Shown: positions 1 through 64,000 of the stretch, piece after piece
Position numbering within the stretch: position 1 is the stretch's first letter
Layout of the letters: each line of letters starts with the position of its first letter
NCBI GenBank assembly: GCA_046335555.1
Contig: JBKDHA010000023.1
Location: 1,153-65,152, forward strand
Length of the DNA: 64,000 nt
Reading direction: 5' to 3'
Origin: Bacteroidota bacterium
GTDB lineage: Bacteria > Bacteroidota > Bacteroidia > Palsa-965
Made by a program: the position numbers and the translations under genes
The notes under the pieces: generated by a model
The model's database searches: none
The model's input: only the letters and a program-made list of their open reading frames with translations
What the model was told of the DNA's origin: nothing

Positions 1-1094
1 GCAACTGCTGTAAACAATAGTGATGCAACAGCCGAAGCCGGTACTTCAATTGCACGCAGCGGACTGTAAGAATAGCTTCCGTTGTAATCCACTTGTTTAA
101 AACGGTAGTAAGAAAAACCTGCCGGAGCAGAGTTATCGAAAAACGAATAGTTACGCGGTTGCGATGTTGTTCCGCTGCCATTTACAATACCGATTCGCTC
201 ATACGTTTCACCATCTGCTGATCGTTCAATTTCAAACCGCGCATTATCTTTTTCGGATGCTGTTTCCCAGCGCAGTAATGGCTTCTGGTTGCTGAGTTCA
301 GCAGTAAAGCTGGTGAGTTCAACCGGTAAAATAGTAGCGCAGGGATCAACAAAAGGCCAAACTTCTAGATCATCAATTTGCATGTGATGATCGTTTGCTG
401 CATCGTTTACTTCTTCCCAGCGCAGAAAAATTTCGTTTCCTGCGGGAATAGCTACACTTATGCAGGCTTGAATGAGCACGCGGTTTGCAGTTGCATTTCC
501 GTTCATTGCCAAACACTGTGCCGATGATCCGCCGCATGCACTGCCGCCGAGGCCGGAGCTCTGCGTGTTGTTGTAAATTTGCTGAAAATTAAGTGCTGTT
601 ACATTTGTCCAGGTACCTGCAGTAAGTGATGTTACTGTGGCTGCTGTTTGATAGCTGAAAGCAATTGTATTTATGTTGCTCTGGTTTTCGGCAATCGACC
701 ATTGTTCGCCATAGTAGCGCACATAAATTGAGGTAAGCGCCGAGCCGGTTGAGTTGACAAGGCGAACGCCAAATCGTATTGTACCTGTTGACCCTGATGC
801 GCGTACACCAAGACTGCGGTCGGTACCTGATGCAATTACATAAGCTGCTCCGGTGTTATTTACATTAGCTGCTGCCGGTCCGCAACTGGCCTCGATAATG
901 GGTGCAGTTGTACTAACATACCAGCCCGTTAAATATGTATTGTTGGCCCAACCCGCAACTGCTGCACCGTCGGTTGAATTGGGCAACGAATTAAAATTCT
1001 GTGTGTAGGGTGTTCCTACTACTGTTAAACCTGCCTGACAGAATGCAGTGTGTGTGAGCAATAAAGCTAAGACTGAAACAAAATTGCGAAGCAT
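1..1094 (-). CDS. Secreted protein with N-terminal signal peptide, 3'-truncated by the window start. Its C-terminal part resembles a Bacteroidota extracellular beta-sandwich domain.
   Basis: Hand translation of the minus strand starts at the ATG complement at 1092-1094 and gives MLRNFVSVLALLLTHTAFCQAG, a clear signal peptide. It stays open with no stop down to position 1, so the ORF track omits it because it runs off the edge. The Thr/Asn/Gly-rich sequence is typical of secreted proteins. Confidence 0.5.
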   Translation of the reverse strand, partial: MLRNFVSVLALLLTHTAFCQAGLTVVGTPYTQNFNSLPNSTDGAAVAGWANNTYLTGWYVSTTAPIIEASCGPAAANVNNTGAAYVIASGTDRSLGVRASGSTGTIRFGVRLVNSTGSALTSIYVRYYGEQWSIAENQSNINTIAFSYQTAATVTSLTAGTWTNVTALNFQQIYNNTQSSGLGGSACGGSSAQCLAMNGNATANRVLIQACISVAIPAGNEIFLRWEEVNDAANDHHMQIDDLEVWPFVDPCATILPVELTSFTAELSNQKPLLRWETASEKDNARFEIERSADGETYERIGIVNGSGTTSQPRNYSFFDNSAPAGFSYYRFKQVDYNGSYSYSPLRAIEVPASAVASLLFTAV

Positions 1095-1308
1095 GGGTCA
1101 TACTTGTAAGCAACTTAAAACAAATGGCTGGTTTAGGTCGTCTGTGACTTCAAGGTTTTCAGCATTTGTTACTTCAAAATTAGAGTATTGGTATAAGCTC
1201 TTTGTTTGGATTCTGTCAAGGTTATGTAAATAACTGCCGATGAATTAGTTTACAGAGGAGTGGCTGAAAAATGGGAAATTAACATGCAAGAAATGCGTAG
1301 CAGACAGA

Positions 1309-1345
1309 CAAAAAAAATCCCGATCATTTCTGACCGGGATTTTTA
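1309..1345 (-). terminator. Rho-independent terminator downstream of rplS
   Basis: Hairpin AAAATCCCG-(12-nt loop)-CGGGATTTT, flanked by an A8 run on the + strand, which is a T8 run on the minus strand. It lies immediately 3' of the rplS stop. Confidence 0.6.
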
Positions 1346-1362
1346 TGGTGAAGAGCTGTATA

Positions 1363-1728
1363 TTATTCAGCAGAATCAGAAGTTTGAATGCGCTCCTGAA
1401 TACGTGCTTTTTTACCTGTGAGTTTGCGGAGGTAGAAAATACGGGCGCGACGAACAACACCGTGTTTTTTCACTTCAATTTTCTCGATAAACGGTGTGTT
1501 TGTCGGGAAAATACGCTCAACGCCAATGCTGTTAGACATTTTGCGAACGGTGAAAGTTTCAACAGAATCGTGACCACGACGCTGTAAAACAACACCTGTG
1601 AACTGCTGAATGCGTGTCTTGTCGCCTTCTTTGATTTGGTAATGAACCGTTACAGTATCGCCCGCTTTGAAAGAGGGGTGCTTTACCTTCGGAGAAAGCT
1701 GTGATTCAGCGTATTGAAGAAGATTCAT
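1363..1728 (-). CDS. rplS: 50S ribosomal protein L19 (bL19)
   Basis: 121 aa. The sequence ...[37 protein letters not shown]... is characteristic of L19, and the gene is adjacent to trmD as in the conserved trmD-rplS arrangement. Confidence 0.9.
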
Positions 1729-1812
1729 GATGCGTATAGTTGTAATTGTTGTTCAAAATTGGAGTGCAAATATACGGACTTCCGCCTAATTAGCAAGTTA
1801 TTACAATAAATT

Positions 1813-2496
1813 TTACTTACTTCCTTCGCCCAGCCCGGGTCTGCGCTCCCGGGTTCGTTTTACAGCTTGTTCGTATCGCCAGTTGCTGATATTGAGTTCG
1901 TGGCCGGAAAGCAGAATATCGGGCACTTTCCAGCCCCGGAATTCGGCAGGGCGGGTATAAACGGGCGGAGCCAGTAAATTATCCTGAAAACTATCACTCA
2001 GCGCTGAGGTTTCATCGCTGAGCACGCCGGGAATGAGCCGGATTACGGCATCACTAACTACAGCGGCAGCCAGTTCTCCGCCCGAAAGCACATAATCGCC
2101 AACCGAAATTTCGCGGGTAATAAAATGCTCGCGCACCCGTTCATCCACACCTTTATAATGTCCGCAAAGGATCATGATGTTGGTGAGCGATGAAAACCGG
2201 TTGGCAATTGGCTGCGAAAACTGCTCGCCATCGGGCGACATATAAATGATCTCGTCGTAGCTGCGTTGTGCTTTCAGATCTTCGATGCAGGCGGCAATGG
2301 GTTCAATTTTCATAACCATGCCTGCGCCGCCGCCAAATGCGTAATCATCGACTGTGCGGTGCTTGTCGGTGGCATAATCGCGCAGGTTAATGATGTTGAC
2401 TTCGGCGAGGCCTTTTTGTTGTGCCCGCTTCATAATTGAATGAGAAAAAGGACTTTCAAGAAGCTCGGGAACAACAGAAATAATGTCGATTCGCAT
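1813..2496 (-). CDS. trmD: tRNA (guanine37-N1)-methyltransferase
   Basis: 227 aa with [17 protein letters not shown]...[15 protein letters not shown]...[13 protein letters not shown], typical of the TrmD SPOUT fold. It sits upstream of rplS. Confidence 0.9.
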
Positions 2497-2704
2497 GGCA
2501 GAGTAATTGTGCTGAAAGCCGCCTGAATGTATTCAAACGGCGTGCAAAGGTATCAAGCCCGGCGATAAGTACAGCTTTTAATTGCTGTCTTTTCAGTGAG
2601 TTAATGCCGGAAGTACAATTTAACGCTTTCCGGCAGGCGAAAGTGGATATTTTTGCCAGACTCTTGCCGCTGAACGGCATTCGTTTATATTTGTTAATCA
2701 GGTT

Positions 2705-3712
2705 ATGGCCAACATCAGACACAACTGGACAATTCAGGAACTTCAGGAAGTTTACAACCGTCCGCTTCTCGAACTTATTCACGAAGCAGCATCCGTTCAC
2801 CGGTTGCATCACAACAGTCGGGCGGTGCAGGTTAGTTCACTGCTTTCGATAAAAACCGGAGGCTGCCCCGAAGATTGCAGCTACTGTCCGCAAGCAGCCC
2901 GCTACCACACTGAGGTAAAAGTACACAAGCTGCTTCCGGTAAAAGAAGTGGTTGAAACCGCCGAAAAAGCGAAAGCCGCAGGCGCATCGCGCATGTGTTT
3001 GGGAGCAGCCTGGCGCGAAGTACGCGATAACCGTGATTTTGATCAGGTGCTGGATATGGTGAAAGCCATTAACAATATGGATATGGAAGTATGCTGCACA
3101 TTAGGCATGCTTACAGAAGAACAGGCTGTGAAATTGGCCGAGGCCGGCGTTTATGCTTACAATCACAACCTCGATTCATCCGAAGAATTTTACGGAGAAA
3201 TTATTTCTACCCGCAATTACGACGACCGTCTGAACACCTTGAAAAATGTGCGTAAAGCCGGTATGACGATCTGTTCGGGTGGCATTATAGGAATGGGCGA
3301 AACCGCAACCGATCGTTTGGGCATGCTCAAAACCCTCGCCAATATGGATCCGCATCCTGAGTCGGTGCCCATTAATGCGCTGGTTGCGGTAGAAGGAACA
3401 CCGCTTGAGGATCAGCCGCCGGTTCCGGTTTGGGATATGGTGCGCATGATTGCCACAGCCCGCATTGTGCTTCCGAAAACAGTGGTGCGCCTCTCGGCCG
3501 GTCGCAATGGCATGAGCGCCGAAGGACAGGCACTCTGCTTTATGGCCGGAGCCAATTCTATTTTTGCCGGAGAAAAATTACTCACTACACCCAATCCGGC
3601 ATTTGATGCCGATATGGAACTGTTCCGCATTCTTGGTCTTGAGCCGCAAACACCCTTTGCCAAAGGCCGTCCAAAACATTTAACGCCTGCCGAAGAAACC
3701 CTGCAATCCTGA
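2705..3712 (+). CDS. bioB: Biotin synthase
   Basis: Radical-SAM motif [10 protein letters not shown], with the overall sequence and length (335 aa) typical of BioB. It is first in a bio gene string. Confidence 0.9.
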
Positions 3713-4422
3713 TGAAAAAACTTCACATTATCACGTTCAGCTTTTTATTTGTTGCCGCCGCTGCCATTGCGCAGCCGGGGGCGCGTACTGATGTGAAGAA
3801 AAATATGGATAAGCAATTGGTCTATTTCGGTCACGGCTGGGGATCGGCTAAATGGAATTCGGCGCTTTCACAAACTTCGCTTTACGACCGCCAAGGCATT
3901 GTAGTTGAAACAGGTACGTTCAATTTCAAAGCAACAAGTCCTTATACATCGTGGGACGGAGGCGTGCTGTTTCCTTTTGGCCGTGTGCGTGCAGGTTTGG
4001 GATTGAGCTTCGAGAAATACATTTTATCAACGATTACACTTCAGAATACATCGGCACCGCTAATTTTCGATGAGAGTTTCAGGTTTGATGTGATTTACGG
4101 ACAGTTTGAATTGCCGTTGTTTCCCGAAGCACGTTCGGGCGTTTCGGCCTCATTGAACTTGCGTGTGGGCTATTTCAACTTCACAGGAGTTCAGCGTATC
4201 AATTTATTCGGCAATGATAACCCTTCAAATAATTGGATGATTAATTTTTCGCCGGTAGTTGATTATTGTATTTGGGGTAATTTCTTTGTGTATGCACAGC
4301 CGCAGGCCGGGATTAAAATTTTCAGCAGCGAAGCAGTTGATCCGGGCGGCACGGTGAAGCATACTATTTTTTCGTACAGCCTTCAGGCCGGGCTGCGTTT
4401 CGATCCTTCAAAGGAACGATGA
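3712..4422 (+). CDS. Hypothetical secreted protein, predicted outer-membrane beta-barrel, embedded in the biotin operon
   Basis: Signal peptide [21 protein letters not shown]. There are repeated alternating hydrophobic/polar strand-like stretches: GLGLSFEKYILSTITL, LNLRVGYFNF, FFVYAQPQAGIKIF, IFSYSLQAGLRF. The start overlaps the bioB stop (TGATG) and the stop overlaps the bioF start (ATGA). Confidence 0.6.
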   Translation: MKKLHIITFSFLFVAAAAIAQPGARTDVKKNMDKQLVYFGHGWGSAKWNSALSQTSLYDRQGIVVETGTFNFKATSPYTSWDGGVLFPFGRVRAGLGLSFEKYILSTITLQNTSAPLIFDESFRFDVIYGQFELPLFPEARSGVSASLNLRVGYFNFTGVQRINLFGNDNPSNNWMINFSPVVDYCIWGNFFVYAQPQAGIKIFSSEAVDPGGTVKHTIFSYSLQAGLRFDPSKER

Positions 4423-5549
4423 GTAAAGCAATTTCTTCTTTTTCTGCCGATGATTTTCTGCGTGAAGCATTAGAAAAGCGAAAGCAGGAAAATGCGCTGC
4501 GCAGCCTTCAGCAAACACATTCGTTAATTGATTTTTGCTCGAATGACTATTATGGTCTGTCGCGTTCCAATGCATTTGCCGAAGTGCTTGAAAAAGCAGC
4601 TGCCGGTTTGAGCAATGGCTCTGGCGGTTCGCGATTGCTGGCTGGAAATACTGCTTTTACAGAAGAAGTTGAGCAAGAATTGGCAGCCTTGTTCAATGCT
4701 GAAGCAGCACTCATTTACAATTCGGGATATACAGCCAATGCCGGTTTTTTTCAAGCTGTGGCCGGGCGCAATTCCACAATTATTTATGATGAATTGATTC
4801 ACGCATCGGTGCGCGACGGCATCCTGCTTTCGCATGCAAAAGCATACAGCTTTAAGCATAATGACATCGAGCATTTACAAACCCTGCTCAGTCGCGCAGA
4901 AGGCTTGGTATTTGTTGCGGCTGAGTCGGTTTACTCGATGGATGGCGACTGCGCCCCGCTTTTAGCGCTGGCAGAATGCTGCGAAGCAGCCGGTGCAAAT
5001 CTGGTGCTGGATGAGGCACACGGCACCGGTGTTTTTTGGCCGGGCATGGCCGCCGAGCTTGGATTGGAGCGGCGGATTTTTGCGCGGCTGCATACATTCG
5101 GAAAGGCCGCCGGTGTACACGGTGCTGTTTGGTTAGGCTCGGCATTGCTGCGTAGTTACCTGATCAATTTTTCGCGGGCCTTCATTTATACTACGGCATT
5201 GCCGCCGCATGCAGTTATGGCTATCCGCGAATCGTGCCGTTACATAGCGGCGCATCCCGAACTTCGCAGCGAACTTCGCCGCCGGATTCAAACTTTTGCA
5301 GAAGCGGCAAAATTATATCCGCAGTTACAGTTACTGCCGTCCGAAACACCGGTTCAGGCGTTGCTGCTGCCGGGCAACGAACGTGCGCGCAGCTTAGCTG
5401 GAATGTTGCGGCAGCAAGGATTTGATGTAAGAGCGGTGCTGGCACCAACCGTGCCTCCGGGAAAAGAACGCATCCGGATTTGTTTGCATGTTCATAACTC
5501 GGAAACCGAAATCCATGATTTACTTCGATCAGTAGCGAATCTTAGTTGA
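4419..5549 (+). CDS. bioF: 8-amino-7-oxononanoate synthase, PLP-dependent
   Basis: 376 aa with class-II aminotransferase-like sequence, including GLSRSNAF, DEAHGTG and the lysine region HTFGKAAG. It lies between bioB and bioD. Confidence 0.85.
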   Translation: MSKAISSFSADDFLREALEKRKQENALRSLQQTHSLIDFCSNDYYGLSRSNAFAEVLEKAAAGLSNGSGGSRLLAGNTAFTEEVEQELAALFNAEAALIYNSGYTANAGFFQAVAGRNSTIIYDELIHASVRDGILLSHAKAYSFKHNDIEHLQTLLSRAEGLVFVAAESVYSMDGDCAPLLALAECCEAAGANLVLDEAHGTGVFWPGMAAELGLERRIFARLHTFGKAAGVHGAVWLGSALLRSYLINFSRAFIYTTALPPHAVMAIRESCRYIAAHPELRSELRRRIQTFAEAAKLYPQLQLLPSETPVQALLLPGNERARSLAGMLRQQGFDVRAVLAPTVPPGKERIRICLHVHNSETEIHDLLRSVANLS

Positions 5550-5591
5550 CAAATAAAAGTTTATTTGCGACATTTGGACACAGCACCCCAG

Positions 5592-6212
5592 ATGATGAGA
5601 AAACTGTTTGTTACCGGAATTGGAACGGACGTCGGAAAAACTGTTGCTTCCGCGATCCTTGTAGAGGCTTTAAAAGCCGACTACTGGAAGCCTGTACAAA
5701 CCGGCAGCTATTTTTCTACAGATTCCGACAAAATCCGCAAATACATTTCCAACACAGTTAGCCAGATTCATCCCGAATCGTATGTGCTGCGCCAGTATAT
5801 GTCGCCCCATGCCGCTGCCGAACTGGAAGACACACGCATCGAACTTTCCAGAATACAACTTCCGGAAACATCAAATACATTAATTATTGAAGGAGCGGGT
5901 GGTTTAATGGTTCCGCTCAACGAAGAGGAATTTATTCTTGATCTGATCATAAAATTTGAAGCCGAAGTAATTGTTGTTATTCAGAATTACCTCGGCAGTA
6001 TAAATCACACTTTACTTACGCTTGATGTGCTTCGCTTCCGTAATGTTCCGGTTGCAGGATTGATTTTTAATGGTCCGCCGCATCAGCTTTCGGAAGACAT
6101 CATTCTTCGGCACAGCGGTTTGCGCTGTATCGGCCGAATCATGAAAGAAGGCATCATCAACCAGCAGGTCATCAGCAAATACGCTTCGCAGTTTGATTTG
6201 CAGCCGGCGTAA
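5592..6212 (+). CDS. bioD: Dethiobiotin synthetase
   Basis: MRKLFVTGIGTDVGKT P-loop typical of BioD. The ORF opens at 5565 but an internal Met at 5592/5595 is the likely start. Confidence 0.85.
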   Translation: MMRKLFVTGIGTDVGKTVASAILVEALKADYWKPVQTGSYFSTDSDKIRKYISNTVSQIHPESYVLRQYMSPHAAAELEDTRIELSRIQLPETSNTLIIEGAGGLMVPLNEEEFILDLIIKFEAEVIVVIQNYLGSINHTLLTLDVLRFRNVPVAGLIFNGPPHQLSEDIILRHSGLRCIGRIMKEGIINQQVISKYASQFDLQPA

Positions 6213-6244
6213 GCAGCACAGGCATCGCGCTTATCTTTGCGGTT

Positions 6245-7522
6245 ATGAAATCCGGTTCACTTTCTGAGCGCGACAGCAAAACAGTTTGGCATCCGTTTAC
6301 GCCGCAGTTGCCGGCGCACGAAGCAACAGCACTTGTGCGGGGCAGCGGAGCATTACTTTTTGATGAAAGCGGTCGCAGTTATATTGATGCAACAGCATCG
6401 TGGTGGGTGAACCTGCACGGGCATGCGCATCCGTACATTGCTCAAAAAATTACGGAGCAACTGCATACACTGGAGCATGCAATTTTCTCAGGCTTTACGC
6501 ATGCTCCGGCTGTTGAACTTGCCGAGCGGCTGTTGCAAAAACTACCTTATCTGAGCAAAGTTTTTTATTCTGATGATGGTTCTACAGCCGTAGAAGTTGC
6601 GCTGAAAATGGCTTTGCAGTATTGGCACAACAAAGGCACACCGCGCAGCGTAATTGTAGCTTTTGAAAATGCCTATCACGGCGATACGTTTGGCGCTATG
6701 TCGGCCGGTGCGCGCAATGTGTTCAGCCGTGCATTCGGGCCGCTGCTGTTTGATGTGGTGCATATTCCTGTTCCGCTGCCGGGTTCAGAAGCTGCAGCAG
6801 AACAGGCATTGGAAAATGTGCTGAAAACAAATAATGTTGCAGCCTTTATTGCTGAGCCATTGATACAGGGTGCTGGCGGCATGATTATGTATGAAGCCGA
6901 AGCGTTGAGCAGGCTCATTGTAAAATGCCGTGCACATCAGGTGCCTGTAATTGCCGACGAAGTAATGACCGGTTTCGGCCGTACAGGAACTTGGTTTGCA
7001 ACCGACCAGTGCAGCGCAAAGCCCGATATGGTTTGTTTATCGAAAGGCTTAACCGGAGGTTTTCTTCCGCTCGGCGCAACACTTTGCACGGCCGAAATAC
7101 ATGCCGCATTTTTAACATCCGACCGCACGCGCACATTTTTTCACGGGCATTCCTATACAGCCAATGCCACGGCCTGCGCGGCTGCGGTGGCAAGTTTTGA
7201 TTTGCTGGATGCACCGGCCGCGCAGGAGCAGATTGCCAAACTGAGTAAGTATCAGCAACAGCAAACGAAGAAATTTGGTGAACACCGGGCTGTTGCTGCT
7301 GCACGATGTTTAGGTACTGTTGCTGCTTTTGAAATACGCAGCCCGGAAAGTACATCTTATCTCAATCCGGTGAGTGAGCGTGTGCATCCGTTCTTTCTTG
7401 AACGAGGCATTATTCTTCGTCCGCTCGGCAATATTATATATGTGCTGCCGCCTTATTGCATAACAGAAGAGCAGCTGGAACAGGTGTATAACAGTCTCAG
7501 TGAATTTTTAGAAACCTGCTGA
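6245..7522 (+). CDS. bioA: Adenosylmethionine-8-amino-7-oxononanoate aminotransferase
   Basis: 425 aa class-III aminotransferase (SWWVNLHGH, YHGDTFGAMS, DEVMTGFGRTG) in the biotin gene context. Confidence 0.85.
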   Translation: MKSGSLSERDSKTVWHPFTPQLPAHEATALVRGSGALLFDESGRSYIDATASWWVNLHGHAHPYIAQKITEQLHTLEHAIFSGFTHAPAVELAERLLQKLPYLSKVFYSDDGSTAVEVALKMALQYWHNKGTPRSVIVAFENAYHGDTFGAMSAGARNVFSRAFGPLLFDVVHIPVPLPGSEAAAEQALENVLKTNNVAAFIAEPLIQGAGGMIMYEAEALSRLIVKCRAHQVPVIADEVMTGFGRTGTWFATDQCSAKPDMVCLSKGLTGGFLPLGATLCTAEIHAAFLTSDRTRTFFHGHSYTANATACAAAVASFDLLDAPAAQEQIAKLSKYQQQQTKKFGEHRAVAAARCLGTVAAFEIRSPESTSYLNPVSERVHPFFLERGIILRPLGNIIYVLPPYCITEEQLEQVYNSLSEFLETC

Positions 7523-7566
7523 TTGAACATATTGCCGGTTAACACGTTTTATTTTTAAATTGCCTT

Positions 7567-8322
7567 ATGCAACTCCAACACAAACGCACTCGGCTGCTGC
7601 TCATTCTCTCCGGAATTTTTATCACGAGCGCAATCACTGCCGAACTTATCAGTTCAAAATTAGTTCAGGTTTCACTCGACTGGGGCTTTGTAAATCTCGG
7701 GACGTATGTAACTATAATTGGCATTTTACCTTGGCCTGTGGTGTTTCTGACAACCGATATTGTGAATGAATTTTACGGCAGTAAAGTAGTTCGCTGGCTT
7801 TCGGTACTTACCTGTTTTATGATCGGTTATTCGTTTCTTATAGTGTTTCTCGGAATGCAGCCAACAGCCTTTACAGGTTCGCCCGAGGCACCGATTCCGG
7901 GAGTTGCAGATGACAAAACATTTAACCTTGTCTTTGGTCAGTCGCTTTGGATCATCATTGGCAGTATTACCGCGTTTTTGGTAAGTCAGCTTATTGATTC
8001 ATTTATGTTTTGGCTGATCAGAGAGCGAACCGGTGAGCGTTTTATTTGGTTGCGGAGTACAGGATCAACACTAGTATCTCAGCTTGTAGATAGTTTTGTA
8101 GTGCTTTATATAGGTTTTGTTATTCCCGGAAAATTCACACACGAACAATGGTGGGAAACCGGTTGGGTAAATTATGTGTTGAAGCTGGTAATAGCTGTAG
8201 GATTAACACCATTGATTTATCTCTCACATTATTTAGTGAAAAAATACTTGGGCAATAACGATGCCGAGCAGCAAATACGACATACAGCCGAAGAGTCGCT
8301 AAAGCATCCGGTTGATTCGTGA
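7567..8322 (+). CDS. YhhQ/DUF165 (VUT-family) integral membrane transporter, queuosine-precursor-transporter-like
   Basis: 251 aa polytopic membrane protein. N-terminal pattern ...ITAELISSKLVQV..WGFVNLGTYVT... matches my memory of YhhQ-family proteins. It lies 44 nt downstream of bioA on the same strand. Confidence 0.55.
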   Translation: MQLQHKRTRLLLILSGIFITSAITAELISSKLVQVSLDWGFVNLGTYVTIIGILPWPVVFLTTDIVNEFYGSKVVRWLSVLTCFMIGYSFLIVFLGMQPTAFTGSPEAPIPGVADDKTFNLVFGQSLWIIIGSITAFLVSQLIDSFMFWLIRERTGERFIWLRSTGSTLVSQLVDSFVVLYIGFVIPGKFTHEQWWETGWVNYVLKLVIAVGLTPLIYLSHYLVKKYLGNNDAEQQIRHTAEESLKHPVDS

Positions 8323-8603
8323 ACAGGCACTTCTTGGGCTGAAATACAATTTTATTTCCCGTCTCCTTTTTATGATTGTCGCAAAACCTGCTCTGAAAGT
8401 AATTTTAGCAGGTTATTTGCATTTTTGGTACGCATTAAATAACAACTTAATACCTTGAGTATTCACTGCTATTTATAATAGGTGTTTATGTAATCAATTG
8501 ATATATATTGTTTTATATATTAATTGAATGTCTGCTCTCAAATCATTTATATCAATAAAATACGAATTGATTTTCATTGTTTCTTAACAGACCTTCGCAA
8601 ACA

Positions 8604-8633
8604 GCAACAGCCGGCGCAGGGGCCGGCTGTTGC
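8604..8633. other. GC-rich perfect hairpin (12-bp stem GCAACAGCCGGC / GCCGGCTGTTGC, 6-nt loop) within a 740-bp AT-rich non-coding region
   Basis: Perfect inverted repeat read directly from the sequence. The nearest annotated genes are more than 280 bp away on either side. Confidence 0.5.
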
Positions 8634-9104
8634 AAACATCGGCAGGACGGTTAATTTTTTCCGGCTCCGATGGTGAGGGTACCAACAATACCCAACTGTT
8701 GCAGGATGGTCGTGATGATCTCCATAGCTTTTAAGATTTGGTGATCTTCAAAGGTGATCTTCACGATCCATCCGGCAATGGAAAAAAAGTATTCATAAAG
8801 ACATTCATAAGAAAATATTTAGGTAATATGTTAATAAAAAGTTTAAATAAATCAGTTTTTATTTTGAAAAAGGGTGTTGAGTGTTGTATGTTTGTGGTGG
8901 GGAAGGGAGGGGAGAAAGTATATAATTGTTTTCACAGAATGATTGTTGCCATTGGTATTCATTCTGCCTTTATTAAGTCATTCGGAGCAGCATTATTATT
9001 ATCCGACACTCACATTACGATCAATTTTAAAAAGCAAGCCTCCCGGTTTCGCAATTGTTTGATTGCGGCACACAATCTTTATTTACTTCGATATTCATAA
9101 CTAT

Positions 9105-10691
9105 ATGAGTGGTCTCAATACTATTCGCCTGCTTCTCGCTGAGATGCAGCCGGAAGAGCGCAACACGTTCAGGAATTACCTGACATCTTTTGACAGTCGC
9201 GGCGAGAAATTTAACAGCAAAAGCGTTAAACTTCTTGATTTACTTGGTGAGCGCCCTGAACTGCCGAGTGATCGTGATGTTGAGTTTTTCCTTTATGGTA
9301 AACGATCCACAATGGCATTCAGCCGTTTGCTGATTCGTTTCCGGGATAAACTTCTGGAGTCGCTGCTGCTGGATGTAAATGTAAAACGGGAAGGAGCATA
9401 CAGCGATCATTTCCGTTATTTGTTTGAAACCCGGAAAAAACTATGTTATGCGCAAATTCTTGCCGGGCGCGGGCTTCACGAAATCGCTCATTTTCTTTGC
9501 GAAAGTGTTTGCGAAACCGGCGAACGCTTTGAACTCTATGAAGAGTGGTTGCTGGCGCTTCGGCTCAGAATGCAACTGGTTGCTCTGCTTCAGCATGATG
9601 CGGCTGCTTTTCAGCGCCTGCAGTTGCGCTACGAAAAAGTAGAACGTGCACACCGCGCTGCATTTGATGCATACTGCACGTATAATTTCTGGATGCAGCG
9701 CTTTGAACACAAAGCGTTGCCGGTTGCCAACGATGAACAGCTTGCTGCGGATACCGAACGGCTGCGCGAAAATGCGGCGAAAGTAAATTCAGATCATGTC
9801 AGTTTCTACTGGCTTTACTTAGATGCCGCCAAACACCAGTCAAACCGAAACTACCGCATAGCACGCCGAAGCCTTGAAAAACAACTTACTTTAATTGAAA
9901 ACTCAAAGGCTGTTTTTGTTGAAAACCGACTGGGTGCTGTTTTGCTCAACCTTGCAGACAACGAAATAAATCTGCACCGTTTCGACCGTTGCGTTGAATA
10001 CTGTCAGCGTGCAATGGCACTTCAGCATGTAAAAAGTTTTAATGCCAATCAATGCCTCGAACGCGAATTTTATGGTCATTACTATGCAAACCGGTTCGGA
10101 CAGGCGCGCATGATTTTGCAGGAACTTTTAGCGAGTGATGTTGGTAAACATACCGCATTCAGACGCGGACGAAGGCAATATCTGCTTGCAAATATTTTGT
10201 TTTTGCAGGGAATGTACCGTGAAACAAATGATCTTTTACTTGAGCTCAATGCCATTGAAACCGACAGCGAAGGCTGGAATGTTGGCTTGCGTGTGCTTCT
10301 GATCATGACAGATATTGAACGATCTCTGCATGAACTGGCCGGGAAACGTATTGAGAGCACACGCAAACATTTGAGAAAGCTGGAACAGCAGGACAAACTG
10401 CGCTTGCGTGATCGCGTTATTTATGAAGTTCTGCGGCAACTTGATGCAAACAGCTATGATTTCAAAGCTACTTATCAGCAAATGCCAGATGAATTTGCTT
10501 TGCTGCGCTCAAACCGAGAAAATTATCGCTGGGAAGTGAAAACACCGGAAATGATCATCTTCCACGAATGGTTTTTTGCTCATGTTATCAAAATCGATTA
10601 CATACAGAAAGTTCCGCGCTATGCTGATCCTGAACGTGATTCTACTGATACATCTGCGAATTATCAGGAAGAATCTGATATACAAGAGTAA
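9105..10691 (+). CDS. Hypothetical protein, Leu/Arg-rich and predicted all-helical, with no recognisable domain
   Basis: Long ORF (9063..10691). An internal Met at 9105 (MSGLNTIRLLL...) is the likely start because the first 14 codons lie in AT-rich low-complexity DNA. The end is convergent with xerD, 8 nt apart. Confidence 0.55.
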   Translation: MSGLNTIRLLLAEMQPEERNTFRNYLTSFDSRGEKFNSKSVKLLDLLGERPELPSDRDVEFFLYGKRSTMAFSRLLIRFRDKLLESLLLDVNVKREGAYSDHFRYLFETRKKLCYAQILAGRGLHEIAHFLCESVCETGERFELYEEWLLALRLRMQLVALLQHDAAAFQRLQLRYEKVERAHRAAFDAYCTYNFWMQRFEHKALPVANDEQLAADTERLRENAAKVNSDHVSFYWLYLDAAKHQSNRNYRIARRSLEKQLTLIENSKAVFVENRLGAVLLNLADNEINLHRFDRCVEYCQRAMALQHVKSFNANQCLEREFYGHYYANRFGQARMILQELLASDVGKHTAFRRGRRQYLLANILFLQGMYRETNDLLLELNAIETDSEGWNVGLRVLLIMTDIERSLHELAGKRIESTRKHLRKLEQQDKLRLRDRVIYEVLRQLDANSYDFKATYQQMPDEFALLRSNRENYRWEVKTPEMIIFHEWFFAHVIKIDYIQKVPRYADPERDSTDTSANYQEESDIQE

Positions 10692-10699
10692 CTGTAGCT

Positions 10700-11599
10700 T
10701 TACTTGCGCGGATGATAACTGTGTATTTGCTCTTTGAGATAACTGCGGTCGAGGTGTGTATATATTTCGGTTGTGGTAATTGAAGCATGGCCCAGCATTT
10801 CCTGCACAGCACGTAAATCGGCACCGCCTTCTACAAGGTGCGTGGCAAATGAATGCCTGAATGTGTGTGGACTGATAACTTTTCTGATTCCGGCTTTCAC
10901 GGCAAGTTGTTTAATAATGGTAAACACCATAACTCTTGAAAGTCTGTGGCCACGGCGGTTGAGGAATACAATATCCTCTTCGTTGCGTTGTGGCGGAACT
11001 TTGGTGCGGACCTGTTCGAGATACAGTTTTATCAGTTCTGTAGCACGTCGGCCAACAGGAACAAGGCGCTCTTTATTGCCTTTGCCAATGATACTCACAT
11101 AGCCTTGATCGAGATGCAAACCGGAGATGCGAAGATTTACCAATTCAGAAACCCGCATACCGCAACTGTACAGTGTTTCGAGCATAACTAAGTTGCGTTC
11201 ACCTTCTGGTGTGCTGCGGTCGATGTGGCTGAACAGCTTGTCTATTTCTTCAATGTTCAGCGTATCGGGCAAAAGCCGACTGGTTCGCGGAGATTCCAGC
11301 AACTCAGTAGGATCTGTGTTGATCAGGTTTTCGAGCAGCAAATAGCGAAAAAATGCACGAATACCTGAAAGCATTCTGGCCTGCGTTGTAGCACTCATGC
11401 CTAATTCATTCAGGTATTTCAAAAATTCGCGAAGATGATCAACCTGAATTCCTGTGGACTGAACAGAATAATTGTGCAGTTGCAGAAATTCATTCAGCCG
11501 GTTTACATCGTGCAAATACGCTTCCACCGAATTCGGTGAAAGTGATTGTTCTAACTGAAGGTAGTTTTTAAATCCCTGTATATCGGCTTTCCAACTCAT
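10700..11599 (-). CDS. xerD: Site-specific tyrosine recombinase XerD/XerC
   Basis: 299 aa with an N-terminal SAM-like domain and a C-terminal catalytic region: RLSRVMV...HTFRHSFATHL...GHASITTTEIYTHL, showing the RHRY signature. It is adjacent to aroQ, as in many Bacteroidota. Confidence 0.8.
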   Translation of the reverse strand: MSWKADIQGFKNYLQLEQSLSPNSVEAYLHDVNRLNEFLQLHNYSVQSTGIQVDHLREFLKYLNELGMSATTQARMLSGIRAFFRYLLLENLINTDPTELLESPRTSRLLPDTLNIEEIDKLFSHIDRSTPEGERNLVMLETLYSCGMRVSELVNLRISGLHLDQGYVSIIGKGNKERLVPVGRRATELIKLYLEQVRTKVPPQRNEEDIVFLNRRGHRLSRVMVFTIIKQLAVKAGIRKVISPHTFRHSFATHLVEGGADLRAVQEMLGHASITTTEIYTHLDRSYLKEQIHSYHPRK

Positions 11600-11753
11600 A
11601 CCTGCATCTTCCTCAACACCTAAGTACGCAATAATCTTCGAATCCGAAACTGAAAAATATCAGTTCTGCCTTAATTTGAAATATAATCGGCTGCAGAAGC
11701 AAAGTAATTCATTGCTCCAAATTTTGCATATTCGCAGTTATACATTTTCACTT

Positions 11754-12179
11754 ATGCGGATTCTGATTATTAACGGCCCTAATCTTAACCTTCTCGGCGT
11801 TCGTCAGCCTGAACTCTACGGCTACACTTCATTTGAAGAATTTCTTCAGGTGCTGAAAAGTAAGTATGCACATATTACATTCGACTACTTTCAGAGTAAT
11901 GTAGAAGGTGAGCTAATTAATAAATTGCACGAGTGCGGGTTTACGCATACGGGTATCATTCTCAATGCAGGTGCATACACACATACATCTGTTGCCCTTG
12001 GCGATGCCGTTTCAGCAATTCAGACTCCGGTAGTTGAGGTGCATATCTCAAACATTTTTGCCCGCGAAGATTTCAGGCATGTATCATTTATTGCACCCTA
12101 TTGCCGCGGCAGTATTGGCGGATTCGGATTGCAGAGTTATGAACTTGCTGTAGAAAGTTTTTTACAGACTGAGGGCTAA
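11754..12179 (+). CDS. aroQ: 3-dehydroquinate dehydratase, type II
   Basis: MRILIINGPNLNLLG...HISN...FRH motifs typical of type II DHQase. The likely start is an internal Met of the 11676 ORF. Confidence 0.85.
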   Translation: MRILIINGPNLNLLGVRQPELYGYTSFEEFLQVLKSKYAHITFDYFQSNVEGELINKLHECGFTHTGIILNAGAYTHTSVALGDAVSAIQTPVVEVHISNIFAREDFRHVSFIAPYCRGSIGGFGLQSYELAVESFLQTEG

Positions 12180-12373
12180 CAAGATTTTATAAGCGCGATG
12201 ATTTTCAGCAACTGTATTTGTTAATTTAGTACAATAAGTCGAAGTTGCTTTTAAGTGGTGCTGATGATTTTAAATGACTGTTGATCGGTGTAGCTTTGAG
12301 AATAATCTTGTAAGGATTTTGTTTTCACCTGAACAGTGCAGCATTTTCCTTGTGTTATGAAATAGAACATTCG

Positions 12374-13138
12374 GCTATGAAAGCAATTATTGTTGATGAT
12401 GAAATTCAGGGAGGCAAGCTTCTTGAAATAATGCTTAAGAAGGTTTGTCCTGATATTAATGTGATAGCCATTTACAGCAGCAGTATAGAGGCAGGAAACG
12501 AGATCTGCAAACAGCAACCTGATATACTTTTTTTGGATGTTGAAATGCCTGAAATGAATGGTTTTCAGCTACTGGAAAAATCAAGAGGTTGTTTTACATC
12601 CGTTGTATTTACAACAGCTCATTCTCATTACACTATACAAGCGATCCGGGCATCGGCATTCGATTACTTATTAAAGCCGATTGATATTGGTGAACTGAAA
12701 GCTGTAACTGATCGGCTGTTAAATTCTCAGCAGAAGTCAAAAGGAAGCGAAATACCTCAATCGATGGCTAAACGACTGGAAACTTTAGAACGAATTTTAT
12801 TGAAACCGGATATTCACCGTTTAGCAGTGCAAAGTACTGAGGGTTATGCAATGCTTGATTACAATTCGATCATTCGCCTTGAAGCCGAATCAAACTACAC
12901 ACATATTTATACACCGGGTAAAAAATATACCGTGGCGCGTTTACTTCGCAATTTTGAAGAACAATTGCTTGCGGCAGGTTTTATTCGTGTACACAGTGCG
13001 CATCTTGTAAACCTTCGTCATATCGAACATTATCAGCGGGGTGATGGTGGTTATTTGATCATGTCCGACAAATCATCGGTAGAAGTATCGCGGAGCCGGA
13101 AAAAAGAATTGCTGAAAATATTATTGGGTGAAGAATAA
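12374..13138 (+). CDS. Two-component response regulator, LytTR family (receiver plus LytTR DNA-binding domain)
   Basis: The receiver shows MKAIIVDDE...DILFLDVEMPEMNGF. The C-terminal region is LytTR-like: ...IIRLEAESNYTHIYT.GKKY... No histidine kinase gene is adjacent. Confidence 0.8.
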   Translation, partial: AMKAIIVDDEIQGGKLLEIMLKKVCPDINVIAIYSSSIEAGNEICKQQPDILFLDVEMPEMNGFQLLEKSRGCFTSVVFTTAHSHYTIQAIRASAFDYLLKPIDIGELKAVTDRLLNSQQKSKGSEIPQSMAKRLETLERILLKPDIHRLAVQSTEGYAMLDYNSIIRLEAESNYTHIYTPGKKYTVARLLRNFEEQLLAAGFIRVHSAHLVNLRHIEHYQRGDGGYLIMSDKSSVEVSRSRKKELLKILLGEE

Positions 13139-13140
13139 AC

Positions 13141-13175
13141 AGCGGACAGAATTGTTGTTCTGCCCGCTGTTCTGA
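13141..13175. terminator. Imperfect hairpin between the convergent LytTR regulator and T9SS cargo genes, probably a bidirectional terminator
   Basis: ACAGCGGACAGAA-TTGT-TGTTCTGCCCGCTGT imperfect inverted repeat in the 52-nt convergent gap. Confidence 0.45.
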
Positions 13176-13190
13176 AAAATACCAAAGCAA

Positions 13191-14963
13191 TTACTGAATA
13201 ACCAAACGAATCGTTTCTGTTGCACCGTTGCCGGTTATTTTTAACAAGTAAACACCTGCTGCAAGCCCGGTGTCTAGCGAAAGCTGAGTTTGCTGTTGTC
13301 CGCCTGCAACAGTTTGAGAGAAGCGCTCAACTTCACGGCCTTCAATGCTTACAATGCTGATCAGCAATTGTGTTTCATCAGCATAATTGCTTGTTAATTG
13401 AATAGACTGGTTTTGGGCAGTTACCGGATTCGGAGATACCGAAAGTTTTATTTCTTCGGATGTTGGTTCAGTCTGACTGGCTGAACGTGCATTACTGGCT
13501 CCCGCAATTGAAGGTGTTGAGCAATAAGGGAAATCGGTAATCGGACCGAGAGCAACCTCGTTAATCGGGAAGTCGATCATGCTTCCGGTAATACTTATTG
13601 CATCAGGCCAGTGTGCAGTTCGCCAAGCAACACTAGTACCGGGATTGATTGATTCATTGCAGGCATTTGAGCCGTCAAAATATGCTTTAACCATATATAA
13701 ATCGCCCGGAATGCCACTCAGAAAACCACTGCCATCTGTTCCGTAAATACCTAATCCGTCGAAAGCTGTATTCTCAACAAGTCCGGCGCTAACACCATAC
13801 TGAAATCCCGGATTGTTATAATTAAACTCCTGCAGCGCATTGCCGGCATCATCAAACTTAAACACAAGAATATCCTGATCGCCGGAGAGATAGCCTTGCG
13901 ATGCTGATCCTGTAGTGTAATACTCATAATTGCCGGAAGTGTTGAGGCGTTCGATAATATTGGTGTGTCTTGCATCACCGTTGCCAAACCGAACGTAATT
14001 CGACCAAAGTACATTACCGTCAATATCAATTTTGAGTATCCACGGTTGAGCCTGAGATTGTGTAAAATCAAAATCTGAATTTCCGGCAATCACATAGCCC
14101 TGGCTTCCGCCCGAGGTTGATAAACCAGTAGTAATGCTGTTGAATACATCAATTCCGCCGTTGTTGTAATAAATAACATCGCCGCTAACACCACTGAATA
14201 ATGTTGACTGGATAATGTTTCCGGTTTGCGGATCAACACGGAAGTAAAAACCGTTTTGTGTGTTCAGTCCAGCCCAGTAGGTGCCAATTATGGCCATTTC
14301 GTTTGCATACGGCGAGCAGATAATTTCTTCAGGTGTGTTATTATCAGGTGCGCTCGGAATTAAGTCATACACCTGCGACCATACAGTTGCATTCCCCTGC
14401 CAGTTGTAGCAAATGATAAAGGTTTGCACGTTGCTGCTGTTGGGCGAATTAACGTAACCTGTAATAAACATTTCGGCCTGATTGAACGTGGATATACAAG
14501 CCGATGTTGCAAATGCGTTTTGAAAAGTTGGTTCGTTAAAACCTATTTGCGAAAAGAAATTTCCGTTTGGTGTTGATACGCCAACTAATATTTCGTTCAT
14601 ATTGCCGGGAGCAAAACGCGTGGTATTGCACACCACAACTATGCGTGATGAAGGAGTATGCAGCACTTCTACCGGATCAATGCCCAGCTGTATGCTGCCA
14701 TTGAAAAAGCGATTGCCGTTATTGAAGTTCACCGGCATACTGAAACCGCCGTTATCATCTGTCCGGGTAAATGTGAGGTCTTGTCCGGCAAAAGCATCGG
14801 TATGTCCGACAAGCAAATGACCATCGCCACCGTTCATCGTTGGAGTACCGTCGCGCAAAACATCGCAGCCCGGTCCCGGGCCACCATACGCCCGCTGATA
14901 GTATTGAGCCGATAAATTAACGCCTGCTGCAAGTAAGGCTGTGAGGAAAAGTGTAGTTTTCAT
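13191..14963 (-). CDS. Secreted protein with T9SS type-A C-terminal sorting domain, function unknown
   Basis: Signal peptide MKTTLFLTALLAAGVNLSAQ. The C terminus ...AGVYLLKITGNGATETIRLVIQ is typical of a Por/T9SS CTD. The body is Gly/Asn/Thr-rich. Confidence 0.6.
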   Translation of the reverse strand: MKTTLFLTALLAAGVNLSAQYYQRAYGGPGPGCDVLRDGTPTMNGGDGHLLVGHTDAFAGQDLTFTRTDDNGGFSMPVNFNNGNRFFNGSIQLGIDPVEVLHTPSSRIVVVCNTTRFAPGNMNEILVGVSTPNGNFFSQIGFNEPTFQNAFATSACISTFNQAEMFITGYVNSPNSSNVQTFIICYNWQGNATVWSQVYDLIPSAPDNNTPEEIICSPYANEMAIIGTYWAGLNTQNGFYFRVDPQTGNIIQSTLFSGVSGDVIYYNNGGIDVFNSITTGLSTSGGSQGYVIAGNSDFDFTQSQAQPWILKIDIDGNVLWSNYVRFGNGDARHTNIIERLNTSGNYEYYTTGSASQGYLSGDQDILVFKFDDAGNALQEFNYNNPGFQYGVSAGLVENTAFDGLGIYGTDGSGFLSGIPGDLYMVKAYFDGSNACNESINPGTSVAWRTAHWPDAISITGSMIDFPINEVALGPITDFPYCSTPSIAGASNARSASQTEPTSEEIKLSVSPNPVTAQNQSIQLTSNYADETQLLISIVSIEGREVERFSQTVAGGQQQTQLSLDTGLAAGVYLLKITGNGATETIRLVIQ

Positions 14964-15092
14964 GGTTACAAGTATTGATTTCCCGTTAAGTTCAGGCGAT
15001 CACTACTGGTAAACAATGATTACTGCGTAATTTGCTGATTATTGGAAATAACAGGCTGGTTTTACTGCGTAATTCACAGGCCCGTTGGAGCA

Positions 15093-17654
15093 TCACTGAC
15101 CTGCAAAGTCAAACCAATCGCGTTTGCGGGTTAGTTTGAGGTCGTTCAGTGCTGATGCTTTTACCTGAATGGTGATGCTGTAGCTCTGCAAAAAGCCAAA
15201 CGGAATCCAGTTAAACTGCATTTCCCAGCAATGTAAATCGCGGTAAAGGTTAAATGATGTAAATCCAAATTGCTTCCGCTCTAAATCATAGCTGGTATCA
15301 AAGCCTACTTTCCATTTGGGTGTCACATTCACATCGCCTGAAAAGCGTACAGATTGTGTAACGTTTTCGGTAAGTGCAATTTTGCTCCAGCTCAGGTTGT
15401 AGTTAACATTAAGCGACCACGGAATGCTGAAATCTACAAACTGATTCGGATTCGCATTGATGTAATCCAGTTCATCTTGCGTTGCCAGCGGGCTTTGGCG
15501 CTGGCGGTTTCCTGTTGTTTGCGAGGTTAGTCCGCCCTGCCGCAAACTTGTTCCAATTGCAAAGTTGGCATTGGTAAGTCGGGCCAAACGTTTGCCGGTT
15601 CTCCATTCAAAACGATTGATGCGAACACCGTTTTCGTTAATCCGGTATGGATCGGCAGCAAAGCTGGTGTTTACATCTACAATGCGGAAAAGCTTGGTTC
15701 GGAAATTCACATTGAGCAGCGACCAGTTGAATTTTTCGGCCATAAAATTGTAGTTGGCCGAGAAGTTGAACGCATCAATAAGCATTTGTCGGGCTGCTGC
15801 TGCGGTGGTTGATGCTGTATCGTTTTTGGGGCGAAGTTTGCCTTCGAGATTGTTTTGAAGATTAAAGCCAACAGCGCCGATTTTGCCCGATGGAGAACTG
15901 CCGTAAATACCGCCATCAAAAATAGAGTACTGCGTTGTACCTCCGTTGGCATCTGACTGCACATCGCGCCAAAAACCGTATTTCGGATCGGTGAAATCGG
16001 GCATGTAAGTGAAACTTACGTTAGGCGTAACAGTATGCCGGATAACACTGTATTTGCCGCGCCGCTTGTTATACGTTCCGAAAAAGCGTGTGCCTAATGT
16101 GGCCGATGCATTCCAGTCGAAATTGGCGCGCACACCATTCAGCGTATCGGTTTCAACTGTTTCGGTTGATGCGTTCCAGATTTTGCGGATAGTGCGGTAT
16201 TGCGTTACCGAGTTGATATTGATTTGCGGTGTAAGTGTAAAGTACTTCAGGATATTGAAAGTAGTACTCACCGGCAGTGTTTGGCGAATACCGTTTCTGA
16301 ATTTTGGTCCGAGGTTGTTCAGATTGCTGATGCCTAATTCACGTTCCTGCACACTGAGCAGGTTTTGCATATCGGCAGTATAAGCGAAGCCAATTTTATC
16401 GTACCATTTTGTGCCGATACGATTTTTGTTTTTGAATGGATAGATGCGTGCAGACGTTAACGCCACCTGCGGCAATGTAAGATCTACAATGCCCGTTTGT
16501 GTGTTTTGCGAATGCCGGAGGTTGGCTGCAAGTGTAAGCTGTTTCCAGCTTTTAGACCAAGCAACATTCGACTGAAATGTATTGGCAAGGTAGTTATTGG
16601 CAACAGTTGAGTTGTTGCGGTTGTATGTGCTTGTACCGGCATTCACCGAGGCATTGAAGCGAACGCTGGGATTGGCTTTTGCATCCTGACGGTGATTCCA
16701 GGTGATAAAAAAGTCTTTGAAAATTTGGCTTGTTGGAAGCTCTCTGGCGCCAAGAATGCGGCGCGAATAGCGTACACTCACATCGCCGGTATATTTGTAG
16801 CGCACGCCGTAGTTAGAAATTGCTTTTGTGGCCCAACTTCCGCGCGAAAAAATATCGCCGCGAAGGGCAAGGTCAAATTTATCGCCGGCACCCCAGTAGT
16901 AACCGCCATCGCGGAGGAAGAATCCGAACTCGGGCGATTCGCCATAGGTAGGAATCAGTATGCCGGAAGTGCGTTCTTTTTTATTGGGGAAAAAACCAAA
17001 CGGAACTGCCAGCGGCGTGGGTACATCACCAATTTCGAGATAGGCGGGACCGGTTACAATTTTATCGTTCTGGATGATTTTCAGTTTTTTTGCGCGAATG
17101 GAAAAGTGCGGATGCTCAAGATCACAGGTCGTGTATTGACCATTATAGATAAAGAACACGGTTGAGTCTTTTTTTACGGCTTCGCCGATAATGTGGTTTT
17201 CGCCGTCGATGGTGGTGGCTTCCGAAATTTTGCCTTTTCCGCTGAGGTAATTATATCGGATCTGATCGGCATAGTAAGTTTGTCCGCCTTCTGCAAATTC
17301 AACTTTTTCGGCAATATTGCCCAGTGTATCTTTTTTGCCGATGGCTAGAATAATATTGTTTTTAAAGTCGATCTCGATGTAATCAGCACGAACGGTGGTT
17401 GACTGATAAACAACGGTAGCGCTGTCCCAGAGGTAAATAATTTGCCGGTCGAGATCAAACCGCATGGAGTCGGCGGCGCTGTATTCGACCATGGCTTTGA
17501 GCCTGTCGCTGATGCCTTCTGTGCTTATTTTAGTCGTATCCGTTTCGGGCGTTTCTTCCTCCTGCGCCAAAGCCGGGCATACGAAAAGCAGCATAAACAG
17601 CGTTACGATGAACAGCCGGGCGTTGAAAAGTCGAACTGCGGGAAGCAGGGGCAT
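15093..17654 (-). CDS. lptD: LptD/OstA-like outer-membrane LPS-assembly protein
   Basis: 853 aa with a signal peptide. The N-terminal region ADSMRFDLDRQIIYLWDSATVVYQSTTVRADYIEIDFKNN...YNYLSGKGK resembles the OstA/LptD N-terminal jellyroll. A large beta-rich C-terminal barrel-like region follows. Confidence 0.6.
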   Translation of the reverse strand: MPLLPAVRLFNARLFIVTLFMLLFVCPALAQEEETPETDTTKISTEGISDRLKAMVEYSAADSMRFDLDRQIIYLWDSATVVYQSTTVRADYIEIDFKNNIILAIGKKDTLGNIAEKVEFAEGGQTYYADQIRYNYLSGKGKISEATTIDGENHIIGEAVKKDSTVFFIYNGQYTTCDLEHPHFSIRAKKLKIIQNDKIVTGPAYLEIGDVPTPLAVPFGFFPNKKERTSGILIPTYGESPEFGFFLRDGGYYWGAGDKFDLALRGDIFSRGSWATKAISNYGVRYKYTGDVSVRYSRRILGARELPTSQIFKDFFITWNHRQDAKANPSVRFNASVNAGTSTYNRNNSTVANNYLANTFQSNVAWSKSWKQLTLAANLRHSQNTQTGIVDLTLPQVALTSARIYPFKNKNRIGTKWYDKIGFAYTADMQNLLSVQERELGISNLNNLGPKFRNGIRQTLPVSTTFNILKYFTLTPQININSVTQYRTIRKIWNASTETVETDTLNGVRANFDWNASATLGTRFFGTYNKRRGKYSVIRHTVTPNVSFTYMPDFTDPKYGFWRDVQSDANGGTTQYSIFDGGIYGSSPSGKIGAVGFNLQNNLEGKLRPKNDTASTTAAAARQMLIDAFNFSANYNFMAEKFNWSLLNVNFRTKLFRIVDVNTSFAADPYRINENGVRINRFEWRTGKRLARLTNANFAIGTSLRQGGLTSQTTGNRQRQSPLATQDELDYINANPNQFVDFSIPWSLNVNYNLSWSKIALTENVTQSVRFSGDVNVTPKWKVGFDTSYDLERKQFGFTSFNLYRDLHCWEMQFNWIPFGFLQSYSITIQVKASALNDLKLTRKRDWFDFAGQ

Positions 17655-17729
17655 CTAAGTTTGGCGGTATTTTTGTTTGATAAGCAATGAAATACGGGCC
17701 AAAACTAACGAAAAAGCCCATTTCAGCGT

Positions 17730-19028
17730 ATGAAAACCATGCGAAGGATTGTTAAAAGCTCTTTTGTCCGCCTCTTTATAGCCGCCGCAGTGCTGCTGCT
17801 GGGGGGCGCTTTCGCTGTGCAAAGCCAGCCTGAAGAAAAAAAGGTAAAGGTGGTTTGCATTGATCCCGGCCACGGCGGAAAAGATCCCGGCTGTCACGGC
17901 GACCATGCCAAAGAAAAAGATGTGGCCTTAGCTGTGGCTTTGCAGCTGGGGAAATACATCAACGAATATTTTCCGGATGTGAAAGTGGTGTACACCCGCA
18001 AAACCGATGTGTTTGTTGAACTTAACGAGCGTGCTGCAATCGCCAATCGCAACAATGCCGATTTGTTTATCTGCATTCACTGCAACTCGGCCTGTGTGCG
18101 CAACAAGAAAACCAAGAAAGACGTTTGCAACGAAACCGCAGAAGGTTCGGAAACCTACGTAATGGGTCTGCACAAAAACAACGGCAATCTTGAAGTAGCG
18201 AAACGCGAAAACGATGCGGCGTTGTTTGAAGACGATTATCAGAACAAATACAATATGAACATTGCTTCTGATGAGGCAATGATTATTCTGAGCACATATC
18301 AGAACCTGTATCAGAAGCAAAGCACCCGATTTGCGGAGCTTTGTCAGGAACAATTCAGCAAACGTGCAGGACGTGTAAATAAAGGCGTAAAACAGGCCGG
18401 CTTTCTTGTACTTTGGAAAACCAGTATGCCTTCGGTGCTTATTGAAACCGGATTTTTAACCAATCCTGCAGAAGAACGTTTTCTGGCTTCTGTAAAAGGA
18501 CAAACCTATATGGCTTCCAGTATTTTCCGTGCATTCCGGGTGTGGAAAGATGAAGTGGAAGGTGTAAAAAAGGAATATGCCGATGAATCTGATAAACCTT
18601 ACGAAGTAGCTCAGGAAGATACCGCAGGACTTCGTAAACCGACAAATCACATCACCACCCGAACGAATCCGGCAACCAATAACACAACAACAACCAATAC
18701 ACAGCAAACCGTTCAACCCAAAGACACAGCAACAGCAAAACCTGCATCTGCGGGAACTGGAAGTGTAGTTTATCGGGTGCAGATTCTTTCGTCAGATAAA
18801 CAACTGCCGGCAACCTCCTCGCAATTCAAAGGTGTTACTGATACGTGGGGCTACAAAGACAAAGGTGTTTGGAAATACACGGTTGGGAATTATGCCACGC
18901 AGGCCGAAGCCGTAAAGCGTCAAGGGGAATTGCGTTCAAAAGGTTTTACGGGGGCTTTTGTAGTGGCGTTTGATGAAAACGGCAATCGTATTACATTGGA
19001 AGAGGCGAAGAAGCGGGGGGGAGCTTAA
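17730..19028 (+). CDS. N-acetylmuramoyl-L-alanine amidase (AmiC-type, Amidase_3) with C-terminal SPOR domain
   Basis: VVCIDPGHGGKDPG...ADLFICIHCNS...GFLTN Amidase_3 motifs. The C-terminal SPOR-like region is VYRVQILSS...GYKDKGVWKYTVGNYATQAEAVKRQGELRSKGFTGAFVVAF. Confidence 0.85.
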   Translation: MKTMRRIVKSSFVRLFIAAAVLLLGGAFAVQSQPEEKKVKVVCIDPGHGGKDPGCHGDHAKEKDVALAVALQLGKYINEYFPDVKVVYTRKTDVFVELNERAAIANRNNADLFICIHCNSACVRNKKTKKDVCNETAEGSETYVMGLHKNNGNLEVAKRENDAALFEDDYQNKYNMNIASDEAMIILSTYQNLYQKQSTRFAELCQEQFSKRAGRVNKGVKQAGFLVLWKTSMPSVLIETGFLTNPAEERFLASVKGQTYMASSIFRAFRVWKDEVEGVKKEYADESDKPYEVAQEDTAGLRKPTNHITTRTNPATNNTTTTNTQQTVQPKDTATAKPASAGTGSVVYRVQILSSDKQLPATSSQFKGVTDTWGYKDKGVWKYTVGNYATQAEAVKRQGELRSKGFTGAFVVAFDENGNRITLEEAKKRGGA

Positions 19029-19031
19029 AGG

Positions 19032-19634
19032 TTATTTCTCTTTTCGCTGATACTGATTCGCCCGCACATTTTTTGCCGCCAGCTCAACGGTTTCATTAAT
19101 TCTTTTCAGCTTCGTTTCTTCGCGTTTGGCATTCATAATCCATTCAAGAATACCGCGTTTTACGGAGCGCGGAAAGGCGTCAAAATAGTCTTTGGCTATT
19201 TTGTTTTTGTTCAGTGCTGCTTCAAGTTCGGCGGGTAATTCAAGCTCTTCAACTTTGTCGAGTGCTGTCCAAGTGCCTGTTTTTTTCGCCAGTTCAATCA
19301 TGGCTAAACCGGCCGGAGCCATTTTGTTTTCGCTGAGCAGGTGTTCTACTTTGGCTTTATTTACTTTACTCCAATTGCTTTTCGGATTGCGCTTTGCGAA
19401 ATACTGATAATAACTTTCTGCATCACGCTTATTGATTTTACTGTCGATCCAGCCAAAGCAAATCGCTTCGTCAACGGCTTCGCTGTAATAAACACTGGGA
19501 ACTCCGCTTTCTTTACGGTAAATAATCAGAAACAAAGATTCTTCTTTCGCGTGATTTTTTGCTAACCATTTTCGCCATTCTTCTGCCGATTTAAAATGAA
19601 TGGCTGCATAGCCGAGATGTTTTTCAGCAGTCAT
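19032..19634 (-). CDS. YdeI/OmpD-associated family protein (paralog 1)
   Basis: 200 aa. The pattern FKSAEEWRKWLAKNH...FGWIDSK...PAGLAMIELAKKTGTWTALD is typical of the YdeI/OmdA family as I recall it. Confidence 0.55.
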   Translation of the reverse strand: MTAEKHLGYAAIHFKSAEEWRKWLAKNHAKEESLFLIIYRKESGVPSVYYSEAVDEAICFGWIDSKINKRDAESYYQYFAKRNPKSNWSKVNKAKVEHLLSENKMAPAGLAMIELAKKTGTWTALDKVEELELPAELEAALNKNKIAKDYFDAFPRSVKRGILEWIMNAKREETKLKRINETVELAAKNVRANQYQRKEK

Positions 19635-19693
19635 GGTAATTTATCGTTAAGCACAATTGGAACAGTTCAAATTAAGAATATGTTTTTATTGTT

Positions 19694-20296
19694 TCAAATT
19701 CCCTTCGGTTGGGGATGATTCGCCCGCACATTTTTTGCTGCAAGTTCAACGGTTTCAGCTATCCGTTTCTGTCGTGTTTCCGGGCGTTTGGCATTCAAAA
19801 TCCAATGCAGAATCAAGCGTTTCGCCGATTTGGGAAACGCATTAAAATTATCGCTGGCTTTTTTATTTTTCTTTAGTGCTGCAATAAAATCATCAGGCAA
19901 TTCCAGCGAATCTACTTTGTCGAGTGCTGTCCATGTACCCGTTTGCTGTGCAAGCTCAATCATGGCTAAACCAGCAGGAGTAATTTTACCGTCCTGCATC
20001 AAACGCGCTACGTTTTCCCTGTTTATTTTACTCCAATGGCTTTTGGGTTTGCGCGGCGAAATGTATTGATAGAAACTTTCGTGGTTGCGACTAACTCTTT
20101 TTCCATCTATCCAGCCAAAACAAATCACCTCATCTACCACTTCATTCCAATACACAGTTTTCACGTCCGAATCTTTTCGGTAAATAATCAGAAAGATTGG
20201 AGTGGACTGTGCGTGGTTCTTTTCCAGCCATTTTCGTAATTCGGCTGCCGATTTGAAATAAATTGCCGGATAACCGAGATGTTGTTCTGTCGCCAT
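19694..20296 (-). CDS. YdeI/OmpD-associated family protein (paralog 2, tandem duplicate)
   Basis: 200 aa, roughly 55% identical to the adjacent paralog and fully colinear with it. Confidence 0.55.
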   Translation of the reverse strand: MATEQHLGYPAIYFKSAAELRKWLEKNHAQSTPIFLIIYRKDSDVKTVYWNEVVDEVICFGWIDGKRVSRNHESFYQYISPRKPKSHWSKINRENVARLMQDGKITPAGLAMIELAQQTGTWTALDKVDSLELPDDFIAALKKNKKASDNFNAFPKSAKRLILHWILNAKRPETRQKRIAETVELAAKNVRANHPQPKGI

Positions 20297-20302
20297 TTCC
20301 GG

Positions 20303-21796
20303 TTAAATAGCGTACAGTTTTCTGTACTTCTTTCGGGCATATTCCATGAAATACCGGAACGAAAGCGGTTCGCCGGTAACCCGCTCGCAAAGCTCGCTTG
20401 CCGTGTAGCGTTTGCCGTGGTGGTGAATGTTTTCGCGCAGCCAGTTCAGCAACTCATGCAGTTCACCGCGTTCTATTTTTGCTTCGAGATCTGCAATTTG
20501 ATTTTCGGCTGCTGCATAGAATTGTGCGGCATAAAAACTGCCAATTGAGTAGGTGGGGAAATAACCAAAACTTCCGTGCGACCAATGTATATCCTGCAAA
20601 CATCCTGCTCCGGCATTCGGAACTTCGAGGCCAAGGTACTCGCGGATGCGACCGTTCCAGAACTCCGGAACATCATGCACATTCAGGCTGCCTTCAATCA
20701 ATGCTTTTTCGGTTTCAAAGCGCACCATGATGTGAAAATGGTAGGTAAGTTCATCGGCCATGATGCGCACAAGTGATGGCCGCACAACATTCAATGCTTT
20801 GAAAAAATCGGTTGCTGTTGCATTTACAAATTGCTCGGGAAATGCTTCGCGGAGTTTGGGTAAAACGGCTTTTGAAAATGCTTCGCTGCGGCCTACATTA
20901 TTTTCCCAAAGCCGCGACTGCGATTCGTGAATGCCCAGCGAAACATATTCGCCCGAAGGAAGTCCATATTCGCCTGCCTGCAAACCTTGCTCGTAAAGCG
21001 CATGCCCGCCTTCGTGAATAGTTCCGGTGAACATATCCGAAAGATTATGCTCATCAATTTTTGTGGTCACACGAACATCGCTTGCGCCAAAATTGATGGT
21101 AAACGGATGCAATGAAATATCCTGCCTGCCGGTTTCAAAATCAAAACCAATCATGCGCAGCAAGGTTTCGCTCATTGCAAACTGTTTGTCTTTCGGGAAA
21201 TGCTGAAGAATCAGCGCATCCGAATTCTCAGGCTGCTGTGCAATTTGTTTTACAAAAGGAACAAGTTCGGTGCGCACATCAGCAAACAGTTTTTCTACTT
21301 CTGCCGTGGTGAGTCCGGGTTCAAACTCGTCAAGCAAAGCATCGTAAGGATGTGCAGTATAGCCGAGCAATTCACACTCTTCGCGTTTGAGGGTAATTAA
21401 TTTTTCGAGATGCGGTGCAAACGCGGCGAAATCTCCTGCGGGTTTGGCTTGCTGCCATGCGCTGACTGACTCAGAAACAGTGCGGCTCATGTTCATCACA
21501 AACTCACGCGGGTATTTCAATGCGCGTTTGTATTGTTTGTGAACATATTTAACGTTTATGCGCTGAACTTCGTTGAGTGATGTATCGGCAATCAATTCAT
21601 CGAGCAGCGATCCTAGTTTTGGGTTTGTGCTTTTTTCATGTACGATGCCGGCGAGCGTAGCGAGCTGGCGCGCGCGGTGCGCAGCACCGCCGCGGGGCAT
21701 ATAGGTTTCCTGATCCCAGCTGAGCACTGCCGATGAGTAGGCAATATCAGATATAGACTGAACTTCGGTTACAAATTCTTCGTAGCGTGATGCCAT
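20303..21796 (-). CDS. Carboxypeptidase Taq-type metallopeptidase (M32 family)
   Basis: HEGGHALYEQG zinc-binding motif, a length of 497 aa, and DIHWSHGSFGYFPTY near the C terminus, typical of M32. Confidence 0.85.
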   Translation of the reverse strand: MASRYEEFVTEVQSISDIAYSSAVLSWDQETYMPRGGAAHRARQLATLAGIVHEKSTNPKLGSLLDELIADTSLNEVQRINVKYVHKQYKRALKYPREFVMNMSRTVSESVSAWQQAKPAGDFAAFAPHLEKLITLKREECELLGYTAHPYDALLDEFEPGLTTAEVEKLFADVRTELVPFVKQIAQQPENSDALILQHFPKDKQFAMSETLLRMIGFDFETGRQDISLHPFTINFGASDVRVTTKIDEHNLSDMFTGTIHEGGHALYEQGLQAGEYGLPSGEYVSLGIHESQSRLWENNVGRSEAFSKAVLPKLREAFPEQFVNATATDFFKALNVVRPSLVRIMADELTYHFHIMVRFETEKALIEGSLNVHDVPEFWNGRIREYLGLEVPNAGAGCLQDIHWSHGSFGYFPTYSIGSFYAAQFYAAAENQIADLEAKIERGELHELLNWLRENIHHHGKRYTASELCERVTGEPLSFRYFMEYARKKYRKLYAI

Positions 21797-21809
21797 GGTA
21801 ATAGTGCGA

Positions 21810-22223
21810 TCAGGAATTAACAGATGAACGTTTCAGTGATGCGAATGCAAGCAGTACCCATCCGGCAATAAAAAATAAACCACCGAGCGGAGTAACAGGC
21901 CCGAGCCAGCGCCAGTTGTCGAGACCAATAACCTGTGCAGTACTAAGCAGATAAAGCGAGCCGCAGAAGAATAAAATACCTAATGCAAAACACCATGCTG
22001 CTGCATTGAGAAAGCGCGCCGGTTTCAATTTCATGAGCACTGCAACTAATAAAATGCCCAGCGCATGATACATCTGATAGCGCGAAGCAGTATCGAAATT
22101 ATGCAGTTGCGATTCAGTCATCAATCCCTGATCGACATAGCTTTTCAGTCCGTGAGCAGCAAATGCGCCAAGTGCAACGGAAAGTGCAGCCAGCAGCGCA
22201 CCTTTCAGCATCCAGTTTAATTT
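21810..22223 (-). CDS. DUF423 family small membrane protein
   Basis: MKLNWMLKGALLAALSVALGAFAAHGL... four-TM protein. The ORF extends to 22283, but that N-terminal extension would overlap the yceI terminator hairpin, so the internal Met was chosen. Confidence 0.65.
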   Translation of the reverse strand, partial: KLNWMLKGALLAALSVALGAFAAHGLKSYVDQGLMTESQLHNFDTASRYQMYHALGILLVAVLMKLKPARFLNAAAWCFALGILFFCGSLYLLSTAQVIGLDNWRWLGPVTPLGGLFFIAGWVLLAFASLKRSSVNS

Positions 22224-22261
22224 CATGCCGCAAAGATAGCCGCAATGGGGTTTCAGCAGCA

Positions 22262-22297
22262 CATAAAAAAGCCCGGATACCAATATTGGTTCCGGGT
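22262..22297 (-). terminator. Rho-independent terminator downstream of yceI
   Basis: CCCGGATACC-AATATT-GGTTCCGGG hairpin with an A6 run on the + strand (T-run on the minus strand) and also TCTTTT on the + side. It is probably bidirectional. Confidence 0.6.
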
Positions 22298-22316
22298 CTT
22301 TTCAATTAAATTCTAA

Positions 22317-22841
22317 TTAAGCCTGACGTGCAAACTGAAGCTCGGCGCTGAGTTTTACTTCTTCGCTTACCAATACGCCGCCGCTTTCGAGAGCAGCATT
22401 CCATGTAAGACCAAAATCGGTACGATTAATTTTTCCGGAAACTGAAAAACCTGCTTTTTCGTTGCCCCAGGGATCTTTATTTGTACCTGAAAATTCAACA
22501 TCAAGTGTTACCGGTTTGGTGATATCGCGGATAGTAAGATTGCCGGTAATTTTTCCTTCGGCAGCATTGTAAGCATCGCTCACAAAACTGATTGCAGGAT
22601 AAGCTGCACTGTCGAAAAACTCAGGGCTTTTCAGGTGTCCGTCGCGCTGTTCGTTGCCGGTGGCTATTGAGTTCATATCGGCAGTAAAGTTTACCCGTGC
22701 ACCATTGAAATTTGCATCTGTAGTTTCAACTTCGCCCGAAAGCACACCCATGCTGCCGGTTACATTGGTGATCATCAGGTGTTTTACTTTGAACTGAAGT
22801 TCGCTGTGTGTGGGATCAAGTGCCCATTTTGTTGTTGACAT
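22317..22841 (-). CDS. YceI-family polyisoprenoid-binding protein
   Basis: WALDPTHSELQFKVKHLMITNVTG... start, typical of YceI-like proteins. 174 aa. Confidence 0.8.
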   Translation of the reverse strand: MSTTKWALDPTHSELQFKVKHLMITNVTGSMGVLSGEVETTDANFNGARVNFTADMNSIATGNEQRDGHLKSPEFFDSAAYPAISFVSDAYNAAEGKITGNLTIRDITKPVTLDVEFSGTNKDPWGNEKAGFSVSGKINRTDFGLTWNAALESGGVLVSEEVKLSAELQFARQA

Positions 22842-23043
22842 GGTCTATGTTTTTTTGGTTGAATGCAATGTATCTGATCCAAAGGTAGTAATTTATATGT
22901 ATGTACATATATGTATGTGTAAATAAATCATAAATTATTGTTAATCAAAGATTAAAATTTGTTTCTGATGATTCGGGATAATGAATGCTTTCGGTCTGTT
23001 TCTTCCGATTTTGAAGTTGTACCTTTGCGCCCTATTCAGTTTT

Positions 23044-24369
23044 ATGAAGCACATTCTAATTATCGGAGCCGGACGTTCATCGTCGTCGCTTATCACTTAT
23101 TTACTTAAACATGCTGCTGCCGAAAACTGGCAGGTTCGCGTTGGGGATATGAATGCGGCAGAGGCTGCGCGAAAAGTAAACGGCAATGCACGCGGTACGG
23201 CTTTCGCATTTGATATAAATAATGAAACACAACGCGAGGCAGAAATTTCGGCGGCTGATGTGGTTGTGTCTATGCTTCCCGCATTTATGCACGGTGCAGT
23301 TGCACGCGATTGTGTGCGGTTAGGCAAGCACCTTGTTACCGCTTCGTATGTTTCAGACGAAATGCGCGCACTTGATGCCGAGGCCAAAGCAAAAGGCATT
23401 CTGCTGCTCAACGAAATCGGTCTTGATCCGGGTATTGATCACATGTCGGCCATGCAGGTAATTGACCGCATCAAAGCTGCAGGCGGCGAACTCACTGCTT
23501 TTTATTCGTACTGCGGCGGATTAGTTGCACCTGAATCGAACGATAATCCCTGGGGCTATAAGTTTTCGTGGAATCCGCGCAATGTAATTCTGGCCGGACA
23601 AGGCACCGCGCAGTACATTGAGAACGGGAAGTACAAATATCTTCCCTACAGCCGTGTTTACAGTAATGCTGCAAGCATTGAAGTTGAAGGCTGGGGAAGT
23701 TTTGATGCGTATGCTAACCGCGATTCGCTTTCGTACCGCAGCGTTTACGGTATCGAAAACATTCCCACCATGCTGCGCGGCACGTTGCGTATGCCCGGCT
23801 ACTGCAAAGCATGGAATGTTTTTGTGCAGCTTGGATTAACAGATGATACCTGGAAGATTCACAATGCCTCTGAGTTGAGTTATGCTGAGTTGGTTGAATC
23901 GTTTTTGCCAGCCAGAAACGGAACTGTAAAACAACGATTAGCTGCATTTATGAATGTGCCTGAAACCAGCGCAGAAATTGAGTTGGTTGAATGGACAGGC
24001 ATTCTGAGTGATGCAAAAATTCCGATGAACGAGGGAAGTCCGGCACAAATTCTTCAGCAACTTCTCGAAACCAAATGGGTGCTGCGCGCCGGAGATAAAG
24101 ACATGATTGTGATGCAGCATATTTTTGAATATCTGCAAAACGGACAGCCGCACCGCATCACTTCATCGCTTGTAGTTAAAGGTGATGATGAAGTGCATAC
24201 TGCAATGGCAAAAACGGTTGGACTTCCGGCTGCAATGGCAGTGCGGCGTTTGCTGCGCGGCGAGCTGAATCGCACGGGTGTTTGCGTTCCGGTTTCGGCC
24301 GATATTTATGAGCCTGTTTTAGCCGAACTGGAAACCGAAGGCATACGGTTTACTGAGAAAGAAGGGTAG
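23044..24369 (+). CDS. Saccharopine dehydrogenase family oxidoreductase
   Basis: MKHILIIGAGRSSSS Rossmann motif and overall saccharopine-dehydrogenase-like sequence. Start chosen at an internal Met of the 22981 ORF. Confidence 0.75.
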   Translation: MKHILIIGAGRSSSSLITYLLKHAAAENWQVRVGDMNAAEAARKVNGNARGTAFAFDINNETQREAEISAADVVVSMLPAFMHGAVARDCVRLGKHLVTASYVSDEMRALDAEAKAKGILLLNEIGLDPGIDHMSAMQVIDRIKAAGGELTAFYSYCGGLVAPESNDNPWGYKFSWNPRNVILAGQGTAQYIENGKYKYLPYSRVYSNAASIEVEGWGSFDAYANRDSLSYRSVYGIENIPTMLRGTLRMPGYCKAWNVFVQLGLTDDTWKIHNASELSYAELVESFLPARNGTVKQRLAAFMNVPETSAEIELVEWTGILSDAKIPMNEGSPAQILQQLLETKWVLRAGDKDMIVMQHIFEYLQNGQPHRITSSLVVKGDDEVHTAMAKTVGLPAAMAVRRLLRGELNRTGVCVPVSADIYEPVLAELETEGIRFTEKEG

Positions 24370-24423
24370 ATGCGGGAAACAAAAAAGCCACATCAACTGA
24401 TATGGCTTTTACTAAGAGATGCC

Positions 24424-24912
24424 TTAACGTTTTGGCGTTGTAGTTTGTGCCGGTTTCTGAGCGGGGGGCACTGTAGTTGCCGGGGGCTGAGTAGTCGGAG
24501 TCGCTTTTTGTGCTGTTCCGCTGCCTTGTGTTCCGGGCTCATCAACTGAAATGGAGCCTGCGGGGGCGGGGGGAGCAGGAGCGCTTGATTCTGCCGGAGC
24601 CTGATCGGCTTTTGAAGCAGGTTTTCCGGCACTGGCTTTTGAAGCCGAAGCACCTTTGCCTCTTGCTTTTTGTTTTTTCTTGGGCTTATTGGGCGGAATA
24701 GTATCGGATGCTGATTTGCTTTTTGAACCCTGTGTGCCGGTTTCATCAACCGAAATCTGTGCTTTGCCGTCTTTACCTCCGCCGCCACGTTGTGTTGAGG
24801 CTTTTTCGGTTTTCTTCTTCTCGGCCTCTTTTGCTTTGTCGTTCTGAGCAGCTGCAGATGTGGCTATGCCCATTCCGGCAAGAAGTAAAATAAGGGAAAG
24901 CAGATTTTTCAT
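24424..24912 (-). CDS. Secreted low-complexity Pro/Ala/Lys-rich protein with an internal 11-aa repeat
   Basis: Signal peptide MKNLLSLILLLAGMGIATSAAAQ, then Lys/Ala/Pro/Thr-rich sequence with ISVDETGTQGS and ISVDEPGTQGS repeats. Confidence 0.5.
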   Translation of the reverse strand: MKNLLSLILLLAGMGIATSAAAQNDKAKEAEKKKTEKASTQRGGGGKDGKAQISVDETGTQGSKSKSASDTIPPNKPKKKQKARGKGASASKASAGKPASKADQAPAESSAPAPPAPAGSISVDEPGTQGSGTAQKATPTTQPPATTVPPAQKPAQTTTPKR

Positions 24913-25130
24913 GTTGTGGCTTTTTGGAAGTCGTATTCTGGTCATAACAAATATAATGCCGGGCGGTCAATACCACAACAAACTGCACAACAAATTGCTG
25001 TGCAACAATTTTCAACGTTTAATCGTTCAATAAACAGTTACCCCGATATACCCCGTAATCTGTTTCGGTATGTATATTGCAGAAAATCAATTAGCATCAA
25101 TATTGATGTGTTGTTAAGTTTATTTCAATT

Positions 25131-25838
25131 ATGACAAACGAAGAAAGAATCAGAAAAGCTTTTGCTGAAAAAGACTGGCATGAAATCAAATCCGGCGACT
25201 CGTGGCTCATTTTTAAAATCATGTCGGAGTTTGTTGAAGGCTTCGAGAAAATGTCGCGCATTGGTCCGTGTGTATCTATATTCGGATCTGCCCGCACAAA
25301 GACCGATAATCCGTATTACAAATTAGCCGAAGAAATTGCAGAGAAACTTTGCCGCGAAGGTTATGGTGTAATTACCGGCGGCGGTCCCGGCATTATGGAA
25401 GCAGCTAACAAAGGTGCAAAAGCCGGAGGCGGAAAATCTGTAGGGCTTAATATACGTTTGCCTTTCGAGCAGTCGGGCAATATTTATGTTGATCCCGACA
25501 AGAGCATCAATTTCGATTACTTCTTTGTGCGTAAAACCATCTTCCTGAAATATTCGCAGGGATTTATTGGTATGCCCGGCGGTTTCGGCACACTCGATGA
25601 GTTGTTTGAAGCACTTACTTTAGTGCAAACTTCAAAAATTGCCAATTTCCCGGTTGTGCTTGTTGGTTCCGATTACTGGAGCGGATTGGTGAACTGGATA
25701 CGTGAAACATTGCTGGAACGTGAGCACAATATAAATGCCGCCGATCTGAATCTTTTTCATGTTGTGGATACAGCTGATGAGGCGGTACACATCATCAATA
25801 GTTTCTACGAGCGGTATTTGCTGAAACCGAACTTTTAA
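25131..25838 (+). CDS. LOG-family protein (TIGR00730 Rossmann-fold nucleotide-binding / cytokinin riboside 5'-monophosphate phosphoribohydrolase-like)
   Basis: GGGPGIMEAANKGA and PGGFGTLDELFE motifs. Confidence 0.85.
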   Translation: MTNEERIRKAFAEKDWHEIKSGDSWLIFKIMSEFVEGFEKMSRIGPCVSIFGSARTKTDNPYYKLAEEIAEKLCREGYGVITGGGPGIMEAANKGAKAGGGKSVGLNIRLPFEQSGNIYVDPDKSINFDYFFVRKTIFLKYSQGFIGMPGGFGTLDELFEALTLVQTSKIANFPVVLVGSDYWSGLVNWIRETLLEREHNINAADLNLFHVVDTADEAVHIINSFYERYLLKPNF

Positions 25839-25857
25839 AGTTGAAAGCATATTCACA

Positions 25858-25893
25858 AGCCCGGCGTTTTACACAACGCCGGGCTTTGCTTTG
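25858..25893 (+). terminator. Rho-independent terminator after the LOG-family gene
   Basis: AGCCCGGCGT-(8-nt loop)-ACGCCGGGCT hairpin followed by TTTGCTTTG. Confidence 0.65.
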
Positions 25894-26172
25894 CACAAAC
25901 AATTGTTAATAACTGCGGTAGTTATTCACAGCTGTTAAAATCATCTCCCGAATACCTGATTGCCCCTATTTTATTGATATTGAGTATTGATCCGTCGTGG
26001 GCGATTAACATTTCCATGTGTATAAGTCCGGACGGTTATTAACAAAGCACACAAGCGTCTGAAATAGATTTGTTCAGCAACGTGTAATCGTTTCAAAAGA
26101 ATCGGAAATGAACTGCAGTTTGACTGTAGCTTATTCTGTTCTGAGTCATGAACACAAACAATTCTATACGCT

Positions 26173-27525
26173 ATGATTCGAGTTCTGCTCATTCTGGTTA
26201 ATGTATTTTTCTTCTGGATGGCCCGCCTTCTTTCGGGCGATCCGTCGGCAGAAATTACAGCACCGGAAACCATTAAATCCGGACAATCATTTACGGTTAA
26301 TGTTCGGATTATGGTAAATGATGCAAAGGATTTTTTGCGCTTTGCGATGACGCTGCCCGAAGGATTTAAGGCAACTGCAGGCAGTAACGACGGCGGTAAG
26401 TTTTTGTTTGAAGAACAGACTGTAAAACTGATCTGGGCGGAACTTAAGGAAGAAGAGATGAATATATCTTTTACCGTTCAGGTGCCCGCTAATGCTTCCG
26501 GCGAATACGCCTTCAGTGCTAAACTTGTGCGTCTTGTTGATAATCTTCCCGAAGAGCTTATCCTGAATCCGCTTAAAGTTAAAGTTGGTGACGGATCTCC
26601 GGTAGCCGTTTTACCTGCTAAAGTTGATACTACATTGCGTCCGGCAGTTCAGGTAAGTGTACTTCGCACAGTTCCCAATTCAGCTGTAACAGGCGAGTTC
26701 TTTGTTGATCTTTCAATTCAAAAAGGTGATCTCCGAACTTTTTTGAAACTTATCGATACAATTCCGCCCGGATGCAATGCCGTTATGGTTCGCGGCGACG
26801 GCAGCAGCGATTTTGAGTGCAAAGATGGTGTAGTTACTTTCCGCTGGTATTCACTTACCGAGCGTCCCAACCTCAGCATACGCTACAAAGTTATTGCCTC
26901 ACCTGATATGGAAGGTACATTCCCGATTAAAGGCATGGTTTCGTATGTAGAAAACGAAAGCGGAAAACTGATTCCGATTCCGGTTTCGGAAGTAACCTTC
27001 AAACCTTCGGCAGCACTTGCCGGAAACGACAACCAGCGTCAGAACGGAAATGACGATGGCTCTAAACCCGCTTTCCAATCGAATTCCGATGCAACAGCCG
27101 ATGCACAAAAGCAGCAGGAAGGCGGTGTAAAAACTACGGCAGTTGTTACATCAGGCAATAACCAAAAAAAGCAGCAAGATGAATCAGCACCTGTTCAAAC
27201 TGCATCGCCCGAAAAAACGGTAACGCCCGCAGCAAACACAGCGGGTGTTTCATACAGTGTGCAAATAGCCGCTATGCAACGCAATGTGCCGGTGAGCTAC
27301 TATGCCGGAACGTACAGCATCTCAGAACCGATCAACCGCGAACAGGTTGACGGCCTCAATAAATATACCACCGGAAAATACACCTCTTACGATGCTGCCC
27401 GTGGCGGACGCGAGCAGTTGCGTGGCAAAGGCGTTCAGGGCGCTTTTGTAACAGCCTACAGCAGCGGCCGGCGCATTACCGTTCAGGAAGCATTAATGAT
27501 TTCTAATCAGAAATGGGTGAAATAG
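26173..27525 (+). CDS. Membrane-anchored protein with duplicated ~130-aa beta-rich domain and C-terminal SPOR domain
   Basis: N-terminal hydrophobic anchor, two related repeats (FTVNVRIMVND...FTVQVPANASGEYAFSAKLV versus FFVDLSIQKGD...YKVIASPDMEGTFPIKGMVSYV), a Gln/Asn-rich linker, and a C-terminal VSYSVQIAAMQ...KYTTGKYTSYDAARGGREQLRGKGVQGAFVTAY region that is SPOR-like. Confidence 0.6.
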   Translation: MIRVLLILVNVFFFWMARLLSGDPSAEITAPETIKSGQSFTVNVRIMVNDAKDFLRFAMTLPEGFKATAGSNDGGKFLFEEQTVKLIWAELKEEEMNISFTVQVPANASGEYAFSAKLVRLVDNLPEELILNPLKVKVGDGSPVAVLPAKVDTTLRPAVQVSVLRTVPNSAVTGEFFVDLSIQKGDLRTFLKLIDTIPPGCNAVMVRGDGSSDFECKDGVVTFRWYSLTERPNLSIRYKVIASPDMEGTFPIKGMVSYVENESGKLIPIPVSEVTFKPSAALAGNDNQRQNGNDDGSKPAFQSNSDATADAQKQQEGGVKTTAVVTSGNNQKKQQDESAPVQTASPEKTVTPAANTAGVSYSVQIAAMQRNVPVSYYAGTYSISEPINREQVDGLNKYTTGKYTSYDAARGGREQLRGKGVQGAFVTAYSSGRRITVQEALMISNQKWVK

Positions 27526-27634
27526 GTTTTTTGTTTGGTTTTGTTTGAATTGCGCCCGGCCTCTGAACAGCCGGGCGTATCTTTTTTTACTGTCGCTCGT
27601 ATAAATGGCGTTAAGTAGTAAAAAACTCAACTAA

Positions 27635-29869
27635 TTGTACCTTCGCGCCATGCGCAAAACCTTGTGGCTGCTGCTGTTTGTATTTGTTTCTGCCGGAGCA
27701 GCCGCGCAGGTAGCTGCTGTGCCCGGAGATTCAGTTTCCAAGCCAAAGCAGACAGAGCGCCCCAAACCGGAACCATTGGTTTTTAAGCCTACTCTGGGTT
27801 TGGGTGTTGGCATGTTTTCATACTATGGCGATTTATACACACGCAATCTGGTTAATCCGCAGGTAAGCCGCATTGGCTACGAACTCAGCCTTTCGCAACC
27901 GCTTGCCCCGTGGCTGCGTCTCGGTTTTTACACCTTGTTCGGAAAACTGGGTGCCAATGAACGCCTTATCACACGCAATCTCAACTTCGAATCACAGATC
28001 AGAGTTGGAGGAATGCATCTCGAATATAATTTCGGACATCTTATTCCGGCTAAAAGTATAATTCACCCCTGGTTCAATGTTGGTATCGAGTCGTTTGAGT
28101 TTCTGACGAAAACCGATTTATTTGATGCAAACGGTTTACGCTATCATTACTGGAACGATGGTTCGATTCGCAGTCTCGACGAAAGCGATCCGAATGCATC
28201 TCAGGCATTGTTTATCCAGCGCGATTACAATTATGAAACTGATGTACGTGAGCAAAATCTCGATGGTTTCGGGAAATATCCCGAACGCTCTTTTGCCGTT
28301 CCGGTTGGCGCAGGTTTTCTCATGCACCTCGATGAAAAATGGGATGCACGTTTGGGAGTAACGTTTCATTTCACATTTACCGATTACATAGATGGTGTTA
28401 CTCCCGCAAGCACAACAACCCGCGCCGGCAATGCCCGGAACGATCATTATGTAATGTCTGCCTTTTCATTGCGCTATAATTTAACCGGCCCGGCCGAGAA
28501 AACGGATACCGACGGTAACGATGCTTTCAGCGATGTTGATTACTATGCGCTTGATAATTCGGATTATGATAGTGATGGTGTAATTGATCTGAAAGATTCG
28601 TGCGAAGGAACACCGCCGGGCGTTGCTGTAAATGAAAAAGGTTGTCCGCTTGATGAAGATAACGATTACACAGCCGATTACCGCGATGATGAATTAGGTT
28701 CTGCTGCAGGTGCACTAACAGATGAAGTTGGCGTTACACTGACCGATTCAATAATTCTGCGCCGTTATCAGATGTATATGGATTCGACCGGTATGTTTGC
28801 TGCAACCGAAATTATTCGCTCACGCGATGGATTTAAACCCGGTGTTGCCGACAAGAAAATGTATCAGGTAATGCTTGGCAATTACTCAAACGGAGTACCG
28901 AATGAACTGCTCATCAAATTCCTGAGTATAACTGATATTGCCAGCAATCAGCTTCCTGATTCATCAACAACTTACACAGCCGGAAAATACACCGATCTTC
29001 TGGCTGCCGAAAAACGCAAACGCGCATTGAAAGAGCAGGGCTACACAGATGCCAAGGTTGTGTTCCGTAAGCCCGACGGAACGTTTCAGGTAGTTGATAA
29101 TGTGTTTGTAAATAATAACTCAACAACCAAACCCGCCGATACTGCTGCCGTTGCCGTTCAACCTGTTGATCCGAAAACAAATCCCAACAACAGCAGCAAC
29201 ACAAACCAACAGCAGAACACAACGCAGACTCCTGTTGATTCGGCCAAAACAGTTGCCGAAGTTGATCCTGTAACTGGTCAGTTGGTATTCCGTGTTCAGC
29301 TTGGTGCTTTTAAACAGCCGCTTTCACCCTCAGTATTTGCAGATGTTCCGGATCTGGTAATGATTCGCACAAGCGATGGATTGTATAAATACATGACCGG
29401 CTCATTCAGCACATTTGAGCAGGCAGCAGCGCGCAAAGCGGTTATGCTTGTGCAAGGCTACAAAGGTGCATTTATAGCAGCCTACAAAGACGGCAAGCGA
29501 GTTGCGCTCACTGATGCCGGCGCTACAGTAATAAAAACTTCAACTCCTGCACCACCCGAAAACTTGAGTGAGACCAATGCGCCGAGTGCCGGGATGACGC
29601 AGTCAGTTACATTTAAAGTACAGCTCGGTGTATTCCGCAGCGAGCCTCCGGCAGAAATCAAAGCAAAAATTGCACAGCTCAGCGGTGTAGAAACAAGCAC
29701 AACTCCTGCCGGACTTATTCGCTACACCGTTGGTTCAACTGCCGATTATGCCGCTGTTGTAGCCCTGCGCAACGAACTCAAAGCAAAAGGGTTTGATGAT
29801 GCTTTCATCATTGCCTTCTTCCAGGATCAACCGATTCCGGTTTCTGAAGCTTTGGAAATTCAGAAATAG
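27635..29869 (+). CDS. Envelope protein with an N-terminal beta-barrel-like region, thrombospondin-type-3 Ca-binding repeats and three C-terminal SPOR domains
   Basis: Signal peptide MRKTLWLLLFVFVSAGAAAQ. TSP3/OmpA-like Asp-rich repeats (DSDGVIDLKDSC..., CPLDEDND). Three SPOR-like modules: MYQVMLGNYS...AGKYTDLLAAEKRKRALKEQGYTDAKVVF, VFRVQLGAFKQ...YKYMTGSF...QGYKGAFIAAY, and TFKVQLGVFRS...RYTVGSTADY...KAKGFDDAFIIAF. Confidence 0.65.
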   Translation: MYLRAMRKTLWLLLFVFVSAGAAAQVAAVPGDSVSKPKQTERPKPEPLVFKPTLGLGVGMFSYYGDLYTRNLVNPQVSRIGYELSLSQPLAPWLRLGFYTLFGKLGANERLITRNLNFESQIRVGGMHLEYNFGHLIPAKSIIHPWFNVGIESFEFLTKTDLFDANGLRYHYWNDGSIRSLDESDPNASQALFIQRDYNYETDVREQNLDGFGKYPERSFAVPVGAGFLMHLDEKWDARLGVTFHFTFTDYIDGVTPASTTTRAGNARNDHYVMSAFSLRYNLTGPAEKTDTDGNDAFSDVDYYALDNSDYDSDGVIDLKDSCEGTPPGVAVNEKGCPLDEDNDYTADYRDDELGSAAGALTDEVGVTLTDSIILRRYQMYMDSTGMFAATEIIRSRDGFKPGVADKKMYQVMLGNYSNGVPNELLIKFLSITDIASNQLPDSSTTYTAGKYTDLLAAEKRKRALKEQGYTDAKVVFRKPDGTFQVVDNVFVNNNSTTKPADTAAVAVQPVDPKTNPNNSSNTNQQQNTTQTPVDSAKTVAEVDPVTGQLVFRVQLGAFKQPLSPSVFADVPDLVMIRTSDGLYKYMTGSFSTFEQAAARKAVMLVQGYKGAFIAAYKDGKRVALTDAGATVIKTSTPAPPENLSETNAPSAGMTQSVTFKVQLGVFRSEPPAEIKAKIAQLSGVETSTTPAGLIRYTVGSTADYAAVVALRNELKAKGFDDAFIIAFFQDQPIPVSEALEIQK

Positions 29870-29891
29870 CAATGTTTTTAGTACTAGGATG

Positions 29892-30014
29892 CATCCGGTT
29901 TGTAACCGGATGTGTTCTTTGAATTCAGTTTGTAACTGAATTCGGCACTGTGCCTTGAGAGAAGTTGCAAACTTCTCTCAAACTTTCTGCATCAAAGTTT
30001 TTCGCCTCTGGCGA
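29892..30014. terminator. Array of 5-6 consecutive hairpins between convergent genes, acting as bidirectional terminators or REP-like structured elements
   Basis: Stems read directly from the sequence. CATCCGGTT-TGT-AACCGGATG (29892-29912, followed by TGTTCTTT). GAATTCAGTT-TGT-AACTGAATTC (29921-29943). GGCAC-TG-TGCC (29944-29954). TGAGAGAAGTT-GCA-AACTTCTCTCA (29956-29980). AAACTTT-CTGCATC-AAAGTTT (29980-30000). CGCC-TCT-GGCG (30004-30014). Confidence 0.55.
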
Positions 30015-30091
30015 ATTAAACTTTCCGCAACATCCTGCAAAAAGAGAGCCGCACAAGTTTGTGCAGCTCTCATAACATCAATCAAATAACA

Positions 30092-30883
30092 TTATTCTTT
30101 TTCAGCTTCTTCTTCCGGCTGCGGAATCGACTTCTTGGGGAAGTTGAACAAAACGCTGGTCAAAATCGGTAAGCCGAAAATTAGAACTGTGAGAATTGAG
30201 ATATACACATCTGCATCATGCGCGAGGAAATTGCTTACCGGATGCTTGGGATAGAAGTGCTCAATCAGCGAGAACAGCAGCTTAAAGCCCAAAATACCAA
30301 TTACAACAAAGGCTGATGTTTCAAGAAATGTATAGCGTTCCATAAGCTTTACAAAAGCCTGCGCCACAAAACGCATCGCCAGAATGCCTATGAATACACC
30401 TACCCAAATCAGCACAAGGTTTTTGCTGAATGCAACGGCTGCAAAAACATTGTCGATGGAGAATGCAAGATCCATTAATTCAACAAGTGCAACCGTAGCC
30501 CAGAATTGTCCCATCCAACCAACGGTAGCGCGATAAAGCCAATTCGATTTCTTGTCGAGTGTATCATCATCTTTTTCAGGCGTCATTTTACCTTTAAAAT
30601 AATCAAATACAAGATAAAGCAGGTAAAGTCCGCCAAGTGGTTTCAGCCACCAGATTTTGATGAGCCATGCGGCAAACAATAAACACAAACCGCGAAATAC
30701 ATACGCACCGATAATGCCATATTTCAACGCTTTGTTGCGCTGCTCTTTTGGCAAATCCATTACCATTGTAGCCAATACAGCAGCATTGTCAACCGAAAGC
30801 AAACTTTCGATGATAACCAGATTGCCAATTACCGCCAGGGCCGGCAGCGGGTTATTTATAATTTCCTGAATATACTCTTGCAT
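30092..30883 (-). CDS. terC: TerC-family integral membrane protein
   Basis: 263 aa polytopic membrane protein with the paired TerC signature motifs LSVDNAAVLA and FSIDNVFAAVA. Confidence 0.85.
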   Translation of the reverse strand: MQEYIQEIINNPLPALAVIGNLVIIESLLSVDNAAVLATMVMDLPKEQRNKALKYGIIGAYVFRGLCLLFAAWLIKIWWLKPLGGLYLLYLVFDYFKGKMTPEKDDDTLDKKSNWLYRATVGWMGQFWATVALVELMDLAFSIDNVFAAVAFSKNLVLIWVGVFIGILAMRFVAQAFVKLMERYTFLETSAFVVIGILGFKLLFSLIEHFYPKHPVSNFLAHDADVYISILTVLIFGLPILTSVLFNFPKKSIPQPEEEAEKE

Positions 30884-30907
30884 GAGTTTTCTGTTTTATC
30901 GTATTGA

Positions 30908-32437
30908 TTAATTAGCTACTAATTGAATTACAACAAGCCTTCCGCCTTCTTCGGCCGAAAGCAGCAACTTCTTGCCGTCGGTAAGTTCTACCATTTCTTT
31001 CGGGGCAATGAGTTTGTCTTCTGTAAGGTCTTTAAGTCCGCTCATCGTTTGGTTGACCAGCATCCATTTTCCGCCGTGAAAAACGAAATAGCCAACCGGC
31101 TTGCGCTGTTCGGGTGTCAGTTTTTCGTTGGGTGCAATGTTGCGGTTAATGTGCCAGGGATAAAGATACTGATTGTGATACACCATTACACGATGCTTTT
31201 CCTCCGTCCATTTTCCGGGCGAACGTTGTGCATACAAATTCAGAATCGGTAATTGTCCTTTATACACTGTGCCGCAGAACGGACAAGTAGGCCGTGTTGA
31301 ATTATCAAATACAAACCATTTCTGATCGCATTTCGGGTTTTGACAGGGCTGCATCAAATCAACTGTTTTGATAAGTGCATTTTCCCAGTCGTCGGCTGTT
31401 GGACGCTGCATTGGATTATGCAAACCGGTGATGAAGGCATCGTCAAACAGCTTTTTCAGATACGGGCCGGTTATGGTGTACGGAATCTTGTTGACGTCGG
31501 CCCAGGGCAATTGCGTTGGCTTTACCTGATTGAGCTTCGGGCGGTTGGTGGCATCAGTAGGATGCTCGACAAACAAAGCTTTTTGTCCCATCGAAAGCTC
31601 TTCGTCTTTCTGCGCATCGAGGTCATTCACTTTTCCGCCGCGCAACGGGTGACGGTAAAGCAAGTACATATAAATCATTACAGCCAGCGCATGCCGGTCG
31701 GTATTGATTGACGGGAGTTTGCGGCCAGCATCTGTTTTAGGCAGATGCTTTGTAGCCATAACTTCAGGCGCAATAAAATCGGGTGTGCCAATTACATCAG
31801 GCGGAAATTTTCCGGGAACTACAAGTCCGTCGATATCAATTATGGCTGCATTGCCGGTCATCGGATCAATCAATACATTTTTGTACGAAAGATCAGAATG
31901 CGCCAAACCGGCAGCGTGCATTCGTCGCACTGCGCGTGCAATACGTAAACAAATCAGCACATACTTGAACCAATCGCTCAGTTCACGCTTATCGAGATGC
32001 AGTTTGAAAGCAGGATTGCGAAACTGCGCGGCTGCAAACCATTTGCCTTCTTTTTCTTTCCCGGCAATACTTGCAATTTGTGCAGCAGCAGCATTGTAGC
32101 CATACGTAAAGAAAAAATGCTTCTGGTAAACCGGAGCAACAATTCCGATTTTTCCGTTGTACTCAACTACCTTGGTAGGCCAGCAATACAGGTCTTTCCA
32201 GTAATCGCCGCCGGCCTGATTGAAGATGCGTTCGCGGTAGGTATTTACAATTGTTGTAAGCCGTTCTTTCGTAGCATTATATTCTGATGTGCTCAGTTTA
32301 TCGCGAAAAAATGCAACTACATACGATTTGTCGGGACTGAAATACACATCCTTCAAACCGCCCTGCATCGGATCGCCGTTATCCACATACTGAACCTGTG
32401 AACCGTCGAGCGCATTTATTGTTATTGTCTTTGACAT
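30908..32437 (-). CDS. Atypical Ser/Thr protein kinase with C-terminal CxxC...CxxC zinc-ribbon and beta-rich tail (kinase of the TerY-P triad)
   Basis: Catalytic loop HAAGLAHSDLSYKNVLID (HxDxxxxN), activation segment IDIDGL ... GTPDFIAPEV (DFG-like ... APE). A Cys cluster CQNPKC-x14-CPFC follows, then a ~100-aa tail. Confidence 0.75.
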   Translation of the reverse strand: MSKTITINALDGSQVQYVDNGDPMQGGLKDVYFSPDKSYVVAFFRDKLSTSEYNATKERLTTIVNTYRERIFNQAGGDYWKDLYCWPTKVVEYNGKIGIVAPVYQKHFFFTYGYNAAAAQIASIAGKEKEGKWFAAAQFRNPAFKLHLDKRELSDWFKYVLICLRIARAVRRMHAAGLAHSDLSYKNVLIDPMTGNAAIIDIDGLVVPGKFPPDVIGTPDFIAPEVMATKHLPKTDAGRKLPSINTDRHALAVMIYMYLLYRHPLRGGKVNDLDAQKDEELSMGQKALFVEHPTDATNRPKLNQVKPTQLPWADVNKIPYTITGPYLKKLFDDAFITGLHNPMQRPTADDWENALIKTVDLMQPCQNPKCDQKWFVFDNSTRPTCPFCGTVYKGQLPILNLYAQRSPGKWTEEKHRVMVYHNQYLYPWHINRNIAPNEKLTPEQRKPVGYFVFHGGKWMLVNQTMSGLKDLTEDKLIAPKEMVELTDGKKLLLSAEEGGRLVVIQLVAN

Positions 32438-32457
32438 AACGTTTCGTTTACGGTTGT

Positions 32458-33888
32458 TCAGTAAAGTACGGCAATAGTACGATCATCGTGATTGCCCGGC
32501 GACCAGAAATCCATCCAACTCAGTAATTGAGTTGCTGCATTTTCGTTTTCAGGTGCAAACTGAACGGCAGCGCCATCAGCATTTTCGCCGCCGAGGTCTT
32601 TCCAGAGTTCATGCCATTTTTCGATGCGGCCGAGATTGGCATCGGTTTGAAATTTTGGATCTGTAATACCGTCGCTCATCAAAATAATAGCTGTAAAATC
32701 AGATACGATTCTGAAACCAATGCGTTTGTAGAACGAATTATCGGCAAAAATTTCGGGCATCGTCAGGAAGCGTGTTTGTCCGGCAAACTCTCCACCATCA
32801 GGCGTTCCGAGCACATTTATTTCATTATCGTCGGCACGATAAATTCCCATGCCTCCGTCGCCTACCATAAACGACATTACACTGTAACCGAAATCGAATT
32901 TGCGAAGCAAAACAAAGAGCAGTGTAGTCGAAAAGTCTTTCAGTTTTACCTCTGTGCCGGATTCGGTTGCTGCTGCGGCTGCAAAATTGGCAATCTGCTG
33001 ATGAACTTCAAACGGTGCTTTGCTGAACTTTTGCGTAAGAAACTCGTTGAGCGCATTTTTACTGGCTTCGTCTTTCAGGTTGTGGTAAGCAGTAATTATA
33101 TCATCCAGCTGTTTGTATTCATCAGCAGAAATGTTTTTGAAATAGTTCACCACACCATCACAGGCAATCTTCGATCCTTTGCGCGAAAACTTTGCACTTC
33201 CTGCTCCGTCGGCAACAGCAATTAATGCATAACCTGTTTGCTCATCGAAGAAGAACCCAAAATCATCATCGCGGAAAATACCTTCATGTGCGTGACTGCG
33301 TCCGCGTTTTGAGGCAACAACCAATTGATGCCCGAGTATTGCTGCCGATGTACATGTTTCATCATCTTTCCAGTACGGCGCATCGGTTGGAGACGGAATA
33401 TTTTTCCAAAGTTTTTTCGGATCCGGATTAATCACGAGCGAAATTTCCTTCTCGTGTTTGGCTTCGGTATTGGTTTTTACATCAAGTGTAAAAATCATTT
33501 TTACCCGGAACTCTCCTTGTTCAAGCGGTGTGCCTGAAATTGTGCCTGTAGCCGGATCGTAAATGATGCCGAGGCTTTGCGGGAATTCGAGATGAAAACT
33601 TTTTATTTTTTCGAGACCATATTTCGGCAGCGAAAATACTTGCGAGTAAGCTTTGTCAACCGTGCCGTTTGGCAGTTGCAGCAGTTTCTCGCGAATGTTG
33701 CTCAGTGCAATGTTTTCTTCCCAGTTCATAATAAGCGTTTCTGCGGTTGATGAAATCAGCCGGCATTGTTCAATTACTTCTGCACTGTCGATATATGAAT
33801 CGAGCAGGGCAGAGTGCTTGTCGGTGATTTCAACATTGCGCTGTTTGAGCAGTTGCGTGATGTATAAATGGCGTTGCGGTTTTTCCAT
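32458..33888 (-). CDS. PP2C-family Ser/Thr protein phosphatase with ~180-aa N-terminal extension containing a putative Ig-like (He_PIG-type) domain
   Basis: PP2C motifs SKRGRSHAHEG, IAVADGAGS, TTLLFVLL, VGDGGMG, ILMSDGITD, NHDDRTIAVL. The N-terminal DPATGTISGTPLEQGEF resembles a putative Ig domain. Confidence 0.75.
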   Translation of the reverse strand: MEKPQRHLYITQLLKQRNVEITDKHSALLDSYIDSAEVIEQCRLISSTAETLIMNWEENIALSNIREKLLQLPNGTVDKAYSQVFSLPKYGLEKIKSFHLEFPQSLGIIYDPATGTISGTPLEQGEFRVKMIFTLDVKTNTEAKHEKEISLVINPDPKKLWKNIPSPTDAPYWKDDETCTSAAILGHQLVVASKRGRSHAHEGIFRDDDFGFFFDEQTGYALIAVADGAGSAKFSRKGSKIACDGVVNYFKNISADEYKQLDDIITAYHNLKDEASKNALNEFLTQKFSKAPFEVHQQIANFAAAAATESGTEVKLKDFSTTLLFVLLRKFDFGYSVMSFMVGDGGMGIYRADDNEINVLGTPDGGEFAGQTRFLTMPEIFADNSFYKRIGFRIVSDFTAIILMSDGITDPKFQTDANLGRIEKWHELWKDLGGENADGAAVQFAPENENAATQLLSWMDFWSPGNHDDRTIAVLY

Positions 33889-33896
33889 TGCAGCAA

Positions 33897-34946
33897 TTAG
33901 CCCTGAGCCGAGTTAATATCCATACGGCCTTCGCCAAATCCATAGCGGCCCTGATTTCCGCACCATGGACAGGTACTTACTTCCTCGTTTCCGCAGCAGT
34001 GAATTTTACCGCACTGGCAAATACTTAAACCATATTGATTTCCGCACGAGGGACAAGTTGGCGCGCCCATAATTTCATCGGTACCAACTTTGTTGGATGC
34101 AGCATTTTCATCGCAGTAATCGAAGTACGATGAATCTACTAAGTAAGCACCAACAAGCCGATATACTAAGCTGTTCATTTCCATACCGCCAACCATTGTA
34201 GGTTGTGTGGTGCGGCGATATTTAATGAGATAAGGTTTTTGCGAATGCTGACATTTTCCGGTAAACACCGTGAAGTTGTGATCGAACCGCGGCTTTGGCG
34301 GCATTTCACGAGGATCAAGTTTTGAAATTACAGCTTCGTCAGGCTTTGAAAGCTCAAAGCCGGTACCGCCGGTTTCAACACTCATGCTGCTGCTTTTGAT
34401 AGAAGCAGTGACCCATTTGAAAAACGATTTGTATTGGTTTACAGATGTGTTTTTAAACATAAACACATTTTCCGTTAACTGCTGAAGTACTTGCAAATCG
34501 GCTTCTTCGCCAAACGAAACAGCCACCATGCTTGATTTCGGAGCCCAGTTTTTTTTCCACTCATTCATGGCCACCTGTGTATCATCGGTAGGCACACCAT
34601 CGGTAAACAAAAACACAATTGGTTTCCAATCGCCTTTTTGTTCGGCGGTGGTTTGTATGGTGTTTTTGCGCAGTTCGTACATCAGATGCCCGAGACCATT
34701 TCCCAGCGAAGTTCCGCCGCCAATAGGGAAGCGGGGCGGGTAGAAGGTTATAATTTCTTGAAGCGGAACCAACGTGCGAGCTTGACCAGCAAACACAACA
34801 ATGGAAATATGAACCGTTTCAAGTGCATACGGATCTTCTTTCAACGCTTTAATAATCATCGCCAAACCTTCTTCCACCATTTGAATAGGCTCGCCAATCA
34901 TCGACTCAGAGATGTCGATCAGGAAGTAAATCGGAAGTCGTCTCAT
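33897..34946 (-). CDS. TerY-like von Willebrand factor A (vWA) protein with C-terminal Cys-rich TerY-C metal-binding domain
   Basis: MIDAS motif FLIDISESM (DxSxS) and FLFTDGVPTDD. The ~140-aa C-terminal extension carries CPSCGNQYGLSICQCGKIHCCGNEEVSTCPWCG. Confidence 0.8.
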   Translation of the reverse strand: MRRLPIYFLIDISESMIGEPIQMVEEGLAMIIKALKEDPYALETVHISIVVFAGQARTLVPLQEIITFYPPRFPIGGGTSLGNGLGHLMYELRKNTIQTTAEQKGDWKPIVFLFTDGVPTDDTQVAMNEWKKNWAPKSSMVAVSFGEEADLQVLQQLTENVFMFKNTSVNQYKSFFKWVTASIKSSSMSVETGGTGFELSKPDEAVISKLDPREMPPKPRFDHNFTVFTGKCQHSQKPYLIKYRRTTQPTMVGGMEMNSLVYRLVGAYLVDSSYFDYCDENAASNKVGTDEIMGAPTCPSCGNQYGLSICQCGKIHCCGNEEVSTCPWCGNQGRYGFGEGRMDINSAQG

Positions 34947-34966
34947 GCAAATCGTTTTATTATCGG

Positions 34967-35236
34967 TTAGCGAAAAACAGACAGCAACAGCAGTAAAATA
35001 ACCAGCAAGATAAACTGTGCTGTATCTATTGCCAGCCCCTGTCCGAGCTGTGTTGGTTTAAAAGCTTTGCGCAGGAGCCGGAGTATAGGTTCAAGAATTT
35101 TTTCTATGAACATAAACTTCTTCAGTGCCTGCGGGTGCATTCTGTTTTTATACGGATACAGTTTTGAGTAGAGGAATAAACCAATAATCAGAAACTGTGC
35201 TGCAATTGAAATAATTAATCCTATCAAACCCATCAA
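34967..35236 (-). CDS. Small two-TM membrane protein, YggT-family-like
   Basis: 89 aa with two hydrophobic helices flanking FIEKILEPILRLLRKAFKP..GQGLAIDTAQFILLV, which resembles the YggT motif F..EP.L.P.R...P..GG.D.SP. The start overlaps the stop of the upstream vWA gene (ATGA). Confidence 0.45.
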   Translation of the reverse strand: MMGLIGLIISIAAQFLIIGLFLYSKLYPYKNRMHPQALKKFMFIEKILEPILRLLRKAFKPTQLGQGLAIDTAQFILLVILLLLLSVFR

Positions 35237-35868
35237 ATCACCATGTTAATTTCATCGGGCGGCGGTGGCAGTACAAGCTGCTCGGTTGAGTTTACACTTT
35301 GATTGCCTGTACCAATTGATGCCGATACCCACTTGAAAAATGAAGTAAGCGTATTGCTGTCGGCTGTATCGAGATGCACAACAGTGTCTGTAATTTCTTT
35401 GAGGAAACTGTCTTGTGCTGATGCACCAGCTGCGCAGGCAACAACCATTGCAAAGTTGTGCTGTCTGATTTTGGGCACCATTTCGCGGAACAGCGCAAGA
35501 TCCGAAGGCTTTCCGTCGGTCATCAGAAACAGCAGCGGCCGCCAGTCGCCTTTATCATCGCCAACGGCTGTTTTCATTTCGCGACGCATAACGTTGAGCA
35601 AAAGTTCCAATGCTGCGCCCATGTTTGTTGGTCCTGAATCAGGCGTTGTAATTTCGGGCAGCAGCAGTGATTCAAGATCGGTAAGCGGAACAATCTGCTT
35701 CACTTCACGGTCAAACGTAATCAGGCTCATCCACACTGTTTCCAGAGCATACGGATCCTGGCGGAGTTTGGAAAGCAACACCTGCAAACCGTTATTCACG
35801 GCATGGATTGGTTCGCCTTTCATGGAGCCCGAAGTATCGAGCAAGAGATAAACGGGTAATCGTCTCAA
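35233..35868 (-). CDS. TerY-like vWA domain protein (paralog 2, no TerY-C tail)
   Basis: MRRLPVYLLLDTSGSMKGEPIHAV MIDAS DxSxS motif and LFLMTDGKPSD. 211 aa. Confidence 0.8.
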   Translation of the reverse strand: MRRLPVYLLLDTSGSMKGEPIHAVNNGLQVLLSKLRQDPYALETVWMSLITFDREVKQIVPLTDLESLLLPEITTPDSGPTNMGAALELLLNVMRREMKTAVGDDKGDWRPLLFLMTDGKPSDLALFREMVPKIRQHNFAMVVACAAGASAQDSFLKEITDTVVHLDTADSNTLTSFFKWVSASIGTGNQSVNSTEQLVLPPPPDEINMVI

Positions 35869-35888
35869 AGCAATAACTAATTATGCTG

Positions 35889-36527
35889 TTAAACTACAAT
35901 GTTAACTTCGGGCGGCGGCGGCGGCAATTCATTAATGCCACCAACTTCGGTGCCTGAGTTTTCTACTTTCTGACTGCCGGTGCTGATTGAAGCCGACACC
36001 CATTTGAAGAATGCTTTGATGGTTGATGAATCAGCAGTATCAAGTCCAACTACAACATCCGTAACTTGTTTGAGAATGCTGGTATCGGCTCCTGAACCTG
36101 CAGCGCATGCAACGATTACGCCGGTTTTACGCTTCTTCAGCTCGGCAAGTCCGTTTTGCCATTGGTCTGTCGGACTTCCGTCGGTCATGATAAAAATGAG
36201 CGGTTTCCAATCGCCTTTTGCTTCGGCAGTTCCGCGGGCTACTTCGCGGTCGATGCATTGTGCAAGAAGGTTTAATCCTTCGCCCAAAGCTGTAGTGCCG
36301 GTGGCGCGAATTTCCTGCATTTGGAATGAAGCCAGATCAGTGAGCGGAATCAACTGACGTGCGGCTGAGTCGAATGTAATTACACTGATGTAAGCCGTTT
36401 CAAGTGCATGCGGATCTTGGCGAAGTGTTGAGATCAAAACTTGTACGCCATTCTTCACAGCCTCAATCGGCTCGCCGGTCATTGAGCCCGAAGTATCGAG
36501 CAAAAGGTAAACAGGTAATTTTCGCAT
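35889..36527 (-). CDS. TerY-like vWA domain protein (paralog 3, no TerY-C tail)
   Basis: MRKLPVYLLLDTSGSMTGEPIEAV and IFIMTDGSPTD. 212 aa, about 50% identical to paralog 2. Confidence 0.8.
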   Translation of the reverse strand: MRKLPVYLLLDTSGSMTGEPIEAVKNGVQVLISTLRQDPHALETAYISVITFDSAARQLIPLTDLASFQMQEIRATGTTALGEGLNLLAQCIDREVARGTAEAKGDWKPLIFIMTDGSPTDQWQNGLAELKKRKTGVIVACAAGSGADTSILKQVTDVVVGLDTADSSTIKAFFKWVSASISTGSQKVENSGTEVGGINELPPPPPEVNIVV

Positions 36528-36618
36528 ATCGTAATTGATTAAGTGAAGCTGTTAAGATCAGTACCTTCACTTTATTTATTGTTCCTCATTTTTGCTGAAT
36601 TCAGATCAGCAGTTTTGC

Positions 36619-37170
36619 TTAGTTGTAGCGGGCTAAATAGTCGCCGAGTCCGCCTTTCATGCCCATGCCAACAGCTTCAAACTTCCATTCAGCACCGCGC
36701 TTGTAGATACGGCCAAACTCAACGGCTGTTTCAATTGAGAAGTCTTCGTCAAGCTCATATTTCACCAATTCAGCACCCGAAGCATCAGCAATGCGGATGA
36801 ATGAATTACGAACCTGTCCGAAATTCTGGCGGCGTGTATCGGCATCGTGAATGGTAACTACAATACATATTTGTGTAACACGCTGATCGATGCGTGAAAG
36901 GTCAACAAGAACCTGCTCATCATCACCATCGCCATCGCCGGTCTTGTTGTCGCCGGTATGTGTAACAGCACCGTCGGGCGAGTTGGCATTGTTGTAAAAA
37001 ATAAAAAACTCATCGGCAGGAATTTTTCCGGCTTCGGTAAGCATAAACACCGAAGCATCAAGATCGAAAGCTTCGCCTGAGGCTGATGAATTGGTATCCC
37101 AGCCAAGACCGATGGTGAATTTTTGCGCATTAAGGGTTTCGCGCTGCCCTTTCTGAAGATTAATTGCCAT
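36619..37170 (-). CDS. terD: TerD-family tellurium-resistance/stress protein (Ca-binding TerD domain)
   Basis: MAINLQKGQ...GLGWD...FDLDASVFML...DEFFIFYNN...GDNKTGDGDGDDEQV...VVTIHDA...RRQNFGQV matches my memory of plasmid R478 TerD along the full length. Confidence 0.9.
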   Translation of the reverse strand: MAINLQKGQRETLNAQKFTIGLGWDTNSSASGEAFDLDASVFMLTEAGKIPADEFFIFYNNANSPDGAVTHTGDNKTGDGDGDDEQVLVDLSRIDQRVTQICIVVTIHDADTRRQNFGQVRNSFIRIADASGAELVKYELDEDFSIETAVEFGRIYKRGAEWKFEAVGMGMKGGLGDYLARYN

Positions 37171-37990
37171 GATGTGTATGAATATGTTGTTGAATAGTAT
37201 GGAGGTTAGTTCGGTATTCGTTCATCAGGTGATAATTATTTCCGTAAGCAAGATCACAAAGACGAAGTAAAAATTCAGGTGGCACATTTTCGAGCAGCAA
37301 CTGAAGGTCATTTGATCCGGTACTCAGAAGGAATTTTATCACGCGGGTATTAAAAGTAAAGATTTTCCCCCGAATGAGTTCCAGCAAACTGCTTACATCT
37401 TTTACCTCGCTGTAGTTCAGTACATTTTCAAACTCAGGGGCAATTGATGTATTAACCAGTTCAGCGAAATAGAGAAACATAAAATTCCCTTCAATACTCA
37501 GTCGCTCAATTTGCTGTTTCAGTACAAGTTCATGACTTCCGGTAATGCGTATATCGTCGAGCAGCAATACATTTCGGTTACTCAGAAAAACCTTGTCGAT
37601 GTGATACGTTCCTTGCGTAATAAGGTTAAACCGCTCTTCAAAACTCAGATTTCCGTAATCAATGCTATATGTTTTATAACGGTGAATGCGTGATTCGAGC
37701 AGCGATGGTTTACCCGAAGCAGCCAGAAACCGATTGATTTCGCGCACAAAATACTTCATCATTGCGCACGACGCAGTTGGAATGAAGTCATAAGGACTTG
37801 GAACCGCAACTGTTTGAGTTTCGCCGGTGAGTAGTTGTTTGTGTGTTTCAATAAAGCCTCGCGCAAGCGCAATTCCGAAGTTTTCGGCTTCGGTTTCATC
37901 ACCAAATTTGAAACGGCTGTATGCCTCTGCAGAAAACGATAAATCTGAAGCAGAGTTAATTTTATGCAGCGAAAATGAACTGAAACTCAT
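37160..37990 (-). CDS. Ter-operon-associated phosphoribosyltransferase-like protein (PRTase fold with C-terminal extension)
   Basis: PRPP-binding-type motif NVLLLDDIRITGSHE (hydrophobic x4, DD, x, TG). 276 aa, overlapping the terD start by 11 nt and the HAD stop by 4 nt. Confidence 0.7.
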   Translation of the reverse strand: MSFSSFSLHKINSASDLSFSAEAYSRFKFGDETEAENFGIALARGFIETHKQLLTGETQTVAVPSPYDFIPTASCAMMKYFVREINRFLAASGKPSLLESRIHRYKTYSIDYGNLSFEERFNLITQGTYHIDKVFLSNRNVLLLDDIRITGSHELVLKQQIERLSIEGNFMFLYFAELVNTSIAPEFENVLNYSEVKDVSSLLELIRGKIFTFNTRVIKFLLSTGSNDLQLLLENVPPEFLLRLCDLAYGNNYHLMNEYRTNLHTIQQHIHTHHGN

Positions 37991-38682
37991 AACTGAAATA
38001 AAATACGCAGCGAAGGTACTTCTTTATCATACAATAAACTCCGAAAACCGAAGTCTAACGCACCTTTAACATCTGCAATCGGGTTATCGCCGGTATGCAA
38101 TATCTGCTCTTTATTTAAAGTCTTTATTGTGCTGATATTATTGTAAGCACTTGCAAAAAAATCGGGCGATGGTTTGGCTGCACCATGTTCATCAGAATAC
38201 AACTGGAAATTCATGTATTCAGCAATGCCCAGTTGGTCAAGTCTTTTGCGCAGAGTACGGCCTTTTATAAAGCCTGTATTGCTGAGTAAACTGATGGTGA
38301 TATTGCTGCTGCGAAGTTCTTCAAACACTTCATGCGTATCAGCATTCAGTAAGCGGGGAGGATGCTGAAAAAACAGCGCTTCCATTTCTTCATAAAAAGC
38401 AGAGAGCTGCCCGGCTGTTACTTCATCCGCATTTTTGCTGAGGGCATTCAGTGCAAGAATCAGTAAACTTTCGTAGTGCGCAGTTTGTCCGCACATCACA
38501 CTGATATGATCACACAAACGGTCGAAATGCCGCAGTGTAGCCGATACTTCATTCAGCGACTGAGTCAAACCAAAACGGGATGCAAGCAATGCATCCCGTT
38601 TTGGTTTAAACTCAGGATCAGAAGCAATCAGCGTCATCCATAAATCAAATGAAATATGGTGTATGCCGCTGCTTTTTATCAT
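37987..38682 (-). CDS. HAD-superfamily hydrolase (phosphatase)
   Basis: Motif I ISFDLWMTL (DxDx[TV]L) and motif IV ILHTGDNPIADVKGA. 231 aa, translationally coupled to the flanking genes. Confidence 0.7.
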   Translation of the reverse strand: MIKSSGIHHISFDLWMTLIASDPEFKPKRDALLASRFGLTQSLNEVSATLRHFDRLCDHISVMCGQTAHYESLLILALNALSKNADEVTAGQLSAFYEEMEALFFQHPPRLLNADTHEVFEELRSSNITISLLSNTGFIKGRTLRKRLDQLGIAEYMNFQLYSDEHGAAKPSPDFFASAYNNISTIKTLNKEQILHTGDNPIADVKGALDFGFRSLLYDKEVPSLRILFQL

Positions 38683-39356
38683 TGATAAACGTAGTCACGA
38701 AGAATTTCGAGGAAATTATCGGTAGGCTGCGGATTGCCGAGCGCGCGGAATTTCCAGGTGCCGTCTTTGCGGTAAACCTCAGCAAAAATCATAGCTGCAG
38801 CGCCGCCCATGCTTTCATCACCTGAAATATTGTAGCGGGCAATTTCCTTGCCGCGAGCATCTACAGCGCGAATGAAGGCATTCTCGATCATCGAGAAGTT
38901 CTGGTTTTTCTGGCGGCCCTGATAAATGGTTACCATAAACAGCACTTTCGAATAACGCTGATCGAGTGAATCGAGTTTGGCTACAATTTGCTCATCATCG
39001 CCATCGCCTGCACCTGTGCGGTTATCGCCGGTAAGCCAGATGTGGCCGCTCGGGTGACGCTGCGAATTAAAGTAAATTACATCGCTTTCAAAAAGCGCAA
39101 TCTTCATGCCGTTGGCATGTTGCACTGTGCGGCCAAGATTAGCTACTTTATCGTTCGAATCGAGCAGGAAAGCAACGGCATCAAGATCATAATCTTCGCC
39201 TTTTTTTCCGCCAAACAGTTTGCCGAGGAATCCGCCGCCGCTTTGTTTGCGCATATCCCAGCCCAAACCAATGGTAACGGTTGAAAGGTCAAAACTTTCG
39301 CCTTTGTCGTTTTTGCGAAGGTCAATGGTTTGACCCTTCTGAAGGTTAATTGCCAT
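38679..39356 (-). CDS. TerD-family protein with a Gly/Lys-rich insertion
   Basis: MAINLQKGQTIDL...GLGWD..., with the insert GGGFLGKLFGGKKGEDYDLDAVAFLL and the motif GDNRTGAGDGDDEQI. Confidence 0.85.
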   Translation of the reverse strand: MAINLQKGQTIDLRKNDKGESFDLSTVTIGLGWDMRKQSGGGFLGKLFGGKKGEDYDLDAVAFLLDSNDKVANLGRTVQHANGMKIALFESDVIYFNSQRHPSGHIWLTGDNRTGAGDGDDEQIVAKLDSLDQRYSKVLFMVTIYQGRQKNQNFSMIENAFIRAVDARGKEIARYNISGDESMGGAAAMIFAEVYRKDGTWKFRALGNPQPTDNFLEILRDYVYQ

Positions 39357-39380
39357 AGAAATTGTGTTTGTGTAGTGTAA

Positions 39381-39956
39381 TTATTTGATCACCTGTCCGG
39401 TGTAATATTTCTCAACGAAGAACGAAAGATCTTTTTGATAACCAATGCCCGAAGCTTCAAACTTCCAGCCGTTATCGCGGCGGTAGAGACGACCGAATTC
39501 AACAGCTGTTTCAATCGAAAAATCTTCTCCTAATTCATACTTGCAAATTTCGCTGCCGTCGCGGTTGTCAACGATACGAATGTATGAATTGCGAACCTGT
39601 CCGAAATTTTGGCGGCGCTCAACGGCACTGTGAATGGTTACCACAAAAAGTAATTCCTGAATATCATTACTTACTTTCTGGAGGTCAACCATGATCGTTT
39701 CATCATCACCTTCGGCACTGTTTCCGCCTGTCGGATCATCCCCGGTATGATGCAGCGCACTGTCTGGCGAATCGGGCTGATTGTAAAAAATGAAATGCCC
39801 CTCAGAGGGAATCATTCGGTTTCCGTTCAGCATAAATGCTGAAGCATCAAGATCGAAATCGTGACCGGTTCCTTCGTTCGGATTCCAGCCAAGACCTACG
39901 CTCAGATTCGACAGTGAAATGTCAACCTTTTGGCCTTTTTGAAGATTAATAGCCAT
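39381..39956 (-). CDS. TerD-family protein (first gene of the operon)
   Basis: MAINLQKGQKVDISL..GLGWNPNEGTGHDFDLDASAFML...HTGDDPTGGNSAEGDDETI...VVTIHSAVERRQNFGQV. Confidence 0.9.
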   Translation of the reverse strand: MAINLQKGQKVDISLSNLSVGLGWNPNEGTGHDFDLDASAFMLNGNRMIPSEGHFIFYNQPDSPDSALHHTGDDPTGGNSAEGDDETIMVDLQKVSNDIQELLFVVTIHSAVERRQNFGQVRNSYIRIVDNRDGSEICKYELGEDFSIETAVEFGRLYRRDNGWKFEASGIGYQKDLSFFVEKYYTGQVIK

Positions 39957-40272
39957 GTTAAGAGTTAATTATCGAATTATAAAATGATTTATTGCGGGTT
40001 AATTCTGCTCCAAAATAGGAATTTTCGATAAAAAAGCCGGTATTTTTCATTTATCTGAGAGCCCGGTTAAATTTTATCCTTCGAATTTGTTACGGCTCAT
40101 TTTTCCTCATCCTGCGTTCTGTTTTTTGTCGATCCTCTCCAAGGATCGCTTGCAAAACAGGCCTTGTCTGAGAAAAAATGAACTCATAACAAATCTCAAA
40201 AACAAATTTTAACCAGACTCTAAAGAAAACCGAAAAATTTTTTCAGCCCAATCAGGAATGTACCTTTACTGC

Positions 40273-40659
40273 ATGAAAAAGATAATTACTTCAGCAGGCG
40301 CTCCGGCTCCGATTGGGCCATACAGCCACGGTGTTTTGGTTAATAATATGCTTTTCATTTCCGGACAGGTGGGCAAAGATCCTGTTACCGGTGAAATTCA
40401 TAACAGCACAATTGAAGCTGAAACCACCCGTGTTATGGAAAACCTTAAAAGCATTCTTACAGATGCTGGTATGGATTTTTCGCATGTTGTAAAAACAACC
40501 ATCTTCCTTACCGATCTCAACAACTTTGCAAAAGTGAATGGTGTTTACGGCAGTTATTTTGCCGAAGGAGCCGATTATCCGGCCCGCGAAACTGTTCAGG
40601 TATCACGTCTTCCGCTTGATGTGAGTGTAGAAATTTCGATGATTGCCGTAAACGCATAA
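40273..40659 (+). CDS. ridA: RidA/YjgF-family reactive-intermediate deaminase
   Basis: MKKIITSAGAPAPIGPYSHGV...FISGQ...TTIFLTDLNNF, typical of RidA. Start chosen at an internal Met of the 40258 ORF. Confidence 0.85.
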   Translation: MKKIITSAGAPAPIGPYSHGVLVNNMLFISGQVGKDPVTGEIHNSTIEAETTRVMENLKSILTDAGMDFSHVVKTTIFLTDLNNFAKVNGVYGSYFAEGADYPARETVQVSRLPLDVSVEISMIAVNA

Positions 40660-40663
40660 CTGC

Positions 40664-42544
40664 ATGTGCGGCATTGCAGGCGGAATAAGCTGGACAGATC
40701 ACAGCAGGCATTATTTGCTGGCAATTGGTGATGCAGTTGAAGCACTGCGTCGCCGCGGCCCCGACGGCAACGGAATTTATGCCGGTACTCAGCTTGCACT
40801 CGGTCATGCACGCCTTGCCATATTCGATACCAGTGAAGCGGCGGCGCAGCCGTTTCATTCGGCTTGCGGACGATACATCATTGTTTTTAACGGAGAAATT
40901 TTCAACTTCCGCGAACACCGCAACCGGCTGAGCCGCGAAGGCATTACATTTCGCAGCAACAGCGATACTGAAGTGCTGCTCGAACTTTTCATCAGCGAAG
41001 GCGAAAATTGTTTGCAGCACCTGAATGGTTTTTTTGCATTTGCCGTTGCCGATCTTCAGCAACAAAGCTTATTTATTGCCCGCGACCGCTTTGGCGAAAA
41101 GCCATTGCAGATATATCGCGGCAACGGAATTTTGCTTTTTGCATCCACAATTCAGGCACTGCTTAAATTCAATATTCCGCGCCAGCTCAATGCCGAGGCA
41201 TTGCAGGCTTATCTGCATCTCAACTACTTTCCTCCGCAGCTTTCGGTTCTCGAAAATGTAATGCCGTTGCAGCCCGGAGCCTGTATGAAGGTTGCTGCTG
41301 ACGGGAAAATTACATCGCAGATTTGGTATCAGCAGCCTGCACCAAGTGAGCAGCAGCCTTCGTTTCAGGAAGCGGCGGAAATGCTTCGCGAAAAACTTAC
41401 AGCGGCCGTTGAGCGCCGCCTTGCTGCTGATGTTCCGCTTGGCGCATTTCTCAGCGGCGGTATTGATTCGTCTGTAGTTGCAGCGTTGGCAGCAAAGTTC
41501 AAACCTGCGCTGCGCACGTTTTCCATTGGCTTTCCTGAAACACCTTTGTTTGATGAAACCGCTCATGCCCGTTTGGTTGCAGCGCACATCGGAACGAAAC
41601 ATACTGTATTTCCTGTTTCTCAGCGCGATCTGGCAGCGAGTCTTGATGATGCTCTTGCTGCAATGGATGAACCTTTTGCAGATACATCGGCGCTTGCGGT
41701 TAATATTCTCAGTCGCCTTGTGCGCGGCGAAGTAACCGTTGCACTTTCGGGCGATGGTGCCGACGAATTGCTGGGTGGCTACAACAAACACCGCGCAGCT
41801 TACATGATGCTGCATAGCGGAATGCGTGAGAAATTAGTTGCTGCAGGAGCGCCGCTTTGGAATATGCTGCCCGCTTCGCGCAATTCGTTTCTCGGAAATC
41901 GTGTGCGGCAACTGCGCCGGTTTGCCGAAGGCTCTGCGCTGAACGATGCTGAGCGCTACTGGCGCTGGGCGGGTTATACATCTGGCCGCGAAGCATTGAA
42001 TTTACTGCTTCCCGAATGGCAGCGCGAAAATGCACTGAACATTGCTGCTTATTTACCGCAACTTTCGTTTTCGCAAACCGATAAAATGAACAGCATTCTG
42101 CATGCAGATACGGCTTTCATACTTCCCGGCGATATGCTTGTGAAGGTTGATCGTATGAGCATGTATCACGGACTCGAAGTGCGCCCGCCGTTTCTCGATC
42201 ACCAAGTTGCAGGATGGCTCAGTACATTGCCATCGCACTATAAAATTGATGCACATCAGCAGAAACGTTTACTCAAAGCAGCTTTTGGAGATCTGCTGCC
42301 TCCCGAAATTTTTACCCGCCGCAAGCAAGGCTTTGAAGTACCAGTTTTGCATTGGCTTCGCACCAATCTTGGCAATGAACTCAATGATTTACTGAGCGAA
42401 GAACGTTTAAAAACACAAATGATCTTTGCCCCGAAAGCTGTTGCAAAACTAAAGAAACAGTTGCATTCATCAGCTCCGGGCGATGCCGCTGCTCGAATTT
42501 GGGCACTGTACGTTTTTCAGCGTAAATACAATGACATTTTCTGA
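40664..42544 (+). CDS. asnB: Asparagine synthase (glutamine-hydrolysing)
   Basis: N-terminal MCGIAGG Ntn-glutaminase start and the PP-loop SGGIDSS. 626 aa. Confidence 0.85.
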   Translation: MCGIAGGISWTDHSRHYLLAIGDAVEALRRRGPDGNGIYAGTQLALGHARLAIFDTSEAAAQPFHSACGRYIIVFNGEIFNFREHRNRLSREGITFRSNSDTEVLLELFISEGENCLQHLNGFFAFAVADLQQQSLFIARDRFGEKPLQIYRGNGILLFASTIQALLKFNIPRQLNAEALQAYLHLNYFPPQLSVLENVMPLQPGACMKVAADGKITSQIWYQQPAPSEQQPSFQEAAEMLREKLTAAVERRLAADVPLGAFLSGGIDSSVVAALAAKFKPALRTFSIGFPETPLFDETAHARLVAAHIGTKHTVFPVSQRDLAASLDDALAAMDEPFADTSALAVNILSRLVRGEVTVALSGDGADELLGGYNKHRAAYMMLHSGMREKLVAAGAPLWNMLPASRNSFLGNRVRQLRRFAEGSALNDAERYWRWAGYTSGREALNLLLPEWQRENALNIAAYLPQLSFSQTDKMNSILHADTAFILPGDMLVKVDRMSMYHGLEVRPPFLDHQVAGWLSTLPSHYKIDAHQQKRLLKAAFGDLLPPEIFTRRKQGFEVPVLHWLRTNLGNELNDLLSEERLKTQMIFAPKAVAKLKKQLHSSAPGDAAARIWALYVFQRKYNDIF

Positions 42545-42617
42545 TTTAGAACATTAATGCAATGGAATTGCATTAATGTGCGATTCATATCCTGAGAATG
42601 CGTAATTTCGCGCCTCA

Positions 42618-43367
42618 ATGAGCAAGGCTGAAGCAGAAAAACCGTGGTTTGAAGGATGGTTCGACAGTCAGTATTATCACATTCTTTATCATAAGAGGAA
42701 TGAGGAAGAGGCTGCACGGTTTATTTCAAGACTTTATTCGAAACTTAATCCACAAACCGGCAGCCGTGCACTTGATCTGGCTTGCGGTAAAGGGCGGCAT
42801 TCAGTTGAATTGAATAAACTCGGACTTGATGTAACCGGAATTGATCTTTCTCCTTCGAGTATCGAAACTGCTTCTGGTTTAGCTAAAAGCGGACTTGAAT
42901 TTTATGTTCACGATATGCGTCGTCCGTTTCGTATTCGCTACTACGATTTGGTGTTCAATTTGTTTACCAGTTTCGGCTATTTCAATCACGAACGCGAAAA
43001 TCGCTCGGTGCTCGAATCGGTTTACAAAGGTTTGAAGCCCGGCGGACGTTTGGTAATTGATTTTTTCAATGCCGAATGCGTTTGTGCGGCAATAGGTTCA
43101 GGAAAAACATATACCGAAACAGCAGGGGGAATTGATTTCAGCATTCAAAAAAATACAGACGGCAAGTTTGTACATAAATACATTTCTTTCACTGATAAGG
43201 GTATTGACTACAGATTTCGTGAACAAGTTCAATTGCTTCGACTTCAAGATTTCAGCAACTTAATGAACGATTTATTTGAAGTGACCGATATTTTTGGGGA
43301 TTACGAATTGAATGCTTTTGATGAAAAAGTTTCATCGCGACTTATTCTCATCGCCCGAAAACGCTGA
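42618..43367 (+). CDS. Class I SAM-dependent methyltransferase
   Basis: ALDLACGKGRHSVEL motif I and LKPGGRLVID. Confidence 0.7.
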   Translation: MSKAEAEKPWFEGWFDSQYYHILYHKRNEEEAARFISRLYSKLNPQTGSRALDLACGKGRHSVELNKLGLDVTGIDLSPSSIETASGLAKSGLEFYVHDMRRPFRIRYYDLVFNLFTSFGYFNHERENRSVLESVYKGLKPGGRLVIDFFNAECVCAAIGSGKTYTETAGGIDFSIQKNTDGKFVHKYISFTDKGIDYRFREQVQLLRLQDFSNLMNDLFEVTDIFGDYELNAFDEKVSSRLILIARKR

Positions 43368-43369
43368 TT

Positions 43370-44149
43370 ATGCTGCTAAGTGCAATCATAATATTACTTT
43401 CTGCTCTGGTGAGCGGTTTGCTGATGCTGGTGTTTCGTGTCCCGCGAAAACCGTTGCGTTTGCTGCTGGCGTTTAGCGGAGCATTTTTGTTTGCACTGAG
43501 TCTGCTGCATCTTATTCCGGAATTATACGAACAGGGTGGTTCATATACAGGATTGTGGATTCTGGTCGGTTTTCTGATTCAGGTTTTGCTGGAATATCTC
43601 ACAACCGGTGTCGAACATGGTCACGATCTTGCGCACACACATTCGCATCATAATCACGAAGAACATGATCATGCGCACGATCACTCGCATGTGCACCATA
43701 TAGTACCTGTTGGTGTGCTTGTGGGTTTGTGTTTGCATGCGTTTCTGGAAGGAATGCCGCTGGGAACTAAAGTTGCCGGCGATTCGCTTTTTCCCCCGTT
43801 TGTGTTGGGAATTGTGTTGCATAATATTCCGATAGCCATTGCTTTTGCAGGTTTGATGCTGCACATTGGTTTGAGCAGAAAGCGTATTGTACTTAATTTA
43901 TTGCTGTTTGCATTAATGACTCCCGCTGGTATGTTGGCGAGTTATTTTATAGGTATGCAGCTTAGCGGCGGACTATCGCCTTATTTCCATGCGATAACGG
44001 CAATAGTGGTTGGGATTTTTCTGCATATATCCACAACTATTTTGTTTGAATCGTCGGAAAACCACCGGTTCAACGCAATCAAGTTTTTTATCATATTGCT
44101 GGGAGCCGGAGCTGCCTGGCTCATAACACTGGGAGCTGCTCATGGCTGA
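43370..44149 (+). CDS. ZIP-family divalent metal (zinc) transporter
   Basis: Polytopic membrane protein with a His-rich loop HDLAHTHSHHNHEEHDHAHDHSHVHH and ZIP-like HNIPIAIA / HxxPEG-type helices. Confidence 0.8.
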   Translation: MLLSAIIILLSALVSGLLMLVFRVPRKPLRLLLAFSGAFLFALSLLHLIPELYEQGGSYTGLWILVGFLIQVLLEYLTTGVEHGHDLAHTHSHHNHEEHDHAHDHSHVHHIVPVGVLVGLCLHAFLEGMPLGTKVAGDSLFPPFVLGIVLHNIPIAIAFAGLMLHIGLSRKRIVLNLLLFALMTPAGMLASYFIGMQLSGGLSPYFHAITAIVVGIFLHISTTILFESSENHRFNAIKFFIILLGAGAAWLITLGAAHG

Positions 44150-45332
44150 AACTACTGAAACATTAGAGCCGGGCGAGTTTCGCATGGTGGCCAAAACAAT
44201 GCCCAGTCTCGAAGCTGAGCTGGCAAAAGAACTGCTTAAAATTGGTGCGCGCAACATCGAAGAACACCGCCGTGCGGTGAGCTTTGTTGGTGATAAAGGC
44301 ACTATGTACAAAGCCAATTATTTGCTGCGTACTGCGCTTCGTATTCTGATGCCTGTTGAGCAGTTTGAAGCCACAACCGAGCAGGAATTATATGATGGAA
44401 TCCGCCGCATCGACTGGGAACAGTGGATGGGGCCAGATGATACACTGGCTGTAGATGCTACGGCTAATTCGGAATTTTTCCAGCATACTTTTTATCTCGC
44501 GCAAAAAACAAAAGATGCCATCGTCGATCAGTTTCGCGATAAGCATGACCGTCGTCCGTCGGTAGAAAAAATTTCGCCCACATTGCGCATCAATATCCAT
44601 GTGAATGAAAACATGGTTACGGTTTCGCTAGATAGCTCCGGTGATTCGCTGCATAAGCGTGGTTACCGTGAAGATACAGGCCTTGCGCCGCTCAATGAAG
44701 TGCTGGCAGCCGGAATGGTTTTACTTTCGGGCTGGAACCAGCGTTCGCGTCTCATTGATCCGATGTGCGGCTCAGGAACTCTGCTCATTGAAGCAGCGCT
44801 GATAGCTACAAATGTACCTCCGGGCTGGTTCCGCGATTCGTTTGGCTTTGAACGCTGGCGCGATTTTGATGCAGAACTCTGGGAAAAAATTAAAGAGGGT
44901 GCAATCAGCCGAATCAGTAATGTTGATGTTGAAATTCTGGGCAGCGATGTTTCCTACAATGTGCTTCGCAAAGCCAGAGAGAACATTAAACTTGCCAAAG
45001 TTGATGATCTGGTAAAAACTGTTTGTCAGGATTTCTTTGAAAGCACGCCACCCGAAAACGGCGGCGGAATGCTTATCCTCAACCCACCTTACGGCGAACG
45101 AATGAATCAGGATGATGTGACTTCATTCTACAAGCAAATAGGTGATACGCTAAAGAAAAAGTATGCCGGTTATCAGGCATGGATGATTACATCAAATCCA
45201 GATGGTTTAAGGAGTGTAGGTTTGCGGCCTTCGCGTAAAATTGCATTGTGGAATGGCCCGCTCGAATGCCGATTTGTGCGTTATGATTTGTACGAAGGCA
45301 CGAAGAAAATTCATAAGCTACAGCAGCCGTAA
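44142..45332 (+). CDS. THUMP-domain RNA (guanine/adenine-N) methyltransferase, RlmL/YpsC-like
   Basis: N-terminal THUMP-like region plus the SAM MTase motifs DPMCGSGTLLIEAA and LNPPYGERM. Confidence 0.8.
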   Translation: MAETTETLEPGEFRMVAKTMPSLEAELAKELLKIGARNIEEHRRAVSFVGDKGTMYKANYLLRTALRILMPVEQFEATTEQELYDGIRRIDWEQWMGPDDTLAVDATANSEFFQHTFYLAQKTKDAIVDQFRDKHDRRPSVEKISPTLRINIHVNENMVTVSLDSSGDSLHKRGYREDTGLAPLNEVLAAGMVLLSGWNQRSRLIDPMCGSGTLLIEAALIATNVPPGWFRDSFGFERWRDFDAELWEKIKEGAISRISNVDVEILGSDVSYNVLRKARENIKLAKVDDLVKTVCQDFFESTPPENGGGMLILNPPYGERMNQDDVTSFYKQIGDTLKKKYAGYQAWMITSNPDGLRSVGLRPSRKIALWNGPLECRFVRYDLYEGTKKIHKLQQP

Positions 45333-45378
45333 TCTTTTTTAGCTTTTCAATTGCCCGCATACTCATTATCTTGAGGGC

Positions 45379-46347
45379 ATGAAAACAATTGCTGTATTTA
45401 CTTCGGGAGGCGATTCGCCGGGTATGAATGCCTGTGTGCGTGCGGTGGTTAGAACTGCATTGAGCAAAGAACTGAATGTGTTTGGCATCCGCTACGGCTA
45501 CGAGGGAATGATAGATGGTGATATTGTGAAGATGGATGCATCATCAGTAGCCAACATCATTCACCGCGGCGGCACGATCCTGAAAACCGCTCGCAGCAAG
45601 CGTTTCATGACCAACGAAGGTATGCTTGCTGCCAAGGCTCAATTAGAAAAGCACGGTATCGAGGGCATTGTAGCAATTGGCGGAGATGGGACTTTCAGAG
45701 GTGCAGTGGCTTTTTCTGAAGTGAGCAGCATTCCGTTTATCGGCTGCCCGGGCACCATAGACAACGATCTGGCAGGTACAGATTACACGATTGGTTTCGA
45801 CACTGCTATCAATACTGCGGTAGAAGCTGTTGACCGCATTCGAGATACAGCCGAATCTCACAACCGGGTTTTTATTGTTGAAGTAATGGGTCGCGATGCC
45901 GGACTGCTCGCGTTATACTGTGCAATAGGGGCAGGGGCAGAAGGCGTTTTGATTCCGGAAACACCTAACGATTTGCAGGTGGTGCTGAACAGGCTGGCCA
46001 ATTCGCGGAGCAACAAACAATCAAAAATTATTGTAGTTGCCGAAGGCGATGAAGCCGGTGGGGCATTTAAAGTTGGCGAGGCAGTAAAAGTGCAATTTCC
46101 TGAACTGGATGTGCGAATTACTGTGCTCGGACATATACAACGTGGCGGAGCACCAACCTGTATGGAACGCGTAAATGCAAGCCGCATGGGATATGCTGCT
46201 ATTGAAGCATTACTTGCCGGAAAATCCAATGAAATGATTGGTATTATCAACAATAAAATTGCTTACACTCCTTTCAAAGATGCTGTAAAGCATCTACTTG
46301 AACCTGATAAATCATTGTTGAGAATGATTAGTGTTTTGGCTAAATAA
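45379..46347 (+). CDS. pfkA: ATP-dependent 6-phosphofructokinase
   Basis: MKTIAVFTSGGDSPGMNA, IGGDGTF, GCPGTIDND and MGRDAGLLAL motifs. Confidence 0.9.
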   Translation: MKTIAVFTSGGDSPGMNACVRAVVRTALSKELNVFGIRYGYEGMIDGDIVKMDASSVANIIHRGGTILKTARSKRFMTNEGMLAAKAQLEKHGIEGIVAIGGDGTFRGAVAFSEVSSIPFIGCPGTIDNDLAGTDYTIGFDTAINTAVEAVDRIRDTAESHNRVFIVEVMGRDAGLLALYCAIGAGAEGVLIPETPNDLQVVLNRLANSRSNKQSKIIVVAEGDEAGGAFKVGEAVKVQFPELDVRITVLGHIQRGGAPTCMERVNASRMGYAAIEALLAGKSNEMIGIINNKIAYTPFKDAVKHLLEPDKSLLRMISVLAK

Positions 46348-46446
46348 TTTTGACTTTCTCATTTATTGATTTATGTTTGCGTCGATTTTCAGGATAGAAA
46401 AATAGTTTTTTCAGTTAATTATTAATCTTTTTTACTACTTATTCTT

Positions 46447-46995
46447 ATGAGAAAAAGCAGAGCAATTAAGCTCAATGATGATGTTGTGGTCAGTAAATTA
46501 TATCTGATCCGTGGTGTTAAAGTTATGCTGGACAGTGATCTGGCTGAACTTTATAAAGTAACAACAGGCAATCTTAATAAAGCTGTAGCAAGAAACATTA
46601 AACGGTTTCCTCCCGATTTTATGTTCAGGTTAAGCCGTGAAGAAATGACAGAACTCGAAAACAGCTCTTCTAATAAAAACTGGGGAGGTAAAAGACAATG
46701 CCCCTTTGTTTTTACAGAACAAGGCGTAGCAATGTTATCCGGTGTTCTGAGCAGCGACAGAGCCATTGAGGTTAACATTCAGATAATGAGAGTTTTCTCT
46801 AAAGTCCGTCAATTATTGATTGATACTACATTATTGGGATTTGAACTTGAAGAAATAAAACAAAAACTCAATGCGCATGATAAAAGTATTATGTCAATAA
46901 TTGAATATATTTATAGTTCACGAAGTAAATCTAAAACAACCATAAAGCGAAAACAAATAGGGTATAAAATACCATCTAAAAGTGCTAAAACTTGA
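46447..46995 (+). CDS. ORF6N (KilA-N-related) domain protein
   Basis: IRGVKVMLDSDLAELYKVTTGNLNKAVARNIKRFPPDFMFRLSREE resembles the ORF6N domain found in antirepressor-like proteins. Confidence 0.65.
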   Translation: MRKSRAIKLNDDVVVSKLYLIRGVKVMLDSDLAELYKVTTGNLNKAVARNIKRFPPDFMFRLSREEMTELENSSSNKNWGGKRQCPFVFTEQGVAMLSGVLSSDRAIEVNIQIMRVFSKVRQLLIDTTLLGFELEEIKQKLNAHDKSIMSIIEYIYSSRSKSKTTIKRKQIGYKIPSKSAKT

Positions 46996-47027
46996 TATTC
47001 CAATTTGGAATATCAAGTTTGTAATTG
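46987..47027 (+). terminator. Rho-independent terminator overlapping the ORF6N stop codon
   Basis: Perfect 13-bp inverted repeat CTTGATATTCCAA-T-TTGGAATATCAAG, preceded by AAAA and followed by TTTGTAATTGTTT. Confidence 0.65.
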
Positions 47028-47360
47028 TTTGATTATTAGGCTTTTATTGTAGTTGTTGTTGTTGTTAATGTTTTTGTGGAGAAGATAATGCGTGTTAAAA
47101 ATATTTATTTTTCTTTCAAAGAATAAGCAATGCTTTATTGATAATATGATAGTTATTTAGTGTCTTAAATAGTATGGATTTTTCGTGATTAAAATTGATT
47201 TTTAGTCTGTATGGGTAAAATAAGTAGAGGGTTTGGGAATAGTATTAGAAAACAGCTCCATCGTATAATAATCAAGGGTGTATTTATCATAGAATCAAAA
47301 TGATTACAAGTTCTTGAAGGCAGTTATTTTCTAACTTTGTCAGGCGCTAAAAGTGCGAAT

Positions 47361-48347
47361 ATGCAACTGAGTAAACTTACCGGACTTAATATTATACTTA
47401 CAGGTGGAGCCGGATTCATTGGTTCAAACCTTGCTGCACGGTTGGCATCATATGATGCCCGGGTAACTGTAATTGATAATTTACTTACCGGCACTTATGA
47501 TAATATCTCCGGTCTTGTCAAAAACGGTAAAATTAAATTTGTTGAGGCTGATATACGTGATGCAAAAGTTTGCGCAAAATTTATGCAAGGAGCAGATGTT
47601 GTTTTGCATCAGGCTGCACTTGGTTCGGTTCCGCGCAGTATAGCCGAGCCGCTGAATACACATTCCATAAATATCGAAGGGTTTGTAAATGTATTGGAGC
47701 AAACGCGTTTGGCCGGAATAACGCGGTTTATATATGCATCATCGTCGTCTGTTTATGGGAATGATCTATCATCACCCAAAACGGAATTAAATACAGGGGT
47801 ACCTCTTTCACCTTATGCGTTAACCAAATCAGTAAATGAGCAGTATGCACATTTGTATGCCAGGGTTTACGGAATGGAAATAATCGGATTGCGGTATTTT
47901 AATGTGTTTGGACCGAATCAGCAACCCGGCGGGCCATACGCAGCTGTAATCCCGCTGTTTATTACACAAATGCTTGCGGGTAAAACTCCCGTCATTTTTG
48001 GCGACGGAGCTACAACCCGCGATTTTACTTATGTTGATAATGTAGTACAAGCGAATCTGGCAGCATTATGTATTGATAAACTTCCTGAAAATGTGCTTCC
48101 GGTTTTTAATATTGCCTGTGGAGCCACAACGAGCTTACTTGAGTTATATCAACTTATAGCTGCTGCAACCGGTTTTGAGCAGCAACCCGTTTTTATGCCC
48201 GAACGCAAAGGGGATATTCGCCAAAGTTTTGCATCTGTCGATGCTGCAGCAAATTATTTAGGCTATCAGCCTGAGGTGGATTTACGCAACGGAATCGAAA
48301 AGACAGTTGCCTGGTTCAGAGCTAATCCGCAGTTAATCAAGCTGTAA
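47361..48347 (+). CDS. NAD-dependent sugar-nucleotide epimerase/dehydratase (extended SDR, UDP-GlcNAc/UDP-Glc 4-epimerase-like)
   Basis: ILTGGAGFIGSNL Rossmann motif and the YALTK catalytic YxxxK. 329 aa from an internal Met. Confidence 0.85.
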   Translation: MQLSKLTGLNIILTGGAGFIGSNLAARLASYDARVTVIDNLLTGTYDNISGLVKNGKIKFVEADIRDAKVCAKFMQGADVVLHQAALGSVPRSIAEPLNTHSINIEGFVNVLEQTRLAGITRFIYASSSSVYGNDLSSPKTELNTGVPLSPYALTKSVNEQYAHLYARVYGMEIIGLRYFNVFGPNQQPGGPYAAVIPLFITQMLAGKTPVIFGDGATTRDFTYVDNVVQANLAALCIDKLPENVLPVFNIACGATTSLLELYQLIAAATGFEQQPVFMPERKGDIRQSFASVDAAANYLGYQPEVDLRNGIEKTVAWFRANPQLIKL

Positions 48348-48442
48348 GTCCTTAACAATCATTATAAAACTTATAGTTAAAAGGCTGCTCTTCGGAAGCA
48401 GATTTTAATAACTTTGCTCAGCAAAATCTAGACTAAACAGCT

Positions 48443-50980
48443 ATGTATTCAAACCGGATCTTACCTCATCTTTCGGCACTTGTAATTTTTATCATTGTAT
48501 TAGTATTCTTTTTAAGTCCGGTTGTATTCGGCGGCAAACATATCAAGCAAAGTGATATTTATAGTCACATTGGTATGTCGAAAGAGATTGCTGATTTCCG
48601 AAAAGCACATCCCGGCGAAGAACCGCTTTGGACAAACGCAATGTTTGGTGGTATGCCTGCATATCAGATTTCCACACTCTATCCGGGCAATATCGTTAAC
48701 AGCATCCATGTCGGTTTAATACGTATGCTCTCTGTTCCTTTCTGGGCTTTGCTGCTTACTATGATCGGTTTTTATTTGCTTCTTAATACACTAAAGATAA
48801 ATCCGTGGATAAGTATTGGTGCGGCAGTTGCATTTGGGTTGGCCAGTTACACAGTTATAGTTTTGCAAGCCGGGCACAATTCGAAAGTGTATTCAATGGC
48901 CTACATGGCTCCGGTACTTACAGGTGTTTTTCTTACCATGCGTGGCAGGCTTTTGCTTGGTGGTGTGCTTACCGCTGTTGCACTTGCTTTTGAACTTGCT
49001 GCTGGTCACCTTCAGATTACTTATTATCTCGCCATTCTTACACTTTTACTGGGTATCGGCGAAGCGATCAGATTAGTAACTGAAAAGAAGGTTATTTATC
49101 TCGCAAAAGCAGGAGCAATACTTGCCGTGGCTGTTGTGCTGGCTGTGCTTCCAAACATCACCAGCATGTACCTTACCAATGAATATGGTAAAGAAACAAC
49201 ACGCGGAAGATCTGAACTTACTCTCGATTCAAAAACAGAAAGCAAAACCGAAGATGGTCTCGGAATTGGTTACGCCACTCAGTGGAGCTACGGAGTAGGC
49301 GAGACCTTTACCCTGCTGATTCCGAACTTCAACGGCGGGGCTTCTGACAGAATTGCAGAATACGATAAAGCAGCACTCAAAAAAGCACCTTCCGAAATGC
49401 GTGAGCAAATTGGACAGGGCTTTACAGCTTATTTCGGTGATCAGCCATTCACAAGTGGTCCGGTATATGCAGGTGCAATTTTTTGCTTCCTTTTTGTATT
49501 AGCACTGTTCATAGTTAAAGATCCGATTAAATGGTGGTTGCTTGCTGCTACTGTAATTTCAATCATGTTTTCGTGGGGCAGCAACGCCGAAGGACTCACC
49601 GAGTTTTTGTTTCACAACATTCCCGGCTACAATAAATTCAGAGCTGTTTCCATGATTCTTGTTATTGCCTGCTTAACTATTCCGCTCATGGGAATGCTGG
49701 CCATTAAAGAAATAATGGATAATCCCGATATTTTCAAAACGCAGAAACGTGCATTCTGGATTGCACTCGGTATAACAGGTGGTATTACATTTCTTGTTGC
49801 TATCATGCCTTCTTCGTTTGTAACTGCGGTTAGCGATCGTGAAGTGGCACAAGTTCAGCAATCCTATGTAAAAGAAGGAATGTCGGCCGGCAGTGCGCAG
49901 CCCCTGCTCGACGGATTGGAGGAAGTACGCCTTTCTATTGTTTCATCGGATGCTATGCGCTCAACACTTTTCATTCTGCTTGCAGCAGCACTGGTGTTTA
50001 CTTTTGCACGTTACCGTTACAGCGTTTATTTCTTTGCCGGCGGCATGCTCGTACTGTTTGCTTTTGACATGGCTCCGGTTTCTAAACGCTATCTGAGTGA
50101 TAAAGGCGGCCATTTCGAAAAGCGCTCTTCCAAAGAGCCAAACTATTCGCCATCACAGTCTGATGAACTGATTCTGCAGGATAAAGACCCCAGCTACCGT
50201 GTGCTTAATCTTTCGGTAAGCACATGGAATGATGCAACTACATCTTATTATCATAAATCAGTTGGCGGTTATCACGGAGCCAAACTCAAACGTTATCAGG
50301 AGTTGTATGATTGGGCAATGGAAGCTGATATTAATGAGTTCCGATCACAGGCATCAAAGGCACAGAGTGATTCGGCCATGCAAGCAATTTTGTCATCGGC
50401 AGCAACATTAAATATGATGAATACCCGCTATCTGATCTACTCACCGGAAGGCGGAGTGATACGTAACCAAAATGCCTGCGGAAATGCCTGGTTTGTTAGT
50501 AATATCAAGCAAGTTGCCAATGCCGACAGCGAGATGGTTGCAGTTCAGAATTTCAATCCGAAAACCACCGCTGTTGTTGATAAGCGTTTCGAAAAACAAC
50601 TAAGCGGTTTTACACCTTCAGTTGATTCGGCGGCAACAATTAAACTCACAGCTTATCAGGCTAACAAGCTCAACTACGAAAGCAATTCTGCTAAAGAGCA
50701 ATTGGCAGTGTTTTCGGAGATTTACTATCCTAATGGCTGGAATGCTTATATCGACGGCAAACCTGTTGAGCATTTCCGTGCCGATTATGTTCTTCGCGCA
50801 ATGCGTATTCCTGCCGGTAAGCATCAAATTGAATTCCGTTTCGAGCCGGAGTTCTATGCAAAAGGCGAATCGATTTCGAGAATTGGATCAATCGTATTGC
50901 TTCTTCTGTTGGCTGGCGTAATTGGCTGGGAAATCCGGAAGAAGCGGAAAAATAACGCTGAGACAGTTAAGGCGGCTTAG
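48443..50980 (+). CDS. YfhO-family polytopic membrane protein (GT-C-like glycosyltransferase candidate)
   Basis: 845 aa with more than 10 predicted TM helices in the N-terminal half, a large C-terminal extracytoplasmic domain and a final TM (SIVLLLLLAGVIGW). The architecture matches bacterial YfhO proteins. Confidence 0.7.
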   Translation: MYSNRILPHLSALVIFIIVLVFFLSPVVFGGKHIKQSDIYSHIGMSKEIADFRKAHPGEEPLWTNAMFGGMPAYQISTLYPGNIVNSIHVGLIRMLSVPFWALLLTMIGFYLLLNTLKINPWISIGAAVAFGLASYTVIVLQAGHNSKVYSMAYMAPVLTGVFLTMRGRLLLGGVLTAVALAFELAAGHLQITYYLAILTLLLGIGEAIRLVTEKKVIYLAKAGAILAVAVVLAVLPNITSMYLTNEYGKETTRGRSELTLDSKTESKTEDGLGIGYATQWSYGVGETFTLLIPNFNGGASDRIAEYDKAALKKAPSEMREQIGQGFTAYFGDQPFTSGPVYAGAIFCFLFVLALFIVKDPIKWWLLAATVISIMFSWGSNAEGLTEFLFHNIPGYNKFRAVSMILVIACLTIPLMGMLAIKEIMDNPDIFKTQKRAFWIALGITGGITFLVAIMPSSFVTAVSDREVAQVQQSYVKEGMSAGSAQPLLDGLEEVRLSIVSSDAMRSTLFILLAAALVFTFARYRYSVYFFAGGMLVLFAFDMAPVSKRYLSDKGGHFEKRSSKEPNYSPSQSDELILQDKDPSYRVLNLSVSTWNDATTSYYHKSVGGYHGAKLKRYQELYDWAMEADINEFRSQASKAQSDSAMQAILSSAATLNMMNTRYLIYSPEGGVIRNQNACGNAWFVSNIKQVANADSEMVAVQNFNPKTTAVVDKRFEKQLSGFTPSVDSAATIKLTAYQANKLNYESNSAKEQLAVFSEIYYPNGWNAYIDGKPVEHFRADYVLRAMRIPAGKHQIEFRFEPEFYAKGESISRIGSIVLLLLLAGVIGWEIRKKRKNNAETVKAA

Positions 50981-52119
50981 GCTCTGTTGCTTAATGCCTT
51001 GAGGTAAATTGCAGCAAAGCGTTTACCTATTTCTGTCGAATTGACTTTACTGGTTACCGATGCAGCGACAACATTCGGGTCAAACGAAGTTGAAATAATC
51101 TGCTCAATTTTTTGCGTCCAGTCTTGTATTGTATTTTCGGCAGAAAGGCAGACTCCCGGCTGAACGAACTCCGGTAAAGCACCGGTAGCAGATACAACTG
51201 CCGGTGTTCCTGTACTAAGAGCTTCAGCAACGACTACTGAAAAAGTTTCGACTTCTGAAGCATGCAAAAAATAATTGCTCTTATATAGTACCTCCGCGAT
51301 TGCTTCTGCCTTTAAATAGCCCAACCAGTTAATTGTAAAAGAATATTGCCGTTTTTTGAGTTGCTCAGCCTGAGGGCCATTGCCAATCATATTAAGAACA
51401 ATATTTTTTCCGCTGCGGGCAATTTGCTCTAAAGCTTCGATAAAAAGATCAGGACGTTTTGGAAGTTTCCAGCTTGCAACAGCTGTAAATACAATCGGTT
51501 CATCAGGAAGCCTAGCTCTATTTTGTTTTGTGCGATAGACTTCTGTATCAACCGTATTTGCAACAGTAATTATATTAGCATCAGGCGCATAACGGCGAAT
51601 ATTCTTTCCAAGAAACTCGGAAACAGCGGTAATAGCAAATGCTTTTTTGTAAGCCATTTTGGCAATACCTGATGATAAATTCTTTTTCATGAATTTATCA
51701 ATCTTCGACCAGTGCTCAGTAATGATATGCGGAATATTGAGTTTTGAGGCAATGCTGTAACCCAAAATTCCGGCCGGAGCAATTACATTAGAATGAATAA
51801 TTGTAGGCTTAAAACCTGCTGTTTTACGGAGAATTGAATTGCGATAAATTACTCGCATTAATGGTATGAGTGCATACACTAATTTGTAAAATCTGGACTC
51901 AATTGATAGCGTTAGTGTATCAATACCATGTTCATCTTTTCCCTCTGTCCATGAATAACGAAGTAAACCGGATCCATGTTCAACATCTACACTTACGACT
52001 AATATTGCAGGTGTATAATTCTTAATAGCAATTGCATGATTACGTACAAAAATTCCTTTACCCGGATTTTTAGAATTGGGATACCAACAGGTAAGGAATA
52101 AAACGCGGGCATCAGGCAT
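50977..52119 (-). CDS. Glycosyltransferase family 4 (GT-B, retaining)
   Basis: EX7E-type motif ASEVETFSVVVAEALSTGTP with GT4 N- and C-domains. Confidence 0.8.
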   Translation of the reverse strand: MPDARVLFLTCWYPNSKNPGKGIFVRNHAIAIKNYTPAILVVSVDVEHGSGLLRYSWTEGKDEHGIDTLTLSIESRFYKLVYALIPLMRVIYRNSILRKTAGFKPTIIHSNVIAPAGILGYSIASKLNIPHIITEHWSKIDKFMKKNLSSGIAKMAYKKAFAITAVSEFLGKNIRRYAPDANIITVANTVDTEVYRTKQNRARLPDEPIVFTAVASWKLPKRPDLFIEALEQIARSGKNIVLNMIGNGPQAEQLKKRQYSFTINWLGYLKAEAIAEVLYKSNYFLHASEVETFSVVVAEALSTGTPAVVSATGALPEFVQPGVCLSAENTIQDWTQKIEQIISTSFDPNVVAASVTSKVNSTEIGKRFAAIYLKALSNRA

Positions 52120-52849
52120 TTGCAGGAATCAGGTTTCGTATTTGATCTACAGACCAAATACCAAGAGATTTGTCTTTAAATGGAATTGTTTCTTCGGTAA
52201 GGTCTTCGGGTCTGAACTCAGCAATAAGTTCTAATGGTTTCGGGAAATTGAAAGGTGCTGCCTGTAAATTTATTTTGCGCCAGTGACCTGTAACAATATC
52301 ATTGTTTTTAGTAGTAGCTGTAAATGTTGTAGTGACGAGATATTTGATATTTGAATTGCAAATATTCCGCAATGCTTTATAAATATCATTTTCAGAAAAA
52401 TGCACCAAACAATCGCGACAAAATAAAATATCTGCATCAGGCAGTTGATCGTTGATCAGGTTGACGCGTTTGAAATTTCTTTTTTCTGATGAATAGGTTT
52501 CTGTATTCTTTGCGATAATATCTTCTACAATATCACAACCAGTGTAGTTGCAGTTGGCAAAGTTTACTTTCTTCATCCAATAGAAATCTCCGCAGGGCAG
52601 ATCGAGAAAGGAATGAGGGTTGTAGTTAGAAATAATATTTTCGACAAGTGCAATTAGTTGCTTTGTCTGAGATTCATCAGATCCGACACCGGAAACCGAC
52701 TCTTTGCCTTTCCAATAGTTTTCGCGAGCTATAGTTGAAAAAATCTCTTCGTGAGATTTGTTCTTCCACCTGATCCTGCGTTTAAACCTAACGTAGCGAT
52801 CCATCAGTGGAGTAGGAATAAGTTTGGAAATAAATGCTTTGAGGCCCAT
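52112..52849 (-). CDS. Class I SAM-dependent methyltransferase (putative sugar O-methyltransferase)
   Basis: FLDLPCGDFYW motif-I-like and an acidic motif II ILFCRDCLVHF. The start overlaps the GT4 stop by 8 nt. Confidence 0.55.
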   Translation of the reverse strand: MGLKAFISKLIPTPLMDRYVRFKRRIRWKNKSHEEIFSTIARENYWKGKESVSGVGSDESQTKQLIALVENIISNYNPHSFLDLPCGDFYWMKKVNFANCNYTGCDIVEDIIAKNTETYSSEKRNFKRVNLINDQLPDADILFCRDCLVHFSENDIYKALRNICNSNIKYLVTTTFTATTKNNDIVTGHWRKINLQAAPFNFPKPLELIAEFRPEDLTEETIPFKDKSLGIWSVDQIRNLIPANA

Positions 52850-52933
52850 TTAATAATTTTGTTGCAAAAATAGAAATTATATGCGTGTCACAGCCGCTAT
52901 CAATATCAGAGCCGCAGATCTGCTCAAAACATC

Positions 52934-53914
52934 ATGAATACTATGGGAATCAGTATATTTGAGATGTTTTTGGAACAATATCCAAATAATTATCGATCAA
53001 TGGCTTTTTATCATAAAATCCTCTATCATCCGGGTTGTAATAAACTGCTTCGGACAATTTCTAAACCTTTTGTAGCAATTATTCCCGCTAAGTATCATTT
53101 CCCGGTCACTGGAATTATCAGTTTGGGAAATGCAGAAATTCCATCCTTTAAGATGAAAACGAATCCAACGAACGGTGTTACAAGGATTCTGTTCTGGAAA
53201 GGTATTGAAGGATTTGAGTATAATGCTGCTCGGGTGTTTATTAAACTGGCAAAGAAGTCATCTTTGTTTTTTGATATTGGTTCTAATATTGGATATTATT
53301 CGTTGCTGGCATCTTCTCTTACTCAAAAAAAATTAAGAATATGTGCATTTGAACCAATGGCACCTATTTATGATTTTCTGAAACAGAATATTGCGCTGAA
53401 TAACTTTGAAAATATCACACCCTGCCAGATTGCATTATCAGACAGCGAAGGCGAAGCAGAGTTCTATTCGATTTCTAATCCAAAGTTTCCTGATATGGCT
53501 CAGCTAACAGGCGACGGAGGTTTAAGTTTACAGCATTCAGGAAGTCGGTCAAGGCAGAAATTTAATGTGAAAGTTACAACGCTCGACTTATTTGTAAACA
53601 CGCATTATCCCGGGCAAAAAATCGACTTGATTAAATTAGATACAGAAGCACATGAGCATTTTGTCCTCAAAGGTGCAGAAGAAGTTTTAAAAACACATCG
53701 GCCGATTATTCAATGCGAAATAATTAAAGACATGATTGAACGAGAAATTGAAGCAATCGTTTCGCCGCACAACTACTTGTTTTTTCTAACCACCAATGAA
53801 GGGTTGAAAGAAGTAAAAACACTTTCGCAGGATAAAATATCTATTGATTTCTACCTTGTCCCTGCTGAGAAAAAACATATTATTTCCGAATTCCTGATCT
53901 CTGATAACAAGTAA
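52934..53914 (+). CDS. FkbM-family methyltransferase
   Basis: FFDIGSNIGYYSLL and DLIKLDTEAHEHFVLKGAEE, typical of FkbM-type MTases. Confidence 0.75.
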   Translation: MNTMGISIFEMFLEQYPNNYRSMAFYHKILYHPGCNKLLRTISKPFVAIIPAKYHFPVTGIISLGNAEIPSFKMKTNPTNGVTRILFWKGIEGFEYNAARVFIKLAKKSSLFFDIGSNIGYYSLLASSLTQKKLRICAFEPMAPIYDFLKQNIALNNFENITPCQIALSDSEGEAEFYSISNPKFPDMAQLTGDGGLSLQHSGSRSRQKFNVKVTTLDLFVNTHYPGQKIDLIKLDTEAHEHFVLKGAEEVLKTHRPIIQCEIIKDMIEREIEAIVSPHNYLFFLTTNEGLKEVKTLSQDKISIDFYLVPAEKKHIISEFLISDNK

Positions 53915-53917
53915 TTT

Positions 53918-55375
53918 ATGCTCAGGAAGAATTTATTTAAGAGCACACTAATATTTACAATTGCAGGCGCATTTCCTCTGCTTTCAGGAATTCTGCTTCT
54001 TCCTTTTTACATTGAGTACTTAGATGAAAATTTGTTTGGCAAGTTTTCATTGTACTTTGCTATAACCTTATTTTTTCAAGGCATCATTTTATTTTCAACC
54101 GAACAAAAAACGGCTGTTGAGGCTGTTGAATATTCGGATAATCAAGACCTGAAAAAACTGAAGATAAGCACAAACAATATTTACGGTTTAAGGTTTGCCG
54201 TGTTTGTTTTTATTGGAGTAGGTTTAGTTCAATTGTTTTTTGGTCGTGCTATTGAAAGCGCATTGGAACTGCAGTTCTTTCCATTTATATGGATGTCTAT
54301 TCTTACTTCATTGTTTAATGCCGCATTTAAACAATACACGTATCTGCTGATGTATGAGCAGAAACCACAACAATATTTTTTAGCCAATTTGTTCAACTTT
54401 ATTGCTACAATGGCCATCTCCGTTTGGGGACTTTATTATTTTAAAAATGATTTAATGGGGCCTTTGCTTGGTCGATTTTTATCTGGTGTTTTGATTTTCC
54501 TGATAGCAATTTTTTACATGACAAAAAATATTGGTTGGAGATTTGATTCAACCGAGAAAAAAGCAATTTTTAAATATTCATGGCCACTTATTTTGTTTTT
54601 ACTTTTCACATGGCTGGCTTCTTATTCTGATCGGTTTATCATTCAGCATTTTTTGTCGCTTGATCAGGTTGGTATTTTTGATTTTGTGCTCAAATGTACA
54701 GTAGGTATTGAAGTTGTGCTGGGAACGCTGGCTACAGTAATCTATCCTAAAATATTTTCTTTATTTAAAAGAAGAGATGAATTAGGTGAAGATGTTTTTG
54801 TTTATCGGGTTGGACAATATTTCTATGGCTTAATGGCCATCACATTTGCAGCCATACTTTTTACAATGGTTTCGATACCTATTCTTGCCAACTGGTTTAT
54901 TCATAAGCAACTATTTATTGATGCGCTGCAATATTTGCCCTTGCTTTCGGCCGGCTTCCTGTATCGGATATTATTTTATAATTATCACGCTCCGCTAATG
55001 TATTTGAAACTTACACGTTTATTACCGCTTAATCTGGCAATGTCTGCCGGTATCCAAATCATTTTATCTGTTCCGCTTATTGGTTTTCTCGGAATTCAGG
55101 GAGCTGTTTGGGCTTTTATTCTTGGGAAAATGATAAGCAGCCTGGTATTCTGGCTAATGATGAAAAAGCACTATACTGTAAAAGTGAATGTAATGCAGCA
55201 GATAATTTATCCAACAATTGCTACAGTAACTTGCTGGGTATTCCTAAAGTTTAATCTTACTGATTATAAGTGGGTGTTAGTGCAATGCCTTGCTTTATTG
55301 GCCTTAACTGTTTTGTTTTTTATCAAGGAAATCAGGAATATCAGACTCTATAAAATTCTGGTCGGTAAGCGCTGA
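53918..55375 (+). CDS. Wzx-type oligosaccharide flippase (MOP superfamily polysaccharide biosynthesis protein)
   Basis: 485 aa with about 12-14 TM helices, following the methyltransferase gene within 4 nt. Confidence 0.7.
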   Translation: MLRKNLFKSTLIFTIAGAFPLLSGILLLPFYIEYLDENLFGKFSLYFAITLFFQGIILFSTEQKTAVEAVEYSDNQDLKKLKISTNNIYGLRFAVFVFIGVGLVQLFFGRAIESALELQFFPFIWMSILTSLFNAAFKQYTYLLMYEQKPQQYFLANLFNFIATMAISVWGLYYFKNDLMGPLLGRFLSGVLIFLIAIFYMTKNIGWRFDSTEKKAIFKYSWPLILFLLFTWLASYSDRFIIQHFLSLDQVGIFDFVLKCTVGIEVVLGTLATVIYPKIFSLFKRRDELGEDVFVYRVGQYFYGLMAITFAAILFTMVSIPILANWFIHKQLFIDALQYLPLLSAGFLYRILFYNYHAPLMYLKLTRLLPLNLAMSAGIQIILSVPLIGFLGIQGAVWAFILGKMISSLVFWLMMKKHYTVKVNVMQQIIYPTIATVTCWVFLKFNLTDYKWVLVQCLALLALTVLFFIKEIRNIRLYKILVGKR

Positions 55376-55378
55376 GTA

Positions 55379-56311
55379 CTAATCTGTTTTGACAAACTGA
55401 AGTTGTATTTTTTTTCTGTTATCAAAGAATTCAGCAAAATACGTACCCGCCGGCAGTGCTGAAACATCAAGTTCAAATTTTTGTCCGTTCGATTTGGAAT
55501 TACTCTTTTGATCAACAACTGCGCCTGAGAGGTTGTAAATTGTAATTGTGTATTCGCTGTTATCATCAAACAACGGACTGATAACATTAATGCTTGTTGC
55601 TGTAGGATTCGGATAAACTACCGGAGTTTGTGGCTGCAAAGTAATTACTGTGTCTTCAATTCCGGTTTCTCCTTTGTATGTCAAACAAAGCTTTGGCCAG
55701 CGTGTTGGGTCAGTAGTGTTATCGCTGCTGAGAAAAGCAAGTGCAGCGGCATTATTCGGATTTTCGGTTTGCAAGCCAAGCAGAAAACCATAAGATGTTG
55801 AAGGATTGAGTAGAATGTCCTCAACCAATGCAGTTACATCAATCTGAAAATCTTGTGTAGATGATGTCGTTGCAGGAATCAATACCTGATTAAGTGTTGT
55901 TGTGGCTGGTTGTGAATTCCAGGTAACACTGTTTTCAGTCCAGTTTCCGGTTACGCGGCGGATGTATGCTGCATTTGCTCCAAAATGGCCGGGCAAAAGG
56001 TTGTTAATGTATCCTGATGAATAAAGGTAAAGATCGGCGCTGAGCAAAACAGCGTTTGAAGGATAGGTACTGAGATCAAAATTCAGCAACGCACGATTAG
56101 TGTTTTGCCCCCCTGATGCACCGGGCATACAAAAGGCTTTAAGATAAATGTCGGTACCGTAATTGTTGACAGAGGTATTAAAATTATCATGATAGCCCAA
56201 AGATGCATCAACTGCCGTAGTTGGGTCAGGCTGAAAGCAAGTTGTTTGTTGTTGGGCTTGTCCTGTAGCAGCAATGCTCACTGCAAGGGTTATAACAAAT
56301 ATCTTTTTCAT
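55379..56311 (-). CDS. Secreted protein with T9SS type-A C-terminal sorting domain, embedded in the glycan locus
   Basis: Signal peptide MKKIFVITLAVSIAATGQAQ. The C terminus ...GTYFAEFFDNRKKIQLQFVKTD is T9SS-CTD-like. Confidence 0.6.
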   Translation of the reverse strand: MKKIFVITLAVSIAATGQAQQQTTCFQPDPTTAVDASLGYHDNFNTSVNNYGTDIYLKAFCMPGASGGQNTNRALLNFDLSTYPSNAVLLSADLYLYSSGYINNLLPGHFGANAAYIRRVTGNWTENSVTWNSQPATTTLNQVLIPATTSSTQDFQIDVTALVEDILLNPSTSYGFLLGLQTENPNNAAALAFLSSDNTTDPTRWPKLCLTYKGETGIEDTVITLQPQTPVVYPNPTATSINVISPLFDDNSEYTITIYNLSGAVVDQKSNSKSNGQKFELDVSALPAGTYFAEFFDNRKKIQLQFVKTD

Positions 56312-56393
56312 GAATAGGGGTAATGATTACCATGCAAAACTAAATCAATAAGCGCAAAAGCACAAGTAGTTTCATTAATTTCGGGCATTCCAA

Positions 56394-57737
56394 TTGCTTA
56401 TGTCAGCCACAACCAAACCTCGTGTTCTTATTATTACCTATTACTGGCCGCCATCAGGTGGTTCGGGTGTGCAGCGTTGGCTGAAGTTTACAAAGTACTT
56501 GCGCGATTTTGGCTGGGAACCGATTATCTACACTCCAGAAAATCCGGAGTACCCGGCAATCGATAAATCACTTGAAAAAGATATTCCGGAGGGCATTACA
56601 ATTCTCCGGCAGCCAATAACAGAGCCTTACGCGGCCTACCGTAAATTTACCGGGCGCAAGAAAACTGATAAACTTGGAGCTGGTTTTGCATCCGAAAAAA
56701 AGCAGGTTTCATTCACCGAGAAACTATCGCGCTGGGTGCGGGGAAATTTCTTTATTCCGGATGCCCGCCGGTTTTGGATCCGGCCTTCGGTAAAGTATCT
56801 CAATCAATGGCTCAGTGCAAATCATGTTGATGCCATTGTTTCTACAGGCCCTCCGCACAGCATGCACCTGATTGCGCTGGGTGTAAAAAAGAAATTTCCG
56901 GCAATTAAATGGCTGGCCGATTTTCGTGATCCCTGGACCAATATTGATTTTTATGATCAGCTCATGCTGACTGTATTGGCCGACAGAAAGCATCACCGTT
57001 TGGAAGCATCTGTGCTTACACATGCAGATGTTGTAGTGAGTGTTGGACATACGATGAATGAAGAGTTTAAGGAACTCTGGAAAAATAAACATCCCGGCCA
57101 ACTGCTTCCCGATAAATTTAAAGTGGTGCACAATGGTTACGATCATGCCGATACTGCTGCACAAAACACAGAACGCGATTCGAAATTTTCGCTTGCACAT
57201 ATCGGTACGCTCAATGCTTCTCGCAATCCGCAGATGCTCTGGAATGTGCTGCGGAAACTTGTTTCAGAAAATGAAGAATTTGCTTCCGACTTTGAGCTAA
57301 AACTAGTTGGTCAAGTTGATGCAGAAGTCCGGGAATCAATTCAGAATGCGGGCTTAGACAAATATCTTATCAAAATCGACTACCTGCCGCATGCGGAAGT
57401 AATGAAAATAACCAACAGTTCGCGTGTGCTGTTGCTGCTGATAAACCGTACCCGAAATGCAAAAGGCATTCTTACCGGAAAAGTATTTGAATATATGTCA
57501 ACCGGCAATCCGGTTTTAGCCATTGGTCCGCCAGATGGTGATCTGGCTCATTTACTGAAAGAAACTTCCGGTGGCCGCATTAGCGATTTTGATGATGAAA
57601 ATGAACTTCGCAACAACTTGCTTGAATTACATCGAGCATATCGTGCAGGGACATTAACAACTAACTCAGTTTCAGGTGTCGAAGCATATTCCCGGAAGGC
57701 ATTAACAGGAAAAATTGTTGAGTTGCTAAAAAGCTGA
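56394..57737 (+). CDS. Glycosyltransferase family 4-like protein
   Basis: PRVLIITYYWPPSGGSGVQRW N-terminal GT4 motif. 447 aa. Confidence 0.7.
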   Translation: MLMSATTKPRVLIITYYWPPSGGSGVQRWLKFTKYLRDFGWEPIIYTPENPEYPAIDKSLEKDIPEGITILRQPITEPYAAYRKFTGRKKTDKLGAGFASEKKQVSFTEKLSRWVRGNFFIPDARRFWIRPSVKYLNQWLSANHVDAIVSTGPPHSMHLIALGVKKKFPAIKWLADFRDPWTNIDFYDQLMLTVLADRKHHRLEASVLTHADVVVSVGHTMNEEFKELWKNKHPGQLLPDKFKVVHNGYDHADTAAQNTERDSKFSLAHIGTLNASRNPQMLWNVLRKLVSENEEFASDFELKLVGQVDAEVRESIQNAGLDKYLIKIDYLPHAEVMKITNSSRVLLLLINRTRNAKGILTGKVFEYMSTGNPVLAIGPPDGDLAHLLKETSGGRISDFDDENELRNNLLELHRAYRAGTLTTNSVSGVEAYSRKALTGKIVELLKS

Positions 57738-57762
57738 TAATAATTACAAATAGTCAAACACA

Positions 57763-57802
57763 AAACAGCCGCACTGAACATTCAGTGCGGCTGTTTTCTT
57801 TA
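57763..57802. terminator. Bidirectional rho-independent terminator between the convergent GT4 and M1 peptidase genes
   Basis: AAACAGCCGCACTGAA-CA-TTCAGTGCGGCTGTTT followed by TCTTT. The 16-bp stem is perfect. Confidence 0.75.
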
Positions 57803-57816
57803 CAATCAGATCAGAA

Positions 57817-60800
57817 TTAAAACGCTCTGCTCACACCAACTACCCAACGCATCTGAATATAATCAGGCGATACAAATGGAGTACGATTGAGGAACAGCGG
57901 AATATCGAAACGTAATGTGAGCGGCTTTACTGTTTGAAGCGGGGGGAATCGCTTAATCGTTAATGCAAATCCTACACCTGCATCGGCACGGAAATCAGCC
58001 ATTGCAAGCGATTCATTTGCATAGTTGAAATTAATGATGCCGATATCGCCAAACAGGTAACTCTGCAAACCAATTACATTGCGTACCCGCGGCATGGCCC
58101 GGCCGATAAATCCAAACAACTCCTGGAATTCCAATTCCATGTTGAATGCAGCACCGGTTGTGCCTTTATATACGTTACGCAAATCGCCATACCAATCGGC
58201 ATGCGGTGTTACATAGCCTGAATAGCCGCGCAAATTCAATCCGCCGCCCGCATGGAAGTGATTTACATCGTTACCGAATTCTGCCCATGTAGTGGGGAAA
58301 AGACCTATCGAGCGGGTGTACTTGCTTTCCATCAACTGCTCAGGATTTGCTCCTGATAAAAACAGCATCGACTCTGTTGCCCAGTTTAATCCGGTTCCGG
58401 CCTGTGCAAACAAACGGGTGTTGATGTTGATTTTACCGAGATCATTACGGTTAACCACATTCAGTTGTGCATACTGGTAGTCGTAATCGCTGCCGATGGC
58501 TGTTGAACGCAGATTAAGCTGAATAACACCATTGCCGCGCTTGTAGCTGTAAGGATGCTCGTAACCGAGATTGATGCTGTTGTTAAACTTATCAGGTGTC
58601 CACTCGCCGGGATAAACAAGGTAGTTGAGATCCGATGAATCGGCACGGTGCAGCATTTTGAATGCAACAGTAAATTTGTGTTTCAGGTTTTTGCTTTGCA
58701 ATTCAAGTCCAGTGTTCACAAGATTCAAACCATCGAGATGTCGGCCTGTGAAAAAGAAAGCAGAGTTCTTCACCAACTTCGGAAGCGGCGTGCGATAGTT
58801 GAGCTGAACTGAAAACTGATCAAACTCATTGAACGCAGCTCCTTCCGGCAACTGGCTTTGACCTATACCTGTATTGTAATGAAACCAGAGGTCGAAAACA
58901 TGACGTGTGTTCAGGTAATGCCCGCCGAGAAAGAAGCCGGCTTTCATACCGTCGTAACCATTGTACCAAAAATCAGGTCGGGCGCGGAGTGAATAAGCCA
59001 TCCGCGAAGGTGAGTTTGCAATTTTAGAATCGAAACGGAAATCAACCGGAAGTTTGCTGCTGTTGTTTAGCATATTCACATCAGCCATTCGGTGTGTAGT
59101 GTCGATAAACACTTCTGCAATGCCTGAAGGAATTACTACTCTGGCCTGATAGGTTTTTTCGATATTATCCCAGCCGATCCATCGCGGCAGCACAGTTGCT
59201 GTTGTTTGTTTCACAAACCATGTATTCGGAATGTGATAGTTGTATTCTCTGCCTTCGTTTGAGCGAACAGTAAAATCGAGCGGCATTTGCATGCCGTAGC
59301 GTTTAAATGTAATCAAATAGGTGCTTGCCGAATCGCCACGCTTGATGCCTTCTACTCCGTAGTCGATGGTTTGTGAAGTGTTCAGCCATTGATCAAAAAA
59401 CCAGTTCAGGTCAACATGTGTGTATTGAATTACAGAGTTTCTGAAATCTTCAACGTAAGGATGTCCGAATTTCCACTGATTGAAATAATGCTGAATTGAT
59501 TTTAGAAACAGTTCATCGCCCAACACATATTGCAAATTGTACAGCATGGTTGCTGTTTTCATATACACCTGTCTGTAGCCTCCGCCATGACGCAAAGCAC
59601 CTCCGAAATGATCTGAGTGTGTTTCGAGGATAGCCTCTTCACCGCGCACTGCGTCTATGGTGTAGCCTAGCATGATTTCGCTTTCCATGATCAGGTCGGG
59701 TTCGCGGAAGCGTTCGGCATATTTTGAGCGGTAAGGCCACTCGACACGGGTTTCGCCTTTGAGTTTGCGGTAGGCCCAGGCGGTAAGGAATTGCGTAAAA
59801 CCTTCGTCGAGCATGGCGCGGTAGGTTTCATTGCTGCCCACCATGCCGAAGAACCAGTTGTGACCAACTTCGTGTGCAATGAGATCGTAGTAATCGGGAG
59901 CGCGGCCGCCGTCGAGTGTGAGCATCGGATATTCCATGCCGTCGCGGGCATCGGCTACAATCATTTTCGGGTAGGCATACATACCGAAATCGGTAGAGTA
60001 GGTTTCAATCACTTTTGCGGTAAAAGCCGCCGCATCCTGCCAGCCCGAGCAGTGCTGTTCCTGAGCCAATGCAATGCAGCGAATGCCATTCCACTTTACT
60101 TCTCCGATACGGTAGGAGGGATCGGCAGTCCATGCAAAATCATGCACATTTTCGGCATGAAACTTCCATGTTTTTGTAGATCCGTCGCTGGCAATTACTG
60201 TCGAAGGCTGAGTTCCCCAAGGCTTTTTTGCGAAGTTGGCAATGTCTAATTTCTGGCGGAGATCGGCAGGAAGTACTTCGGCTTCGTTTACCAATTCGCC
60301 TGTGGCATCCATCACAAACTGATTGGCAAAAGTGAGTTCCACATCAAACACGCCGAAGTCGCCATAAAACTCCCGCGTTAAATGCTGATCGGTATCCCAG
60401 CCCATTTTCCGGTCATACACCGAAATGCGCGGATACCAATGCACGCCGTCGTAATGCTTGTTTCCGAACTCTTTGTACATCTTCATTCGGCGGCGGATAT
60501 TGCCTCCGTTATCGAAGTAAGTTTTAAAATCCATTGTAAACCGAACGGCAAAACCCGGACGCAGCGGCTTGGGCAGCCATACTTTCAGAATCGTGTTATC
60601 GAGTTCTGTACGAACATCCTGCCCGTCAACTTTAATGTTAGAAACTACAGTGCCGAGACCTTGCTTTTCGTATTGTCCGTATTTCACCGGAAAATCATTG
60701 TTGCGGTGAAGATCATCGGTGTAAGAACCGGGCTGAAAAGCATTTTGGTACAAATGGAAATACACGAACCCAAGCGTATCGGGCGAGTTGTTCCAGTAGG

Positions 60801-61011
60801 TGAGCTCCTGTGATGCGTTGATTATGTCTGTTGCATCATCAACACTGGCTTTGATGCGGTAATGCACATCCTGCTGCCAGTAGCCCTGATAGGGTGCCCT
60901 GTTTTTCCAGTAATTTGGATTTGAGCGTGAACGGTAGGGAATATCAGCATACTGAGCTGAAACGGTTGCAGTAGTAAACAGCAACAAAATGGCGAAAATT
61001 CGCTGAAGCAT
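57817..61011 (-). CDS. M1-family zinc metallopeptidase (aminopeptidase N-like), large secreted form
   Basis: HEVGHNWFFGMVGSNETYRAMLDEGF, i.e. HExxH then E 18-19 residues later. The signal peptide starts at the internal Met MLQRIFAILLLFTTATVSAQ, and the ORF extends to 61065. Confidence 0.8.
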   Translation of the reverse strand: MLQRIFAILLLFTTATVSAQYADIPYRSRSNPNYWKNRAPYQGYWQQDVHYRIKASVDDATDIINASQELTYWNNSPDTLGFVYFHLYQNAFQPGSYTDDLHRNNDFPVKYGQYEKQGLGTVVSNIKVDGQDVRTELDNTILKVWLPKPLRPGFAVRFTMDFKTYFDNGGNIRRRMKMYKEFGNKHYDGVHWYPRISVYDRKMGWDTDQHLTREFYGDFGVFDVELTFANQFVMDATGELVNEAEVLPADLRQKLDIANFAKKPWGTQPSTVIASDGSTKTWKFHAENVHDFAWTADPSYRIGEVKWNGIRCIALAQEQHCSGWQDAAAFTAKVIETYSTDFGMYAYPKMIVADARDGMEYPMLTLDGGRAPDYYDLIAHEVGHNWFFGMVGSNETYRAMLDEGFTQFLTAWAYRKLKGETRVEWPYRSKYAERFREPDLIMESEIMLGYTIDAVRGEEAILETHSDHFGGALRHGGGYRQVYMKTATMLYNLQYVLGDELFLKSIQHYFNQWKFGHPYVEDFRNSVIQYTHVDLNWFFDQWLNTSQTIDYGVEGIKRGDSASTYLITFKRYGMQMPLDFTVRSNEGREYNYHIPNTWFVKQTTATVLPRWIGWDNIEKTYQARVVIPSGIAEVFIDTTHRMADVNMLNNSSKLPVDFRFDSKIANSPSRMAYSLRARPDFWYNGYDGMKAGFFLGGHYLNTRHVFDLWFHYNTGIGQSQLPEGAAFNEFDQFSVQLNYRTPLPKLVKNSAFFFTGRHLDGLNLVNTGLELQSKNLKHKFTVAFKMLHRADSSDLNYLVYPGEWTPDKFNNSINLGYEHPYSYKRGNGVIQLNLRSTAIGSDYDYQYAQLNVVNRNDLGKININTRLFAQAGTGLNWATESMLFLSGANPEQLMESKYTRSIGLFPTTWAEFGNDVNHFHAGGGLNLRGYSGYVTPHADWYGDLRNVYKGTTGAAFNMELEFQELFGFIGRAMPRVRNVIGLQSYLFGDIGIINFNYANESLAMADFRADAGVGFALTIKRFPPLQTVKPLTLRFDIPLFLNRTPFVSPDYIQMRWVVGVSRAF

Positions 61012-61139
61012 ACGCAGTTTCTTTTCGTGAATCGGTATGCGGTAAAGATAATATTTTTGAGGCACGCCGGGAGGTCAAAATAGTGACCAATGGCAGGAAA
61101 TACAGGGTGAATGCGTCTGTAAGCAGTTAGAAAAGTGGC

Positions 61140-61808
61140 TCAGAAAAAGCCTTGTAAACGCTGGTCAAGTTCATCTTCCGAAATAATCTTGTATTCGGCA
61201 GGAACTGCGAAAACGGTTGAATCTATTTTGGCTTGCTGCACTGTGCTTGCTGTAAAATGTAATTCGAGTCCAAACTTTTTGAGTTTGTAGTCCATCAATA
61301 CACCATCAATTTTATAATACGCATTACTCCAGTTCGGGTTAATGATGTTCAGATCTTTAGTGTACCAAACTTCCAGATCAGGACTTCCGTCGGTAAATTT
61401 AAGAATAGCTTTTTGGCAGTTATAACCTGCAATTTTCTTTTGTTCCTTGGTTTCGGTAACGGTATAATCGGGCAGGTAATAATTGCGTTGTTTTATAGCT
61501 GCCGAGTCAAGTACAGCGGCGCGTTTATCCAAAAAACTCACCATGTTGGTGAATGTTTTGTTCTTGTAATCTGAGAGAAAACCGATGTGCATAGCACCAA
61601 CACCTGCTTCGAGTTCGGCAAGCGTGTAGTTACTGTTAAACTTCACCGTCATTTTATCCGGAAACATCATACTCATTGATGATTTCGGATTTACTGGTGT
61701 AGCTTTAAATTCAATAATACCTTCAGAAATTTTATCGGTAGTTGCATCATTCGAGCAGGATGCTGCAACAAACACTGCTGTAAAAACAGTTAAACGAAAC
61801 AGATGCAT
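61140..61808 (-). CDS. Hypothetical lipoprotein
   Basis: MHLFRLTVFTAVFVAASCSND lipobox-like signal. 222 aa with no recognisable domain. Confidence 0.5.
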   Translation of the reverse strand: MHLFRLTVFTAVFVAASCSNDATTDKISEGIIEFKATPVNPKSSMSMMFPDKMTVKFNSNYTLAELEAGVGAMHIGFLSDYKNKTFTNMVSFLDKRAAVLDSAAIKQRNYYLPDYTVTETKEQKKIAGYNCQKAILKFTDGSPDLEVWYTKDLNIINPNWSNAYYKIDGVLMDYKLKKFGLELHFTASTVQQAKIDSTVFAVPAEYKIISEDELDQRLQGFF

Positions 61809-61973
61809 TGATAAGCGGGCGAACATCAGTAACAGGGTCGGTCAGGTGTTTGTTAGTGGCAAGGTAACTATAAATTTTAATCTTGCAAGTGATTTGAAAT
61901 CTGTTCCCGCTACTAAAAAAGCAAGCCCGCTTCCGGAAAGGAAAGCGGGCTTACATTTATTAATTAAGTTCAC

Positions 61974-63371
61974 TTAGTATCCTAACGTTTTCAGCATCGA
62001 TTTATAACTCTGTTCTTTTGCGAAGAGTCGCGTTACAATTTCTCCGTCTTCATCACGATCAATAAGAACATGCTTCGGAGCAGGAATCAAACAGTGCTGA
62101 ATTCCGCCGTAACCGCCCAGCGATTCCTGATAAGCGCCGGTATGAAAAAAGCCAATGTACTGTGATCCCTTTTCCGACGGAGCAACTCTGGGTAAAAACA
62201 CATTGTTTGCATGAGCTTCAGTATTATAGTAATCCATACTGTCGCAAGTTATACCTCCGAGGTTTACTGGCTGATATTCCTTATCCCAATTATTGATAGC
62301 AAGGAGAATAAAACGCTGATTTATTCCCCATGTATCAGGGAGTGTAGTGATGAATGAACTGTCGATCATGTACCATAACTCACGATCATTCTGCAACTTC
62401 TGATCTATAATTGAATAAAGGGCAGCACCGCTTTCGCTAACTGTAAATGACCCAAATTCAGTAAAGATATTGGGTTCCGGAATTTCATAATTATCACAAT
62501 AGCTTTTGATCTGACTAATGATTTCTTCAATCATATACTCATAGTCGTATTCAAAACTAAGTGAGTTTTTAATCGGCATTCCGCCTCCAATATTCAGCGA
62601 GTCAAGCGTCGGGCAAATACGGCGTAAATCATAATAGACCTTGAGGCATTTTGCCAACTCTGTCCAGTAATAAATAGTGTCTTTGATTCCGGTATTGATG
62701 AAGAAGTGGAGCATCTTCAGTTCAAACTTCGGATTGGTGGCAATTTTTTCTTTGTAAAAATCCACGATGTCAACATGGCGGATGCCAAGCCGGGAAGTAT
62801 AAAACTGGAAGTTTGGTTCTTCTTCAGATGCAATACGAATACCTACTTTTTGCTTAGCCACTTTTACGTTTGCGGCATAGTAGTCGATTTCACTTTTATG
62901 ATCAAGTACCGGAATGGTATTGTAGCCATCGTTCGACAACTCGGTAATCAGGCTTAAATATTCTTCTCGCTTGTAACCATTGCTTACAATGAACTTGTTT
63001 TTATCAATCTTGCCTTCTTTGATCAGCTGGCGGATAATGTAAATATCATAAGTAGATGAAGTCTCGATATGCACATCATTTTTCAGCACTTCATCGAGTA
63101 CAAATGAAAAGTGAGAGCTTTTGGTGCAATAACAATACGTATAACTACCTTTGTAATCGACCTTTGCCATGGCTACATTGAAAAGACGCTTTGCCTTTTG
63201 TATTTGATGCCCTATTTTTGGCAGGTAGGTTATTTTCAATGGTGTACCATATTTCTTGATAATGTCCATCAAAGGTATATCATTGAAATGCAGTTCATTG
63301 TCTGTGACGTGGAATCCTTCCTGTGGGAAATTGAACGTTTGTTCGATTAGATCTTTGTAGGTGTTTTCCAT
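61974..63371 (-). CDS. speA: Arginine decarboxylase (Bacteroidota-type biosynthetic ADC)
   Basis: 465 aa PLP fold-III decarboxylase-like sequence. It is divergently paired with an arginase-family (agmatinase-like) gene. Confidence 0.75.
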   Translation of the reverse strand: MENTYKDLIEQTFNFPQEGFHVTDNELHFNDIPLMDIIKKYGTPLKITYLPKIGHQIQKAKRLFNVAMAKVDYKGSYTYCYCTKSSHFSFVLDEVLKNDVHIETSSTYDIYIIRQLIKEGKIDKNKFIVSNGYKREEYLSLITELSNDGYNTIPVLDHKSEIDYYAANVKVAKQKVGIRIASEEEPNFQFYTSRLGIRHVDIVDFYKEKIATNPKFELKMLHFFINTGIKDTIYYWTELAKCLKVYYDLRRICPTLDSLNIGGGMPIKNSLSFEYDYEYMIEEIISQIKSYCDNYEIPEPNIFTEFGSFTVSESGAALYSIIDQKLQNDRELWYMIDSSFITTLPDTWGINQRFILLAINNWDKEYQPVNLGGITCDSMDYYNTEAHANNVFLPRVAPSEKGSQYIGFFHTGAYQESLGGYGGIQHCLIPAPKHVLIDRDEDGEIVTRLFAKEQSYKSMLKTLGY

Positions 63372-63473
63372 TGCGGATAGGTAAATAAATTGTTAAGTAA
63401 CTGACTTGGATAGGTGTTCCAAGTGCAAATGTAAGTAACTCGGATTGCTCTATAACAAATTAACTGCCAAAAT

Positions 63474-64000
63474 ATGAGATCAGTTAAAAAAGTAAAGTTT
63501 ATTGAAATCAAGTCTGAAATTGGTGCTGGTACCCGCGGCGCTAGTCTCGGCCCCGATGCCATTAAGATTGCAGCATTAGATATGGGCGGCGATATCTTTA
63601 ATGAACATGAGATTGTAGAGGTCAAAAATGAGAACCAGATGCTGTTTGAGCCTCCGGGAAGCATTTTTGCCCGCCGCATTAAAGGACTGATTTCCATCTA
63701 CGAACGTCTCTCAAGTGAGGTAATGAAAGCCATAAAAGGCAATTCATTCCCCATTATTCTGGCCGGCGATCACAGTACAGCTGCTGGTTCTATTGCGGGT
63801 GTACGCATGGCTCTTCCGCCAAAAAATACCCGCATCGGAGTGATCTGGATTGATGCGCATGCTGATCTTCACTCGCCTTACACAACACCTTCGGGCAACA
63901 TGCACGGCATGCCGCTGGCGGTTGCACTTGGTGAAGACAACAAGAGTAATCAGATCAATAAAGTAGATAAAGAGACTGCCGACAGCTGGAATAAACTCAA
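63474..64000 (+). CDS. speB: Arginase-family ureohydrolase (agmatinase-like), 3'-truncated by the window end
   Basis: Hand translation gives MRSVKKVKFIEIKSEIGAGTRGASLGPDAIK...ILAGDHSTAAG...WIDAHADLHSPYTTPSGNMHGMP, with the Mn-binding ureohydrolase motifs GGDHS-like and DAHAD. Confidence 0.75.
   Translation, partial: MRSVKKVKFIEIKSEIGAGTRGASLGPDAIKIAALDMGGDIFNEHEIVEVKNENQMLFEPPGSIFARRIKGLISIYERLSSEVMKAIKGNSFPIILAGDHSTAAGSIAGVRMALPPKNTRIGVIWIDAHADLHSPYTTPSGNMHGMPLAVALGEDNKSNQINKVDKETADSWNKL

Follow-up and report, generated by a model that had tools for sequence, protein, structure and literature searches.

A compact chromosomal version of the enterobacterial plasmid ter locus in Bacteroidota

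Introduction

The classical ter loci confer resistance to tellurite, phages and colicins; for the R478 cluster, phage inhibition and colicin resistance are attributed to Whelan et al. (1995). The classical locus of IncHI2 plasmids (R478 type), which is also found in enterobacterial ter islands, consists of terZABCDEF and a terW/terY/terX "biosynthetic" operon, about 20 genes in two divergent operons. TerD is cited as a Ca2+-binding protein (Pan et al. 2011, in PMC5395568), and in K. pneumoniae, resistance to tellurite and to zinc depends in part on terC (PMC12054061). Proteins of the TerC family act in Mn export or insertion and in the metalation of exoenzymes, and the YkoY family moves Mn2+ and metalates exported enzymes (PMC10550928, PMC12096827). 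In Bacillus subtilis, the YkoY-type protein MeeY is encoded by a lone gene that a yybP-ykoY Mn riboswitch controls.

The TerY-P triad was defined computationally by Anantharaman, Iyer and Aravind (2012), as summarized in PMC11090510 and PMC4978471. Its genes are adjacent and encode a TerY-like vWA protein whose MIDAS is intact, a phosphatase of the PP2C type and a Ser/Thr kinase with a zinc ribbon at its C terminus. Later accounts (PMC11090510, PMC8115787) credit the same study with the hypotheses that the triad is a metal-sensing phospho-switch and that the neighboring cluster makes a nucleoside-like metabolite. TerY-P genes are elsewhere joined to McrBC/CoCoNuT, helicase-nuclease or WXG/FtsK modules. 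The TerY-P defense system of Gao et al. (2020) is described as a cassette of three genes that stands alone and whose anti-phage effect was demonstrated by experiment; the system was retested in P. aeruginosa (bioRxiv 10.1101/2022.08.12.503731). Kinases of the Gao type are described with an OB fold, and those linked to CoCoNuT with a zinc ribbon.

Here we analyze a twelve-gene locus within a 64,000-nucleotide stretch of DNA from a Bacteroidota bacterium (the window). The locus is a widespread, compact chromosomal Bacteroidota version of the long-known enterobacterial-plasmid ter locus and not a new system. No experimental study of a cluster of this kind from Bacteroidota turned up in the literature searched, in agreement with the initial annotation of this DNA.

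Results

Twelve co-directional minus-strand ORFs extend from 39956 to 30092 (Table 1), in the order TerD, TerD, HAD, PRTase, TerD, vWA, vWA, small YggT-like protein, vWA+TerY_C, PP2C, kinase, TerC. This ORF listing agrees exactly with the initial annotation, and Pfam searches bore out its domain calls for three TerD, HAD, PRTase, three vWA, TerY_C, PP2C, kinase and TerC; the PRTase matches PRTase_3 and not the suggested PRTase_2. It was likewise confirmed that TerD, TerC and PRTase-HAD genes lie together in one tightly packed unit and that a TerY-P triad (vWA, PP2C and kinase) is present. In operon order, the junctions measure +24, -4, -4, -11, +91, +20, -4, +20, +8, +20 and +24 nt. The spacing of 0 to 24 nt or ATGA overlaps claimed earlier describes most of them, but not the 91-nt gap or the 11-nt overlap. 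From the spacing, we infer a single transcription unit running from about 40.0 kb to a terminator at 30.05 kb.

TABLE 1 Coordinates of the twelve genes and of the associated noncoding features
Feature	Length (aa)	Window positions	Strand	Profile match or property
TerD1	191	39381..39956	-	Pfam TerD 229 bits
TerD2	225	38679..39356	-	Pfam TerD 185 bits
HAD-superfamily hydrolase	231	37987..38682	-	Pfam Hydrolase 43 bits, HAD_2 37.6 bits
PRTase_3 (ComF-like) phosphoribosyltransferase	276	37160..37990	-	Pfam PRTase_3 245 bits
TerD3	183	36619..37170	-	Pfam TerD 240 bits
vWA1	212	35889..36527	-	Pfam VWA 54.5 bits; TerY-type; MIDAS DTSGS
vWA2	211	35233..35868	-	Pfam VWA 50 bits; TerY-type; MIDAS DTSGS
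Small protein	88-89	34967..35236	-	Pfam YGGT 24.9 bits, E=2.8e-5, below GA 27
vWA3+TerY_C	349	33897..34946	-	Pfam TerY_C 144 bits, VWA 49.6 bits
PP2C phosphatase	476	32458..33888	-	PP2C_2 126 bits
Eukaryote-like Ser/Thr kinase	509	30908..32437	-	Pfam Pkinase 42 bits
TerC-family membrane protein	263	30092..30883	-	Pfam TerC 180 bits
Upstream intergenic region		39957..40257	-	Common with divergent RidA gene
TerD3/vWA1 intercistronic gap (91 nt)		36528..36618	-	Two predicted stem-loops
Intrinsic-terminator-like hairpin		30044..30071	-	12 bp, 7 GC, then TTTTT

The intergenic region upstream of TerD1 is the probable promoter region. It holds no exact TAnnTTTG; the sequence that comes closest to a Bacteroidota -7 element, TATTTTGG, is a relaxed match (n=1) and lies 61 nt 5′ of the TerD1 ATG. 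An Rfam search returned no element and no Mn riboswitch. At the other end, the strong terminator-like hairpin, which lies 21 nt 3′ of the TerC stop codon, is predicted to end the operon. The 91-nt gap separates a TerD/biosynthetic half from a TerY/kinase half. The gap and its hairpins could let these halves be expressed to different degrees; it contains no terminator-like U-tract. Across relatives, the length of this junction varies from -4 to +2806 nt. The operon is flanked by housekeeping genes; its immediate flanks contain neither a tRNA nor an integrase, and GC content is flat, without a shift.

The locus has the makeup of classical ter: multiple TerD proteins, TerC and, ahead of PP2C and the kinase, TerY paralogues of which one has TerY_C. 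Like the window, the IncHI2 locus contains a block of vWA, TerD-family protein (TerX), vWA, vWA+TerY_C, PP2C and kinase, with proteins 35 to 70% identical, together with TerD/TerE-like proteins (44 to 49% identical) and a TerC-family membrane protein. Three TerY paralogues, of which the third has TerY_C, with PP2C and kinase behind them are the standard arrangement, IncHI2 ter included, and the triplicated vWA that had been called unusual is not. The differences lie in size, setting and accessory genes. The window operon occupies one strand of a chromosome, whereas classical ter resides on a plasmid or island, and it lacks the TerB, TerA, TerZ, TerW, ATP-grasp, StiP, HpcH and DUF4236 of IncHI2 ter; in Pfam searches, none of the 12 ORFs matched the TerB, TerA/TerZ, TerW or TelA families. 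The window PRTase belongs to PRTase_3, whereas enterobacterial ter has a different PRTase, and nothing related to the window HAD was found in the plasmid locus at an E value of ≤1e-3. The small membrane protein is additional, and TerC is of the YkoY type rather than the Alx type of IncHI2 ter. Compared with the computational TerY-P triad, the window has three vWA paralogues, a further all-beta domain on the kinase, an N-terminal helical and Ig-like extension on the PP2C, and TerD/TerC as partners.

The TerD paralogues carry Ca2+-binding motifs of the type GDN(R/K)TG.GDGDDE, as read from their sequences. TerD1 (GDDPTG...GDDE), which is 44% identical to plasmid TerD/TerE, is predicted to be a TerD-family Ca2+-binding beta-sandwich protein. 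TerD2, with the motif GDNRTGAGDGDDE, is 52% identical to the TerD-family gene product encoded between the vWA genes of IncHI2 (the TerX position) and is classed from its sequence as a TerD paralogue that resembles TerX and contains an insertion. In the PRTase, the PRPP-binding loop of a Ter-linked PRTase-HAD module is present as LLDDIRITGSHE, with D145, D146, T150 and G151 invariant; no solved structural relative was found at E values of ≤1. Motif I of the HAD protein departs from the canonical DxDxT: it reads D13-L-W15-x-T17, and Trp occupies the Asp+2 position in 15/15 orthologues. The nucleophile Asp and motifs II to IV are intact, and D13, W15, T17, S134, K170, D199 and D204 are invariant in the same 15 orthologues. 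The closest solved structure, 2om6, carries FDVWNT. HAD, PRTase and TerD3 move as one cassette, which is absent in 6 and relocated in 2 of the 62 complete related loci; PRTase_3-HAD is kept in 56/62. In Chitinophaga fulva the cassette lies downstream on the other strand, and in Algoriphagus it sits within the vWA block.

Among the vWA proteins, full-length vWA1 shares 70% identity with the product of the vWA gene that comes first in IncHI2 ter loci, and its matches occur in 2334 plasmids. vWA2, for which a TTG start codon was read directly, shows 53 to 56% identity to plasmid vWA proteins, with 53% in the comparison of the IncHI2 block. In vWA3, the MIDAS domain is followed by a Cys-rich metal-binding C-terminal domain. 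D11, S13, S15, T79 and D116, together with eight Cys and one His, are invariant among its orthologues, and identity to the plasmid orthologue is 43%. The small protein between vWA2 and vWA3 had been called YggT-like; a YGGT match was indeed seen, but it scored below the gathering cutoff, so the sequence is only suggestive of this family. Judged by eye, it apparently has two transmembrane segments. Its true start is likely the ATG that overlaps the vWA2 stop codon (TGATG), one codon in, which would change the overlap from -4 to -1 nt. The protein occurs in 61/80 related loci and is missing from the IncHI2 locus.

The PP2C and kinase genes follow vWA3 closely, with gaps of 8 and 20 nt (34946 to 30908), and both assignments were backed by fold models. 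The phosphatase consists of an N-terminal helical region (residues 3-67), a cadherin/dystroglycan-like Ig domain (81-154) and the PP2C domain proper (177-476) with a helical insert. Its aspartates are intact, and it is 35% identical to the IncHI2 plasmid PP2C. In the kinase, the HxD/DxD/APE motifs are intact, and a C-terminal 4-Cys zinc ribbon (C365, C370, C385 and C388, all invariant in sets of 20 and 28 orthologues) precedes an all-beta domain at about residues 395-508. Zinc-ribbon profiles match it weakly. Identity to the IncHI2 plasmid kinase is 58% over the full length, C-terminal domains included. Kinase and phosphatase are both predicted to be catalytically competent. TerC scored 250 bits on NCBIfam TIGR03716 (YkoY), for which the cutoff is 138.5, and by this profile it is a member of the YkoY/MeeY subfamily, unlike the classical Alx/TerC type; TerC of Flavobacterium and plasmid loci fell into the Alx subfamily. 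In contrast with the gene for MeeY, the window terC has no riboswitch and is the last of 12 cistrons.

Relatives were found in at least 547 species genomes. Those examined belong to Bacteroidota, save for contigs with seemingly mis-binned MAG labels. The nearest are Bacteroidia/Bacteroidota MAGs, Dinghuibacter and Chitinophaga, which supports the Bacteroidota assignment of the window. The vWA2-vWA+TerY_C-PP2C-kinase core was present in all 62 complete related loci, vWA1 in 57, TerD1 in 61, and TerC, in the 3′-terminal position, also in 61, despite a subfamily swap in the TerC slot (Alx-type in 45 loci versus YkoY-type in 16). The same 12-gene order was found in Chitinophaga costaii and several MAGs, and near variants in Flavobacterium, Pontibacter, Sphingobacterium, Algoriphagus, Taibaiella and others. 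The idea that the fused arrangement is special did not withstand this comparison. In many relatives, vWA1 comes immediately after TerD genes, at a spacing of -4 to +21 nt. Flavobacterium relatives carry TelA and further TerD genes.

Discussion

With a probability of roughly 0.6, we regard the operon as a chromosomal Bacteroidota ter stress locus that works by the proposed three-module metal/phospho-switch mechanism. Module 1 consists of two Ca2+-binding TerD proteins, the second TerX-like. Module 2, the mobile HAD-PRTase_3-TerD cassette, may use PRPP to ribosylate a base-like compound, whose ribosylated form it would then process. Since the HAD protein lacks the Asp+2 general acid/base (DxWxT), a 5′-phosphate-removing phosphatase step may be wrong, and as counterparts of the enterobacterial ATP-grasp, other PRTase, StiP and HpcH are missing from the operon, any metabolite made by it may differ from the enterobacterial one. 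Module 3, the invariant core, comprises TerY1-TerY2-(small membrane protein)-TerY3 with TerY_C-PP2C-Ser/Thr kinase-TerC. All proteins save TerC and the small membrane protein are apparently cytoplasmic. The TerC-family transporter, of the YkoY/MeeY Mn-handling type, would act as the membrane effector moving divalent metal, and on its cytoplasmic side the TerD proteins would partner it in a Ca2+/metal-dependent manner. The three vWA proteins, each with a MIDAS, would form a metal-dependent scaffold whose state the kinase/PP2C pair could switch by reversible Ser/Thr phosphorylation, so that transporter activity and small-metabolite production would respond to a metal or redox cue inside the cell. 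The expected phenotype would be metal, oxidant or envelope-stress tolerance, possibly with collateral phage or bacteriocin resistance as in enterobacteria.

A primarily anti-phage function, in which the triad would sense infection and trigger a TerC/TerD membrane or metabolite response, possibly abortive infection, appears unlikely. The window triad comprises the same three protein families, with identical domain composition, as TerY-P defense; TerY-P triads are described as protecting E. coli or P. aeruginosa against T7-like and Autographiviridae phages, and the R478 phenotypes reported by Whelan et al. also fit this reading. However, a search of PADLOC-DB 2.0.0 at an E value of ≤0.01 matched no family to the three vWA proteins or PP2C (the library may lack TerY-P models), and the kinase matched PD-T4-6, mad6 and MkoA, which are unrelated kinase models, weakly. 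Kinases of the Gao type are described with an OB fold. TerY-P defense has a stand-alone or variable context, whereas the window triad lies inside a conserved 12-gene ter operon with housekeeping flanks. Protein identity of 60 to 70% across the phylum and 35 to 70% to enterobacterial plasmids fits constrained physiology and not an arms race; such high conservation is atypical of fast-evolving defense islands. Together, these observations weigh against the defense-system framing of the initial annotation.

It is quite unlikely that the locus is in essence a regulated unit for metal export and exoenzyme metalation, in which a YkoY/MeeY-type TerC loads Mn2+ (or Ca2+/Zn2+) onto secreted proteins and all other genes encode regulators or chaperones of this transporter; the tellurite, phage and metabolite aspects would then be irrelevant in this host. 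The high YkoY score, membership in the subfamily of B. subtilis MeeY, which metalates exported Mn enzymes (PMC10550928, PMC12096827), the retention of TerC at the 3′ end, and the metal-binding nature of the vWA MIDAS, TerY_C and TerD domains are consistent with it. On the other hand, most relatives carry an Alx-type protein in the TerC slot, which ties the operon to the TerC superfamily at large and not to MeeY function in particular. The absence of an Mn riboswitch also speaks against this explanation, and the conserved PRTase_3-HAD cassette is left unaccounted for. We consider it very improbable that the twelve genes are two or three independent neighboring units (TerD/biosynthetic and TerY-kinase-TerC) and not one system. 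The stem-loop gap between TerD3 and vWA1 would suit such a division, as would the six loci without the HAD-PRTase-TerD cassette and its opposite-strand position in Chitinophaga fulva, but the gap has no terminator-like U-tract, TerD genes abut vWA1 in many relatives, TerD1 is almost always kept, the Algoriphagus cassette lies inside the vWA block, and the same gene families occur together in the enterobacterial locus.

Organization of the operon

Twelve minus-strand genes, extending from 39956 to 30092, encode in order TerD1, TerD2 (TerX-like), HAD, PRTase, TerD3, vWA1, vWA2, a small membrane protein, a third vWA with a C-terminal TerY_C domain, PP2C, kinase, and TerC, as described in the initial annotation. 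Pfam searches upheld its domain calls with the exception of two labels. The PRTase is a PRTase but belongs to family PRTase_3 rather than PRTase_2, and the YggT-like label of the 89-aa membrane protein corresponds to a match below the Pfam threshold. Spacing of 0 to 24 nt or ATGA overlaps, also claimed there, holds for most junctions, but one gap of 91 nt and one 11-nt overlap depart from it. The 91-nt gap, the only long intercistronic gap, contains two predicted stem-loops (minimum free energy [MFE], −17.1 kcal/mol for the 91 nt), and no U-tract follows the stem-loops. At the TerD-vWA1 junction, an 83-nt gap was also found in L005 (a 94% relative), and the spacing was −4 to +21 nt in many other relatives. 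vWA2 begins with a TTG codon, and the small membrane protein probably begins at an ATG overlapping the stop codon of vWA2.

Features of the ter operon (minus strand) and its surroundings, with conservation and identity to the IncHI2 plasmid proteins
Feature	Position	Pfam match (bits)	Present in loci	Identity to plasmid counterpart
TerD1		TerD (229)	61/62 (TerD1-like)	44-49% (TerD/TerE)
TerD2		TerD (185)		52% (TerX)
HAD	37987-38682	Hydrolase (43), HAD_2 (37.6)	56/62
PRTase		PRTase_3 (245)	56/62
TerD3		TerD (240)		44-49% (TerD/TerE)
Long intercistronic gap	36528-36618
vWA1		VWA (54.5)	57/62	70%
vWA2		VWA (50)	62/62	53%
Small membrane protein	34967-35236	YGGT (24.9; threshold, 27)	61/80
vWA+TerY_C		VWA (49.6), TerY_C (144)	62/62	43%
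PP2C	32458-33888	PP2C_2 (126)	62/62	35%
Kinase	30908-32437	Pkinase (42)	62/62	58% (all 509 residues)
TerC	30092-30883	TerC (180)	61/62
Terminator-like hairpin	30071-30044
SAM methyltransferase	42618-43367	TehB (26.8; threshold, 20.4)
ZIP-family metal transporter	43370-44149
Tandem 200-aa genes	19032-19634, 19694-20296	OmdA/YdeI domain in each
450-aa protein	26173-27525	Nis1 only (27.4; cutoff, 27)

Comparison with the classical plasmid ter locus

The ter locus was already known in the 1990s and occurs commonly on plasmids of clinical importance. Matches to vWA1 were present in 2334 plasmids, chiefly IncHI2-type replicons of Klebsiella, Escherichia, Enterobacter, and Salmonella, with 60 to 80% identity in 2236 of them and, among the records listed, three matching places in each. 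In the ter region of one such E. coli plasmid (NZ_MF678350.1), one strand carries terZ-(terA)-terB-terC-terD-(terE). The opposite strand carries genes for ATP-grasp, PRTase, a hypothetical protein, StiP, HpcH, DUF4236, and terW, followed on the same strand by vWA, a TerD-family gene (TerX), vWA, vWA+TerY_C, PP2C, and kinase. The Bacteroidota operon is simpler and confined to a single strand, and the proteins of its TerY1-3/PP2C/kinase block are close orthologues of those of the plasmids, with up to 70% identity. Neither the window PRTase_3 nor the HAD matched any protein of the plasmid locus at an E value of ≤1e-3.

The triplicated vWA had been described as unusual. Since the IncHI2 locus carries the same block with orthologous proteins, the three vWA genes plus the TerY-P triad (vWA, PP2C, and Ser/Thr kinase) are, as judged by sequence comparison, the canonical TerY1/TerY2/TerY3-PP2C-kinase block of the classical locus. 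The system is already known, computationally from 2012 and phenotypically, for the enterobacterial orthologue, from the 1990s; the operon in the window is a further example of it and no new kind of system. Literature searches for experimental Ter-gene work in Bacteroidota gave only one comparative-genomics mention, and the statement that no such cluster had been characterized experimentally in this phylum appears correct within the literature searchable here.

Identity between the plasmid (L084) and Chitinophagaceae-type operons equals that within the phylum, at 70 to 74% for vWA1 (35889-36527 in the window) and 58 to 65% for the kinase. In quick neighbor-joining trees, plasmid vWA1 and kinase grouped with the clade of the window, and the plasmid TerY_C vWA fell outside both sequence clades of the operon. 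Together, these observations hint that the TerY/PP2C/kinase block was transferred between phyla.

Conservation and modular variation in Bacteroidota

The vWA+TerY_C protein had 3387 relatives at an E value of ≤1e-10, and in a scan with each species represented by a single genome, at least 547 genomes, the majority from Bacteroidota, carried a relative. Identity of this protein was typically 62 to 65% in Flavobacterium, Chitinophaga, Pontibacter, and Aquimarina, and that of the kinase was 64 to 70% even in members of the Bacteroidales such as Dysgonomonas, Tannerella, and Culturomica. Every open reading frame in 83 loci (80 from the species scan and 3 others) was classed by its BLASTP match to the twelve proteins of the window operon, and gene presence was counted in the 62 loci with full flanks.

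Relatives of the operon comprise 9 to 14 genes on a single strand. The exact gene order of the window recurred in Chitinophaga costaii and several metagenome-assembled genomes (MAGs), Flavobacterium loci additionally carried TelA, DUF8226, and more TerD genes, and Pontibacter carried one extra TerD. The HAD-PRTase-TerD3 trio varies as one cassette: six loci lack it, in Algoriphagus it separates vWA1 from vWA2, and Chitinophaga fulva carries it downstream, on the opposite strand.

The 3′ slot appears to keep a TerC-superfamily transporter while its subfamily is exchanged at a fixed position, since the YkoY type occurs in the clade of the window and the Alx type in Flavobacterium and the plasmids. 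The window TerC belongs to the YkoY/MeeY subfamily (TIGR03716, 250 bits versus a cutoff of 138.5). The proteins of the Flavobacterium locus L001 (14013-15011) and the plasmid terC (3218-4258) belong to the Alx subfamily (TIGR03718, 350 and 360 bits). Among the 62 loci, 16 carried a window-like TerC and 45 a divergent one.

The operon sequences formed two clades that cut across taxonomy, with species of one genus placed in different clades (C. costaii [L014] versus C. fulva [L078], and L008 versus L049 in Ferruginibacter). This split points to ancient paralogy or to transfer among members of the Bacteroidota. A 15.6-kb contig deposited as "MAG: Synechococcus sp. UW140" (L004, CALRTD020000039.1) carries the same operon with 93 to 100% protein identity to the window; it is almost certainly mis-binned, since all other relatives with credible labels are Bacteroidota. 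The labels of L019 ("Bifidobacterium") and L028 ("Akkermansia") are similarly odd.

Motifs and domains of the encoded proteins

The MIDAS motif DxSxS is retained in all three vWA domains, and in the third vWA the DxSxS, T, and D residues are invariant across 16 orthologues, as are eight Cys and one His of the TerY_C domain. The kinase retains the HxD...N, DxD, and APE motifs and has four invariant cysteines that form a zinc ribbon. Its C-terminal end is a confidently modeled all-beta domain (residues 395 to 508), for which a profile search of the PDB returned only zinc-ribbon noise. Conserved residues R416, W428-H429, and N462 prompted consideration of an FHA domain here. This candidate was rejected: hhalign of a 21-sequence profile against the sequence of the FHA-domain protein GarA gave a probability of 0.8%, and none of the 21 orthologues had a Pfam FHA match.

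The AF2 model of PP2C (pLDDT, 91) consists of an N-terminal helical region (residues 3 to 67), a beta-sandwich (residues 81 to 154) that agrees with a weak He_PIG match, and a PP2C domain with a helical insert. Although this PP2C is apparently cytoplasmic, the beta-sandwich is an Ig-like domain of the cadherin/dystroglycan type, whose fold is mostly found on extracellular proteins. The plasmid PP2C alignment (residues 66 to 476) also covers this region.

PRTase_3 retains the PRPP loop; a PDB profile search found no solved relative at an E value of ≤1. Motif I of the HAD protein reads DLWxT, in which the nucleophile Asp is kept and the position of the Asp+2 general acid/base is occupied by an invariant Trp in 15 of 15 orthologues. 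The closest solved structure, 2om6 from Pyrococcus horikoshii, has the same DxWxT feature (FDVWNT). Because motif I is atypical, simple nucleotide-to-nucleoside dephosphorylation by this protein should not be assumed.

The N termini of the vWA, PP2C, and kinase proteins, judged from their sequences, have no evident signal peptide or transmembrane segment, and the operon apparently encodes no membrane proteins other than TerC and the small protein.

Possible function of the operon

The identity and integrity of the operon parts, their tight linkage, and their modular conservation are directly established. Members of the TerC family transport Mn2+ and load metal into exported enzymes (PMC10550928, PMC12096827), and terC of Klebsiella pneumoniae affects resistance to tellurite and zinc (PMC12054061). 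TerD binds Ca2+ (Pan et al., 2011, as cited in PMC5395568). According to the proposal of Anantharaman et al. (2012), as relayed in PMC11090510 and PMC8115787, the TerY-P triad would act as a phospho-switch that senses metal, and the enzymes linked to ter would make a nucleoside-like metabolite.

Because only TerC and the small protein appear membrane borne, the signal sensed would be intracellular. In the model that we favor, a complex would assemble at the cytoplasmic face of the TerC transporter, with the TerD and TerY proteins as metal-dependent adaptors and the kinase/PP2C pair setting its state, and PRTase_3 and HAD would yield a ribosylated small molecule. A candidate region for accepting phosphate from the kinase is the Ser/Thr-rich stretch that follows a conserved FFKWV(S/T)ASI motif. 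We assign a probability of roughly 15% to the operon being a self-contained minimal Ter machine with undescribed chemistry, in which PRTase_3 and the DxWxT HAD make a new ribosylated molecule whose production or TerC-family export is gated by the TerY1-3/PP2C/kinase phospho-switch, giving a broad stress or anti-phage response in a phylum in which such a pathway is not known to have been studied.

A primarily anti-phage role is possible, since TerY-P cassettes that stand alone protect against T7-like phages and the R478 ter cluster is reported to inhibit phages (Whelan et al., 1995), but it seems rather unlikely given the housekeeping gene context, the very high conservation, and the lack of a convincing PADLOC match. 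We likewise doubt that the operon is a pure metal-export unit: the YkoY-type TerC is consistent with such a unit, which would nevertheless leave both the PRTase-HAD cassette and the interchangeable TerC subfamilies unexplained. The recurrent co-occurrence of the genes and, in many relatives, the very short spacing between TerD and vWA1 argue strongly against independent units that merely adjoin, and we consider that reading highly improbable.

Being compact and having natural variants, the Bacteroidota operon would serve well as a model for the ter system. The variants differ in whether they have the PRTase-HAD cassette and the small membrane protein and in whether TerC is of the YkoY or the Alx type, and they could act as a ready-made dissection. 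Several carriers, such as Flavobacterium johnsoniae and Chitinophaga pinensis, are genetically tractable.

Operon ends and flanking genes

The strong terminator-like hairpin lies 3′ of TerC, and a 300-nt region upstream is common to the operon and a divergent RidA gene. The Bacteroidota −7 element TAnnTTTG had no exact match upstream of the operon, only TATTTTGG, and a sigma-70 scan performed no better than shuffles (14 found versus 18.2 expected). An Rfam scan of 29000-41000 (E value, ≤1) returned two chance-level matches only and no yybP-ykoY riboswitch.

GC content is flat across the locus, the whole window contains no tRNA, and no mobile-element genes were seen in the flanks examined. The flanking genes are ordinary chromosomal genes, encoding an M32 carboxypeptidase, saccharopine dehydrogenase, LOG, a SPOR protein, RidA, asparagine synthase, a methyltransferase, a ZIP transporter, and RlmL. 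The methyltransferase gene, about 2.7 kb upstream on the other strand, exceeded the threshold for TehB (tellurite resistance), one among many generic methyltransferase matches, and the ZIP-family gene directly follows it. Elsewhere in the window, the product of each of the two tandem genes has an OmdA/YdeI "bacteriocin-protection" domain, and the 450-aa protein has a borderline match to Nis1.

What the first reader, a model, noticed from the sequence alone, without database searches (positions are those of the whole stretch)
33897..36527. Triplicated TerY-like vWA genes, only one carrying the Cys-rich TerY-C zinc-ribbon tail
Three consecutive MIDAS-containing vWA proteins (MRRLPIYFLIDISESM, MRRLPVYLLLDTSGSM, MRKLPVYLLLDTSGSM) are roughly 50% identical over the vWA domain. 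Only the promoter-distal copy has the ~140-aa extension with CPSCG...CQCGKIHCCG...CPWCG. Tandem divergence like this suggests sub-functionalisation. One reading is two 'bare' vWA partners plus one metal-sensing or zinc-ribbon adaptor. Another is stoichiometric components of a vWA-based assembly regulated by the adjacent kinase and phosphatase.
Basis: seen in the sequence. Interest (0 to 1): 0.55.

Follow-up and report, generated by a model that had tools for sequence, protein, structure and literature searches.

The report
Conserved TerY1-TerY2-TerY3 trio of Ter operon
The three vWA genes are real. They are the ancient, widely conserved TerY1/TerY2/TerY3 set of the bacterial Ter (tellurite-resistance-type) stress operon, already named in plasmids and in Pfam, so this is an ordinary new copy of a known but biochemically unstudied module.

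Summary
On the minus strand, 35889-36527, 35233-35868 and 33897-34946 encode three homologous vWA proteins with intact MIDAS motifs. Only the last carries a full-length Pfam TerY_C domain (E 2.5e-42).

The interpretation needs correcting. This is not a local tandem divergence. The same trio sits next to a PP2C phosphatase and a Ser/Thr kinase in several other places:
- about 2,300 enterobacterial plasmids, where the genes are named terY1, terY2 and terY3 (written "terY-CYXYW" in Klebsiella);
- 72 of 82 Bacteroidota-type loci examined;
- all three divergent metagenomic loci that had enough upstream context.

Each window copy groups with its own orthologue clade, including the IncHI2 plasmid genes (bootstrap 97, 93.5 and 100%). 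The triplication therefore predates the Bacteroidota/Proteobacteria spread.

Eight cysteines of TerY-C are invariant or nearly so (56-58 of 58 sequences from diverse family representatives). That fits two Cys4 metal sites.

The genes lie in a 12-gene Ter operon: three TerD, HAD, PRTase, TerY1, TerY2, a small YggT-like gene, TerY3, PP2C, kinase and TerC.

The most likely function is a phosphorylation-switched, metal-dependent vWA adaptor set, the known "TerY-P triad" hypothesis. No step of that mechanism has been shown.

Minor extras are a conserved YggT-like gene inside the trio in Bacteroidota and occasional MIDAS loss in TerY2. Novelty is low.

The parts
35889..36527 (-). TerY1 orthologue: 212-aa vWA protein with an intact MIDAS motif and a conserved C-terminal tail ELPPPPPEVNIVV
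   Evidence: ORF. Pfam VWA E 2.3e-14. It is 69.5% identical to IncHI2 TerY1 and groups with the TerY1 clade at bootstrap 97%. MIDAS is conserved in 70 of 70 orthologues.
35233..35868 (-). TerY2 orthologue: 211-aa vWA protein with a TTG start, an intact MIDAS motif here, and the tail LPPPPDEINMVI
   Evidence: ORF. Pfam VWA E 5.2e-13. It groups with the TerY2 clade, which includes IncHI2 TerY2, at bootstrap 93.5%. MIDAS is conserved in 73 of 77 orthologues and fully lost in 4.
34967..35236 (-). Small 89-aa membrane protein of YggT type with two hydrophobic ends; it overlaps the TerY2 stop codon by 4 nt
   Evidence: ORF. Conserved in at least 57 distinct Bacteroidota loci. Pfam YGGT scores 24.9 bits here, below the cut-off of 27, but 13 of 17 orthologues match YGGT (best E 1.2e-7). 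Absent from IncHI2 plasmids.
34362..34946 (-). TerY3 vWA domain (residues 1-195) with an intact MIDAS motif (DISES...T79...D116)
   Evidence: Pfam VWA E 7.2e-13. AlphaFold2 model with mean pLDDT 80. Foldseek returns vWA-fold hits at probability 1.00. MIDAS is conserved in 82 of 82 orthologues.
33900..34283 (-). TerY-C domain of TerY3 (residues 222-349): a beta-strand subdomain followed by a Cys-rich part. Conserved Cys are C232, C298, C301, C310, C312, C317, C326 and C329.
   Evidence: Pfam TerY_C E 2.5e-42, full length. The eight Cys are conserved in 56-58 of 58 full-length sequences drawn from the 50%-identity family representatives. The two TCPxCGNQ knuckles are also a 23-nt direct repeat.
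32458..33888 (-). PP2C-family Ser/Thr phosphatase (476 aa) with an N-terminal extension of about 190 aa
   Evidence: Pfam PP2C_2 E 2.3e-36. It holds the same position after TerY3 in IncHI2 plasmids and in the Bacteroidota loci.
30908..32437 (-). Ser/Thr protein kinase (509 aa) with a C-terminal zinc ribbon (C-x4-C...CPFC), followed by a conserved domain of about 110 aa of unknown type
   Evidence: Pfam Pkinase E 9.5e-11. The ribbon Cys are invariant in 28 orthologues. The only solved-structure sequence matches are weak hits to zinc ribbons.
30092..30883 (-). TerC-family integral membrane protein (YkoY subfamily); last gene of the operon
   Evidence: Pfam TerC E 3.8e-53. NCBIfam TIGR03716 scores 250 bits against a cut-off of 138.5.
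30044..30071 (-). Terminator-like hairpin (12-bp stem, then a T run) directly after TerC
36619..37170 (-). TerD-domain protein (183 aa) immediately upstream of TerY1
   Evidence: Pfam TerD E 2.1e-71.
37160..37990 (-). PRTase_3 (ComF-like phosphoribosyltransferase) of the Ter-associated biosynthetic module
   Evidence: Pfam PF15610 E 1.5e-72.
37987..38682 (-). HAD-family phosphatase
   Evidence: Pfam Hydrolase and HAD_2. NCBIfam HAD subfamilies.
38679..39356 (-). TerD-domain protein (225 aa); TerX-like by best BLAST match
   Evidence: Pfam TerD E 1.6e-54. IncHI2 TerX is the best match to this paralogue.
39381..39956 (-). TerD-domain protein (191 aa); first gene of the operon
   Evidence: Pfam TerD E 4e-68.

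Best explanation
The three genes are the TerY1, TerY2 and TerY3 (TerY-C) paralogues of a chromosomal Ter stress-response operon in an uncultured Bacteroidota bacterium.

Shown:
- They are ancient paralogues, each orthologous to the gene in the same position in other Bacteroidota, in divergent metagenomic loci and in enterobacterial IncHI2 plasmids.
- All three keep a complete MIDAS metal site.
- TerY3 alone carries the TerY-C domain with eight conserved cysteines.
- The trio is always encoded with a PP2C phosphatase and a zinc-ribbon-bearing Ser/Thr kinase. Here it also sits with three TerD proteins, a PRTase/HAD pair and TerC in one tightly packed operon.

Inferred, following the published TerY-P triad hypothesis and the archaeal ArnB analogy:
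- The three vWA proteins act together as MIDAS-dependent protein-binding adaptors.
- TerY3 is the copy coupled to the kinase/phosphatase pair. Its TerY-C domain holds two structural or sensing Cys4 metal (probably Zn) sites.
- Phosphorylation and dephosphorylation switch the assembly or partner binding of the TerY proteins. This passes a metal or envelope stress signal to the TerD/TerC part of the system.
For: Identity and homology:
- ORFs and domains are; pairwise and profile homology.

Same architecture elsewhere:
- The IncHI2 plasmid locus reads VWA, TerD (TerX), VWA, TerY-C, PP2C, kinase.
- 2,303 plasmid records match TerY3, with 6,805 matching places in all, about three per record.
- 72 of 82 sources carry exactly three vWA genes in the same order.
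- The three divergent loci with upstream context (L082, L084, L086) each hold two bare vWA genes of 211-213 aa plus one vWA-TerY_C gene. L082 and L084 also show the PP2C and the kinase; the L086 contig ends before them.

Ancient orthology:
- The NJ tree gives three clades, each containing the IncHI2 orthologue, with bootstrap 97, 93.5 and 100%.
- The bare copies of the divergent loci also sort into the TerY1 and TerY2 clades.
- There is no long DNA-level repeat.

Metal sites:
- MIDAS is conserved in 70/70 TerY1, 73/77 TerY2 and 82/82 TerY3.
- The eight Cys are conserved in 56-58 of 58 sequences.

Operon structure:
- Gene overlaps or gaps of at most 24 nt, apart from one 91-nt gap, and a terminator after TerC.

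Structure:
- The TerY3 model has pLDDT 80.
- The top Foldseek hit is ArnB (8s05_A), a vWA protein whose complex with ArnA is switched by kinase ArnC (PMC12852372) and which interacts with phosphatase PP2A (PMC7472852). TFIIH p44/Ssl1, a vWA protein with zinc fingers, also ranks high.

Literature:
- terY3Y2XY1W is named in PMC6885840 and 'terY-CYXYW' in PMC12054061.
- The TerY-P triad and its proposed metal-sensing phosphorylation switch are summarised in PMC11090510, citing Anantharaman et al. 2012.
Against: No step of the mechanism has been tested.
- There is no evidence here or in the papers read that the three TerY proteins bind each other, that any of them is a substrate of the kinase or phosphatase, or that TerY-C binds zinc.
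- I could not inspect model coordinates, so the Cys geometry is unverified.
- The Foldseek matches to ArnB and p44 have TM about 0.37 and rmsd about 22 A over the full length. They rest mainly on the vWA domain.
- TerY1 is absent from 7 Flavobacterium-type loci, and TerY2 has lost MIDAS in 4 loci. A strict obligatory 1:1:1 metal-dependent complex is therefore not universal.
Confidence: 0.85

Rival explanations
1. A recent, lineage-specific tandem triplication of one TerY gene in this genome. The copies are now diverging, and one has gained or kept a zinc-ribbon tail. This is the scenario the first reader implied.
For: The genes are adjacent, on the same strand and clearly homologous.
Against: Each copy is closer to its positional orthologue in other phyla than to its neighbours. 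For example, window TerY1 is 69.5% identical to IncHI2 TerY1 but 53% to window TerY2. The clade bootstraps are 97, 93.5 and 100%. The same trio occurs in about 2,300 plasmids and in 72 of 82 sources. DNA similarity is limited to short motif stretches.
Confidence: 0.02
2. The vWA, PP2C and kinase genes form a stand-alone anti-phage 'TerY-P' defence system of the Gao et al. 2020 type, which merely happens to lie next to Ter genes.
For: The component types are the same: TerY-like vWA, PP2C and Ser/Thr kinase. TerY-P-like modules have been shown to defend against phage (PMC11090510, citing Gao et al. 2020). The classical ter operon has been linked to phage resistance in older work (my own recollection, not checked here).
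Against: None of the three vWA proteins nor the PP2C matches any PADLOC model. The kinase gives only weak generic kinase hits. The kinase carries a zinc ribbon rather than the OB fold of the defence-type module (PMC11090510). The module is embedded in a tight Ter operon with TerD, PRTase, HAD and TerC. The genes flanking the operon look like ordinary chromosomal ones: two SPOR-type-looking proteins downstream and a RidA-family (L-PSP) gene upstream, then an asparagine-synthase-like gene, a ZIP transporter and a phosphofructokinase-like gene (only the L-PSP and ZIP assignments were checked against Pfam, the rest I judged by eye).
Confidence: 0.08
3. Two of the three copies are redundant or decaying duplicates, and only TerY3 is functional.
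For: Four TerY2 orthologues have lost every MIDAS residue, and seven loci lack TerY1.
Against: TerY1 is the most conserved of the three, with 84% mean column identity and MIDAS intact in 70 of 70. Both short copies keep full length (211-213 aa) and specific conserved tails across phyla. Even the TerY2 genes that lost MIDAS remain intact ORFs.
Confidence: 0.03

Closest known systems
terY1 / terY2 / terY3 of the IncHI2 (R478-type) plasmid tellurite-resistance region terY3Y2XY1W-ZABCDEF, written 'terY-CYXYW' in Klebsiella
   Same: It has three TerY vWA genes: two of about 212 aa and one of about 346 aa with TerY-C. A PP2C and a zinc-ribbon kinase follow. Each window gene is the orthologue of one of them (PMC6885840, PMC12054061).
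   Different: In the plasmids a TerD-family gene (terX) lies between terY1 and terY2; here a TerD gene precedes TerY1. The plasmids have no YggT-like gene between terY2 and terY3. In the plasmids TerC belongs to the separate terZABCDEF operon, whereas here a YkoY-type TerC follows the kinase directly. Protein identity is only 49-70%.
TerY-P triad (TerY vWA + PP2C phosphatase + Ser/Thr kinase with C-terminal zinc ribbon; Anantharaman, Iyer and Aravind 2012, as summarised in PMC11090510)
   Same: All three component types are present and adjacent. The kinase has the C-terminal zinc ribbon. The proposed function, a metal-sensing phosphorylation switch, is the mechanism adopted here.
   Different: The triads attached to CoCoNuT and other restriction-type systems usually have one vWA gene, or two that flank an ATPase gene. 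This Ter-linked form has three vWA genes, one with TerY-C.
ArnA/ArnB with kinase ArnC and phosphatase PP2A of Sulfolobus acidocaldarius
   Same: ArnB is a cytoplasmic vWA protein with a beta-rich C-terminal extension. Its complex with ArnA is switched from loose to tight by sequential phosphorylation of ArnB by ArnC (PMC12852372), and PP2A interacts with both proteins and affects the complex (PMC7472852). A zinc-finger element takes part in the ArnA/ArnB complex. ArnB is the best Foldseek hit of the TerY3 model (PMC6509490, PMC12852372).
   Different: There is no significant sequence relationship (E 0.028). In Arn the zinc finger is on the partner ArnA, together with an FHA domain, while in TerY3 the Cys-rich part is fused to the vWA protein. 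I found no FHA domain here. The Arn output is archaellum regulation.
TFIIH subunit p44/Ssl1 (vWA domain followed by zinc fingers)
   Same: It has the same domain logic, a vWA domain followed by a C-terminal Cys-rich zinc module acting as an assembly scaffold. It is among the top Foldseek hits over nearly the full length.
   Different: It is a eukaryotic transcription and repair factor. The full-length TM is only 0.37, there is no sequence similarity, and the zinc-finger type is different.

Membership tests
TerY-C-type TerY (vWA + Pfam PF15616) | N-terminal vWA domain with a complete MIDAS motif DxSxS...T...D | tested here: met
   Pfam VWA. D11, S13, S15, T79 and D116 are present. The model has a vWA fold.
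TerY-C-type TerY (vWA + Pfam PF15616) | C-terminal TerY_C domain above the Pfam gathering score, matched over its full length | tested here: met
   144.4 bits against a cut-off of 28.4, covering profile positions 1-129 of 129.
TerY-C-type TerY (vWA + Pfam PF15616) | Conserved cysteine set of the metal-binding domain | tested here: met
   C232, C298, C301, C310, C312, C317, C326 and C329 are present and conserved in 56-58 of 58 diverse family sequences.
TerY-C-type TerY (vWA + Pfam PF15616) | Actual metal (Zn) binding by the domain | not testable with these tools
   This needs metal analysis of purified protein.
TerY-P triad | TerY-like vWA gene adjacent to a PP2C phosphatase gene and a Ser/Thr kinase gene | tested here: met
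   TerY3, PP2C_2 (E 2.3e-36) and Pkinase (E 9.5e-11) are separated by gaps of 8 and 20 nt.
TerY-P triad | Kinase fused at its C-terminus to a zinc ribbon | tested here: met
   C-x4-C...CPFC is invariant in 28 orthologues. The only solved-structure matches are weak hits to zinc ribbons (COX5B, S27a/S31).
IncHI2 terY1/terY2/terY3 orthologous groups | Each window paralogue groups with the plasmid gene of the same type rather than with its neighbours | tested here: met
   NJ bootstrap support is 97, 93.5 and 100%. Whole-set monophyly holds.
Ter (tellurite-resistance-type) gene cluster | TerD-domain and TerC genes in the same cluster | tested here: met
   Three TerD genes and TerC lie in the same operon.
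Ter (tellurite-resistance-type) gene cluster | Confers tellurite, metal or phage resistance | not testable with these tools
   This is a phenotype only.
Ter (tellurite-resistance-type) gene cluster | TerB, TerZ/TerA/TerE/TerF and TerW as in terZABCDEF/terW | not tested
   None was seen in the 12-gene operon. The rest of the window was not scanned for them.
TerY-P anti-phage defence system (Gao et al. 2020, PADLOC models) | Proteins match the defence-system HMMs | tested here: not met
   No PADLOC hit for any vWA protein or the PP2C. The kinase gives only weak generic hits (PD-T4-6, mad6, MkoA).
YGGT family (small ORF 34967-35236) | Pfam PF02325 above the gathering score | tested here: inconclusive
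   The window protein scores 24.9 bits against a cut-off of 27. 13 of 17 orthologues match at E<0.01, best 1.2e-7.

The most novel reading that the evidence does not exclude
In Bacteroidota the TerY trio may be a membrane-tethered variant. In this reading the conserved YggT-like two-helix protein, encoded between TerY2 and TerY3 and translationally coupled to TerY2, anchors a TerY1/TerY2/TerY3 hetero-oligomer next to the TerC transporter. The conserved proline-rich C-terminal tails of TerY1 and TerY2 (ELPPPPxExNIVV) dock onto TerY3 or the kinase. TerY2 acts as a scaffold that does not need MIDAS, which would explain why it can lose all its metal ligands in some lineages. This would give the first concrete assembly model for why Ter systems keep three TerY proteins.
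Probability: 0.12. Interest if true: 0.45.

Novelty: already known. Interest (0 to 1): 0.15.

Why it matters
Ter clusters are common on virulence and resistance plasmids of Klebsiella, E. coli and Salmonella, and in many environmental bacteria. Their real function is still unclear. The TerY proteins, the phosphatase and the kinase have, as far as I found, never been studied biochemically.

This window adds nothing new in kind. It does show that the three-TerY set is an ancient unit kept across phyla, so the three copies are not interchangeable. It also points to genetically tractable Flavobacterium species (the same locus is in F. johnsoniae, L023) as a place to test what each copy does.

Tried and rejected
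- **Single-sequence AlphaFold2 of TerY3.** The model was unusable (pLDDT 34). The run with a 120-sequence alignment worked (pLDDT 80).
- **FHA domain in the kinase C-terminal region.** I tested whether the roughly 110 aa after the zinc ribbon is an FHA domain, which would mirror ArnA. Neither Pfam at E<=10 nor a profile search of PDB sequences supports it.
- **PPPP tails as remnants of TerY-C.** I tested whether the tails of TerY1 and TerY2 are homologous to the first strand of TerY-C. The hhalign alignments stop at residues 195-198, before the tail. Not supported.
- **PADLOC membership in the TerY-P defence system.** No hits.
- **Solved structure of TerY-C by sequence.** None found.
- **Primary source.** Anantharaman et al. 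2012 (PMC4104200) is not held in the library. Its content is cited only through PMC11090510.
- **A 3,544-aa hit to the TerY-C query (P0229).** It is a giant Ig-repeat protein and the match is spurious.
- **Bootstrap run.** The first attempt with Biopython's distance calculator timed out. I redid it with a numpy Kimura distance.
Full report
**Observation**

On the minus strand the window encodes three vWA proteins:
- 35889-36527, 212 aa, N-terminus MRKLPVYLLLDTSGSM;
- 35233-35868, 211 aa, TTG start, N-terminus MRRLPVYLLLDTSGSM;
- 33897-34946, 349 aa, N-terminus MRRLPIYFLIDISESM.

All three hit Pfam VWA. Only the 349-aa protein hits TerY_C (PF15616), over residues 222-349 and the whole 129-position profile, with E 2.5e-42.

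Pairwise BLASTP gives 53% identity between the two short copies (E 3e-83). The long copy is 43% (E 5e-55) and 36% (E 3e-43) identical to them. Profile-profile comparison gives probability 100%.

The MIDAS residues D11, S13, S15, T79 and D116 are invariant among the three.

- "About 50%" holds only for the short pair.
- The genes are not strictly consecutive, because an 89-aa ORF (34967-35236) lies between copies 2 and 3.
- The second Cys in "HCCG" is not a conserved ligand.

**Context**

The three genes sit in a tightly packed 12-gene minus-strand operon. The order is:
- TerD (39381-39956)
- TerD (38679-39356)
- HAD phosphatase (37987-38682)
- PRTase_3 (37160-37990)
- TerD (36619-37170)
- vWA1
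- vWA2
- the small ORF
- vWA3 with TerY-C
- PP2C phosphatase (32458-33888)
- Ser/Thr kinase (30908-32437)
- TerC of the YkoY subfamily (30092-30883)

Neighbouring genes overlap by 4-11 nt or are 8-24 nt apart, apart from one 91-nt gap before vWA1. A strong hairpin-plus-T-run follows TerC at 30071-30044.

The genes flanking the operon look like ordinary chromosomal ones. Two SPOR-type-looking proteins lie directly downstream. A RidA-family (L-PSP) gene lies directly upstream, followed by an asparagine-synthase-like gene, a ZIP transporter and a phosphofructokinase-like gene. Only the L-PSP and ZIP assignments were checked against Pfam; the rest I judged by eye.

The closest public sequences are a 100% identical contig in a MAG labelled Synechococcus and a 94% identical Bacteroidia MAG. 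All other close relatives are Bacteroidota, including Chitinophagaceae, Flavobacterium, Sphingobacterium and Pontibacter.

**The arrangement is standard, not a local event**

A tblastn search of the TerY-C protein against 72,556 plasmids found 2,303 records. These hold 6,805 matching places, about three per record.

In an IncHI2 Salmonella plasmid the annotated order is terW, VWA (212 aa), TerD family (TerX), VWA (212 aa), TerY-C protein (346 aa), PP2C, kinase. The literature names this region terY3Y2XY1W-ZABCDEF (PMC6885840) and, in Klebsiella, "terY-CYXYW-ZABCDEF" (PMC12054061).

In the 80 genome loci retrieved with the TerY-C protein, I assigned ORFs by BLAST to the window proteins. The order vWA1 (212 aa), vWA2 (211 aa), usually the small ORF, vWA3-TerY-C (about 350 aa), PP2C, kinase, TerC appears almost everywhere.

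Counting those 80 loci plus the plasmid locus and the window gives 82 sources:
- 72 have exactly three vWA genes.
- 7 Flavobacterium-type loci have only copies 2 and 3.
- The remaining 3 are cut by contig ends.

Three divergent representatives of the TerY-C family, 32-37% identical in that domain, also show the pattern where the contig has enough upstream context. L082, L084 and L086 each carry two bare vWA genes of 211-213 aa plus one vWA-TerY_C gene. L082 and L084 also show the PP2C and the kinase. In L082 the TerY-C gene comes after the kinase, and the L086 contig ends before the kinase position.

**The triplication is ancient**

An NJ tree of 232 vWA domains gives three monophyletic groups, each containing the IncHI2 gene of the same type.

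On a 45-sequence subset, 200 bootstrap replicates recover the three groups in 97% (TerY1), 93.5% (TerY2) and 100% (TerY3) of replicates.

Window vWA1 is 69.5% identical to plasmid TerY1, compared with 53% to its own neighbour.

The bare copies of the divergent loci also sort by position into the TerY1 and TerY2 clades. Two of their three TerY-C copies join the TerY3 clade; the third sits on a long branch with ambiguous placement.

At the DNA level the three window genes share only short motif stretches, at most 158 nt at 73% identity. This rules out recent duplication or gene conversion.

Each clade has its own conserved signature, including the C-terminal tails ELPPPPxE(L/V)NIVV in TerY1 and LPPPPxE..VI in TerY2.

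**Metal-binding features**

MIDAS is intact in 70 of 70 TerY1, 82 of 82 TerY3 and 73 of 77 TerY2 orthologues. The four exceptions have lost all five ligands while remaining full-length ORFs.

An exhaustive search with the TerY-C region alone, against 1.84 billion representatives, found only 164 clusters (E <= 0.001). The full-length members are almost all 335-365 aa with the domain at the C-terminus, so TerY-C occurs essentially only as this vWA fusion.

Across 58 full-length sequences (57 representatives plus the window protein):
- C232, C298, C301, C312, C317, C326 and C329 are present in 58 of 58.
- C310 is present in 56 of 58.
- H316 and C318 are not conserved.

Eight conserved Cys include two CPxCG-type knuckles. 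These knuckles are also a 23-nt internal direct repeat. The pattern fits two Cys4 sites, one of them a zinc ribbon. This is an inference from the sequence pattern, because I could not examine model coordinates.

**Structure**

With a 120-sequence alignment, AlphaFold2 gives mean pLDDT 80 and pTM 0.79. The model has a vWA domain, then three long beta strands (225-269), then short strands through the Cys-rich part.

Foldseek against the PDB returns vWA domains at probability 1.00. The top hits that align over nearly the whole length are ArnB of Sulfolobus (8s05_A) and TFIIH p44/Ssl1.

ArnB is a vWA protein with a beta-sandwich extension. Its complex with ArnA, a zinc-finger plus FHA protein, is switched from loose to tight by sequential phosphorylation of ArnB by kinase ArnC (PMC12852372). 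The phosphatase PP2A interacts with both proteins (PMC7472852; see also PMC6509490). p44 is a vWA protein followed by zinc fingers.

Full-length TM scores are only about 0.37, with rmsd about 22 A. These are functional analogies, not evidence of family membership. No solved structure matches TerY-C by sequence.

**Mechanism**

What is shown is the gene content, the conservation and the orthology described above.

What is inferred follows the published TerY-P triad hypothesis of a metal-sensing, phosphorylation-dependent switch (Anantharaman et al. 2012, as summarised in PMC11090510) and the ArnB precedent. The three TerY proteins would be MIDAS-dependent adaptors that work together. TerY3, through TerY-C, would be the copy linked to the kinase/phosphatase pair. 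Phosphorylation would switch their assembly or partner binding and so couple a stress signal to the TerD/TerC part.

I put the identity of the module at about 0.95 and this mechanism at about 0.4.

**Rival explanations**

Three rivals were considered:
- A recent local triplication is refuted by the phylogeny.
- A stand-alone Gao-type TerY-P anti-phage system is unlikely. There are no PADLOC matches for the vWA proteins or the PP2C. The kinase has a zinc ribbon rather than an OB fold. The genes are embedded in a Ter operon.
- Decaying redundant copies are contradicted by strong conservation. TerY1 is the most conserved of the three, at 84% mean column identity.

**Comparison and novelty**

The module meets every sequence-testable criterion of four groupings: the TerY-C family, the TerY-P triad, orthology with IncHI2 terY1/2/3, and a Ter cluster. 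Proteins 99% identical to the window's TerY3 are already in public databases.

The finding is therefore an already known architecture. What remains open is the biochemistry of TerY proteins in general, and this window does not make that specially testable.

The small additions from this analysis are:
- explicit evidence that the trio is an ancient orthologous set;
- a conserved YggT-like gene inside the trio in Bacteroidota;
- lineage-specific MIDAS loss in TerY2 and loss of TerY1.

Interest score: 0.15.

Noticed in passing
window 34967-35236 (-): An 89-aa ORF lies between TerY2 and TerY3 and overlaps the TerY2 stop codon by 4 nt. It has two hydrophobic ends and a conserved motif GLFLYSKLLPYK...KPxQVGxGLxVDxxQ. 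It is conserved in at least 57 distinct Bacteroidota loci, and 13 of 17 orthologues match Pfam YGGT. It is absent from the enterobacterial plasmid version. I did not find a link between a YggT-type membrane protein and Ter systems in the papers read.
   Followed up: partly
L019 5113-5748, L072 9073-9708, L050 9311-9946, L077 9316-9951: Four TerY2 orthologues have replaced all five MIDAS ligands (ESGPR or DSGRK in place of DSSTD) yet remain full-length ORFs. TerY1 and TerY3 never lose MIDAS. This suggests TerY2 can work without its metal site.
   Followed up: partly
L025, L028, L036, L039, L052, L066, L078: Seven loci, six in Flavobacterium genomes and one (L039) in a Pedobacter MAG, have TerY2 and TerY3 but no TerY1. 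The rest of the operon is intact.
   Followed up: no
window 35889-35930 and 35233-35270 (-), C-termini of TerY1 and TerY2: The two short copies end in conserved proline-rich tails, ELPPPPPEVNIVV and LPPPPDEINMVI. These are kept from Bacteroidota to IncHI2 plasmids and divergent metagenomic loci. They look like a docking peptide. Profile alignment does not relate them to TerY3.
   Followed up: partly
window 30908-31360 (-), kinase C-terminus: After the kinase domain comes an invariant zinc ribbon (C-x4-C...CPFC). A conserved domain of about 110 aa follows, with no Pfam or PDB sequence match. An FHA-like identity was tested and not supported.
   Followed up: partly
window 33952-33974 and 34036-34058: A 23-nt direct repeat (87% identical, 84 nt apart) encodes the two knuckles TCPSCGNQ and TCPWCGNQ of TerY-C. 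This points to an internal duplication of the zinc-knuckle unit.
   Followed up: no
L002 (CALRTD020000039.1): The only 100% identical public contig belongs to a MAG labelled Synechococcus sp. UW140. Every other close relative is Bacteroidota (94% identity to a Bacteroidia MAG). The contig is probably mis-binned.
   Followed up: no
window 46000-48000 and 52000-56000: Two stretches have lower G+C (about 36%, against 45% elsewhere). Judged by eye from the translations only, their ORFs resemble polysaccharide-biosynthesis genes (epimerase, glycosyltransferases, methyltransferases, flippase-like protein). They are unrelated to the finding.
   Followed up: no
window 43370-44149 (+): A ZIP-family zinc transporter with a His-rich loop lies 3.4 kb upstream of the Ter operon on the other strand. 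Whether it is linked to the operon's predicted metal function is unknown.
   Followed up: no

Follow-up and report, generated by a model that had tools for sequence, protein, structure and literature searches.

A HAD phosphatase and PRTase_3 gene pair in the Ter operon of a freshwater Bacteroidota bacterium as a predicted self-contained ribosylation cassette

Introduction

To our knowledge, decades of work have not explained how Ter systems confer resistance to tellurite, colicins and phages, nor revealed the small molecule which their biosynthetic modules are predicted to make. Ter systems were described as containing nucleobase phosphoribosyltransferases (PRTases) and HAD phosphoesterases which make a signal, and they were linked to xenobiotic resistance (PMC7824862). 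In a passage of PMC11994780 citing Anantharaman 2012, two-gene and five-gene biosynthetic modules are distinguished, each with a PRTase and a HAD protein, and a pyrimidine-derived ribonucleoside is named as the likely product. According to a secondary source, TerB was proposed to accompany these modules and to tie them to TerD/TerC. The five-gene module of Enterobacterales and Bacillus comprises ATPgrasp_Ter, PRTase_2+TRSP, StiP+PELOTA, C-C_Bond_Lyase and a DxD-type HAD protein; in Pantoea (Pantoea vagans pPag2) it adjoins terZABCDE.

Since two-gene modules were, by this account, already distinguished in Anantharaman et al. 2012, the combination of PRTase and HAD genes analysed here is not a new arrangement. 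The cassette is already known, and a nucleoside-like product was predicted for it in 2012. Accordingly, the locus brings no new principle, and its value is that of a clean example. The analysis adds three clarifications, namely the non-orthology of the cassette to the enterobacterial pathway, a near-invariant D-x-W motif of the HAD protein, and the existence of fusions and of copies outside Ter loci.

Organisation of the Ter operon

The analysed DNA, a stretch of 64,000 nucleotides referred to below as the window, carries a Ter-type stress/defence operon of a freshwater Bacteroidota bacterium. Twelve genes on the minus strand are arranged in the order TerD-TerD-HAD-PRTase-TerD-TerY-TerY-membrane protein-TerY_C-PP2C-kinase-TerC:

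39381..39956, minus strand: terD paralog 1, 191 aa, first gene of the operon (PF02342 TerD, E 4e-68)
38679..39356, minus strand: terD paralog 2, 225 aa, carrying an insert (PF02342, E 1.6e-54)
37987..38682, minus strand: HAD-superfamily hydrolase, 231 aa (matches to Pfam PF00702, PF13419 and PF13242)
37160..37990, minus strand: putative phosphoribosyltransferase of the PRTase_3 family (PF15610, 'ComF-like'), 276 aa (Pfam E 1.5e-72)
36619..37170, minus strand: terD paralog 3, 183 aa (PF02342, E 2.1e-71)
35889..36527, minus strand: TerY-like vWA protein 1 (PF00092/PF13519)
35233..35868, minus strand: TerY-like vWA protein 2 (PF00092/PF13519)
34967..35236, minus strand: small membrane protein, 89 aa, weakly YGGT-like (PF02325, E 2.8e-5, score below gathering cutoff)
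33897..34946, minus strand: TerY vWA protein with C-terminal TerY_C metal-binding domain (PF15616, E 2.5e-42, plus VWA)
32458..33888, minus strand: PP2C protein phosphatase of the TerY-P triad (PF13672, E 2.3e-36)
30908..32437, minus strand: Ser/Thr protein kinase of the TerY-P triad (PF00069, E 9.5e-11)
30092..30883, minus strand: TerC integral membrane protein, last gene of the operon (PF03741, E 3.8e-53)
30044..30071, minus strand: terminator-like hairpin with a 12-bp stem, 7 G-C pairs and a T run

An earlier note on this DNA had placed a PRTase-fold gene and a HAD gene between copies of terD, and both the open reading frames and the Pfam matches agree with this. The two genes are adjacent, co-oriented and translationally coupled inside the TerD/TerC cluster. 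The overlaps given in the note were confirmed at each junction: ATGA overlaps of 4 nt between the TerD stop and the HAD start (...CAATGATAAAA) and between HAD and PRTase (...TTATGAGTTTC), and an 11-nt overlap between the PRTase stop and the start of terD paralog 3 (ATGGCAATTAA). The last of these is found in 25 of 80 related loci as well.

The TerY-P triad is complete, consisting of the TerY vWA protein (PF00092 + PF15616), the PP2C phosphatase (PF13672) and the kinase (PF00069); PADLOC applied to the operon matched no TerY-P or other specific model and returned generic kinase matches only. The gene of the 89-aa membrane protein is kept at the same place in many relatives' loci that carry TerY genes. 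The operon probably ends at the hairpin at 30044..30071, which lies about 20 nt past the terC stop codon. On the 5' side, an Rfam search for riboswitches or leaders found no family, and a sigma-70 promoter scan, whose tool does not cover Bacteroidota promoters, gave no more sites than shuffled sequence. A strong hairpin upstream of the operon was considered as a conserved regulator and rejected, because the closest relative lacks it: it is a palindromic insertion of 167 nt.

The PRTase_3 protein

The Pfam profile PRTase_3 spans the protein (profile positions 4–263 of 264) with 244.6 bits against a gathering cutoff of 28.7 and an E-value of 1.5e-72, and it is the sole family assignment, PRTase_2/TRSP and StiP not being matched. 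An AlphaFold2 (AF2) model with a pLDDT of 93.6 suggests a type I PRTase core (residues ~1–180) with a flexible loop (~100–116) and a C-terminal helical domain (187–274). The PRPP loop, V141-LLLDDIRITGSHE-154, follows the pattern beta-strand-DD-x-x-x-TG-x-H-E and falls in the model where strand 139–148 meets helix 152–163. The earlier note had regarded a lack of PRPP-binding residues as a possible point against its reading; the residues are present, and all 66 aligned sequences have D145, D146, G151, H153 and E154. Some members of the family also match PF00156 at this loop.

A Foldseek comparison of the model with the PDB placed HGPRT, PyrR, UPRT and APRT on top (E 1e-5 to 3e-4, probability 1.0). 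The alignments to type I PRTases extend over ~150–210 columns with modest TM-scores of 0.4–0.5 on the target, as the large C-terminal domain remains unmatched. This conserved domain of ~90 residues had itself no structural match in the PDB by Foldseek. At the sequence level, the PRTase_3 profile gave only spurious matches in the PDB (E>0.4), 7shg not being among them. The label 'ComF-like' of PF15610 comes solely from Pfam's description: no ComF chain occurs among the top 50 Foldseek fold matches, and an N-terminal zinc finger is absent. NCBIfam holds no model for the PRTase_3 or TerD proteins, and a literature search for PF15610 or 'PRTase ComF-like' returned no papers. We know of no characterised member of PF15610 or of the HAD subfamily described below. 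On the basis of profile and model, the protein is assigned as an enzyme of the PRTase fold whose PRPP loop is intact, and it is predicted to use PRPP.

The HAD protein and its D-x-W motif

An AF2 model (pLDDT 95.5) places the HAD protein in subfamily IA: an alpha-helical C1 cap sits on a Rossmannoid core, and Foldseek TM-scores to HAD IA structures are 0.6–0.75. Of the motifs which the earlier note names for the gene pair, VLLLDDIRITGSHE and GDNPIAD are present and conserved, whereas the 'DxD' given for the HAD protein is not: ISFDLWMTL reads D13-L14-W15. Motif I is thus SFDLWMTL, with the nucleophile D13, L14, and W15 at the Asp+2 position. In an alignment of 78 HAD proteins (the window protein and 77 Bacteroidota orthologs) the nucleophile is invariant and 77 show S-F-D-[LV]-W-x-T-[LI] including the tryptophan, the sole exception reading as a gap. 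The same tryptophan is kept in eight HAD-PRTase_3 fusion proteins and in phage and plasmid orthologs. The other predicted phosphoryl-transfer residues are in place, as motif II (S134-N135-T136), motif III (K170) and motif IV (G198-D199-N200-x-x-A-D204) are invariant in 60 sequences.

The second Asp of the DxD motif is the general acid/base of HAD phosphatases, and its substitution is strongly deleterious to phosphomonoester hydrolysis in many of them. With a near-invariant Trp in its place, the chemistry of the protein could differ. Profile comparison with the PDB found 2om6 (PH0253) over the full length (E 1.3e-17). NCBIfam matches, all sub-threshold, were to REG-2-like, YjjG and YigB nucleotidase families; they are suggestive of nucleotide-type substrates and not diagnostic. 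From sequence and model, the HAD protein is predicted to be a phosphoribosyl 5'-phosphatase.

Distribution, pairing and fusion of the two genes

The pairing of the two genes is obligatory. Of the 80 related Bacteroidota loci, 74 have the HAD gene directly upstream of PRTase_3, and the order HAD>PRTase>TerD is likewise seen in 74/80, far above chance; the commonest HAD/PRTase overlaps in this set are -4, -1 or 0 nt. HAD directly precedes PRTase_3 in F. johnsoniae, Sphingobacterium, a Hymenobacter plasmid, Rhizobium pRL10 and phages, too. At least 573 species-representative genomes carry the cassette, those examined being mostly Bacteroidota, and it is present in 157 phage genomes including E. 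coli and Klebsiella phages. No TerD gene lies near the copies on phages and on Rhizobium plasmids, so the role of the cassette need not depend on TerD sensing.

In several lineages HAD and PRTase_3 are fused in a single polypeptide, and such fusions are present in independent assemblies. In at least 14 representatives of 486–529 aa the PRTase_3 match is confined to the C-terminal half; a HAD Pfam model matched the N-terminal half in three of the five scanned proteins of this size, and the D-x-W motif was found in all eight fusion sequences read. All three fusion contexts looked up are Ter loci. These fusions, together with the standalone phage and plasmid copies, argue for self-sufficiency, and on sequence grounds we regard the HAD(DxW)-PRTase_3 pair as a self-contained cassette.

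Genes of ~365 and ~320 aa which follow the cassette in relatives were considered as the 'missing' ATP-grasp and TIM-barrel proteins and rejected, as they are TelA and DUF8226. TelA is missing from 10 of the 67 loci with sufficient downstream flank, nine of which have the TerY-P triad. The locus described here represents this minority architecture without TelA and DUF8226, and it also lacks TerB.

Some further neighbours of the cassette were recorded. An NMN adenylyltransferase/Nudix gene follows the pair at a distance of ~250 nt in Rhizobium phages, where purA and DHFR are also close by. On a phage-like contig, NADAR is encoded ~4.5 kb upstream of a HAD-PRTase_3 fusion, an ADP-ribosylglycohydrolase gene lies downstream of the cassette in one locus, and an 'ADP-ribosylation' protein is encoded close to the cassette of Klebsiella phage 05F01.

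Proposed function and alternatives

We consider it probable, from sequence and structural models, that the pair is a self-sufficient Ter cassette for PRPP-dependent ribosylation of a small acceptor and subsequent 5'-dephosphorylation by the HAD protein. PRTase_3 would bind PRPP and move the ribose-5-phosphate moiety onto a nucleophile of the acceptor. The simplest acceptor would be a nucleobase-like heterocycle, yielding a ribosyl-5'-monophosphate from which the co-translated HAD protein would strip the 5'-phosphate to leave a nucleoside-like ribosylated product. Within the Ter system this product could be a signal for TerD-type proteins or a ligand of them, or it could be an effector. Of the two options offered in the earlier note, a simpler ribosylated compound which is made as 5'-phosphate and then dephosphorylated is the best reading; the other, that missing steps are supplied elsewhere, found no support.

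Both the two-step logic and a HAD phosphatase lacking Asp+2 are plausible in view of two precedents. Ribofuranosyltransferases use PRPP first, followed by an N-terminal HAD phosphoribose phosphatase (PMC11294581), and the CrpP phosphatase of Hib Bcs3 is active and keeps only the first Asp of the DXD motif (PMC10299916). Several observations speak against the proposal: the HAD protein has Trp in place of Asp+2, the PRTase_3 profile matches no solved PRTase in sequence and its model gives modest TM-scores, the best fold matches include PyrR, which has the PRTase fold but is a regulator, copies of the cassette exist without TerD, and TerB is absent from the operon, the window and the 80 loci.

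The same precedents raise the question whether the ribose is transferred to something other than a nucleobase, i.e. a glycan, a lipid, a protein side chain or another hydroxyl or amine, before 5'-dephosphorylation, in analogy to the PRP-gPRT or CrpP-CriT ribofuranosyltransferases. BtrL/BtrP-type O-ribosylation would be a further mechanistic parallel. We hold such a transfer to be unlikely. The HAD profile does cover the whole phosphoribose-phosphatase domain of 7shg (E 2.5e-7; Foldseek E 1.8e-9, TM 0.67), but this similarity is at the level usual among HAD IA enzymes. An N-terminal half-profile used to align motif I with 7shg gave no relevant matches in the PDB. The N-HAD/C-PRTase order of the fusions is that of the dual-domain Ribf transferases, the HAD protein resembles CrpP in retaining the first Asp alone, CriT was described as similar to N-glycosidic PRPP transferases (PMC10299916), and nucleobase PRTases lack an equivalent of the large conserved domain at the C-terminus of PRTase_3. 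However, no similarity in sequence was detectable between PRTase_3 and 7shg or another PDB chain, and the fold matches of PRTase_3 are nucleobase PRTases, whereas gPRT was reportedly presented as a new GT fold (Kelly et al. 2022). Moreover, no glycan-biosynthesis genes stand beside the cassette in the loci examined, and the phage copies lie among nucleotide-metabolism genes.

The PyrR matches, together with Pfam's naming of the family, also bear on whether PRTase_3 is chiefly a PRPP- or nucleotide-sensing or a nucleic-acid-binding regulator like PyrR, PurR or ComFC. The HAD protein would then have another substrate, either a phosphoprotein or a compound with a good leaving group (pyrophosphate, an acyl- or N-phosphate). 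HAD members which act on activated phosphoryl groups or perform other chemistry typically lack Asp+2, and a weak phmmer match of the HAD protein to LHPP (2x4d) and the kinase/PP2C switch encoded in the operon would fit. Nevertheless, we judge a regulatory role quite unlikely. The acidic pair and the phosphate-binding loop are strictly invariant, the flexible loop holds many polar residues as typical of catalytic type I PRTases, and PRTase_3 contains neither a zinc finger nor a DNA-binding domain. Tight coupling to, or fusion with, a phosphatase is a signature of sequential enzymes, and an active phosphoribose phosphatase without Asp+2 exists (PMC10299916).

It appears very unlikely that the cassette serves NAD/nicotinamide or another salvage branch, or converts a xenobiotic base into an exportable riboside, instead of making a signal. 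The NMN adenylyltransferase/Nudix, purA and DHFR genes of the Rhizobium phages, the three genes related to ADP-ribose mentioned above, and the link between Ter systems and xenobiotic resistance in the literature (PMC7824862) would be in agreement with it, but these neighbouring genes are single and non-recurrent, and dephosphorylation of NMN would oppose NAD synthesis. Nicotinamide and nicotinate PRTases are type II enzymes, and PRTase_3 has no similarity to those known.

Beyond the preferred mechanism of small-acceptor ribosylation and dephosphorylation, one can speculate that the cassette is a mobile device for ribosylation which works on its own and is common to Ter systems, large phages and plasmids, with an acceptor that is not a standard nucleobase. 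It might then produce a hitherto undescribed nucleoside-type signal or antimetabolite used by both parties in phage-host conflicts, or carry out CrpP/CriT-like O- or N-ribofuranosylation of a macromolecule, and the near-invariant Trp would mark a dedicated phosphoribosyl-5'-phosphatase subfamily. This extension is conceivable but doubtful. Regardless of its merit, the cassette offers the simplest way into the question of the Ter product, as its reconstitution would take only two proteins, or one if fused, plus PRPP. More than 150 sequenced phages, including those of E. coli and Klebsiella, carry it and provide tractable genetics.

Comparison with described systems

The five-gene cluster, like the cassette, lies next to TerD/TerC genes and encodes PRTase-fold and HAD enzymes, and both may share the general logic of PRPP-based ribosylation and dephosphorylation. 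The earlier note had stated that only PRTase and HAD of a four-enzyme set (PRTase, HAD, ATP-grasp and TIM barrel) are present here. This holds for the window: Pfam and phmmer searches detected no ATP-grasp, HpcH/C-C lyase, PRTase_2, StiP, TelA or TerB gene, the Pfam scans covering the operon together with almost every large ORF, and six small ORFs far from the operon covered by phmmer only. Pantoea and Taibaiella proteins searched by phmmer against the six-frame translation of the window gave nothing at E<=10. In the 80 related Bacteroidota loci of ~20 kb each, homologs of ATPgrasp_Ter (PF15632), C-C lyase (PF15617), PRTase_2, StiP and TerB were likewise entirely absent.

By contrast, the description of the pair as a 'minimal' version of that set was not supported, since the enzymes belong to different families and the partners are absent in the 80 loci. 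An hhalign comparison of PRTase_3 with Pantoea PRTase_2 aligned 37 columns (E 0.11, probability 0.5) in the PRPP-loop stretch only, where the PRTase_3 loop matches LVLIDDEATTGKT of PRTase_2. The HAD protein of the Pantoea cluster has a canonical DLDDT motif in contrast to DLW here, and no phmmer match was obtained between the two. As judged from sequence, neither enzyme is an ortholog of its counterpart in the enterobacterial five-gene pathway, and the view that the cassette is a stripped-down or degenerate form of the enterobacterial/Bacillus pathway is not supported. Given the differing PRTase and HAD families, and with the ATP-grasp, C-C lyase and second PRTase lacking in window and loci, a simpler or different product would be expected. 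That the pair is a remnant whose ATP-grasp and TIM-barrel steps come from other genome loci or housekeeping enzymes is extremely unlikely: the five-gene module does exist beside terZABCDE in Pantoea, and the search covered the 64-kb window rather than the whole genome of the organism, but non-orthology, missing partners, fusions and standalone copies all favour a self-contained unit.

In PRP-gPRT (7shg) and CrpP/CriT, ribose-5-phosphate from PRPP is transferred and the 5-phosphate then removed by a HAD protein, as proposed for the cassette, and the fused order of PRP-gPRT, phosphatase N-terminal and transferase C-terminal, is that of the HAD-PRTase_3 fusions. Unlike in PRP-gPRT, the transferase here is predicted to have the type I nucleobase-PRTase fold rather than a gPRT-type one, the gene context has no polysaccharide genes, and the relationship is confined to the HAD part.

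With HGPRT, UPRT, APRT and PyrR, PRTase_3 shares the modelled core fold and PRPP-loop architecture. It differs from type I nucleobase PRTases in lacking sequence-level similarity, in having H in place of the last T of TGxT, in a conserved N-terminal YSxFKFG motif and in the additional conserved helical C-terminal domain of ~90 residues.

The best PDB relative of the HAD protein, PH0253 of Pyrococcus horikoshii (2om6; Foldseek TM 0.75), likewise has Trp at the +2 position of its motif I (FDVWNTL). In contrast to the HAD protein described here, it comes from an archaeon and no PRTase partner is known for it; it is an uncharacterised protein annotated only as 'probable phosphoserine phosphatase'.

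The closest described system is the two-gene Ter module (Anantharaman, Iyer & Aravind 2012). As far as it is portrayed in the sources cited above, the locus described here departs from it in the absence of TelA, DUF8226 and TerB and differs in nothing essential: the two share the PF15610 family, the HAD partner next to it on the upstream side, and the setting among TerD, TerC and TerY-P genes.

Locus and operon organisation

Two genes on the minus strand, encoding a HAD hydrolase and a phosphoribosyltransferase-fold protein (PRTase_3), lie between TerD genes identified by Pfam.

Genes of the pair and flanking TerD genes
39381-39956, minus strand, TerD
38679-39356, minus strand, TerD
37987-38682, minus strand, HAD hydrolase, 231 aa (Pfam PF00702, PF13419, PF13242)
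37160-37990, minus strand, PRTase_3, 276 aa (end-to-end match to PF15610 'PRTase_3, PRTase ComF-like', E 1.5e-72)
36619-37170, minus strand, TerD

The HAD gene is the upstream and the PRTase_3 gene the downstream member. Sequence reads of the junctions revealed ATGA overlaps between TerD and HAD and between HAD and PRTase_3, and an 11-nt overlap ATGGCAATTAA between PRTase_3 and TerD. The earlier note, which had described the two open reading frames between TerD genes and all three overlaps, was essentially correct in its observation apart from one motif call.

According to Pfam, the pair belongs to a minus-strand operon of 12 genes (39956 to 30092) in the order TerD, TerD, HAD, PRTase_3, TerD, two TerY-like vWA proteins, small membrane protein, TerY+TerY_C, PP2C phosphatase, protein kinase and TerC, which ends at a strong terminator-like hairpin (30071-30044). 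Housekeeping genes flank the operon: RidA, asparagine synthase, methyltransferase and ZIP transporter at one end, a SPOR protein at the other.

A 167-nt palindromic element (40056-40222) occupies the intergenic region between a ridA-like gene (40258-40659, plus strand) and the first terD. Its termini are imperfect inverted repeats (TAGAGTCTGGTTAAAATTT / TGAGAGCCCGGTTAAATTT), and its minimum-energy fold is a long hairpin (MFE -69.9 kcal/mol, z = -6.0). The window has a single copy of it, and no Rfam family was found for it. The closest relative, L001, has a nearly identical upstream region apart from lacking this element, which therefore resembles a MITE-like insertion more than a conserved leader. 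Elsewhere in the window, two tandem OmdA/YdeI-family paralogs of 200 aa each (19032-20296, minus strand) and a biotin-synthesis gene set (2705-7522, plus strand; radical-SAM BioB-like, class I/II aminotransferase, dethiobiotin-synthetase-like AAA_26 and class III aminotransferase) are ordinary chromosomal context.

Comparison with the five-gene Ter pathway

The five-gene biosynthetic cluster of Pantoea vagans plasmid pPag2 (L088), oriented divergently from terZABCDE, encodes ATPgrasp_Ter (PF15632), PRTase_2+TRSP, a 254-aa HAD-like protein, StiP+PELOTA and C-C_Bond_Lyase (PF15617). The 254-aa protein (L088 9344-10108) is annotated as hypothetical and had no Pfam match; because it carries the canonical HAD motifs LCDLDDTLF ... 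GLGDSLSD, it is the DxD-type HAD of this pathway. Its DLDDT motif contrasts with that of the window HAD, in which Trp replaces the second Asp (DxW), and phmmer found no match between the two. The PRTase_3 protein and the Pantoea PRTase_2 aligned only over a 37-residue stretch of the PRPP loop (hhalign E 0.11).

Neither the window in six-frame translation (phmmer, E<=10) nor 80 related loci (E<=1e-5) contained a homolog of any Pantoea cluster protein or of TerB. Pfam likewise detected no ATP-grasp or HpcH-type gene among essentially all sizeable ORFs of the window, in agreement with the earlier note, which had listed only a PRTase and a HAD at this locus. The sequence comparison shows that neither enzyme is an ortholog of its counterpart in the five-gene pathway. 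With the partner enzymes of that pathway absent from the window and the 80 loci, the proposal that the pair is a pared-down form of a four- or five-enzyme Ter pathway is not supported.

A self-contained cassette in fusions, phages and plasmids

A PRTase_3 profile search of 1.84 billion representatives yielded 967 clusters. In at least 14 representatives of 486-529 aa, the PRTase_3 match was confined to the C-terminal half; a HAD Pfam match was present in the N-terminal part of three of the five such proteins scanned, and all eight fusion sequences read had D-[LF]-W at motif I. These HAD-PRTase_3 fusions recur across independent assemblies and were seen in several lineages (P0248, P0256, P0300, P0310, P0337, P0292, P0302, P0320). 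The three fusion contexts looked up (P0310, P0256, P0248; loci L085-L087) were all Ter loci, with the arrangements TerD-TerD-x-fusion-TerC, TerD-TerD-TerY-TerY-TerY_C-PP2C-kinase-fusion-TerC and, on a phage-like contig, TerD-fusion-vWA/TerF. Larger proteins of 785-952 aa contain two to four PRTase_3-matching stretches or OmpA/PD40 additions.

A Hymenobacter plasmid carries the pair as a separate divergent unit beside the ter operon. Furthermore, tblastn matches to PRTase_3 at about 30% identity, covering >90% of its length, came from 157 phage genomes. Among them are Stephanstirmvirinae infecting E. coli, Klebsiella or Citrobacter, as well as Rhizobium phages and one Xanthomonas jumbo phage. 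Further homologs are on 17 plasmids, mostly from Rhizobium. A DxW HAD lay directly upstream in every phage or plasmid case examined, and no TerD was found within 5-7 kb of these cassettes. The HAD-PRTase_3 pair is a self-contained cassette.

Cassettes in phages and on a plasmid
L090, 4073-5613, phage
L091, 4327-5819, phage
L093, 6334-7816, phage
L094, 5318-6801, phage
L092, 6337-7840, Rhizobium plasmid pRL10

In Rhizobium phages the cassette adjoins an NMN adenylyltransferase/Nudix gene, and the one in Citrobacter phage Tr1 has a TerC gene 3.5 kb downstream. Record annotations of these genes vary between 'orotate phosphoribosyltransferase', 'DNA methyltransferase' and 'hypothetical'.

Gene order in related loci

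The 80 related loci were drawn from at least 573 matching species-representative genomes, and nearly all are labelled Bacteroidota, the exceptions being two MAG labels. The closest contig, L001 (CALRTD020000039.1), has the same operon with a 95% identical PRTase and is labelled 'MAG: Synechococcus sp. UW140'; it is probably mis-binned, because an identical protein elsewhere and nearly all other relatives are labelled Bacteroidota. L013, labelled Hydrocarboniphaga, looks similarly mis-binned.

HAD lies directly upstream of PRTase_3 in 74 of the 80 loci and TerD directly downstream in 78. Spacing is tight, commonly -4, -1 or 0 nt between HAD and PRTase_3, and -11 or +2 nt between PRTase_3 and TerD. 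In most relatives, the cassette and two TerD genes precede TelA (PF05816; 65/80 loci) and DUF8226 (63/80), a pair missing from the window operon. Of the 67 loci whose downstream flank was long enough, 10 lack TelA, and nine of these 10 carry the TerY-P triad; the window, with the triad and without TelA, represents this minority architecture. The TelA and DUF8226 genes were first suspected to encode the missing enzymes and were ruled out by their family identity. DUF8226 (PF26677) is a protein of about 320 aa and unknown function (e.g. L006 12150-14343, L021 12028-14096, L081 10654-12731), which had no match in the Pfam copy searched.

The additional genes sampled from the operons of relatives encode methyltransferases, PrsW, TerB_C+BrxC/D, PgpA and ADP-ribosylglycohydrolase, never an ATP-grasp. 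Two lineage-specific additions lie downstream of the cassette. A Chitinophaga MAG has an ADP-ribosylglycohydrolase and a small methyltransferase there (L077 14809-15714), and a Chitinophagaceae MAG has a TerB_C-domain protein and a BrxC/BrxD-like ATPase (L029 16200-19312).

Structural models and proposed activity

Motif I of the HAD, ISFDLWMTL, had been taken for DxD and actually reads D13-L-W15. In an alignment of the window protein with 77 orthologs from related loci, 77 of 78 sequences showed S-F-D-[LV]-W-x-T-[LI], the remaining one having a gap; distant fused forms and phage and plasmid orthologs have the same Trp. The other catalytic elements (S134-N-T136, K170, G198-D-N-x-x-A-D204) are invariant. 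The structural model (pLDDT 95.5) is that of a C1-capped HAD IA enzyme with Pyrococcus horikoshii PH0253 (2om6), PH0459, NANP, YfnB and the phosphoribose-phosphatase domain of a polysaccharide ribofuranosyltransferase (7shg) as best relatives. Profile searches matched 2om6 (E 1.3e-17) and 7shg (E 2.5e-7) over the full length, and PH0253 has a motif of the same kind, FDVWNTL. Sequence profile and model link the window HAD to phosphoribose phosphatases. The absent Asp+2 is a real caveat to the predicted phosphatase step, softened because the CrpP phosphatase of Haemophilus influenzae Bcs3, experimentally characterised as dephosphorylating PRPP-derived ribofuranose-5-phosphate, has kept just one Asp of DXD, the first (PMC10299916).

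A search of PDB sequences with the PRTase_3 profile gave no match. With 66 homologs as input, AlphaFold2 produced a model (pLDDT 93.6) that resembled the type I phosphoribosyltransferases HGPRT, UPRT, APRT and PyrR over its N-terminal 150-210 columns (Foldseek probability 1.0, E about 1e-5). A lack of PRPP-binding residues, which the earlier note had named as a possible objection, was not found, because the canonical D145-D146 and TG loop arrangement is present: a hydrophobic strand and D145-D146 are followed by T150-G-S-H-E at a helix N-terminus, and D145, D146, G151, H153 and E154 are invariant among homologs. The conserved C-terminal helical domain (187-274), which has no structural counterpart, is a candidate acceptor-binding 'hood'. 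Its conserved residues include E188, N189, N192, Y193, N214-T-R216, K219, N251, Y253, H254 and Y259.

Fold, motifs, pairing, fusions and coupling of the two proteins are directly observed. The best-supported reading of their activity is sequential catalysis, in which PRTase_3 would transfer ribose-5-phosphate from PRPP to an acceptor and the HAD would then remove the 5'-phosphate from the ribosylated product; donor, acceptor, order of steps and role of the product are predictions. The same domain order, with a HAD phosphatase first and a PRPP transferase at the C-terminus, is found in dual-domain ribofuranosyltransferases (PMC11294581). Because of this precedent and CrpP, an acceptor other than a nucleobase is retained as a minor possibility. 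A regulatory, non-catalytic function of the PRTase-fold protein is unlikely; a role in NAD metabolism, salvage or detoxification, hinted at by scattered neighbour genes, is slightly less probable still. The split pathway of the earlier note, with missing steps encoded elsewhere, is very improbable, and its interpretation stands in part, without the minimal pathway.

Relation to known Ter systems

We know of no experimentally characterised member of the two-gene module or PF15610, and a literature search for PF15610 found no paper mentioning the family. Aravind's group described nucleobase PRTases and HAD phosphoesterases as parts of the Ter system making a signal sensed by TerB/TerD (PMC7824862). 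A 2025 paper, in its passages summarising Anantharaman et al. 2012, gives two-gene and five-gene forms of the biosynthetic module, each with a PRTase and a HAD, and a pyrimidine-derived ribonucleoside as likely product (PMC11994780). The window pair thus represents this already known two-gene form, which is also built into the PF15610 entry itself. To this, the present analysis adds the distribution of the cassette in fusions, phages and plasmids, the correction of motif I to DxW, the non-orthology to the five-gene pathway enzymes and the link between its HAD and phosphoribose phosphatases.
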